64,000 bases of DNA from Saccostrea cucullata. Taxonomy: Eukaryota. The notes under the pieces were generated by a model. It saw nothing but the letters and a program-made list of their open reading frames with translations, did no database searches and was not told where the DNA came from. Shown piece by piece: positions 1-64,000 of the stretch (positions are counted from its first letter, which is position 1; the number at the start of each line of letters is the position of its first letter). Both the position numbers and the translations under genes were made by a program. The DNA is taken from contig NW_026936150.1 in assembly GCF_032062105.1 (NCBI RefSeq), positions 186,001 to 250,000 on the forward strand, given 5' to 3'.

Positions 1-12400: not shown

Positions 12401-15400
12401 GTAACTCACTTTTTTTATACTCACGTTGTTGTAAACCCAGAACTGTCACCTATCATATCCTGTAAATCTGTTTTCGTCATGTGAGCAAAAAGATAAAACA
12501 ATCCTCTAAATACCAAAGTTTGCAGTTCTTCATAATCTTAGATAATTGATAGTTTTCTTAGGATAACTTTCAGCCAAAGCTTATTTTCTGAAATTTTAAT
12601 TTTTTTCTTTCAATTTTTTGCATAGCTGCAACCAAGAATTTTGCACCATTTTTTGTAGTATTGTTCACAATTTAGTCTGTGTATCTTTATAATATGTACG
12701 TTGAAAACTAAAAAAATTCAATATAGCACATATCAGCACATCAATATATACTCCACACTTTAAACATTCTTATTTTAAAATGTAAAAAGGTTTATGATAA
12801 ACGTGATGACTTGAACTTTTTAATCGTCAATTTTCTTTACTTATGTAACAATATTATATTTTTATCACCTGCACATGGATTTGTGTGTCTCAAATGAGTC
12901 CAGAAGAGCATGCTCTACGTATGAATAAATTCTAGAAAGAAACAAGTTGATGAAACAAGGATGCCAACAGTCTTGTTTGTAGTAACCGTTTTGCAAGACC
13001 AATGAGCGATACAATAGCCTTATAAGCAAATATAACCTACTGTTAGGTCAAATGCTGACAGGCAATTTTCATACGAATTGTTTGACCATTATTTACACAC
13101 TTAATTGTCTACGGATTTTCTGTTTTCTCCGATCAAGACAAGGAGCACACGGCGGGTGTGACCAGTTGGCTGGGGATTATCACTCCTCTATAGTACTTGA
13201 TCCCACCTCTGATGTTTTTGCGGTACTCCTAATTTGCATTGTTTAAATAGACTCTGAATTTGAATACTATTCGTTTTCTCCGCATTTCATTGCTATGGAA
13301 ACCTTTGAAAGGTAGTCAAAGTCATAGTCAAAGTGTTTCTTGTGACTCTTGTCCGTAAAATGCAAAACCTCAAACTTACTTTGTGCAAATGTATATTGAT
13401 ATTCAATCACAGAAATCTTTTTTGGAGTTTATCAAATGTTAATACCACTGATTGTTTTAGTATATATTTATGTGTTTTATTTATGATACCACTATAAAAT
13501 TAATATGAAATATGCATACTTGAGACAGTGGTATTTAACAGATGTCAGATTTTATTGATAGTAAGTTTTATGTAAATTTTAAATTATCATGTTATTATTA
13601 TATTTCTTGCAATTTTTTCGCCAAATCTTATTTAAAGAATTTTTCCACCTAATGTCAATCTAATTTTCGTAAAAGAATTCGCGCCATTGAATTATTCACA
13701 ATACTGTGGACTTTTCCATAAAAACTCAATTTGTACGAGTATCTGGCATTGAATAATACAAAGATTTGAACTACATTTAAATACTTATTAACAAAGAAAA
13801 GGAAAGTGTTAAAAATGCACAAGTGTGAAACTGGACATAAATTGTACTTTTATTACATGGGCAAAGAAAAAAAAGTAGCAATAGAAAAAGTCTGCTAGTT
13901 CCTAGAGATTAGCTGTTTGTGTGTTTGTTCTCTTGTACACAAATGTTAAACCTTAATTGTAATTTGTAACAAATTATATTCATAATTATCAAAGAATGTA
14001 TTTTTTTCAAAGATTTAATTGTATAATTGATACAAAGGAGTTGGTTACAAGTTCTAACAACTTAAGAGATAGAAAAAGTCCATGCAGAAAATTGACGATC
14101 CTGAATATCTTCTATGCCATGCGATGTAGTTTCAAGAATATTTTCTTATCTTTTATTCCTTGAATTGTTTGCATTGCCTTTATTGCATATTCTATCAATA
14201 AACACAAGTTCTGTCATTTTCATCTAAACATTCGATGATAAAGAAAGTAAACCACTTTTGTTCTTACATTGATTATTATTGAGAAATTCAGATCAAGAAG
14301 ATAAATTATTTTTTACTAAATGCACGAGAAGTTTATTGGAAAGTAGAAAAAATATTTTATTTACTAAGTTGTCTTTTTTGTGCTTTTCCAGTATATGCAA
14401 CAGTCGACCTACAAGCATGACTTTGTGCCCGCTAATGGGGTAAGTTTGACTTTATGGAATGTTGATTTTATTCCTTTGTATTCCAGTATATGCAACAGAC
14501 AACCTACTCACATGATTACAACTCGGGAGGGGTATGTAATTCTTCATAGCACCGCTTCATGTTAAAGAGCTGGGCAAGACAAAAGTTGTCCATAAATGTA
14601 ACAAAAACGATGGGCTAAAGATATTGTCGCATTGCTCTTTGAATGCTGAAAATAGCTAAGATGCCCTTTTGTAGAAGGGCATGCTCCAGTTTTCTTTATT
14701 TTATGTGTGTATTGTAGTAGCAGAAACTTGACGATTTTTGCTTTTTATGTTCTAGAAAAAATTATCATTTTTAATTTCAATGAAAGTTTATTTTTCAATT
14801 AATACCAAAAGTATTTTTTATTTACATGTATGTAATCACATATTAGGTGCTTGTGGTATTAATTTAAAAGATATTGATCAATAATCAATTTATGAGATAC
14901 TTTTTGAAAATCAATCATATTCCTATTCTAATCTCCCAATTTATTTCTATTTGAAAATTTTAATAGATAACTGACAATTTCAATTAGGCAACAATGGTAT
15001 GCAGTAGGAATATTTATTGATTGCTTTTTTAATGTCATGGCAAGCTTCAATATTAACAAAAGTTAGAAGAGAATTCTATAGTTTCATAAATATTTCCCTA
15101 TCAACTTTCGTTGTAATTTTTTTTACAACGCGACCTAGTTAAGTTATTAAAAGGTTTTGTAGGCAGAAACCCTTACTATATAAATATTTGATAAATCATC
15201 ATCTTTATATTTTTTGAGTTTTATAGAGTAAATCTTAAGAGATACTTAGTATTTTGATGAGAAATCTGAAGGCATATTCATACATGTTTTTCTATCAAAC
15301 AGGGTCGGGTATGTATTTCTATTTCAGTACAAAATACCACTAAACAGTAAAACATTTCTTCTAGTGTGAACACACGACATATCTAATAAGAACATTTATG

Positions 15401-18400
15401 TATTTTGTGGCGTTTTAATTGTTTTAAAAGCATTTTTATTGTTTAGTCATGCTAAAGATTAATATATAAGCGTCAAAACCAATTAACAAAGGAATGGCAT
15501 GAATCCCAAATGGAATAAAACCACCAGAACTTCAATCAGAATGACATATTCCTCATTTTGAAGATAATTAATGTAAAACCTATTCTGAATCCTTTCTCCG
15601 GCTTGAAATCCTTAGTCACGAAATATCGCACAAAGCAGTTACATGTACAGTATCTCATTCATTTTAAGGACAAGGTTGATTTTTTTATTTGAAAGATTGC
15701 ATAAAATTGATCAAAATTTTTTTTCTGTTAATCCTTGACATAAAGATTTATAATTGTTATATACTTTAACTTTAAAAGATGAAAGAGACTACAGCAACAT
15801 TAATTCATTATGTCCGAAAAATCTTAAGTAAAAAATCAATGTACATAGAAAGCCAATATTATTCAAGCGGAATTTTATTTCTTTTTTAGATTTCTCCAAG
15901 GAACAGACAGACAAACTACCCATACGGAGCAGATGCACCCAAAGCCGACATTGCTCCTCCTTACACCAACTTCCGGCCACGATTCAGCGACCCTCTCCCT
16001 CCGCATATTAGAGATGTAACGAACCTTATTCTTATCTCTTTTAAATTTTTAATTGCTGAAGCACTCTAAGGAGCGCTGATGTAGATGGGCTTAATTTTCT
16101 ATTCCACTGAAAGTCTACTGACATACGATTTCTGTTCAAATGTTATGACATGGTATTTTTGCAGTTTCATTCAATTCCTTCTTTCTACAATTTGGTGAAA
16201 ATATTTCATGGATATAGCTAATAAGGACTTTCATCCTATAATTCCAATTATTCTGCATAATGTATTTCATAAACCTATCATCTTGAAATATATTGCAAAT
16301 TATGGGATTTTTAATTCAATTATCCAAAATATTCAGATGCTTGAACATAATGTAAGTGATTTTAATTTCTTTGGATGAGAAATGTTAAAAAAGATATATT
16401 CTAAATATTCATAAAAACACCACAACATGTATCATTTGCCACCTTTATATCTAATAAAATACAATATATGAAATAATCAAATCCTTCGGACTCTGTGGGA
16501 AACTTTCAGATACTAGTACGAATAGAGATATTCAGCTAATCCTATCCAATAATTTTAAAATACTAAAGGTATAGGTAAATATTGAATGTAAAAATTCTTT
16601 TTAAAGCAGTTCTTTTCTTTATAATCGAATGCTCAATTTAAATTATTTAAAACTGGGAGAAATAAGAAAAAATATGAATAAATATTGAATAACATACACT
16701 GTATATTCTTTGGATTCAATTCAAATATCAGTATCACAATTAAATAAAAATGGAAGCGTTTATTCTATAGAATTCTATAAAATCGTTTGAGAAAGTGTCA
16801 TTTCTTACCCTGAAACATTCGTTTTTGTAGCTGGATGGCCAGAGATATGATGATCAGCCCTTAACGGATAGGGTGAGTCAGTAGTGTGTGCCAAATTCCA
16901 AAAATAAAACTCCTGGTCTCAATTTCATGTTAACATTTATCAATCATAAACCTTGTTTTACATTCTGATACTAGTTATTTGTGCCATCTTTCAGCAAAGA
17001 GTCAAGAGAGGAGAAGAGTGGATAGGCGGGGTAAGTGATTTAACATTCCTGTCTTATGTTTTACTTTTTAAATTGCTTTAAGGGAAGTAACTCGTACTGG
17101 AATTAAATATCTCTTATTTTGCAGAGACGATACGACGAGCCCCTAACAGACAGAGGCGTAAGTTGAAATAACACATTTACAGCACAGTAAATACACAAAT
17201 ATATCATTTTATATTTAATAATCCCAATGTGAATTGATTACTAATAAATACTATAACTTGGGAGAAAGATATTACAGTTGCACCTGATTATAGGTCTATA
17301 TTCCACCTAGAAAGGTATGTTTAGTACAACTTTTTGCTCCTGCATCTTGTGCATGTCTTTCTATAGTTTGATTATATCATAATCTGTCCCTCTCTATTTT
17401 TTCTAGGCCAATCGTCTTTTAAAGTTTTATTAGTAATTCTATTGTCGATACATTGAACTTGTCAGCAAGTACGACCTATCATTTAGTCAAATGCTGACTG
17501 ACGTTTTTCATACTTATTGTTGGACCATAATTTACACGCTGTATTGACGACGTTTTTATCCTGTTATTTCCCGATCATGAAAAAGAGCTCGCGGCAGGTG
17601 TGATTGATCGGCAAGGGATGCTCACCATGCCTTGGCACCTGATCCTACCTCTGATGTTTTAGATGTCCGTGTTTGCTCTGCTCCTAATTTGTAATTCCAA
17701 CGGATTTTTGAGCTTGAATACTGTTCGTTATCGTCCCATCTTTTATTACAAAATGTGTCAGCTTTTTAAATTTTATTAATGTTGAGATATGAAAGTAATG
17801 AAAAAAATATGACAAGAAAGGAGAGAGGATTATCAAACAATTTTTATGAAAATTTTATTCCATTTACAAAATTTTCGAAATGATGATTATACTTTCAATT
17901 TAAAAAAAAAAAAAATATGGGTAATTTTTGACAAACAAAAATATTGTGCTTCAAGCTTTTAAGAAGTCGATGCTCTTTTTTGGATTGTTTACATACGAAC
18001 TATTATAACCTGTTGCCAAATATTTTAGACTTTTTAACAAAATAAAATTTTAAAGAGCAAAGCTACAGCTTATAACTTGAAGTCGTATTATAATTTTATA
18101 TCTTCTAACATTAATAAAACATTGCGGAATTAATAGTTTTATTTTACTTATAAAGTAGAAAACATACAAAGTATTTTTTTTAGATCAAGAACATAGTACA
18201 TTTTTCACTAAAATAAAATCTCTAGATATAAATATTTTAATTTTCTAGTTGCATGCAAGCACTAACACAAGTAGACAACACATTTACAATCAATTATATT
18301 TTTAAAAGATTTTTTAGTCCCATTAATTGTAGTAATGTTTTTCTGAATATATATGTAGTATTAAAACCAAACTAACAACTAAGCTAAATGTCAAATTTGA

Positions 18401-21400
18401 TGATGTTGACATCCATATTTATTTGGCAATATTTTGTTATGGACTGCTTAGGTTTAAGTCTCTTAACGTATTTCCAAGAACATCGTCTGTGCAAGATAAA
18501 ATAATTTGATTTTACAGTGTTTTTAAAAGTCTGCAAGTTTGCAAACTTAATGGTAATTAAAGTGATCTTATAAATATAACCAATGGGTCTAATTAGATTG
18601 ACATGGTTTAAACATTTTGTAAAGTTATTTCTTTTTATAAGAGATTACTTCGTTAACTTCACTACAAAGGCCAAATATGACTGGTGAGATCAGACAAAAT
18701 CGGAAGTTTACTCCTATAATACAAGTGATTCCATTTCTTTTGTTTTAAGAGACCATGATCTCGATATGTATTTGTGAAATTGTTTACTCTTGGTTGTTCA
18801 TAGTTTAAGATTAAGTTAAACCAAATCCCTTTGTACTCCTTTAATGTTTCACTTTACTAACAGTTTCCTTCTCTCTGCAGCAATATTATGAAAGGGATCG
18901 AGGAAGAGATATCTCACCAAATAGGGTAAATATCGCTTATACTGAACAGCCTTCTGAAGCATTGCTTTCACCTATATACATTTTAGTTAGATATCACTTA
19001 TTGAACAGGCTTCTGAAATATTGCTGTCACATATGTAGGTTAATATCACTTCTTGAACAGGCTTCAAAAGTATTGCTTTCACCAGTGTAGTTAGATATCA
19101 CTCAATGAACGGTATTTTAAAACATTGCTATCACCTATGTAGATAGATATGACTTATTTTAAAAGCTTCTCAACTATTCTTTTTATCTGAGGGGATAAAT
19201 TACACAAAATTCTAAAATATAGCTTTCCCCTTAGCCTGTAGGTGTCACCCAGTAAAGAATATTACAGTAGTTCTTAACGTTCTGAAGTTTATAATATTTC
19301 ACAATCTGTGACTGATTGTCTTATTACAGAAGACTTAGTTCTCAAAGCATTTTGTAATTTTTTTTATTTATTTGAAAGAGAAACAAAAAAGCTAACAAGT
19401 CAGTGGTATGTTAAGTATATATAAAGGATAATAGGAGGGTGATGAAGCAATATTTTATTTTCAGAGAGATGATAGAATGTATAAACCGGAAGATGGTCGA
19501 TACACCTCATTGGATAGGGTATTCATTGTTCATGTCTTTAATCTTAACAACCATAGAGTGACTAAATGTTATATATTAAATGAAAATTTTTACTTCGTTG
19601 GTATTACCTAGAAAGTTATTGTTCATAAAAAAAACAAGAAAATGTAATTGTCTTTTAAGAAGTAATGCACGATATAAGCGTAATTATATATCTAATAAAA
19701 CTTCCATCTGTGTACAGATACATGTTAGGAACAGACATAATAAGTTCCTTTCAGAGTTTAAGAATATGACATATCATTTTCAGAGAGATGACAGAATGTA
19801 TAATATACGGGACGATGGTCGATACACGTCACTCGATAGGGTACTGTGTCTATGTGTCTGTCTGTGACTATCAGTAGATTGCTTGATTGCTAACAACAGT
19901 TTAACCATGTCTCTATTCATATTTACAAAACCTGAGTATTAATCTTGTATTTTCTTTTCATATTATTTACCGATATAATTTGCCTTCTTGCAAAAAAAAA
20001 ACAATAACAAAAAACAGACACACAATCTAGCTTTGTAGGTCTTATAAAACTATTAATCAACACATAAAAACAGAAACAATCATTAAATGACAAAAATATA
20101 CACAGAAAATATTTTCAGTTTTAAATAGGAAGCAATAATTAATAAACGAATCATAATTATATGATAATGTGAATTAAAATAGCATAAAAATATAATATTT
20201 CACGCAATTTTAATATACTTTTAATTACCTTTTTTCCTTTTCTTCCAGCAAAATCTGAGGTTGAGACGACACGCTTCACTTGATAGGGTATTAAGTAGAT
20301 ATATATCTTAAATGAAAATATAATTAGACTGCTTATGTTTGAATTATACAGAAATACTTCATTTTTGTGCCAAAATTGTATTAAAAAATCGTATATCAAC
20401 ATTTAAAGTGTTGTAAAAATATGCACAATTAAAAGTTGAAGATAAGTATTTTTTCCAATTATTTTGAATAATGATATGAGATTTAAATTTTCAACAGATT
20501 AAATTACTTATCGAAAATATTCAATCTTCCAGTATGATTTAATGGATAAACGGAAAGAAAACCTAAAGCAAGTACGTTTTCCTTTATTACAATTTAAAGT
20601 GTTTAAATCTTTACAGTTCGAACTTCCAAAACGAAGAAATGCAAGTATTAAACACTTTTTCAAAAATGTTGAATAATGAACTAAAAATATTAAATAGGAT
20701 TAACAAGGGATGTGTTATGGTCAAAAGGGATAAGAAATTTATAACCAACTAATGATAAAATTAGACATAACATATTTATAACTGCAAAAACTTGGTTTCA
20801 GTACATCGCAGATAGGCGGAGGGGGACAGATGAGGGAAGGGTATGTGCGGTGCCAGCTAAACTGTGTTACTAGTATTTCATTCTTTCACACAAGAAACGC
20901 CACGAAAGATTTTTTTCACACTCTGCTTTTATCTGCTTTTAATTAGTTTTGTTATATGTTTGTTTTCCTTTTCAGCTTAATCCAATAGAGCGCTTTTCTA
21001 ATGCTTGACATTTCAGCTTCTTTTACAACACCTGCTTGATCTACATCAATAGTTGTATTATTTCTCTGCTTCTTGCCAGGAAAAGTCTCTTTGAACATGC
21101 TGATATTTGAAGTGGTTTAAAATATAATCAATTGTTTGATTAACTATTGTTATTTTTTTCAGTACCAAGACAGAGGAATGAACGGTTCCCCAGAACGGGT
21201 AAGAAATATATAGATTTACTTCCTATTTGGAAATTAAACTGAAGGAATGAATCGTCTAAATCAAGGTAAATTAAATTGTTTTAATGTTTCATCTGACCTT
21301 TTCTTGCAGTATTACGATAGAGGACGTGACCTTGACCGAGGTCGAGGTTATGACAGAGCTAGGGACGGATCCCCCAGCAAGGTCAGTTGTTTTGATGGAG

Positions 21401-22402
21401 TCGCCCTCATCAAACCCTGCACAAAATACCTTTGTTACATTTATACTGAGTAAAAATCAAATACAATGTATATAAACAAAATGAAAATTAAAATAGAACA
21501 TATTTTCATAAAAATCTTCTAAACATGAACAAGATGTAACATAATGGCTTAATTTGTATATAAATATATGCTCAAAATGATTTTGAATCCTTTGCATAAG
21601 AATTAGAAATGGTAACTTTTTTGTTAACATTGGAATCAAAGTTTTGAATTTCAAATGTTTATATTATCTGTTTTTCTCAGTATGATTGGACACATCTGTC
21701 TTTGTTTTAAATACCCCACATGCCTCTATATTCGTATTTTGGCGTCTTTCTTATTAATTTATTAAGAGAATAGGGAGATAAGTCAATAAAAGTGCCCATA
21801 GTTTGAAACACGAAAATAAAGAAGTCAAGATTAAAAATAATCATTTATCTATAAAAGTTCTTTGACATAGTGTAAACATCAGCTTAATATTTCAAATCAT
21901 GTTGATAATGAAAACGCTGCCCCCGAAATAAAATTTCAAGAATCAATTAAATTTCTTAACAATTTTAAAATACTGTTGGAAATTTCTACTGACATTTTCT
22001 TGAATATGCTACGGCAATTTTTCAATTAACATGTGTATATTTCTATCAAATAATTTGATTTGATATTCATATTTGACGAATCGTTTTTTGATAGATTTAT
22101 ATTTAAGAAATCTTCAATTAACATTAACATGGTTTCATCCCCAATATATTGAATGTAAAAAGAATGGATAGAAATTTAATTTCTGATATATTTTATTATA
22201 GTTTAGGGAATACGATCAGGGTCGGAATGCGTATAATGGTTATAATGATCGGGTACGTATCGTAAACAAATCCATCATATGATCATTATTTTACAAGTAT
22301 TCAACTTTCTGTTTTTCAAATTATGTACATGGTGAACAAATTCTTGTAGGGTAATCATTGCTTTAAGTCCCTCTTTGTTAGTAGAAAGGATATCTGTTAT
22401 TA

Positions 22403-22482
<80 letters not shown>

Positions 22483-25400
22483 CATTTTATCAACTATGAG
22501 TGAATATTAAATATGTATATTCTGATAAATCATAGTAAATTTTGTGTAAATATCCATCCAATGTTTTTCCTTAGATTTAAACTTTCTTTCTGAATCTTTC
22601 CTTCTACTCACTAGTATCTAACATTTAGTATACATGTACCTTGTGATTTCCCTGTACAAGTAACCTCTCTGTACATGTGACTTCTCTGTATTGTCTGCTC
22701 TTAACTTTCACATGTGACGTCTTGTGTTTACAGTATTATGATGCATCACGTGATAAATTTAAATATCCAGACTGGGTATGCAAATCAATTTAACACCTAA
22801 CTGTGTTACATTATTAACAATCTTATAAATTTTCATACATTTATGTGATTCACAAAATCTAGTTAATTATAGATTATATATTAATATTTGTCATCAATTT
22901 ATAATCACATGTTTTGTTGAATAATAAAAAAGTGATCATATTCAACATTACACTATATTTTAGATGGACTTGACTTAGCAATACATTAGTTTTAGTTTAA
23001 GCTTCGGTACAATATAATGTCATTTTTGTTATACGTAGCTAACATCTGCATCATTGTGTGGATTTAGCAGAATATGAGGTTTTCTGGCATCAGATTAACA
23101 TAACTAAAACTTATACAGTGCACTACAAAGTTCACATAAAACATAAAATTTAGATGATTTTTAAAAGATCACAATTTTTAAAAAATTTTCTGTAGCAAAA
23201 CTATTTAGATTGTAAATTTTTAGCAATGGGTTCTAAAATACTTCCTTTATCTTAAATTCCTTTAAATTGCATGAAAAAAAGTTTCTTTTTATTTTTATTG
23301 CAAGAATATAAATGATAATGAATATGATTTATGATCTTATAAGATTAAGGTTAGATTTGTATTATGACGCTTATATATGTTTCTTTTCTTCAGTACGAGC
23401 AGCCAGTACAGCCCGGGATAGAAAGTTACGCGGACCACAAGGTCAGTCAAACACCACGGAACCTTTGACTTATGTTTATGCTTATGTAAAAAACGTATTG
23501 TAGGTACTAAAATGTTTGGAACTATAAGAATAATTTTTTTTCTAAACTAGAAAATGGCCGACAGAACAACCTACAAGGATTATGGGGAGGTAGGTTTTTG
23601 TGCATAATTTCTTTCACTATATTCATATGAAATCAAAATTTTCAATAAACCTACTGTATTATTATTCAGTTGTTTATACATGTATGTTTCAGTTTCTACA
23701 AGAAAAAATCAAAATGGAAGAACTTCGAAAGGTAATGATATTTCACTTTGATAACTGGAAAGGTTTTTATAAATCACTTTCCTCAATTTCCTTTAAAATG
23801 AGCTCTAACACAAGTTGATATAATAGCAAGAAAGCAAATCAAAGGAATAAAATAAAATTAAAGTATTTACACTTATTATCTGTGATTACACCATAGAGCT
23901 AAATACATACATTAATCAAAGCTCATGTCTTTCTTTAAATTTTTTAAAGTTGTCTCTCTTTAACTTTAAATGTCCGTTAAGATATTCTTACTTTGGTCAT
24001 TTGTATAGCACGTAATTTGTGAAATATTTGCGAAGATTACTTGACGTTAATTTCAATATAATTTTTCAGCAACCTTTGGAATATCCTGCAGCTAATCTGG
24101 TGAGTGATTATGAGTTTTATTATTGTGCATTTTAGGTATGATGAGCAGTACGCTTTTGTTTAATAAATTAAATCAAGATCTCTTTTTCACTTTGTATTGA
24201 TCCAATCATTTTAATTTTGGGGTTTTCTATTAATTTGTTTAAACGTCTGAAACAGAATAAAGGGATGTATATTTGATGTATATATTTACAAGGAGAAGAA
24301 ATATTAAATAATTTATTTTCAAAGTTTAGGGGAGAACAAATGATTCAAACACCTAATCATATATAAATTAGGGATACTTTATTTTCTAAATATTCTAGCA
24401 AAATGTACATGATTTAATACATTCGATAAATTCCAGCACTTAAATTCCAGCAAAAAATAGATATCAAAGCAGCCTTCGAAAAATCGATCGGTCTTTAACT
24501 GAAACATTAAAACAGGAGAAAGGTTTTAACATGGGTTTTGGTACCTAAAATAACTTAAAAATCGATAATGATTGAAAGAAATATTGCGCTTTTGATCAAA
24601 CGTCAATACTTCTATCTGTTTGTTTACTCCTGAACATGCGTAGACATCGTTAAAGCTACGAACAATTTAAATGTGTTTCAAAAGTCAACGGCGCTTTAAC
24701 TTGAATGGAGTGTAGGCAAAGTACCTGTCACTTTACATTAAATTTGATTTAATTTTCACGAGGCCCAGATATTTCTGAGATGTGTTTGCTTTTGTCGGGG
24801 ATTGAGTAAGGTATTAATGGATGTCATCATAGTGTGTCTTTTCTCGTGATTCATTGTCAATTTCAAAAGTAGACTCTGCTCTATTGTTGACACTCTGTAA
24901 ATCGGATCACATGGCTACCATAGATCCTCTGCGATACACAAACAGCAAGCTAGATACGGTGGAAGCGGGCATAGAGGTTGTGAAAGCAAAAGTGGGACTG
25001 GTGGACGAAAAAGTCGGAATAATGGCGGAGGACTGGAAGCTGTATGGCCCGAGAATCAATGCGCTGGAGGATAACATCCATTACCATGACACAAAGATGG
25101 ATGAGTTCAATACAAGAGAAGGGATCCACTCTGCCAAGCTTAGAACTCTAGAGGAAGAATTATCAAAACTCAGAGCACAAAACAATCGTCTCCAGGATGA
25201 GCTACATGTAATGCATAAATCACCTAGGTTTGTCGAAGATGATCGCGAAAAGCGAAAAAATAACGCAACTAATGATAAACATGATAATGAAAAAAGAAAT
25301 GTGGATTTTCAGAAGGGACAGCTGAGCCACAGAGACACCTATCGGGAGCAGATGTACGGACCGGACAACGAGAACAGGTATTACACCAGGGACAACCAGC

Positions 25401-28400
25401 GGTTCTCAAACAGAGATAGGGAAAGGGAACTGGAGGCCCAGATTAGACGGGAAATGGGGAAAATTGAAATGCATGACGGGAATTTCAAACCATGGGGAAG
25501 AGATGCTTATCAGAATCCCTCACATCATCCGGTAAGATTGCATCATGGACATTTGCTGTCGTCTGCTTTTTAACAACGACGTCATTGTTTTTGTAGCAAT
25601 TTCATCGTATATCCGTTTAGCCATTTCATTCTTTTCATGTAGTTTAGAGGGCAACATGGACTTCAAGATTTTTCAAATGGACAATCAGAGCCAATTTGGC
25701 TAAATGGATTGGATTTCAGAAGAGTTTTCCTTCTCTAAAATTGACTGCTATGGAAATATATCTTCTCTTCACATATCATTCAATAAAATTTCAAGCGCTC
25801 ACAGCCACAGGGAAAGTAAACTAAAGTGGAATTCCTAGGTTGCCTTAAAACCAGTGTACAGGTTAATGCAAGGAGATTTGGATGGATGATACAAAAGATA
25901 AATATTAGCCATATCTTAGTTTCGTAAGCGCTAGTTGATTTCCTTTTATTGATACATGGACCGTTAATCACCGTTTGATTATTTTCTTTACGTGGTCGTT
26001 GTCATAGCATGATGTACCTCAATGAAAAGATCCTTTGAGAAAATTTTCTGAGCGAGCTTACAATACGATTGAACTCCATTTCAGTCCGAGGAAGAAAATT
26101 ATATGCGTTTTCTTTGTGTACATTCGTTTCCAAATCCGCGTAAAAATCAAACACAAAAAGATTTATTAACATAACCGACGATATAGCATTATGCTTCACA
26201 CATTTTGATGATAAATTTTTGCAGAAGTAAAGGCAAGGCACGGAAGTTAACAAAAATTATAAAACAGCAATTAAATTCTTTAAATCAAATATCAAATAGC
26301 AGTAGAAATGAAAAGAAGATCTTTATATTTTTGTTCCTTTAGGGGATATTAAAATTCGTGATATTTTATGCACTTCATTCATATGTTTGTATAGAACTCT
26401 TTCAAGCTTACATGCAATTATTTATTTCAACCTGGTCTTGGTTCCTTTAGAATTTTATATCAATACTGCCTTTACAGGTTTCACTATTGATTTTACGTGG
26501 TATCTTTTATGAGATTTAGCTTGATATTGGATCTGTCTATCGATATCCCAAGTAATCGATACGGCTTCCATTTGTAGGGCCCTAACTATGTAAATGACCG
26601 CTACTTACGCCCAGAGGAGCGCCAGGTTTGATTCTTTTCGTGGGCTTATGTTCTTTACACGTCATCTGTATATAATCTCAGTCATTTACTCATCATCTCA
26701 GTCATTTATCCATAAATCATTTCAAAAAAGGCTTAATTTAGAAACATTTATATAAAAAACATTTTTGTTTCATATTCCATATCGTTTATCACGCATCTTC
26801 ATTATGCTTTGTGCAGGTTCGTTTTTTCGCATATTCATCAAGTGTATGCTTTATTTCACGAATGCTTGTATTCAGAAGTACTTTGTCGACGTTATTTCTT
26901 TGAAATTTGAATGCACAATTTTTGGATCAGTTGCAAAATTATTCAACATTTCTTCTTAAGAGAACTGAAAGTAAATCATGTCTGTGTGGAGTGGTTGTTG
27001 TAAACAGTTTGCATTGTGATGTCTTTTACTCTGAAAGTTTTTCTATTCGTAATTTACTAATTTATCAAGTGGAGAATCATATTTGAAATTTGAATGTTTA
27101 AAAAGTATGATTTTTCAGTTACGACATCAACTGGACTACGACAAGTCTCCTGTGACTGAAAGCAAACCCGAGAACCAGGTTTGTCACTGAAGCCCAGCTT
27201 AGGTGTTGTGACCTGTACAATTCTCCTCAAAACAATAGCATACATTATTCAGATCATTCAAAGTGCATGTTGGTGTGATTAAAGAAAGCAAGACCTTGCT
27301 TTTACCTAATTAACAGATATATTTTTGGATTTTCTCAGGCACCATGTTTTTTCTTTAGTGTTGAATTATAAATTCTTGTTTGAGAACATTTACATACCTA
27401 CGTTCAAAGAAGCAGGTGCCCTTGAGTAACCAATAAATGCAGTATAAATCAAATAAATCTTTATTTAGACAAACTTCCTATCATGTTTACTCACCTTACA
27501 TTCTCATTTCTTCCACAATCTATACAAATAAGACATATAAGGTGTATTGACATTGAATTTAATTCTGCAAGCGATACAATGTCATATATCAAAATGAGTC
27601 CAATAAATACATGACCGTCTTAAATTGAATGTTACATATCTTACTCTGTAAAAGATTTCACATTTTTTAACAATTAAAATTGACATCTTTTTCATTATTC
27701 TCTGTCTCTTTGTTCATTTTCTCCGGTTATACTCTTAAAAATCAGATTTAAGCTAAGTAAATAAAATAAGAATGGTGTTCTAGTGTCTGCATTAAATATT
27801 CTTGTAGGATGTTAGGCCCCAGACTGAACCAGCCCTTCCAATTCGGTCTGATTTCGAGGTATATAATCCGTATCATCGTGTGACGCTTTGGTACACAAGG
27901 ATGAATCTATGAACTGTCATGTTTTTGTGTGTATGGTTCACGACGGTTTTGCACTTGAATCAAAGTATAAATATATTCATTGTGTACTTTCCAAACTCTT
28001 GAGCATCAAACTGTATATATATTTATTTCTAGCACATCGGGTATCACCGGGGCGTGTGCCAGTATATTGTATGCATCTGTATAGGAATGGCGTGTATACA
28101 GAACAAATTATCAACATTGTACCTTTATTTCTATTGATATGTTTTGCAGCCCAAGTCTACCAACAGTGGTGTCTACCTCTTTGTCAGAACCAATAAACTC
28201 GCCAAGGCTGATGTTGTTAAAGCGCTTCAGGAGGGACGTTCTGTTCTCGCCAACTCGTACGGACAACTCAAAGGCATCGCCACTAGTAGAGAGGTAGGCC
28301 TTACTTCAGTATCAAGACATAGATAATTAAGGTACATTGGTGTGATTTTGCAAGCAATAATGCATTCCCAAGTTACTGGACGAAATACTGCTGGAAAAGC

Positions 28401-31400
28401 TTACTATAACACTTACCGCGATTTCGAAAATGCTGCGACATGGTCTAAATTCACGATAAATTTTGGCTTCTTGAACAGGTTGGTTTTTATTCATAAAAAA
28501 TCATGTTAACAACTTCAAAATTAATGATATGATGCGACTGCTTTAAGACTGGTTAAATTTCTTCAACGTCGCAGCATTTTCATCCAAAATTTATCGTGTT
28601 TTTCGTGTTTTTGACCATGTCGTGCTTTTTCGAAAGAAAATAAAAGAAGACAGAAAATGGAGAGTGTGAGTAGTTTATCTATCATATATGTAAATATAAT
28701 TGACAGTGAAATATATAACGATCTGCAGATTTAACCAAAATTTTCTTTTTTCTTTCAGATCAATCTTTTAGAGGGCCGCGCCGATGGATGGACACACAAA
28801 CCATCGACAGAACCCAACAAAGTTTGGGATATCGATGATATAGTGATCATCGTCTGGTTCCCGACAAGCAAGGAAGCGGAAATGTGGCTTTGTCACGAGA
28901 AACACTTTCGGAACGCATCTTTTCCAGAATTCTATGGGTCAGACATTGTTGTCTTGCCGATTAACTGGAACCCAACAAATGGTAATTTGATTCTGATTAT
29001 GATTAACATGTATTTCATTTTATTATATTATTAAACTTTAACAGAGAGAAAACGGTTCCAACATTGTTAAAATTAAAATATTTAATATCATTCTCTATGA
29101 TTCTTTTTAGATCGCCATTACCCTACATTCTTAGTGACAGAATACGAAGGAATCGTTGATCCCGATCAATTCAGGGAAAAATTTGTCACGAACATGAATG
29201 GCGTTTTGCAAAAACATAAAGCCGAGCGTTTTGTCATCCAGACAGTGGGGATCAAAAATCTCAGAGGAAACTGGTTTAAGAAGAGGAGTGTGGTTACATG
29301 CAATAGGTTCCCTTCCAGCGAAGCGGCCTACCAATTCTACAACGATCGTAAGTACAGAAGAAAGTAGTCAGGCAAATAGCCCGCCTTTGCTTCTCTATGC
29401 TATTTCAAGTTTACTGGACAAATTTGACCAAGTTGTTGAGTAACAACTTTCTTCTGTTTCAGCTGAATACGAGAACCTCAGAAGATCATTGCGGGACATA
29501 TCTAAAAATAGAACCACTGTAATGTTCACTCTAACAGAACGTCCTGTGTGATCACGTGACACTGGGATCGACTGTTGCCAAAAACACTCTACAAAGTCTG
29601 TGATATTTTTAACACATTGGATACGAACCTGTCGCCTGGTAGTTGTTGCGAATGTAACTTCTGATCAGTATTATTCGGGAGTAGTCAGCTTTAACCCTTA
29701 CATTATTCTTGTCTTTTACATTTTATTTCCATGAAAAAAAGGGTTTAGGAATAGAACGAAAACTTACAATAAATATCGCTAAGAAATAAAACAAAACATA
29801 GTTCAGATTTATATGTTCTAGTTAGAGTATGTGTAAATATATATACAACACATACAAAGGAAGGCTTCCTGTTAAAAGATCTATGGTTTGTTTTAAATCG
29901 TGTAGTCTTTTGCTACAATATTGAGAAATAACTCTACTAAACTTTTATACTAATATTCTTCCAACCTTTCATAGAGTTTCATATTTATATATTTTACATT
30001 TCATTTCTTGCACCTGTGTAAATTATTTATTTTTCACTATTTATTTGCTGTATGTATTGGGAAGGTATTCTTGAATAAAAGAATAAAAACAGTTAATCAT
30101 GTTTTTCTTGTTAAATTGTATACAATCATAACTTTATCGATTTTTATCACCAAATAATTTAATTTTAGTTGTAACCCGTCAGTTGATTGGGTAAAAGATT
30201 TAATCCATTTTGTATAACGTAAGTTGCCTACGTCACAATGAGTTACGTCAAAAACGTATTACTCCGCTTGACGTTACTTTTAAAATTTGCTGAATTTGAA
30301 GCCTTTTTCTGGAGGAAAAATTGTCTCATTGTCAACACTGAAATTAAATTATATTGGGGCGGTTTACGCTTTTTATATTCCGCTTCGGGGTTTATAAAGC
30401 GTAAACTCCCCCAAGTTATGTCATATCGGATAACATAAGTTGAAATAAGCTTCATTCCTTAAATACTGAGTAAGCATATGACATATACAAGTATTTAAAA
30501 CAAACTGTATTTTGGCCAGCTTCAGAGATATTTAAACATACCAATATATGGTAATATGACCTTTCAATTTTTATAGACTTGCTGTTCTCCATATCAAAGC
30601 AGGCCATCTATTGAAATAAAACATTTACCATATTGAAATAATTACTTTTATGTGATAAAAAATATCTATTTTTTTTTTAAAGCAATTTTTTAAATCGACA
30701 TAACATCATGTTATAGGATATTTGGATTTAATAATATCTTTTATTATATGATAGAATAATTTCCATCTCTCCGATTGGCTGAGATCCAACTATGTTAGAA
30801 AAATACTACGTTGTATTGACCTGCACGTGACGTTCCAGGTCAATACAAGGATTTATTTCCTCTACATTGATCTAAAAATAGATTGGGAAATTCCAAATTG
30901 ATACAAATTGATTTGGAAAGCTATTTAAACTACTATAACTTTTTTTTTCATGTGAAGAAAACATAAGCGAATATATATTTTCGGGTGAGGATGGTAAGAG
31001 GGGATGCAGGGACACTCCTCCAACACCTTTACTGAACAACAATTTTTACTTTTTGGCAGTCAGTTTTCCCTGATAATACTCCTTCCATTAAAAATCTATC
31101 CTAGAAAAAAGACTGACATTTTTTTTTCATGGCAACAAAAATTGATTAAAAAAAACTTTAAAAAAAATAAATACGACCTGTAAGGTTGATTAACATTTTA
31201 ATTCTGCTTCTCTCTTAATTGTATTTGGATAGGACTTAATTAAATGCAAACAAGTAATGGTTTTATCATTTTATTAGTGAATCATATAATAAAACAATTA
31301 TTGCTGTTTTTTTCAAATGATTTAGCCATCTTCGAATACAATATCACCTCGCCCTCCGGGCTCGGTGAATATTGTACTCCTCAGATGGCTAAATCATTGT

Positions 31401-34400
31401 ATTGACCTCAAAACACAGCAATAATTGTATAATATTTTTGTTTGTGTATTTCAGTTGACCACATCCGCGTTATTGTAGGCTAAAACACAAATCTACTTGA
31501 TTTGGTTAAACCTTGAATGAGCCTTTATCAGTTTATTTCTGTGACATGATTTTATTATAAATTAGAGTAATCTATTGCTTTTATTCAGCGAAAACAATTT
31601 ACCATTTATTCTTTTTGTAACTTTATCTCTATTATTTTAAACAAAGCTAACCTTATAAAGACTAATTTGGATAATGATGACAAAGCCTTTTAACCACATT
31701 CTATAATACATAATTCAACTTCAATGTCACAGTATAGACATGTAAAAGATATTAGTCGATACTGCAATGTTAGGTGTATCGAAATATTTTTCAATTCTTA
31801 AAACGTAATTAAAGGTAATTTATGTTTTTGAACTTGTCATTATCATCTACAAAATTCTCTGTTAAAGTCTTCAATTCTTCACACAAAAGCTGATTTGTTT
31901 CCACATAAAAATATCTCTATATTCTTTAAAAATTCAGTTCAAATTCCCATGGGCATTGCATCCCTATATTAACTGTTTTTTGTTCTCTCTAAAAACAAAT
32001 TCGTTCAAAAATTTTTACGAGGAAATATGCCTTGTTGAGACATTGGGTTGGTTGGACATAAAAGATATCGACGACGCATTATCAAATTACAATATAGTTT
32101 CTTCCATTCAAATGTCAATTCGATATATCTCATGAAGTGAACTTGAAATAAACAGGTCGGGTACACTACCTTATATGGAAGACAATTTTTAAAACGTAAC
32201 GATGTTTTCGTCACACCCGTTCTCCAATCAAATGAATGAGTACCAAAGCATGACAGCGTACTATGTGTTTACGATTCAATAGCGACATGTGGTTTTCGTC
32301 GGTTTACTGCATTATATTTACTTCGTCACCGGAAAAACTGTAGAGTTTCTTTTTCACTGTATAAGGCCAAAATTGACAGATTATATTCCAAAGACACGGC
32401 TCCATACTCACATTTTATATTGGAGTTGTATTAGATGATTAGTATTTTCTTCAAATACCGTGCAAACGCTTTGACATTTGCATGTACGTAAAAATTTTTG
32501 ATAATATTGATGGGTTAATTAATAGTTGTCCATCGTGTACTGCTGTCTAAAACTACGTACACGTATATCACGTGAAAAAAAACCTCTCAGTGCTTTATCG
32601 ACACGATAGCACCTACGTCTCTATGAACAATGGTATAGGCCGATGTATTATAAGTTGATATAACGCTTCATAAAGCAAATTTTGTAAATGTGTTCATAAA
32701 AATGAAAGATTATACACCATTTTAAATATTTCTTTTATAAATCTCAAAAAAGAATTTAAAATAAGTTTCCAAGGGACAATTCAAGTTGCCCTTTATTTTC
32801 AACACAACAGGGTACTTGTAGTAGCCCACAATGCTTTGTGACTCCTTCATCAGTGAGCAAAGTAAACAGATAGCTAATTTACATTCAAATTAATGCTGAC
32901 GTCAGAAAATCTAGTGGTCTCGACCTGATAAAAGATACAACAGATTCTGATACATCTGTTTCGAATTAAATTAATTGATAGAAAAATACTTTAATGGTTA
33001 TCAAACAACAAAATTTTATGATATAACTGATGACTTCAACTTCCCCAATGCAGCTGTGTGCCCATATCACTTGCATTCGGCGTTCATATCTTCAGCTGAT
33101 GCGATACACGAGAGCATGCTCTATAAAGCAATCAATTTTTAAAACGGGGTAAATTATTGACAACCAAATAAATGAAACTAGTTTATCGAAGAAATCAAGT
33201 TAAACTCATCATTTGACAAGTTCTATGGTCAATTCAATGACCCTATCAGCAAATACAAAATATCATTAAGTTAAATGATGATTGACATACTTTTGTTTTT
33301 GCACTCTTAGATGTCAACGGACATTGCCGTTATTTCCTGATCATAACTTGAGCTCACGAAGGGTGCGACTTGTTGGCAGGGGATGCTCACTCCTCTTTGA
33401 TTCCTGATCCCATCTCTTTTGACTTAATTAGAGGTTCGTGTTTGCTCTGCTCCTGAATTGTATATCGGTTGAATGGATTTTGAGCTTGAATACTATTTGT
33501 TATCTCTATATAATTCACTGTAGTTGATTTTTTGTCGCCAAGTTGATTCGAGGAGATACACAAGTTGTAAGTGCAAACATTTCTAAAACGCATTCAAATA
33601 TATGGGTTGATGATCAAAAATTCAACGCATTATACTTTAAATTTCGATATAACAACTTTGTATCACAGACACAATCCGTGGTAATCGGACTGCTGCCTTT
33701 TCATGCAATATGAAGATAACATACGGTAATCATGCTCAAAAAGTTCTTTAAACAATATAAATCAGGAACAGAGCAAGCGAATACCAGAGATGGAATCAAG
33801 TGCCATGGAGGAGTAAGCATCCTATGTCGACCGGTCACACTCTCTGGATGCTCTTTGTCATGATCAGGTAAACGGAACAAATCCCTGGGAAAAAAACATC
33901 CGTAGACACTTCATTTAAAAAAAAATGGCAATTTTTAATAAAACGCTATTCAAAATTCCACTTAATGATAGATTGTATTTGTTGACAAAGTCCTTCTATC
34001 AATTCTATGAACTACTATTGTTTGCAGCTAACTGTAAAGTTTCACATTACTTCACGATCTTTTTCGTCAGATGCATCCAGCGTAAACAGTTCACGTGATT
34101 GGTCGACTCAAATTATCAACATTGACACGGAAATAGTTTGTTGCACGAGAAACCAATCAAGGATAAGAAGAAAGTTCCAGTCGTAAAGCTTGCGGTTAGG
34201 AGGCCTGTACAATTTACCTTGAGAGCAGCTGTCAACTAGATCGTGACGTAACGTGAAACTTTACAGTCGACTGTAAAACAATAGTAAAGAATTTGCGAAA
34301 TTCAGCGAGCTTTCAGCGAGACTGTTGATATCCTCGTTTCATCATTATTTGTCCATAGTTTGTCTTTTTCAGGTTTTGTTCGTACGTAGAGTATGTTCTT

Positions 34401-37400
34401 GCTTATCAATTCAAATAGAAGACAAACTCTGTATGCAGTGATATTGCATAAGGGTATATTGCTGCATAAATAAGGGAACTTGGCAATACAATTGTTAAAG
34501 TCTTCACCTTATCATTAAGTAAATATTCAATTTAGTGTTAAAACAGATTTGTCAGACTCTGTGGTGTTTAAATTTTGAGTTCATAGGGATACATGGAATC
34601 AACATAGGAATGAAAATGAATATTTTTCGTCAGTAGAATATCGTCGCTATATTAAAATATTTAATTGAAGGCCATAGCGAAGTGCTTTTTCATTCCACGC
34701 AGAAGGCGTTTTAGGAATTTTCTCCTTTACATGAATACAAACATACATCTGCAAATAATGAATCGCAATAAGTTCCCATGGAAATTCTGACAAATTGTTG
34801 GAAACTTGATTTAAAGTATAGTACAAAGATATTGTCAATCATAAACCCAACCATCTTTCGAATAACATTTTGAGGCCAATAAGTGTATAAACCGAATGTT
34901 TTAATGTGAATAAACTAGTTCCATTTAAAGAAAACAATATTCTAAAATGATTTTGGTAAAATTTGGTGATTGTTAATAAATCCACGAATTAAGATCCTCT
35001 TTAACAATAGCCTTGTCAAAGTATCGTGAAATACTAGTAATGTCCCCGCAAATTAGCAAAAATGTTTTGTTCAGAAATATCTTATTCGCAGATCAATATG
35101 AATTCACGTATCATTCGTTATTTTTTACATTTCTTTGAAAAAGTAAATGTAAAATGGTAAAATCTTTCTCTGATTAAGTTAAGTTAGATGTGAAGCGAGG
35201 AATAACGAAAAGACAAAACATTATTTTCCGCTTTGCCATGTTGACAAGAAATTGGTAAGACCTGGTTAGCAATGCCACGAAACAGAGAGCTTTGCTTTTG
35301 CAAATTATTTTTTATATTAAAAAAGTCAAGCTTGAAAAGAAATGAATGATCGTGCATCCTTCTGCTTATTTTTACCTTTTTATCAAAACTGTTACTAGAA
35401 GAAAACACTTGCTGTGGCCTTCAACTTGACATTTAGATATATCGACGACGCATTGTCAATTAACAATGGTCATTTCCATTCCTACGTCGATACGATATAT
35501 CCTGGTGAGCTTGAAAAAAGATACGACAGAGTCTGACAAATTTGTTTCGTACTTGGATATTTGACTTGAAAAAGACTTTAAAGGTAATCTAACAACCAAG
35601 CTATATGATAAACGTGATGACTTCAACTTTTCTATCGTCAACTTCCCTTACTTATGCAGCAATATACCTTCATCACCTGCATACGAGGTCTATATATTTC
35701 AGTTGATTCGATACGCAAGAGCATGCTCTATGTATGAACAATTTCTAAAACGAGGTAAATTATTGATAATTTAACAAGTTGATGAAACAAGAGTATCAGC
35801 AGTCTCGTTTAAAGTCATCATTTCATAAGTTCCATGATACAATGACCTTGTCAGCAATACAATTTATCATTGAGTCGAATGCTGACTGACGTTTTTCATA
35901 CCAATTGTTAGTCCATTATTCATACACCGAATTGAGACGGATTTTTCCGTTATTTCACGATCATGACAATGAGCACACGGCGATTGTGACCGGTCACATG
36001 GGATGCTCACTCCAGCATGGCACCTGATCCCACTTCTGATGTTTCGGAGGTCCGTGTTTGCTCTGCTCCTATTTTGTATTGTTTTATGGACTTTGATATT
36101 GAATACAGTTTGTTATCTCCATATCCTTCTTCCAAGTAACAGCTAGCTTAAGAACATTAAGGGATACAATGTATCTGTGTTATGTCTTTATAGATTCAAT
36201 TGCTGGAGGGAAACGAGGGTTGGGATATCCATGCTCACATCACACGCACCGGCGACTACTGGTTAGAGCAGTCCCGAGAGTCCACAGAAATCAATGACAT
36301 CATCATCGTTATCTGGTTCCCGACCTTTAACGATGCGGAGAAATGGGTCATCAGCGAAAAGCACTTCAAGATCTCTAACTACCCTGACCCGTACGGAAGT
36401 GACGTTTTAATCCTGCCGTTAAATGATAGTCAGCCTCAGGGTAAGGCTATTTTGTGAGAGAGTGATAGCTAATGATTTAAACTAAGCAATTCTAGAAATA
36501 AAAATATATTTTCATTAAATTTTCTCTGTTTGTTGAGCTTAATAAGATTATAATTTAGCTTCCTTCTTTTCAAAGTAAAAAATATTTATTACCTGGAAAA
36601 ACAATTTCGTTCTCTACAGAATTTTGCTGCAGAAATCTTGTTTTATAATAAATGACCACAAGGTCCGTTCAGTCTAAAGTTTCTTAGCTATAAAAAAAAT
36701 TTAAAGGAAATATTTTTGTCAAAGATTTCAAATTATATATTCATTTATTTTGATTATGTATGTATTTGACAGAGAGGATAGCGTACACGTACTTAATGAC
36801 GGAATATCCACGGACAATGGACTCGGATCATTTCCGTGACGTCTTTGCTCCTAGGATTCGGGCTCTACTCCAGAAGAAGTACGGTATAAATGAGTTCTTC
36901 ATCCAGTCTGTCGGTGCCAAAGTGATCCGCGGGAGCTGGCTTAAAAACAACAGTATTGTCACCGGCATCCAGTTTCGGAACCGGCGGGAAGCCCAGGATT
37001 TCTTCTTTGACCGTAAGTATTTGACTTTATACGTGTATTGGTTGATCTTCTTTGGCCGGAAGTATTGGACTTGATACGGTGTATTGGTCGAGTTAGTGTG
37101 ACTTGTTCACAAAATTACAGTTAGTCCGCAAGTTTCAAATTAAATATAAGGATAGCGCTGATTTTTACAATACTTATTCTGAAAAATCAAAATGGCCACT
37201 CAATACTCAAGTATCCTCATCATTCTTTTGCTTTTTTGCTTGCATTACTATAAGATAGAGCTATGGGAATGCTTAATTCCCCCGTTTTTTTGCAATAAAA
37301 GTATCACGTTCTTTTGGCCGTCTACAAAATGAAATAAATTACATTGAACAGTTTTAATATATGATTATATATTATTAATAATTTTCTTTAATTTTCAGCT

Positions 37401-37511
37401 GAATATAGGCAAATCCGCCAGGACATTCACAGACGCATCGAAAACCTTCCGTTTTATACTAACAGGTTCAAACCGGTTAGTTTCCTGTTTACCTTGGATG
37501 CTTACGTGTAA
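7833..37511 (+). CDS. Modular microexon gene: low-complexity Y/R/D/G-rich N-terminus plus tandem DUF1330-like domains (overall span; modules listed separately)
   Basis: About 35 exons bounded by pyrimidine tract-AG and GT. From 14392 to 28293 every exon is a multiple of 3 and open in phase 0. The C-terminal exons translate to ...FPSSEAAYQFYNDPEYENLRRSLR, which resembles the DUF1330 consensus FPS.EAA.AWY.SPEYQ. The 5' end is less certain. Confidence 0.75.
10727..10856 (+). repeat. ~44-bp tandem repeat x3 containing the splice acceptor of exon 10848-10877
   Basis: gatgctcagctaatgtaactttttattatttcaggacaatatac repeated with few changes. Confidence 0.9.
12790..13290 (+). mobile_element. Penelope-like 3' fragment (intronic)
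   Basis: ttatgataaacgtgatgac...ggagcacacggcgggtgtgacc...tcccacctctgatg. Confidence 0.75.
14392..24099 (+). CDS. Array of phase-0 microexons: 14392-14439, 14487-14531, 15303-15308?, 15890-16015, 16831-16872, 16995-17030, 17125-17157, 17294-17314?, 18881-18925, 19465-19518, 19784-19840, 20249-20287, 20533-20571, 20802-20840, 21163-21198, 21310-21381, 22202-22252, 22734-22775, 23394-23441, 23551-23589, 23693-23731, 24070-24099
   Basis: Short GC/purine-rich islands in AT-rich introns, all with AG...GT, lengths divisible by 3 and no stops. Peptides include YMQQSTYKHDFVPANG, LDGQRYDDQPLTDR, RRYDEPLTDRG, QYYERDRGRDISPNR, RDDRMYKPEDGRYTSLDR, YQDRGMNGSPER, YYDRGRDLDRGRGYDRARDGSPSK, FREYDQGRNAYNGYNDR, KMADRTTYKDYGE. 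Confidence 0.8.
17410..17745 (+). mobile_element. Penelope-like 3' fragment (intronic)
   Basis: Conserved 3' motif ...gggatgctcacc...ggcacctgatcctacctctgatg...ccgtgtttgctc. Confidence 0.75.
18926..19200 (+). repeat. Degenerate ~52-60-bp minisatellite (about 5 units)
   Basis: Recurrent atatcactta(t)tgaacaggcttctgaa.tattgct.tcacc. Confidence 0.75.
22409..22478. repeat. (GA)n microsatellite
   Basis: Pure GA run. Confidence 0.98.
24911..25531 (+). CDS. Large coiled-coil exon (MATIDPLRYTNSKL...NPSHHP, 207 codons), probable alternative first coding exon
   Basis: ATG at 24911, heptad-like LRTLEEELSKLRAQNNRLQDEL, phase-0 donor CCG|gtaaga at 25531. The nearby AGs would enter in phase 1, so no phase-0 acceptor is evident. 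Confidence 0.75.
26578..28293 (+). CDS. Shared exons 26578-26625, 27119-27178, 27808-27858, 28150-28293; the last begins the first DUF1330-like repeat (GVYLFVR...GQLKGIATSRE)
   Basis: All phase 0-0 with canonical splice sites: GPNYVNDRYLRPEERQ, LRHQLDYDKSPVTESKPENQ, DVRPQTEPALPIRSDFE, PKSTNSGVYLFVRTNKLAKADVVKALQEGRSVLANSYGQLKGIATSRE. Confidence 0.8.
28422..28635. mobile_element. Fold-back MITE-like inverted repeat
   Basis: ttcgaaaatgctgcgacatggtctaaattcacgataaattttgg versus ccaaaatttatcgtg...gaccatgtcgtgctttttcgaa. Confidence 0.6.
28759..29551 (+). CDS. C-terminal cassette A (exons 28759-28981, 29111-29347, 29463-29551): completes tandem DUF1330-like domains
   Basis: INLLEG...IVIIVWFPTSKEAEMW / FLVTEYEGIVDPDQFRE...LRGNW...VVTCNRFPSSEAAYQFYND / PEYENLRRSLR...RPV*. 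Phases 0-1, 1-1, 1-stop are consistent. Confidence 0.85.
30745..31432. mobile_element. Possible non-autonomous Crypton-like element remnant
   Basis: 5' attatatgatag...gattggctgag and a 3' hairpin caatatcacctcgccctccgggctcggtgaatattg...aataattgtataat. The family assignment is from recall only. Confidence 0.35.
32920..34670. mobile_element. Two Penelope-like fragments tail-to-tail (32920-33510 +, 33710-34670 -)
   Basis: RT-end and 3'-motif matches on opposite strands. Confidence 0.7.
34013..34286. mobile_element. MITE with ~50-bp imperfect TIRs nested in a Penelope-like fragment
   Basis: tactattgtttgcagctaactgtaaagtttcacattacttcacgatct versus agatcgtgacgtaacgtgaaactttacagtcgactgtaaaacaatagta. 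Confidence 0.8.
35402..36120 (+). mobile_element. Penelope-like 3' fragment (~720 bp)
   Basis: FRYIDD...LYDKRDDFNFSIVNFPYLCSNIPSSPAY and the 3' motif gagcacacgg...ccgtgtttgctc. Confidence 0.85.
36194..37511 (+). CDS. C-terminal cassette B (exons 36194-36440, 36773-37012, 37399-37511): paralog of cassette A, DUF1330-like
   Basis: IQLLEG...IIIVIWFPTFNDAEKW...YGSDVLILPLN / YLMTEY...IRGSW...QFRNRREAQDFFFD / PEYRQIRQ...FTLDAYV*. Intron positions and phases match cassette A and the frames are intact. Confidence 0.85.
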
Positions 37512-38159
37512 ACTTCCGGTAAGCCGAGGACAGTCTTTGTAAACCCCCTGTTTACGTTGGATACTTAGTGTAAACTACCTGATATGTACGTGTTACCTAG
37601 GAGATTAAGATTTCTTGACCGAATTCTTGACAGCACGATAGTAAAGTGGACTATATTATATAAAGAGTAATTATGCTTTTTAATCTATTCTGAGTCATAA
37701 TATATTTCCTACACTGCAATTCACATTTCTAAGTAGAGTAGAATAGTGTTGCAAACACAGCGTAGAATTCATCAGGAATGTCACCCGTCCAGTGTTAAGA
37801 CAGCCCCACGTTGTATCTGTTGTTTTCTGTAGTCTAGCTGTACACCGCTGGTGTAGGGGTGTGTTGTTGGATGGAGAATGGGAACCAGTTTATCTCCAGT
37901 GTCTCCTTAGTGCTCATATTAACATAAATCATGTGATATCTATACATTTGTTATCATTATTATACAGAAATCAATATTTTGTATTACGTTTTATTAAATA
38001 TATTCTGATATTGCTAGTTTTTCTTTCTCTGACATTTTATTCTAAGAAGAAAAGAAAATAACATGTAAGCACTGTCTATTTATGTATACAAAAGCAGTTA
38101 AAGGGGAGGGTGAGCTATTTGGTACGATGATAAAAATGATGTATTCAAGAGGTATAATG

Positions 38160-38892
38160 AAAAATATAGGGATAACGAACAGTATTCAAGGTCAAAAGTC
38201 CATCAAACATTACAAAATACATGTAAGAGCAGAAAAAACACGGACCTCCAAAACATTAGAGCTGGGATCAGCTGCCATGGAGGAGTGAGCATCCCCTGCT
38301 GACCGGTCACACCCACCGAGTGATCCTTGTCATGATCAGAAAATAACAGAAAAATATGTCGTCAATTCACTTTATAAATAATGGACTTACAATTCGTATG
38401 AAAAACATCACTCAGCATTTGACTCAATGATAAATTGTATTTGCTGACAAGGTCATTGTATCGACCACAGAACTTACGAAATGATAGCTTTAAACGAGAC
38501 ACCTGATATTCTTGTTTGCCAATAATTTACCTAGTTTCAAAAATTGTTCATCCGCAGAGCATGCTCTTGCATACCGAATCAACTGAGATATATAAACTCC
38601 GTATGCAGGTGATGAAGGTATATTGCTGCATGAGTAAGGAAAGTTGACGATAGAAAAGTTGGAAGTCATCACGTTTATCATATAGCTTGGTTGTTAGATT
38701 ACCATTAACGTCTTTTTCAAGTCAAATATCCAAGTATGAAGCAGATGTGTCAGACTCTGTCTGTGGTATCTTTTATCTCAAGCTCACCAGGATATATCGT
38801 ATCGACACAAGAATGAAAATTATCATTTGTTAATTGACAATACGTCGTCGATATATCTTAATGTCGACTTGAAGGCCACAGAAAGTGTTTTC
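38160..38892 (-). mobile_element. Penelope-like 3' fragment (~730 bp)
   Basis: ORF 38490-38681 IVNFPYSCSNIPSSPAYGVYISQLIRYARACS; same extent as 35402-36120 but inverted. Confidence 0.85.
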
Positions 38893-39642
38893 CTCCTTTC
38901 CAAAAAAGAACTTAACACATAATTTGATGTGAATAAAAGTATATTCAACAACAATCATACAATACATTTAACTTGGAACATGCGCAAAAGCAGAATAAAA
39001 GAACATGAATATCTTAACAAGATAAAACATTCGTCTATAGAGCTCAGTTCTCAAAATATTTACAAAGTGACAGATAATATTACTTATCAGACATTTCTCT
39101 GTCTGAATAGAATTCAGTAAATTCAATTCATCTTTACAAATGTATAATTCAATTGCATTACATGAAGTATTCATAATCATATACAAATAAGTCAGTCATA
39201 TACAGGGATTCGAAATAAGTCCAAAGAGGCATAATTATCGATGGTTGCTTACGTGAAATTTGGAATACTGTATTTGTCAATTATTCTCATAAACCTTATT
39301 TTACTAAACATAATTTTATGCTTTGCATGTTTTTATCTTGTAAAAAATGTTATAGAAACAACATTGAGACAAAACATATCAATATAAAATAAATTTCTTC
39401 GCACAAAAATAACAGAACAAAACAAATATATTCAACGCAAAAGATTATCAGTGCGTGTCGTTATGGTATTGCATTAGTGTAGTTCGTTATTTATATCGAA
39501 ATTATGTTCAAACTTCCTTAACAAGCTGTTAAAATATTTGTTTACCAAAATGATTTATTACATTAAAAGCACTGTTTAACAGTATAAAAAGAAGCACCAT
39601 ACTTCCATTTTCTCAATGAATATCTAATTACATAATTGAATT

Positions 39643-42257
39643 TTACGAGAGTTGTTCATTTCTGCCATCTGGTGTTCTTCTTATTTCCTTCTCTTCACCG
39701 GAAGTTCGTCTTCTCTGTAAGATGACAACCAAAACCAGGACTACGCCAATCAAACCAGCGGTAGCCGGAAGTAGTGTATAGAGCATGGAAGAATTCTGGT
39801 CTCTTTGCTGACCAGACTGGAAATATGAAATTACAGATCTAGATTGCAGTCCTTTTATATGTTCCTCTTAATGTCCATTTTATTAACGCATTTAAAAAGT
39901 GAACTGTAAAAAGGCAATGTTTCTGCCTATCTTTAAGTTTTGGCAAAATTATTTACACTATTCTTAATCTCGATACCAGCAAAAAATTAATACAATAATA
40001 TATATTTCAAAAATAAATATTTACATTTCTAAATGAACTAAGCTTCTTCCAGGGTTGGTAAAGAACCAAGTCATCTGTATCCCTTTTTCTTCTTCCTAAA
40101 ATGTATAAATATCAGCTGCAGTATGTGTAATGTAATAAAATAATAGCTCAGCAATCTACAAATATGGAAATAAAATATTCGAGCGCTATACCCCAAATAT
40201 TTAATCTCTTATTTCAATTAATAAGTGTATGTTCCTAATGTAAGCAGGCACTTCTTCTGCAACAAAAAATAGCTCTTCCGGGCCCGAAACGGAGATTAAC
40301 AATAACTTTGCGTTTTTATATTAAAAACTGCAATTTTGTGTATTGAAATAGTTCGATCAATATCTAATGCAATAAAAAAAATCGCAAGACCCAGGTAGTT
40401 AATGTAAAGAGTAAGAATTTTTTAAGAAAAGAAAGGACCTTTATCCAGACTCTGCTTTAGACAGGTCGCCTTTGTAGAGTTCTCCAGACGATCATAAAAC
40501 GGAATCCCTGAATTACAGGTGCCCTTCACGAGGAAGGCTATGTGTATATCCTTCTCGGCAGCTATCTGTAAAATGACGTGTTCCAGTTGTGAATCTTTTG
40601 GATCAGCATCAGAGTAGAAAAACAGACATGAACCCGGTCTGATTATTTTTAAAGCTGTAAAGGGAAACGAAACATTTCTCAAGAATAATTTGGAAAAAAG
40701 TGAAAAAAAAGAAAAACATTCAGTAAGCTCACTAAAGTAAAATTGAATTAACATCTACACTGTACCTTCTAATAATCCAGTGAAGGAGTATTCAGGACAG
40801 TCCCCTCCGCCATCTTGTTTAAGATTCCTTATCCAGGTTATCATTTCATATCCGTCCGTCGTGTTTCTTACGGTGTTTAATGACACTAAAATTTAAAATT
40901 CAGATATAAATAGTCAAAAACGTAATTTAAGAGAAATAATTAAAAGAAAAGACATACACTTTTCTTTTTAAATTGGCCAATTTTTTGTATGTAATGTTTT
41001 TACAACTGACACCCAGGTCATGTTCACAGCTTATCATAATTAACAACAAGAGGCCCAGGGGCCACATCGTTCACCTGAGCACATCGGCTAGGGAAAAGCA
41101 CAAATCAGATCAGAATTGAAAAGTTTGCTGAGGGGGTGGGGGGGGGGGCTTGAATTCTAATTCTTCTTGAGAATGCCTCCATATCAATTCTGCATATAAC
41201 TTCTTGAGAAAGTTCTTGAGAAAAAGATCTTTAAAGATTATTTTTAACATTTTGTTTGTATATACTACTTTGTAATAATTTGAATTTGACTCCCCATTGT
41301 TTCCCTCCCTACCCCAAAGGGTACTCATGATTTGAACAAATTTAAATCTTCAATACATGAGGATGCTTACATGTCAATATGACTTAACATAGCTTTTTCT
41401 TTTATTTTCCTACATAAAACTTTGATCCACCATTGAGACCCTTCCCTACCCTTGGAGGTTATGATTTGAACTAATTTAATTCTAAATTTAATTCTACACT
41501 ACCTGAGGATGCTTTCATATTAATATCTCTAATCATGGCTTTGCTATTCTTTAGAAAAAGATGTTTTAAAATTTATTTTAATGTAAAACTTGGATCTCCC
41601 ATTGTGGCCCCACCCTATTCCTAGGGGTTATGATTTGAACAAACTAGAATCTACATTGCCTCAGGATGCTTCCATATAAATATCACTAATCATGGCTTTG
41701 TAGTACTTAAGAAGAATTTTTTTTTAAAGATTTCCCTATATATTTCTATGTAAAACTTTAATCGGCCATTGTGGCCCACCCTACCCCCAGGGGTCATGAT
41801 TTGAACAAACTTGAATGTACACTATCTGAGGATGATTCAACATGATTTTCATCTTTCCTGTTCCAATGGTTCTTGAGAAGAAGATTTTTAAACTTATTTC
41901 CCTATATATTCCAAAGTAAAAATTTGATCGGCCATTGTGACCCCACCCTATCCCCGGGAGTCATGATTTGAACAAACGTAAATCTACACTACCTGAGGAT
42001 GATTCCACATGAGTTTCATCTTTCCTAGCCCAGTGGTTTTTGAGAAGAATATTTTTTAAAAATGCCATTAATTTTTCACTTATTCATAATTATCTCCCCT
42101 TGGAAGAGGGCGTGGCCCTTCTTTTGAACAAATTTGAATCCCCTTAACACAAGAATACTTTGTAGCAAGTTTGATTTAAATTGGTCTAGTGGTTCTTGAG
42201 AGGAAGATGAAAATGTGAAAAGTTTACAACAACAACTACGACGACACACAACGGACG

Positions 42258-42308
<51 letters not shown>

Positions 42309-45300
42309 CAGAAAGATATCACCTGGATCACTAAATGTGGACAAGATGAAGTCTGAAGGCGTGGTCTTGTTTTCTAGGAGAGCTGATTGGATTGTCTCTG
42401 TTACTTTGGTTTTTATTTCCTCAAAGTCAGTTGACATTGACAGTGACGTATCGATGACGTATGCAAGTGTTAATCCGGGTTTCAGACAGTCTTTACAAGC
42501 TACTGGTAGTCCAATCAGTTCTCCAAATAGTCTGGGTCCAATTTGATCAAGAAGTCCAGTGACTGAAAACGGGTAGAAATCTTTATATCAGAGAGCGAGA
42601 GAGAGAGAGACGCGCTAAACTAACTTAAGACGCATATTTGTTAACATTCTCACCTATCCCAACAACACACTTTGTAACTTAAGTAAGAATGATACCAGAA
42701 AATTTGGGCAGTACGATTTAGAGAATTTTACCCTCTCCGACAAAGAACTTCATAGTCGCGTCTATTGCAGCCTCCCCCGCGGCGTGATGGAGGAAGAAGT
42801 GGGGGGACAGATTGGAGTCTGACGTCTCCTTGTTGATTCCTCCTATAGGATTCACGGCGGAGAAAGCATCGTTCTTTCCTCCATGGCTACACTTTCCTAT
42901 TCCTGCCGTGTTGTTTCCTTGTAGAGGAAATTGTAGCAATGTTACGTATGTAATCGTTAAAAGAACTTTATTCGGTAATAACCAATATTTGCCCCCAAAA
43001 TCAAACTTTGAGGGAGAAATATTTCATTATGTTCTTAAACAGGATGATATATGCTGACTTCAAAGCGCTGAATATTTTCATAAACAATGACGTCATATGT
43101 TAGAGATGACGTCACGAAAATGACGAAAATTTAAAAGTTCCACGATTTCTACAGAAAAAATATATATAAAGTCGATATTTTTAGTAAAAATCACAGAGCG
43201 CAGGTCTGATCAGGCTCAATATTTTGATATAATGTGTAGAATGATAATATCAATGAAATATGTAAATATTGTTCCTGAGCAAACTTGCGCTCTGTAAATT
43301 CTAAAGCTAAATTTGTTGAAATTTTGTCCATTTTGTCATCTTTCTAAAAATAATATAAAATCGGACTAGTTTGTGACGTCATAAAAACAAAAATTGATTA
43401 ACTACTTTGAAACTATTATATATTCCGTAAATTTATATTTCTTATACAATTTATAGAATTCAGCACATTTGAAGAATTTTTCAAAATTTGACTTTTGTGG
43501 GGGCAAAGATAAGCAGTATACTGCATATAGTTCTGTGGTTTTTTTTTAGAAGATATAAAATGGTCCGTAAGAACAAGGTATGAAATTAACTCACCGGTAG
43601 GTTTGGGGATGCCTTGAGAACTGAGATATCCACTCGTTAAATATTGACCGTTCACCAGTATGTTGTTCTGACAAGAGTGTTTGTCGATTCTGGGAGTGTT
43701 TGAATTGTAATCAAAATTAATTTAATTATGTTTACATATGAAATATAAATTGGTGAAAATTTTACGATATTAAAAAAGCTATCTAAAAATGTTTACAAAG
43801 TGTCAGAATGCTTACAGTGGATGGGAATATGGGCAACCTGCACATGTCGCCACGTTAGGGGGCGCTGTCGGCATCGGAGTTCGTCCTCGAATCCCTAATG
43901 ACATGATTAATTAGTAAAACATCACGTCCTTGATTTCAAATGGTAATCTCATGTCTGCAGACTAAGGACTATATATCAATTTTTTTCAATATCTTTTAAT
44001 TTTTTTTATACATTATCCGAAAGCGTCTTACCAAGTTCGGAGCATGTAATGTTTCCGTGTGTCTCCACCCAGTTCGTGTTCGAGTAAAACATCTGTAGCG
44101 TAAACAAGTACTCCCCTATTAACTTCCGGACGTTGTTCCAGTCTGGTGTGGGGGACTGGGAAAGGACAACAATCTGTTCCCTCATCGACTGAAGAAGAAG
44201 GTTACCTGTTTGTAAAAATAATCATGGTAAGTTTTATAATTATAAATGAGATCTTTCAGTTTACTAGTACACAATAGCATTTTGAAGCATCATATAGCCT
44301 TCCAAATTGACCAAGTTTGGTAATATTTGGTGCGTTGTAAAACAGTACGTTCAAAAAACCACCTGTCATTTTTAATTACACATTATATGCACTGAAAATA
44401 AATACATAATTAGTGTTGAATGCAAATTAAAGATCTCAATAATAATCATTGTATGTTTCTTTGGTTGGATTGATAAAAGTTTGTTGATTGAAGGCTTAAT
44501 TGGTGTTTTAATTCGTTGGCAAATAAATAATCACTATGGATATATATAGGTTTTTACTGGCGATCATACGGAAGAGGTTCCAGAGGTCAAACTTAAACAT
44601 GTAAGTGTGCGGACTTTCCTGCTTATATTGTACTGTTGGGTTAGGGTTAGGGTAGTAAGTAGTAAGTGTGTGGTCAATCCCTGCTTATTGCTTGACAGAG
44701 TGTGTGGTCATCCCTGCTCTGTAATTAGCATCTCTTAGCAGCAAGTGTGCGGACATCCCTGCTTGTTGTTGCACAAGATCAGGTGTGTGGACATCCCTGC
44801 CTGCATCTTGTGGTAGAGCATTGGTGTGCGGATTTCCCTGCCAGTGTCTCTAGTCTAGAACCGTGTCTTAGTGTCAAGTGTGCGTTCATCCCTGCTTGTC
44901 ACTGCGCAAGGATAGGTGTGCGGTTATCTCTACTTGTCTCTTGTGGAAGTGCGCTGGTGGACTTCCCTGCCATTGTCACTTGTTCGCTACCAGTAGAAAC
45001 CTTATATACCCAGTACCAAGCGATGAAGACTGCGCATTGTACGTATTTGCAGCATCCCAGGGCTATCCGTTTCTATCACGGGTACGAGCCCGCGGGGGTT
45101 CACAGGCAGTGACCTCCCTTGCACGTTTCATAAAATTTGGTGGCAACGGTGGGATTCCTTGAGATAGCTGGACGATGGAAGACATAGACAAAGAACTTTC
45201 TCTGATAGAAGAGAAACTCGCAGAGCTGGAGGAGGAAATTATCAGGAGTAGAAGTTTCAAGTCGTCGACTCCAGTGACCCCGCGTATAAAAGTCAAAGCA

Positions 45301-48300
45301 AGAGACTCAGGTGTATCTCCGGAGTATTGCTAAAGACAGAAGAAAAGTCAACAACGCATGAGCATGATGGTGCGTTCGCCCAGCACGCACCTATCCTTGA
45401 AGAAAATTCTACAGCACAATCTCTCAGGAACATGTTAAGAGAAGCCAAAGCATGACCTCGCGATTATAGTCATACAGAGTCTCCTACAAGATTTGATAGA
45501 GAAACCGACAAACCTAGACTGAGACTTAGTCATGAAGAACTTTATAGAGACGATCCTGACGATTCTCTTCTCCCTGGGATAACAAGAAGGAGATCCAGAG
45601 TTAGATTTGCAAGTCTTCATAGCGGAGACTACGCGCTAAAAGAGTTTTCGACACCAAGACAAATGATAAAGCCAGCAACGTATGATGGCAGTGGTCCTTG
45701 GTTTGATTATCATGCGCATTTCGAGGCATGTGCAGAAATAAGTAGATGGAAATATCATCAGAAGCAGTATCTCTTCGGGGAAGTGCGCAAGGAGTGTTAG
45801 GTAACATGCCAAAATGGGCAAAGCCCGATTATTAGATACTTGTAAAAGCCCTTGAAGACAGATTTGCATCTCCGAGTCAAACGGAGCTACACAGGGTGCA
45901 GATGCATGAGCGACACCAAAGAGCTGGAGAATCTCTTCCTGAGTTATGGCAGGCCATTCGCAGACTGGTCAACTTAGCCTACCCCACTGCGTCAAATGAG
46001 ATTCGGGAAACGCTGTCTAAAGACCAATTTGTGGACGCATTGGTCGACTCGGACATGCGCATCTGCATTAGACAGGCACGACCTAAACATCTTAATGACG
46101 CTATACAATTGGCTGTCGAATTACAAGCTTACAACAGAGCTGAGAAAAAGAACTATACGCGCCCAACTACTGTTGAATCAATGGAAGGAAGAACTGTCCC
46201 GATGCTTGAGGAATTAAGCGCAAAGTTTGAATCTATGCAGAGAGAACTCAAAGAAATAAAAGATCAGCGCAGTGAAAGTTCACAGCGATCCCGACCAAGA
46301 GAAGCAAACCAAACACTGGGGACACTGGAAGATGTTACTTTTGCCGTAAACCAGGACACTTGCGCAAGAACTGCAGAGCTTTTCGTGCGCAAAGGAAAGC
46401 TAAATATCCGTTTAAGTCAGCTACTACAGAACACCAAGAAAGTCATGATGCGAGAACCAAAGACGCCAAGCCTTCTAGTAGGAGCGTCAAAACTGGTGTG
46501 AAAGCATCCATAGAGCAAGTCCAGTCGGAATGGACGCTGGCCGATTCCTTGAAATGGACGTCTGTGGCGTAAAGGCGAAGCTATTGGTACACACAGGTGC
46601 GACGGTCAGCCTAATATTACAGAACTGATGAGTAAAATTCCAGAGGATGACCGACCTAGGCTTGACTCTTTCAGCCGAGACATACTGGATGCTGGTGGCA
46701 ACTGTCTCCAGATAAGCGGTAAGGGAACCTTTCCAACACAGAAAAGGGGGTTCTCTTGCAAACTAGATGGTGTGGTTGCAGAAGTCAGCAATGACGGAAT
46801 AATTGGCCTTGATTTTCTGGAAGAAAATGGATGCACAATTGATGTGACAAAGAAGATGATGTGCATCAAAGGAAAACAATACGATCTAATAAAAGAAGGA
46901 AGTTATGGGTGTTATCGCATCGTAGCGCTGAACACTTCCAACAAATCAAGAGGTAATCATAAAGGGGAGAGTGTGTGCACCGGAGGGCAAAAAGCATTTC
47001 GATGGTTCATGGTTTGGTGGAACCAAATGAAAAGTTCGTGTCGATAGGTACTCTTGTAGGGAGGACCTTAGTCAAAGCAGATAGAGTTGTACAAGTTCGA
47101 ATGCTGAAATGAGACCAGAAAGTCGAACCATTTAAAGTGGCACTCACATTGTGGAAATATCATCCGTCTGCGCAGTACAGGCAGAGAGAAAGATAAAGAA
47201 GAACTCTGCATTGTATGAAAACCTTGAAGATTTATTAAGGCGCAGTAGTACCGACCTTACAGAGGACTAGATACCTAAAGTGAGAGACTTTTTGCGACAG
47301 TACCCCCATGCGTTTGCACTCAGTAACTCTGAGCTGGGTACGACAGACGTGGTTGAACATGGAATTGATTGATAAAGGAACCTTTGCGACGTGTCCCTTT
47401 CCATGCTGCCGAGGAAATAGACAAGCATGTAAATGACATGCTGGAAGATGGAGTTATAGAGCGCTCCTCTAGCCCCTGGGCAGCCGGTGTTGTCTTAGTC
47501 CGAAAGAAGGATGGCAGTACTCACTTCTGTGTTGACTACCGAAAATTGAATGGACTGACCATAAAAGACGCCTACCCATTGCCTCAAATTGATGATTCGC
47601 TACATAGCCTTTCGGGAAATGCGTGGTTTTCAACACTGGACTTATGTTTGGGATACTGGCAGGTATCCGTGAAAGAGGAAGACTGGCCATAGACAGCATT
47701 TGTTACGCACAAAGGCCTTTTCCAGTTCCGTAAGATGCCATTCGGACTCAGCTGCGCGCCGGCTACCTTCCAAAGGTAAATGGAGACCGTCATGGCTGGT
47801 CTTCAATGGGAAATTTGCCTGATTTATCTGGATGATGTGATTGTTGTTCGGACATTCGAAGATATATTGAAAACCTGGCGAAAGTTTTTGACCGCATTGT
47901 AGATGCCGGACTCAAATTGAAACCGAAGAAATGTGTCCTCTTTTCGCGCAGAGTACTTTACGTGGGCCATGTAATCAGGGAAGACGGAATCGCCACTGAT
48001 CCAGAGAAAGTAGAAGCTATTAGAAATTGGCCAGAGCCCTGTAACGTATCTGAGGCGCGCTCGTTCCTAGGTATCTGTGGCTACTATAGGAGATTTATAG
48101 AGAACTTTGCCGAAAAAGCAAAACCTCTGACTAAACTGACAGAGAAAGTAAATGATCTAGTCTGGACACAAGAATGCCAAGATGCTTTCAACAGCCTTAA
48201 AACACATCTGTGTAATGCACCAATATTAGCCATGCCTGATTTTAAGCAACCATTTATCCTGGACACAGACGCCAGTAATTTCGCTATAGGAGCTGTTCTG

Positions 48301-51300
48301 TCCCAGTGCATAGAAGGAAAAGAACGTCCTATTGCATACGCCAGTCGAACTTTGACCAAAGCGGAGAGACAGTATTGTGTCACGAAGAAGGAACTTCTTG
48401 CAGTTGTGCACTTCTGTAAATACTTCAAACACTACCTATATGGTAAAAGATACACAGCGCGCACTGATCATGGATCAGTACGCTGGCTATTGAACTTCAA
48501 AAGTCCAGAGGGACAGATTGCGCGCTGCCTAGCTGGCTATTGAGGGTGCCTGACATGAAGATCGAGCATCGTCCGGGTACTCAACATCGGAACGCAGATG
48601 CGTTGAACCGCATACCCTGCAAACAATATGGGTTTACGGTAGATTGGCAGAAACAAAGCCCTAATGATGTTGTTGCACACGTTACCAAGGATGATCCAGG
48701 ATCTTTACGCAGTCTACAAGAGGCTGATGCACAGATTAAGAAGGTAAAAGATTGAGTACTAGCCAGCAAACGTCCAGAGTTCTCCGAGATAAGTGGTGAG
48801 GGCAGAGTACTGAAATCTTTGTGGTCACAGTTTAATGAATAAGAAATATCAGAAGGTATTCTTTACCGAAGATGGGAAAGTTCGGAAAAGTCGAAGAAAT
48901 TACAAGCCATACTCCCGATGTCTGAGAGACGGAGGTACTTGCGATGAACCACGACAACAAGTCCTCAGGGCACTTTGGACGGATAAGACAAAGATACAAT
49001 TGGCCAGGGCTTCAGGAGGATGTGAGGGCATACATTGCGGGATGTGATAAGTGTAGCCGAAGTAAAACTCCACTGAGAAACAAGAGAGCGCCAATGAAGA
49101 CTGCAATGTCTGGTGCTCCAATGGAGCGCATTGCCACTGACATCCTCGGCGAATTACCGGTGACAGAGAGAAGCGACAAAAGTTTGACAAATGCGACAAG
49201 GTGTATGTGTTTTTCCCAACAAGAAAAGATGGTACTTCATCGAAGCTGACCAGCTACTGGAGGGGCCCATTTGACCTTCTATACGAAGTAAACTATGGTA
49301 ACCGTGGTAAGACACAAGTAATTCACGTGGATAGACTTCGACTACAAAATCCACAAGTTCTGTATGGGGAGACGGAGAAAGACGAAGATGCAGCTAGTAC
49401 AGAGGATGTGCTTGTGGCGAAAGACGAAAATCAAGGTAATGAGAATCCCAGTCTTACTGAAGAGGAAGTTGAAAATAAACGTAAACGCCATCCTCCCCGC
49501 TGGTATGATGATAATGCTTTATAAGAAGCACCTAAGGCCAGCAAGCGAACCTGATTGGTTCTGTTTACCATTGGATTAAACAAAACATTGCATTTTGTTT
49601 TGTGCAATGGTAAATGTTGGTGGGTTGCATTGTTCTTGCTATTCTGTTGAGTAAAATATTCACATTTTATTTTGCAGAATGGTAAATACAATGACTATTT
49701 TTTTTGGGTGAATAGCGTTTCGGTTAATTAAAAAAAAAAGCCGTTGTATGTTTTTCGTATGCGAGGACGCATAAAGCTGGGGTGAGGTTATCCCTACTTT
49801 TCTCTTGTGGAAGTGCGCTGGTGTGTGGACTTCCCTGCCAGTGTCACTTGTTCGCTACCGGTAGAAACCTTATATACGCAGTACCAAGTGAATAAGACAT
49901 ATTTGCAGCATCTCAGGGCTATCCGTTTCTATCACGGATAAGAGCCCGCGGGGGTCCACAGGCAGTGACCTCCCTTGCACGTTACATTAAATTAATAACC
50001 AACATTATTTAAAATAATTACGCTAATCACCAACTTTCTAGTGTAATACCAAGGTACAATAATCTAATGTACCTTGACATCACAAGTTTTCAATTTAATG
50101 TGTAAGAAAAACGACACTGGATTATTAATTGCTAATTTATGCTGTCTTGTTGTTTGAGTGCTTTTCAGCACAGTGTTTACATACCTGCAAAAATGAGTTC
50201 CGCGTTCATGGTTCTCATGGGAATGTTGGCGTACATTTCCTGGGCCTTGTTGTTTCCCCATACTATGGTTTCCACCACCGTCCCAAACACGGCTTCTGAA
50301 GATCTATCTGTACAGGAAGACAATACAGGTATGTAGAAAGTCAAATAGGAGTTAGCAATACGTGCAAATAAATTGAAAACCATATCAACCCTACATAAAA
50401 AAAATCACTAGAGTTAATCAAGTTTTAGTTTTAGTAAACCAACGTATCAGTTTTTACTAAATTTGATCAGAGTTTTAATAGATCAAAGAACACGCTTTAA
50501 ATAAATCGACGTATCAAAGTTTCCAGTATGGTTAATAAAGTTCAAAGTTTCAAAGCTTTCACTGAACCAATGCTTCCGATTACGTTTATCTCACAGTTTC
50601 ATTTTTCACCCTAATCAATCATAGTATCAAAGTTTTCACCACAGTCAATCTTAGTTTTAACAATGGCAAATCCAAGTTTCAGAGATTTTACTTAACTTTC
50701 TTAATTTTTTTCATTATATTCAATAAAATTCTCAAATATTTACAATAGTGAATCAAAGTAGAAAAGTTTTCACCATAGAAAATAAAGTGAGAACTTTGAT
50801 ACTGTAATTTAAAACTATACAAGTAAACACTAGTTCCTATAGTTTTTTTGTAAGGGATCAACTTTATATATCTGATGAATGTCATAATATAAATGTATTT
50901 CACCTTTCAAATCTTTTGACTTAACAAGATTTTAGCATCTTATGGTCTATTGACCTTGACCTTTAACAGATGACTTTTGAATTGCGATTATGTTGCATCT
51001 TCACCTCATCAGAAATATAATCGATTTTCAATTCATCTTGGGTTCCAAATTACGAGTCGGACATGATTTAGCCATTTTATCTTTAAGTAGCTTTAATATT
51101 TGATATCTTATCGGCAAATAGCTTCACAAAGAATGTAATTTGTAAATATTCCAATTTGTAAAATCTGTTATTTTAAATGCTCTGTGAAATGGACATCAGC
51201 AGCCATTCATTCCTATCATAGGTGTCAGGGACGGCAGTCCTCTTGCTTAGTGACCTTGACCTTGTGTATGAGACGTGAGTTTAAGTAAACTGGATGACAA

Positions 51301-51994
51301 ATGACATTTCCAACAACATGCCAAAGTTTGAATCCATTTCATTTAACGGGTTGTGTTATTTTGTGACCGACAGATAACCAATCCAAAACCTATATATACT
51401 TTCAGTTGGAGTATACATTGTTCATAATTATTCCCGTTATAAATATTTTTGAAAATGCCTTTTATTCAAAATCCAGTAAAGATATACATGTGTACGAAAG
51501 CAATTTGGAGACTTTCAGAAATCAAGAGATGGTAAAGAGATTCCAATATCAAACAAGTATGATACTGGCTTCTTTCGTAGTTTTGTATTGTAGTGCTATG
51601 AATGGTAATGGTTTGATAAAAAGAAATGATTTAGCATATAATAACTAAAGATAAATAATTTTAAAAAAATCAAAAATGAATCACATTTTCAAGTTTACAA
51701 TTTTGTCCATCCTCCTTTTGTTCTTCAAAGTGTTAATTTAAAATAAATAAATGGATATAAATATGACTTACCACCTCTAAAGAATTCAATGGTAGCGTTA
51801 ACAGCGCTTCTGGAGGTGTGCTTGGTTCCAGCATCAACATACTTCCATATAAAGGTCGCGGCGGATTGATACAGGGCGCGTTCAGTGATACTCTGGTGGC
51901 TGAAGTCTCCGTGTTTTGTACTCTCCTGGGTCGGCAGGAAGCTGAACGCAGACCGAACCACGAGCACCAGAAAAAGAACCGTCTTCATCGCCAT
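39643..51994 (-). CDS. VWA7-like type-I membrane protein (~566 aa); exons 51994-51772, 50307-50185, 44205-44032, 43894-43816, 43689-43595, 42917-42732, 42562-42323, 40885-40766, 40654-40439, 40095-40025, 39816-39643
   Basis: Signal peptide MAMKTVLFLVLVVRSAFS; VWA7-family motifs FLP...SHQSITE, FYSNTNWVE, LTSGY, GKCSHGG, GGINKE, SPH..LH..A; vWA MIDAS VIDTSLSM, GGGDCPE, FYSDADPKD; RRKR; TM segment AGLIGVVLVLVVIL followed by QRRR. All intron phases chain correctly. Confidence 0.85.
41045..42307. mobile_element. Non-autonomous Helitron/HINE carrying a ~166-bp oyster Cg170/HindIII-like satellite array
   Basis: Ends aacaagaggcccaggggccacatcg(t)tcacctgag and gctcacttgagccttcggctcaggtgagctaaaaa; about 5 tandem units containing tgatttgaacaaa...tacactacctgaggatg; (ACG/ACA)n microsatellite. 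Confidence 0.85.
42986..43510. mobile_element. Non-autonomous DNA transposon remnant with imperfect TIRs
   Basis: tttgcccccaaaatcaaactttga versus tcaaaatttgacttttgtgggggcaaa; internal tgacgtca motifs. Confidence 0.5.
44600..49986 (+). mobile_element. Degenerate Ty3/Gypsy LTR retrotransposon in intron 2 of the VWA7-like gene (antisense to the host)
   Basis: 5' LTR ~44600-45130 and a partial 3' LTR ~49800-49986 share ...ggcagtgacctcccttgcacgtt(t/a)ca. Gag with CCHC knuckle CYFCRKPGHLRKNC (~46333); protease remnant (HTGA in place of DTGA); RT (SPWAAGVVLV, YLDD ~47824); RNase H (DTDAS); partly deleted integrase. Domain order PR-RT-RH-INT; many stops and frameshifts. The 5' boundary is approximate. 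Confidence 0.92.
45138..45155 (+). promoter_or_regulatory. Primer-binding site complementary to the tRNA-Leu 3' end
   Basis: TGGTGGCAACGGTGGGAT just after the 5' LTR; one mismatch to the complement of ...ATCCCACCGCTGCCACCA. Confidence 0.75.
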
Positions 51995-53176
51995 TACACA
52001 GTGAGCTCGTGCCAAGGGACAGGAAATATTTGAATATCCACGTCGCCATAATGTTTAAATATATCCAATGGAAGATAAGGGTTTTTTGTACATTTGAAGT
52101 CAAATTTAGATTAAAGAGACATGTCTAAATGCAGCATTAAATGGTGACCGATATCGCAGGATCTGACATTGAATAAAGTAGGAACGACCAGAAAGTATTC
52201 GATCTCTCATTTATTTTCTTCCTTATCTCTGTTACCTTATGAAGAAATGTTTAACAAAAGTTCATGTATTCAAAAAGATGTAACTAATGCATGTTTAGAT
52301 AGTATATCGAAGTGTCTGAATTGGCCTTTATTAACATGAATAAGAAAAGATCAATTTTTGAAAATTTGTATACCATCTCAAACAGACAGCCATTTACAAA
52401 ACAGCCTTGAAATCATTGTATCGATACTTTTCTGCTGCTGGTACATAAATACACCACAAATATTTGGATACATGGGTTAAACTAATGACATGGGTTAAAC
52501 TAATGAAGATTTTATTTAGAAGATTTTAATTTAATATATGTAGCATTTATTAATGTCGATATGGTACATAAAACCACTATATATATTTTTTAACAACTAC
52601 TTATTAGAGTTTTTGCAATGCAAAAAAATGTTTAATATCTTATTGTACATCCATGTGGAAATTTTAACTCCTATTAGGAAACCGTCAATTAAACTTTCAA
52701 CTTCGAAAACGAATTCTTATTAAAATTAGAATATTTATTCCAGGGGAATGCTTGCTGGGACAGTTCGAAATGTTTACACCGTCTCGCCGTTTTGATAAAT
52801 TGGAGCAATTACATATGAAATATTAAATAAAGCAGCCAGTCCAGTTATTCCGATAATAGATTAACTTAATTTCTGGTAAAAAACTTACATCTGACTGTCA
52901 AAGTGTTCTGAGGCTAGGGAATGTATGCGTTGCTTCGAATAAAACATTTCTTCATGAAAGACTTGCTATCACTAAATGACGCAACTTGGAAAAAGCTTTT
53001 TTCTCAAGGTACCGACTGCTCTTTTTAACCTGATCCACCTCTGGTGGTCTTAGTGTCCCTGTTTGCTCTGCTCACAATCTCTTTTGCCTCATTGCACTTT
53101 TGAGCATGATCACCCTTCGTTATCATTCTGATTCCGTTTCAAATTGAAAAAAAAATTGTGTTACTTCGGCAAACCT

Positions 53177-56100
53177 TTATTTCTTCCTTACCAAAAACTT
53201 AAAAAACGGTATTACATCAGAGCAAACCACCGCTCCTCCAAAAAATGACAGTATAGCAATACCCATTGCGCCGAAGCATCTGGCACTGAGTCTTGTGTCA
53301 TCCGCACTTACCTTGGTTCTTATCACAGAGGACAAGGTATAAGTCTTCACTTTCAGTTTTGATATTTTTTGTAGTTTTTCCTGCAGACTTTCGTTTGTCT
53401 TCCTGCATGTGCAGGTGCATATTGTAGAGTTATGAAGAGGTTTAACTTCAAAGATGTCCTCGGTGAGTAACGCTGTGTTCTGACTAGTAATAGGAGAGTC
53501 TTGGGTAGTAGTTTGGTGATTTGTTGTAAGCTGACTCGTTAATAAAGATATGTCTTCTGTAGAAGTTGAGTACTTTGATGTAAGTTGACTGGTTACAGAA
53601 GAAGAGCCTTCAGAAGTAGTTGTGTAGTTTTGTGTAAGTTGGCAGTTTGAATTATCAATGGAGGTCTGGCTAATGCATGGGTTAGGTATTGATGACGAGT
53701 GAAGTTGATTTTCTGAGTTTAACATGGAGCTTGTTGATTTGGCATCAACTGAATTAAGATCAATCTTTGTGTCAGGTGAAGTCAGTGTTGGACTTGGGGT
53801 TATTTCTTTCGTCTAAATAAGATTTTAATGCTTTAATACTGACCTGTCTCCAGTTCAAAAATTGAATGAATTGATATATTAATAGATCATTGTAGGCTAC
53901 AAAAGAGTAAACAGCACATGGATTAACAACCGTATTATCGTGACCTTTCCAAGTGTTTGTGTTACTAATATCTACAACAAGTGTACTTTTCAATATTAAT
54001 TTATATTTGATGTGATCCATGATTAACAACAACCTTACCGTGACCTTTCCAGGTATTTCTGTGGTAACTATTGGTGATGCTACAGGTATTTGACACAGTT
54101 CATCCTCAGTAAGTCCCCCCTGAAAGCTGTTGTACGAGGAATGATACAGCAGCCCTGGAAAATGTCATTACAAGTTTAACAAAAAATAATCTTGCGTAAA
54201 CATAAAACAGATAAATATTCAGAAAATACTAAAACAGCAATGACATTATGACAGCTACACAGGATAGAGATCTTCAAATTTAATAAGGGTGTGAAACGTC
54301 TTAGATTTTTTTGAAAAAAATGCAATGAATTGGTCAGAAAAGTTTTTTTTTATTAGCTGTGTTAAAAAATACATGTCAAGTAGAAAACTTTAAAAAATTT
54401 TATATATTAAATCTGGCTAGAAGTCAAAAATTAAAATCCATGTTTTGAGAATTATGCGTTATGTTGAAATACTGTGAAATACTGCAGTAAACAGGTATGT
54501 GCTTTGTAAGAATAACATAAACTTCAAACATACTGCGTAACAGCACATTCTAGAAACGGGAGTAGATCAGATGATCTTAGGAAACTCCAAAGAACCTTTT
54601 AAAAAATTTAAGTTACCATATTTTCAAAATTTTACAGTAGCAGAACGTATGACTTTTCCAAACTTTATATAATACTTCCTTGAGATAAATTTTGAAATTT
54701 TTTTTTGTTATTTTAGACCACTTCTCTTCAGTTAAAAAGAAATGGAACTTGTAAATGCCCACACGTTGTGATGAATCATCTACAAAATTACATTGTGGAG
54801 GCTGGAGTTCCTCACTGACAAACTGTTGGAATTTTGAAGATCACTTATTGTGCTCCTTTCTATGCCTATCTCTTTATGTTCATACAAAGCATAATTTATC
54901 TGAAAGACTTATTTGTGAGAAGGAAAACAAATATGTCGTGGCCTTCAACAAAGATACAATGTGGGCTCCAATAAATGTTCAACCAAGCCTCTTTCTTTAC
55001 TCCTCACTAAGATATTGACAGAAGTGAAGGAAAAACTTCAAGAGTACTGTACAACAATATATTCAAGAAGTGGCGTGAATCAGATGTGGATACTCAAAAA
55101 TTCCAAAGAACACTTGGACAATTTAAAATCACAAGATTTTAGCAAAATCAACAGTTAAAAAACATGACTTTTCAACTTTATACACAACTATTCCCCTCGA
55201 TGAATTAAAGTCCAGGCTTTTTGATATCATTGACAACTGCTTTTTCAATAAAAATGGAACTCGTAAATTTACTTATCTGGTCACTGGTCATTCGCAAAAT
55301 TATTTTGTTAAAACACATTCTGATTGCACACACAAGTACTCTGAAGTTGACATCAAAAAGATGCTTGAGTTTCTGATTGACAATATCTATGTGGTTTTTG
55401 GAGACCAGGTCTTCAAACAATCTATTGGAATTCCCAAGGGTACCAACTGCGCTCCGTTATTAGCAGACTTATTTTTGTATTGATATAAAGCAGAATTTGT
55501 GCAAAATCTTATGCAAGAAAAGAGAAAAACACTTGTTGTGGCCTTCAATTCCACATTTAGATATATCGATGACATATTGTCAATTAACAATGGTTATTTC
55601 CATTAATATGACGATACGGTATATCCTGGTGAGCTTGAGATAAAAGATACCACAGAATCTGACACATCTGTTTTATACTTGGATATTTTACTTGAAAAAG
55701 ACCTTTTGGTAATTTAACAACCAGGCTCTATGATAAACGTGATGACTTTAAATTTTCTATTGTCAACTTCTCTTACTTATGCAGCAATAAACCTTCATCA
55801 CCTGCATACGGCGTATATATATATATATAACAGTTCATTCGATACGCAAGAGTATGCTCTACGTATGAACAATTCCCAAAACGAGGTAAATTATTGACAA
55901 ACAAGTTAATGAAACAAGAATATCAGCAGTCTTGCTTAAAGTCATAGGTTCTTTGGTCGATACCATGACCATGTCAGCAAAAAACAATTTATCATTGAGT
56001 CAAATGTTGACTGACGTTTTTCATTCTTATTGTTAGTCCATTATTTATACCTGGATTGACGACGGATTTTGATATGATATGACGTTATTGTCTTCCATTT

Positions 56101-59100
56101 TATTAGATACTTAAGGCGTCTACTTACAAATTTCAAAGCGAGCAAGGATTCCGAGAGATATGTTGATGATATAGGAATTTCAAAAATGTCTGTTGAATTC
56201 AATTTTCGTAAATTTTATGCTTGTTAAATAACACGAATATAACTTTACACTGACTAGTATTCTGACTGACTTGTTTCATACCTATTGAAGACTTTGTTTT
56301 TATACTACTTTTGACACGGAATTCTCCGTCTCCTTGATCAATACTCAGGACTCACGGTGGGTGTGATCAATATTCAGGTCTCACGGCGGCTGTGATCAAT
56401 ACTCAGGACTCACGGCGGCTGTGATCAATACTCAGGACTCACGGCGGGTGTGATCGATACTCAGGACTCACGGCGGGTGTGATCGATACTCAGGACTCAC
56501 GGCGGGTGTGATCAATACTCAGGACTCACGGTGGGTGTGATCAATACTCAGGACTCACGGCGGCTGTGATCGATCAGCAGGGGATACGTACTCCCTCTAG
56601 GCTCTGGAATTTACAGGGGACCATATTTTGCTCTGATTAAAGATATGTATCGTCTTTTTGAGATAGTTGACCGTTCTCTATCTTAACATTTTCCACACAT
56701 GATTTAGCAAGATAGGATTAGTGGTAATAGTTATTTTATTGAACTGTCATCAAACGTTTATGTTGCAGTATCGATTTGCAAGCATGCGAAGTAAATAATA
56801 AAATTTGATGAATGAGATGTTTGAGATTTTTTAAGAATGTATTTTGCTGGTTGATTGTGATAAGTTAAAATATTACTGTCTTTTTGGATTTTTTGAAAAT
56901 CAACCTAAGTATCGTGTAAAAGGGGCATATGAAGGATTTGAAATATGCATGGGGGGGAGGCAAAGTAGAGTAATGGTGGACAAGATTAAGTTGAAAAAGG
57001 AAATGTGTACATACTTCGATGGAACATATGCGTTGATTGTAAATCGGATGCTGCTAAAGTCCATGACATCTGACTTTTGTAGGTCAGCAATGTACACATT
57101 GTTTCTTTTGATACATAAATACCGGCACAACTCGAATCACTTAAACAAGAAGAGGCACATCCCGAGGAGGTGAGGGTACTTTTACTGTCGAATCCCATCT
57201 TCGATATTGCTGACATGGTTGTAAAACAGGAGTCGGAACCTAAAAGAAGTGTTGTAACTCAATAAGAATAACAGAATAAATATCCACACATTGTATTTCT
57301 ATAAATATGTAACATGCAGCTGAATGACATCTTTGTATTTAGTTCATTAAGCATTTGAGAAAAAAAAAAATATATATATATATATAAATTAAACGTTTCT
57401 GACCAGACGGATGTTCACAAATGAACGCCATTGTTTTGTCTGCAGGACATGACGTCAGACTGAGAGAGTCCTTTGAAACATATCCGCATCCGGTTGATGA
57501 TGGATAGTCTCTCAGTTTATCGAACTTCTTTGTGATTCCTGAGTCAATGGAACAATCTCCCCAATGGAACTCCTGTTTTCCTGATGGATTTACCTCCATC
57601 CTCAAGCCAACCCAATATTTACTTCAATAAAAAAATTGTTAACGCCAATGAAATATAAAATCTCCCTTTGTTGACCAGTGGTTACGGTTAACAATATGAG
57701 GAAAAGGCAACCTTCGAAAAAAGTTGACAATTCAAGAAAACTTATAGTGGGAAAGAAAAAAAATTACATCAGCGGAAACAAGAAAGGACACAAAACTGTA
57801 TAAATAAAAAAAAAAAACAGCAAAAAAAACATTAAAAACATACCACCACTTATACGAGCCTGGTCTCGGATAAGTGAGTTTATTTCAGTAACCCTATGTC
57901 CATCCATTCCAGATATCTTAAGTCCTTTCAGATATATAATTATATTCACCCTAAGTCACAACCTATCATTCCGGATAATTTAGGTCCATTTGCATATATG
58001 GTCTAATATTTACTTGTTTCTTCCTCTTCCTTTCTCGATGAAGCGATAAAACGGTAAGGTCATGGAAAATTTTATGAAGTTGAATTGTTGCAATGTTTTA
58101 ATTTTTGAGATGAAATCAGTTTGATTTTGAAGGTAACTACTAAGGTTTGTAATTTCAAGCCAAATTAGTCGTGCCGATGGTGTAATTTTACTTTGCATTT
58201 GGCCCGATTGGATTTGTGTTAAGATCTAACATCAACTGTATTGGTTGAATTTACACAATATGGTATAATTTAATGTATAGATAACAGGAATAATTAAACA
58301 TATGAGATTTAAGGGATGGTTTAATGTAAGTAATTATTTTTCAGGAGTAAAACGTAAACAATCAACGATTACCTATTGTTGGGGGGGGGGGGGTCGAGCA
58401 TAGAGATCTGAAGTCAGAAAATTATTCCGTTTTAAGTTTTATTTTCCGAAGATGTTATGAATCCTGAAGAAGGTACTTACACATTTTGCCAAAATTTAAT
58501 AATAGTCTTCAAATTGCATTGACTTTTGAACATTCATGAGAATATTGCGTCACTTTCACTTCTGCATTAATCAAAGTACTGAAAGTATTGAAAGGTTGTT
58601 AGTGAATTTCATCATTGTTATGAGTTATTTACAGTTCGGTATCGTTTCATTTGTTTGCTGGTCTATTATTTTTTTTTAATAAATTGCATAAAGCCATACA
58701 CTGAGAAAAAAAAAATAAAAGGTCTTAGGTTGGTATAAACTATTTTCCCTCTAAGAAAGGGGGGATGGGGTTTTGTAAATTATGATACTCAACGGTAAAA
58801 CCATAGGAACTGTTGTTGTCCACCTGGTGATGACTGTATAAAGAAAGAACTTATAAAGTCAGAAATTGCAGATTTATTTTTAAGAATGAGCATTTTGTCT
58901 CAGGGTAAGCTGTCAAAGGCTCAAAGCACAACAAAGCTGTAGAAATTTGGCTTCATAAACTTTAGAGTAAAGCAGCAATACTCAATCATTCATATGCCTT
59001 AGACTAGCTGGATTCAGCCACAAGCAAGGAGAAATATTAGTACAAAGCATAAGTGTGATGCATATTGGGACAAAACAGTCATACTGAGAATAAAACGGGA

Positions 59101-60663
59101 AACATTTATCACTGACTTTTCCGAAAATAAAAGTCAACATTACAAAGAACTGCTATCATTACCTGCTTTCTAAGTTATATTTCTTAGAGTGCATTTCATC
59201 TGCCTGTTTTACAACAGTTGCCATTGATTGCAATTCCGCTCCTTTCGAAAGACTGGCCAGGGTCAAGCCACGCTGTTTACATGCCTGGTGTGCCTTGTCC
59301 CAAGAGAGTTTACTGGTGTGAAGCTCAAACCGACAAGATTCTCTGGAAACTGTAAAATGGGAATCAAATGAGATCTTATAGTTTCATTTTGTGTATTCTT
59401 AGTAGTAGCTGAACCTTGCATTTCAACAATAAGATTCAGGAGTAGAACAAATACAGACCTCCATAAAATATTGAAGGCGGGATAGGGTATCTTTAAGGAG
59501 TAAACATCCCCTACCGACCGTACACCTCCATCGTGTATTATCGGACCAAAAAATAACATGAAAAACCTCTGTCGGCATTTAATATTGTATTTGCTGATAG
59601 AACTTGTGAAATGATGACTTAAAACGAGACTGATGATATCCTTGTTTCATTAACTTGTTGGTTAATAGCTTGCTCTGATTTAGAATTTCAATCGTAGAAC
59701 ATATTTCAGGGTATCAGGGCATCAAATCACCTGGTAGACATATACTCCATCTAGTCTTACAAGGAATTCTTTAACAATACAGTATTTGATTATGTAAGAC
59801 TTCTAACAGGGTTCGAAGTGAGGAAGGATAGTTCCTCACCAAATGTTGCTTCATGTGGGAATATTTAGCGTGTTCAATGTTAAATTCACTGTAAGCAAGA
59901 AACGTAAGTCATTTTCATTTTGTAACAACATAGCAATTTATTGGAAAAATGAATATGATATACAAATATATTCGTCTATGACATTTTCAAGTAAAATAGA
60001 CATAATTTTGAATCGGATGTGAAAGAAGTACAACCTGTATAAATAAAAATATTCTGTTGTATTGATTCAGAAGAAATATTTCTGTACAACTGAATATACA
60101 GTATCATATAAGAAATCATTATTGTACAGGACGACAATAATTCAATTTTGCTTCAATCAAAGCTAATAAAAAGTTCATCCATAGCAAATATGAACAACAG
60201 AAGTTGATAAATGTTCTATTTTTCTGTCATTGAAATAGTTAATTACAAATTTGCAACATTTTTTCCCGATGTCAAACATGCAGCTCATATTGCTTTAAAT
60301 TATTTTTTTTGGAACAGATCGGCTTTTGGCAGAACCAGATTTGCATTAATAATTTTTAGCTATGACCTTTGAAATTTTAATCATTATCTTCTTCATCTGT
60401 AAAAATTAAACATTATGAACATTTACATATATGGAATAAGTTAAGTTCACCATGAAAGGATTAGACCAGATGCTTTCAATAGAACAATGATTCAGAAAGA
60501 TATGTTCTAATGATGCGTTTACTTACTTTCCAATATTTCCACGTCTTCGGCACCTATTCTCACAAAAAATGCTGATTTTAAAATCAATGAGAAAAGGAAT
60601 GTTATCAATGACAACATAATACAGGATTAATAGACACTTTCCTTTGATACCAAAAGCATCCAT
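53177..60663 (-). CDS. C-type lectin-like + PAN/apple-like + Ser/Thr stalk + TM protein; exons about 60663-60527, 59342-59163, 57621-57404, 57239-57015, 56189-56128, 54822-54765, 54154-54039, 53812-53177
   Basis: CTLD motifs SWDKAHQAC...LASL, YWVGLR, W.D, CGYV, SC...FICE; a C-x3-C-x5-C cluster; a T/S-rich stalk; C-terminal CTCTC...LSSVIRTKVSADDTRLSARCFGAMG plus a hydrophobic helix. The first exon and the 54.8-kb exon are less secure. Confidence 0.7.
54960..56080 (+). mobile_element. Penelope-like retroelement RT fragment (probably Naiad-type), longest copy, degenerate
   Basis: VNQMWILKNS, DFSTLYTTIP, GIP(K)GTNCAPLLADLFLY, FRYIDD, LYDKRDDF, SPAYGVY; the RT ends with no C-terminal GIY-YIG domain. 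Confidence 0.85.
56260..56690 (+). mobile_element. Penelope-like 3' end fragment containing a 29-bp minisatellite
   Basis: ctgactgacttgtttcatac...(gatcaatactcaggactcacggcgggtgt)x8...cagcaggggatacgtactcc. Confidence 0.75.
56336..56567 (+). repeat. 29-bp minisatellite x8
   Basis: Unit starts at 56336, 56365, 56394 ... 56539. Confidence 0.95.
59440..59700 (-). mobile_element. Old Penelope-like 3' fragment
   Basis: ggagtaaacatcccctaccgaccgtacacc and aaatgatgacttaaaacgagactg matches. Confidence 0.55.
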
Positions 60664-62239
60664 GTAAATAGTAGAGGCTTTAAATTATAAACAGATTAAG
60701 AGAAATGTTCACATCGATTTAAAATTGGGATGTTTCGAAGGAGATAAAAGTTTTCATTGATCTAACATTGTTTGACCGAGGCATATTGAATTTAAAACAT
60801 TGCTGTGACGTCATGCCTTTGTTCTTGCAGTCTTAATCATTGTTTTATTCAATAAAGGGGATAAATATAATTTTGAATGATTAAAATATTCTTTTTATTC
60901 AGAGCTATAACTGCGGTCAAACTTGAAAGGCGTTATTATAAGTAAGGTATAACTTCTTTAGAAATATGTGATGTATTATGTATTGGATTAATATATTTGT
61001 AACTCTGAAATAATAGTTATCTGATCTTCAAATTCAAAACTTTCCTCCTGGTATCATTTTTAAAAAGCGTTCAGATTTCATATTTTCATGATTTGTGACA
61101 TTAAAATATAAATCAGAAGTTATAAAAAAGGCGGAATGCATAAACCTTTTAGCTATAGCATTTTAACTTTAAAAGTTTTGAAAAATCACAACATAGATTT
61201 TTCTACTCGTTTGAAACGTTTTAAATTAACAACCGATTTTTAAAAAGGGTATAATCCAAAGAACAATTTATAAAGCATACATAAAAAGCTAAAAAATACC
61301 AAATATTAAGTTCATTAAAAAAAGTTTTTCTAAAACACAGTCGTTAAAATTGGGATTCCGAAACATATTGTTACAACGTTACAAACCATGAAATAATATA
61401 AATGGAATCTCTCAAACTTTTTTAATTGATTGAAAATGACAGAAATACTGGTTTGTATATGGTCGTTTACCTTTCTAACACGATTGTTTATATTTCAAAA
61501 CACATACTCCATCCTTATAAAGTGTTCAAGACTGAATCTATCTATATACTTTGGCCATCATCTGGTATATTCAGCGACAGTTTTCATAATGGCATTGAAG
61601 TTCTGTGATTAATTGAAAGATTGGGGTTGTCTGTATGAAAGACTAAATAGATAGCTTACGCCGGTCGACAGAGGATGCTTTCTCCTCCATGACATCTGAT
61701 CCAATCAATGATAATTTTAGAGGTATGCGTTTGCTTTTCCCCCCAGGTTGTAATAATTGGATTTTTGAGCTTGATAATTGTTCATTGTCTTCATTTTTCA
61801 TATTTACATTGTATTTATTTGTTTTAAAACATCATTTTTATTTATTCTACTTTGTCTTAAATGACTTTTTAGCGTATAGTTGTAAGAAAAAAGCGAATTT
61901 TAGATACTAGTACACCTAAGATTTTGTTTTAGATTCACAATATCTAGGTACTATAAGATTATTTCATTCTTAAGATTGCAAAAGAAACAATTATATAATA
62001 TCTGTAAGATATGTGGGATGAACATTTCAAATTTATAATAACTTAATTTTTTTAAAATTAATTTGATTTAAGCTCACATCATCTATTCCTAATTCTTTTT
62101 TTCAGAATCAAAAATATTATATTCTAGTTCACATATGATGAACTAAAATTTAAGTGCAGGACAATATATATTACCGCAAAACTAGTCTCTTTTGAATTTT
62201 CAGAATCAAACTATGGACTAAGATTCTTCAGTAAAAATA

Positions 62240-63460
62240 TCTGGAGATAACGAACAATATTTAATTTCAAAAGTGCATTAAACTTACAAAATAGGAAGGG
62301 AGCAAAAATGGACCTCCAAACATCAGAGATTGGATCAGGTGTAATTGAAAAATGATCATTCCCTGCTTATTGGTCACACCCGCTGTGTGCTTCCTGTCAT
62401 AATCGGGAAAGAAAACGGAAAAATCGGTGGACAACTCGGTTTGTAAACAATAGCCTAACAATCAGTATGAAAAAGTTTAATCAGCATTTGACAAAATGAT
62501 AAATTGCTTTGCTGACAAGGTCATTTTATCGACCATGGAACTTGCGAAATGGTGCTTTAATCGAAGCTGTTGTTATCTTGTTTCATGAACTTGTTTGTCA
62601 ATAATTTACCTCGTTTTAGATATTGTTCATACGAAGAATATGCTCTTCCTTATCGAATGAACTGAGAGAAATAACCTCAGTATGCAGGTAACAAATGTTT
62701 ATTGCTACATAATGTGGAATCATTTTAATTCGGGGGGGAGGGGGGTCAATGTTTGTGTATTAGGAAAATTTTGTTGGTTCGTGGAGACGTAATTTTGTGG
62801 GTAATTCGTATATTTAGAAAAATTCGGAGAATAAATATATACAAAATTATTGTTCGTGGGGATGTAAATTCGTGGATAAATGTGACCAAGGAAATATTTG
62901 TCCCCGAAGAACAATGATGATTCTACAGTAAGTAAAGGAAGTTGACGGTAGAAAAATTAAAGTCATCACGTTTATCATAAAGCATGGTTGATGGATAAAA
63001 TTTCATTTTTTTAAAAAGTAAAATATCTAAATATGAAAACACATGGGTCAACCTCTGTGGTATCTTTTACTTCAAGGTCACCGGGATATGTCGACATAAA
63101 ATGGGAATAACTTTTTTAATTGACAATGCGTCGACGATATATCTGAATGGCGAGTTGAAGGTCACAACAAGGTTTTTTTTTAAAACAAATTGTTCTTCAT
63201 ATGAATACAGGAATAGGTCTGCTAATAACAGGGCGCAATTGGTAGTCATAGGAATTCCAAATGAGTGTTGGAAGACCTATCTCCAAAAACCACATAGATA
63301 CAGTATTATCAATCAGAGCCTCAATCTTCTTTTTGACATCAACTTTTAAGCAAGTAATTTTGCAAATGACCAACGATAAGTAAATTTACGAGTTCCATTT
63401 AAAAAACAAAAGCAGTTGTCAATGATGTCAGAGAGCCTGGATTTAAATCGTTGGGAATGG
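62240..63460 (-). mobile_element. Penelope-like RT fragment interrupted by a MITE at ~62712-62930
   Basis: TNCALLLADLFLYSYE...FRYIVD and the conserved 3' motif. The insertion has tgtggaatcatt...atgattctacagta ends. Confidence 0.8.
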
Positions 63461-64000
63461 TCCATTTAAGAATATCAAGAAAAAAGAGTGAAGTTAAATG
63501 CAATTTAAAAAAAAAATTAACTGTTTATTTGAGCAAGCCAAATTGAGTCCAAACAGACATAAGATATATTTAGCCTATAGTATGATTGCTATCTATGACA
63601 AAACCTATGTTTAAGTGTTTTCAAAAAAAGGTCCATAACATTCACGCTGGCGAAGTGCAGGCTGGACAGATTCCTTTAATAATTGCAATAATTATATTCA
63701 GTGCCATTTTCCCTGTTAAGTATTCTTATTGGGTCTAGAGAATGCTGGTTTTCACTGCATTTAACCTTGCGACAAAGGAAATAGTTTAAGGACTTTTTTC
63801 ATATTTAGCTATTTTCTTTGAGAAATTCCCATTTGTACATTTTTCCCTCTCTTTTTTTCAAATATGTACAAAACAACAACAATATAAAAGTTGGATTTAA
63901 CCTTATTTAAGGTTTTAAGAAATGATTAGGTGTTATATGGGTTTGAACAAGCAAAGAATGTGCATTTAAAAAAAAAAATATTTTTTTGAACTATCGACCG

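What the first reader, a model, noticed from the sequence alone, without database searches (positions are those of the whole stretch)
14392..24099. About 20 symmetric phase-0 microexons encoding a Tyr/Arg/Asp/Gly sticker-and-spacer tail
Seen: 20 solid and 2 tentative exons, mostly 30-72 nt, all 3n. Many start with Tyr and end in (D)R (…LTDR, …SLDR, …YNDR), and several carry S-P-x-basic sites (ISPR, ISPNR, GSPER, GSPSK). So many independent AG/GT islands all being 3n and open in one phase is very unlikely by chance. Established: Tyr/Arg-rich disordered regions drive condensate formation, and SP motifs are proline-directed kinase targets. Inference: skipping exons could tune valency or phosphoregulation one short motif at a time.
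Basis: partly seen in the sequence, partly recalled or inferred. Interest (0 to 1): 0.8.

Follow-up and report, generated by a model that had tools for sequence, protein, structure and literature searches.

The report
Splice-tunable disordered tail from short exons
The stretch is a real, already annotated but unstudied oyster gene in which about 30 consecutive tiny in-frame exons build a conserved, disordered Arg/Asp/Tyr-rich region whose length and motif count are varied by exon skipping; it is an unusual gene layout, but of a known kind.

Summary
Observation confirmed. The window is Saccostrea cucullata, and the gene is RefSeq LOC134244914 ("uncharacterized protein", at least 24 isoforms). 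Isoform X5 matches the window's exons at 100%.

- **Exons:** 22 annotated exons lie in 14392-24099 (21-126 nt). All are 3n and phase 0. They belong to a run of 29 such exons (11246-28293).
- **Alternative splicing:** 17 RefSeq isoforms show two mutually exclusive exon pairs and several cassette blocks. The same cassettes are alternative in Crassostrea, Magallana and Ostrea annotations.
- **Transcript evidence:** an intron-less Magallana contig maps block by block onto the orthologous M. gigas exons and skips the same blocks.
- **Conservation:** exon lengths are identical in M. gigas. A scallop orthologue also has about 26 phase-0 short exons. Purifying selection is strong (omega about 0.07, dS saturated).
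- **Protein:** the region is R 17%, D 15%, Y 10%, G 8%, and AlphaFold2 predicts it disordered. It precedes a tandem DUF1330/ferredoxin-like domain.

Interpretation partly supported. Skipping changes tail length (291-398 aa), Tyr (25-38), Arg (38-61) and RxxSLDR motifs (0-3). The four SP-x-basic sites are constitutive. Condensate formation is untested.

No RNA runs were listed for this species. The scan's notes list other microexon arrays elsewhere in this genome (not checked here).

The parts
8209..8269 (+). probable 5'UTR exon (approximate borders)
   Evidence: 79% match to bases 8-65 of the Magallana transcript contig L007
10869..10877 (+). start codon and first three codons, donor GTAAGT; the 5' border of this exon (about 10848) is inferred only
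11246..11263 (+). 18-nt alternative exon (isoform X4), phase 0
12371..12400 (+). 30-nt cassette exon (14 of 17 isoforms)
14392..14439 (+). 48-nt exon, mutually exclusive with the next one
14487..14531 (+). 45-nt paralogous exon after a 47-nt intron; never included together with 14392-14439
15890..16015 (+). 126-nt constitutive exon carrying the first SP site
16831..16872 (+). 42-nt exon ending in LTDR
16995..17030 (+). 36-nt constitutive exon
17125..17157 (+). 33-nt cassette exon (skipped in X11 and X23)
17294..17314 (+). 21-nt cassette exon (13 of 17 isoforms); alternative in all oyster taxa compared
18881..18925 (+). 45-nt constitutive exon with an SP-N-R site
19465..19518 (+). 54-nt cassette exon with R-x-x-S-L-D-R
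19784..19840 (+). 57-nt cassette exon, duplicate of the previous one (87% over the exon and splice sites only)
20249..20287 (+). 39-nt cassette exon with R-R-x-S-L-D-R
20533..20571 (+). 39-nt cassette exon
20617..20640 (+). 24-nt alternative exon (X17) with a GC donor, 45 nt after the previous exon; never included together with it
20802..20840 (+). 39-nt cassette exon
21163..21198 (+). 36-nt constitutive exon with an SP-E-R site
21310..21381 (+). 72-nt constitutive exon, the R/D/G/Y-richest, with an SP-S-K site
22202..22252 (+). 51-nt cassette exon (skipped in X13 and X24)
22734..22775 (+). 42-nt cassette exon (skipped in X13 and X24)
23394..23441 (+). 48-nt constitutive exon
23551..23589 (+). 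39-nt constitutive exon with a T-T-Y-K-D-Y-G motif shared with scallops
23693..23731 (+). 39-nt constitutive exon (weak predicted helix)
24070..24099 (+).
24727..25312 (+). alternative first exon from an internal promoter: 5'UTR from about 24727, ATG at 24911, coiled-coil N-terminus; runs on into 25313-25531
25313..25531 (+). 219-nt shared exon, entered at an internal acceptor by the microexon isoforms; phase 0
26578..26625 (+). 48-nt alternative exon (X12 and X18)
27119..27178 (+). 60-nt alternative exon (X12)
27808..27858 (+). 51-nt alternative exon (X12)
28150..28293 (+). 144-nt constitutive exon, start of the folded C-terminal domain; last of the phase-0 run
28759..29551 (+). first alternative 3' cassette, three exons (28759-28981, 29111-29347, 29463-29551, phase 1), DUF1330; used by X9
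36194..37511 (+). second alternative 3' cassette, three exons (36194-36440, 36773-37012, 37389-37511); used by the other 16 isoforms

Best explanation
The stretch is the N-terminal half of Saccostrea cucullata LOC134244914, a gene family found in oysters and scallops (Pteriomorphia). A run of 29 short exons, all starting and ending between codons, encodes a 290-400-residue region. That region is Arg/Asp/Tyr/Gly-rich, carries well-mixed charges and is predicted disordered. It precedes a tandem DUF1330 (ferredoxin-like alpha+beta barrel) domain. Because every exon is phase 0 and 3n, any subset can be left out without breaking the frame. The gene uses this through two mutually exclusive exon pairs and several conserved cassette blocks. 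The resulting isoforms differ in tail length, in Tyr/Arg count and in the number of R-x-x-S-L-D-R motifs, which look like sites for kinases that prefer basic residues. A core carrying four SP-x-basic sites is always kept. Shown: the exons, their phases, the isoforms, the conservation and the predicted disorder. Inferred: the tail is a splice-adjustable, probably phospho-regulated, multivalent interaction region that sets how the C-terminal domain is tethered to or clustered with partners. Condensate formation is one possible form of this.
For: - 100% exon-by-exon match to RefSeq X5.
- Exon-by-isoform matrix for 17 isoforms.
- 29 consecutive 3n phase-0 exons, 28 AG/GT and one AG/GC.
- The same cassettes are alternative in separately annotated C. 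virginica, Magallana and O. edulis.
- M. gigas has identical exon lengths.
- A spliced Magallana transcript contig maps onto the M. gigas locus in 18 blocks whose ends coincide with the exon ends and skips the cassette blocks.
- A scallop orthologue has about 26 phase-0 short exons.
- Omega is about 0.07 for the array against 0.05 for the domain exons. Cassette exons have lower synonymous divergence (pS 0.56 against 0.77).
- Composition, charge mixing and motifs.
- Per-isoform counts.
- pLDDT about 30 over residues 1-396.
- DUF1330 at 33.6 bits against a 23-bit cut-off in X9.
- Foldseek hits to tandem ferredoxin-like proteins.
Against: - No RNA reads of this species could be examined, so the S. 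cucullata isoforms rest on RefSeq models.
- Gnomon may combine local splice events into combinations that never occur in full.
- No expression, localisation or partner data exist, and no papers were found.
- dS is saturated, so omega is only approximate.
- High positional conservation is unusual for a purely compositional sticker-and-spacer region.
Confidence: 0.55

Rival explanations
1. The tail is not a generic condensate-forming region. It is an ordered series of specific short binding motifs that dock on, or fold upon, a defined partner such as a filament or a repeated scaffold. Splicing then changes the number of docking modules.
For: Tail identity between oyster genera is 72-79%, equal to or above the folded domain at 63-75%. 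Omega is about 0.07. Several motifs survive to scallops at about 25% overall identity: an N-terminal Y-x-Q-Q-T-T-Y-K-x-D-Y, T-T-x-K/R-D/E-Y-G-D/E-F, P-L-T-D-R and H-D-G-N-F-K-P-W/Y. Charges are more evenly mixed than in shuffles (0.78 against 1.06 +/- 0.07), which argues against charge-block-driven coacervation.
Against: No Pfam, PDB-sequence or Atlas relative was found for the tail. No partner is known. AlphaFold2 shows only three weak helices.
Confidence: 0.3
2. The many isoforms are mostly splicing noise or annotation combinatorics around hard-to-define tiny exons. The gene works with essentially one tail.
For: Isoforms are computational models. Very short exons are prone to skipping.
Against: The same exons are alternative in four or five separately annotated taxa. 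Cassette exons show reduced synonymous divergence, as regulated alternative exons usually do. Independent transcript contigs carry the skipped forms.
Confidence: 0.13
3. The islands are chance AG/GT-bounded open stretches, not exons.
For: None beyond the AT-rich background producing some decoys, for example 14756-14827 and 22615-22659.
Against: 100% match to RefSeq proteins. Orthologous exons of identical length in M. gigas. Transcript contig. Strong purifying selection.
Confidence: 0.01

Closest known systems
Schistosoma micro-exon genes (MEGs)
   Same: Most of the coding region is made of short symmetric exons whose lengths are multiples of 3, separated by much longer introns. Exon skipping gives protein variants (bioRxiv 10.1101/2023.06.21.545858, abstract seen).
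   Different: MEGs encode small secreted proteins of a parasite. Here there is no signal-peptide-like N-terminus, and the array is fused to a folded DUF1330 domain. It is under strong purifying selection and conserved from oysters to scallops. No sequence relationship was found.
Titin PEVK, tropoelastin and fibrillar-collagen exon arrays (from general knowledge, not tested here)
   Same: These are long runs of in-phase short exons, each encoding one module of a repetitive, largely unstructured segment. In titin and elastin, differential exon inclusion sets segment length.
   Different: Composition (P/E/V/K, hydrophobic/cross-link, Gly-X-Y) and function (extracellular or sarcomeric elasticity) are unrelated. 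This tail is an R/D/Y polyampholyte of unknown function.
[quoted passage not shown]
   Same: R and D dominate, net charge is near zero and charges are well mixed. In R-MCDs, condensation depends on length and on arginine (bioRxiv 10.1101/771592). One Magallana isoform is even auto-named after ZC3H13.
   Different: The paper's search criterion was tested here as a fraction of charged residues of at least 0.7 over more than 60 residues. The comparison sign did not survive in the held text, so 'at least' is my reading. It is not met: the maximum is 0.53. About 10% Tyr is not a feature of R-MCDs.
Tyr/Arg 'sticker' low-complexity domains of FUS-family proteins
   Same: [quoted passage not shown]
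   Different: Prion-like domains are poor in charge and rich in G/S/Q/N (from general knowledge, not tested here). This tail has a fraction of charged residues of 0.38 and 13-15% Asp, and its sequence, not only its composition, is conserved.
Vertebrate neuronal microexons (3-27 nt; from general knowledge)
   Same: They are frame-preserving, conserved, alternatively included and alter interaction surfaces.
   Different: Those are isolated single exons within ordinary genes. Here there is an uninterrupted array, and only 3 of the 22 exons are 30 nt or shorter.

Membership tests
Schistosome-type micro-exon gene (MEG) | Bulk of the coding sequence is in short symmetric exons that are multiples of 3 | tested here: met
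29 consecutive 3n phase-0 exons of 18-219 nt.
Schistosome-type micro-exon gene (MEG) | Encodes a secreted protein with an N-terminal signal peptide | tested here: not met
   By inspection, the first 40 residues of P0081 are polar with no hydrophobic core. No signal-peptide predictor was available.
Schistosome-type micro-exon gene (MEG) | Sequence relationship to schistosome MEG proteins | tested here: not met
   Searches returned only bivalve proteins.
Arginine-enriched mixed-charge domain (Greig et al., 10.1101/771592) | [quoted passage not shown] | tested here: not met
   The best 60-residue window has FCR 0.53 (18 positive, 14 negative). The ratio criterion is met but the FCR criterion is not.
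Pfam DUF1330 (PF07045) | Score above the Pfam gathering cut-off (23 bits) | tested here: met
   Isoform X9 (first 3' cassette) scores 33.6 bits. The second cassette scores 18.5 bits, below the cut-off. This concerns the C-terminal domain, not the tail.
Dimeric alpha+beta barrel / tandem ferredoxin-like fold | Two beta-alpha-beta-beta-alpha-beta halves in one chain | tested here: inconclusive
   The AlphaFold2 model of residues 397-638 has a matching order of strands and helices, but pLDDT is only 40-87 from a 9-sequence alignment. Foldseek E-values are 2.5e-6 to 1e-3 and TM about 0.5 to tandem ABM-like proteins such as 5f9p, 9kdp, 3f44 and 2pgc.
Microexon (strict, 27-30 nt or shorter) | Exon length | tested here: not met
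   Only 3 of the 22 exons in the range are 30 nt or shorter. 18 of 22 are 51 nt or shorter, which meets the looser definition.
Intrinsically disordered region | No stable predicted fold, low hydrophobic content | tested here: met
   pLDDT is below 50 for nearly all of residues 1-396. A/I/L/M/F/V/W/C make up 19% against 36% in the domain. No dedicated disorder predictor was available.

The most novel reading that the evidence does not exclude
This would be a free-living-animal, intracellular counterpart of the schistosome micro-exon genes. An all-phase-0 short-exon array has been kept since before oysters and scallops split. Conserved combinatorial splicing would then programme the valency and phospho-switch count of an Arg/Tyr-rich disordered scaffold, setting whether and how the attached DUF1330 domain condenses or clusters.
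Probability: 0.15. Interest if true: 0.7.

Novelty: new member of a known kind. Interest (0 to 1): 0.42.

Why it matters
The locus is a clean natural example of how intron phase makes a disordered region modular. There are 29 exons in a row that can each be removed without breaking the frame. Cassette choices are conserved across oyster genera, and the architecture is shared with scallops. The constitutive and optional motifs separate neatly: the SP sites are always present and the R-x-x-S-L-D-R motifs are optional. That gives a tractable system for asking whether splicing sets the valency of a disordered region. The gene family is unstudied and restricted to bivalves as far as the searches reached. 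Its folded domain (DUF1330) has no known function.

Tried and rejected
- **RNA reads of this species:** The look-up of sequencing runs listed no run, so read laying was not used and per-exon inclusion could not be measured.
- **Joined exon model:** I built and submitted none. Exon pieces went to the tools by reference. Whole-protein steps used public RefSeq proteins returned by the searches. Exon letters were joined only inside local scripts, for composition and dN/dS counts.
- **Relatives of the tail:** Pfam, PDB-sequence and ESM Atlas searches found nothing usable. A resemblance of the T-x-Y-x-x-D-F/Y motifs to motifs of ciliary microtubule proteins, recalled from memory, found no support and is dropped.
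- **R-MCD and MEG membership:** both failed a defining feature.
- **Literature:** searches for the LOC identifiers, for DUF1330 with oyster, and for the two run accessions found nothing.
- **Genomic look-up of the Ostrea edulis isoform:** failed. M. gigas and Ylistrum loci were used instead.
- **Missing Crassostrea/Magallana exons:** remnants of the extra 36-nt and 15-nt exons were sought in the corresponding S. cucullata introns and not found.
- **Duplicated exons:** the exons at 19465 and 19784 share no intron similarity beyond the splice sites, so a recent duplication cannot be claimed.
- **Paralogues:** no second locus was found in this genome.
Full report
**What is there.** Each is a multiple of three long and open in phase 0. 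A HMMER search with the large exon downstream (window:24872-25531) returned a 612-residue Crassostrea virginica protein that strings the same peptides together in the same order. A word search with that protein found dozens of isoforms of one gene in C. virginica, C. angulata, Magallana gigas, Saccostrea cucullata, S. echinata and Ostrea edulis, plus distant scallop relatives.

Isoform X5 of S. cucullata LOC134244914 (P0081, XP_062583143.1) matches the window exon by exon at 100%. The window is therefore this species and this gene. The genome search places it on contig C18287 and finds no second locus.

**Exon catalogue and chance.** I threaded 17 S. cucullata isoforms through the window. All 29 are 3n and phase 0; 28 are AG/GT and one is AG/GC.
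- Lengths in the range run from 21 to 126 nt. 18 of 22 are 51 nt or shorter, and 3 are 30 nt or shorter.
- The tentative 21-nt exon 17294-17314 is real. A 6-nt island at 15303-15308 is used by no isoform.
- Only 7% of comparable intronic AG..GTR islands are both 3n and open.
- Exons are 46% GC and 60% purine, against 27.5% and 48% in the introns.
- Frame-breaking exon borders appear only in the C-terminal domain exons.

**Alternative splicing.**
- Exons 14392-14439 and 14487-14531 are 47 nt apart and are never included together.
- The same holds for 20533-20571 and the 24-nt GC-donor exon 20617-20640, which are 45 nt apart.
- Cassettes are 12371, 17125, 17294, the pair 19465 and 19784, the block 20249-20840 and the pair 22202 and 22734.
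- The 219-nt exon 25313-25531 can be replaced by 26578, 27119 and 27808.

Per-species alignments of isoforms show the same segments as alternative in C. virginica (23 isoforms), Magallana/C. angulata (40) and O. edulis (5).

No RNA run was listed for this species, so the S. cucullata isoforms rest on RefSeq models. In Magallana there is direct transcript evidence. Logan contig L007 (SRR12614113; 1548 nt, with one uninterrupted 457-codon frame) maps at 96-100% identity onto the M. gigas locus L009. It maps in 18 blocks whose ends coincide with the exon ends, and it skips the orthologues of the cassette blocks. Contig L008 (SRR8325612) shows a second promoter inside the intron after the last microexon. 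That promoter gives a coiled-coil N-terminus in place of the microexon tail.

**Conservation.**
- The M. gigas locus has the same exon lengths one for one (30, 48, 126, 42, 36, 33, 21, 45, 57, 39, 39, 39, 36, 72, 51, 42, 48, 39, 39, 30), plus two extra short exons.
- Against M. gigas, the array has pN 0.119 and pS 0.69 (saturated), which gives omega about 0.07. The domain exons give 0.05.
- Cassette exons have lower synonymous divergence (pS 0.56) and higher non-synonymous divergence than constitutive ones.
- Protein identity between oyster genera is 72-79% in the tail and 63-75% in the folded domain.
- The scallop Ylistrum balloti (order Pectinida, against Ostreida for the oysters) has an orthologue with about 26 phase-0 short exons. 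These include three tandem 66-nt plus 24-nt exon pairs. The architecture therefore predates the oyster-scallop split and grows by in-phase exon duplication.
- Scallop proteins keep a few motifs at about 25% overall identity.

**The protein.**
- Residues 72-318 of X5 are R 17.4%, D 14.6%, Y 10.1% and G 8.1%.
- Over residues 1-391, the fraction of charged residues is 0.38 and net charge per residue is 0.02. Charges are more evenly mixed than in shuffles.
- AlphaFold2 with a 9-sequence alignment gives pLDDT about 30 over residues 1-396, with only three weak helices. It gives a moderately confident tandem beta-alpha-beta domain after that.
- Foldseek matches this domain to tandem ferredoxin-like (ABM-type) proteins.
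- Pfam finds only DUF1330, above the cut-off in the first 3' cassette.
- The tail has no Pfam, PDB or Atlas relative.

**What splicing changes.** Across the 17 isoforms the tail is 291-398 residues long, with 25-38 Tyr, 38-61 Arg and 0-3 S-L-D-R motifs. The SP-x-[KR] count is always 4. The SP sites lie in constitutive exons, and two of them are invariant even in scallops. All three R-x-x-S-L-D-R motifs lie in cassette exons.

**Reading.**
- The tuning idea is supported at the level of annotated and assembled transcripts, and by its conservation across taxa.
- It works mostly in blocks of exons and does not touch the SP sites.
- Condensate formation remains inference. Tyr and Arg are described drivers of phase separation (10.1101/2024.02.15.580391), and R/D repeats condense in a length-dependent way (10.1101/771592). 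However, the tail fails that paper's mixed-charge-domain criterion as I read it (maximum FCR 0.53 against 0.7).
- Its residue-level conservation fits specific docking motifs at least as well.
- The nearest architectural analogues are the schistosome micro-exon genes (10.1101/2023.06.21.545858) and, from general knowledge, titin PEVK and tropoelastin exon arrays. This gene shares their logic but not their sequence, location or composition.

**Novelty and limits.** The gene is annotated, but no paper on it was found. The scan's own notes list other microexon arrays in this genome (not checked here), so such arrays may be common in this oyster.

I made no joined exon model for any search. Exon pieces were sent by reference, and whole proteins were public records returned by the tools.

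Noticed in passing
window 24727-25531: An internal promoter and alternative first exon (ATG at 24911) give a coiled-coil N-terminus that replaces the whole microexon tail. This is supported by a Magallana transcript contig and by short proteins in other oysters.
   Followed up: partly
window 28759-29551 and 36194-37511: Two paralogous three-exon 3' cassettes encode alternative second parts of the C-terminal DUF1330-like domain. Isoform X9 uses the first and the other 16 isoforms use the second.
   Followed up: partly
window 14440-14486 and 20572-20616: Introns of 47 and 45 nt separate two exon pairs that are never included together in any of the 17 isoforms. The second pair includes a GC-donor exon. 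Whether such introns are too short to be spliced in oysters was not tested.
   Followed up: partly
window 44000-50000: A GC-richer block (43-45% GC) holds reverse-transcriptase-, RNase H- and integrase-like open frames split over several frames. It looks like a Ty3/gypsy-type retrotransposon copy downstream of the gene. It was only observed.
   Followed up: no
window about 1-110, 2320-2450, 3190-3310, 13130-13230, 17560-17680, 33330-33470, 35950-36090: A short interspersed repeat sharing a conserved core recurs in both intergenic and intronic DNA of this locus.
   Followed up: no
window 580-665 and 22408-22478: Long (GA)n microsatellites. The second lies in the intron between exons 22202 and 22734.
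   Followed up: no
L010 29272-31574 (Ylistrum balloti): Three tandem copies of a 66-nt plus 24-nt exon pair, all phase 0, encode a repeated module in the scallop orthologue's linker. The array grows by in-phase duplication of exon pairs.
   Followed up: partly
L009 5582-5596 and 7875-7910 (M. gigas): Magallana/Crassostrea have two extra phase-0 exons (15 and 36 nt) with no detectable counterpart in the S. cucullata introns.
   Followed up: partly
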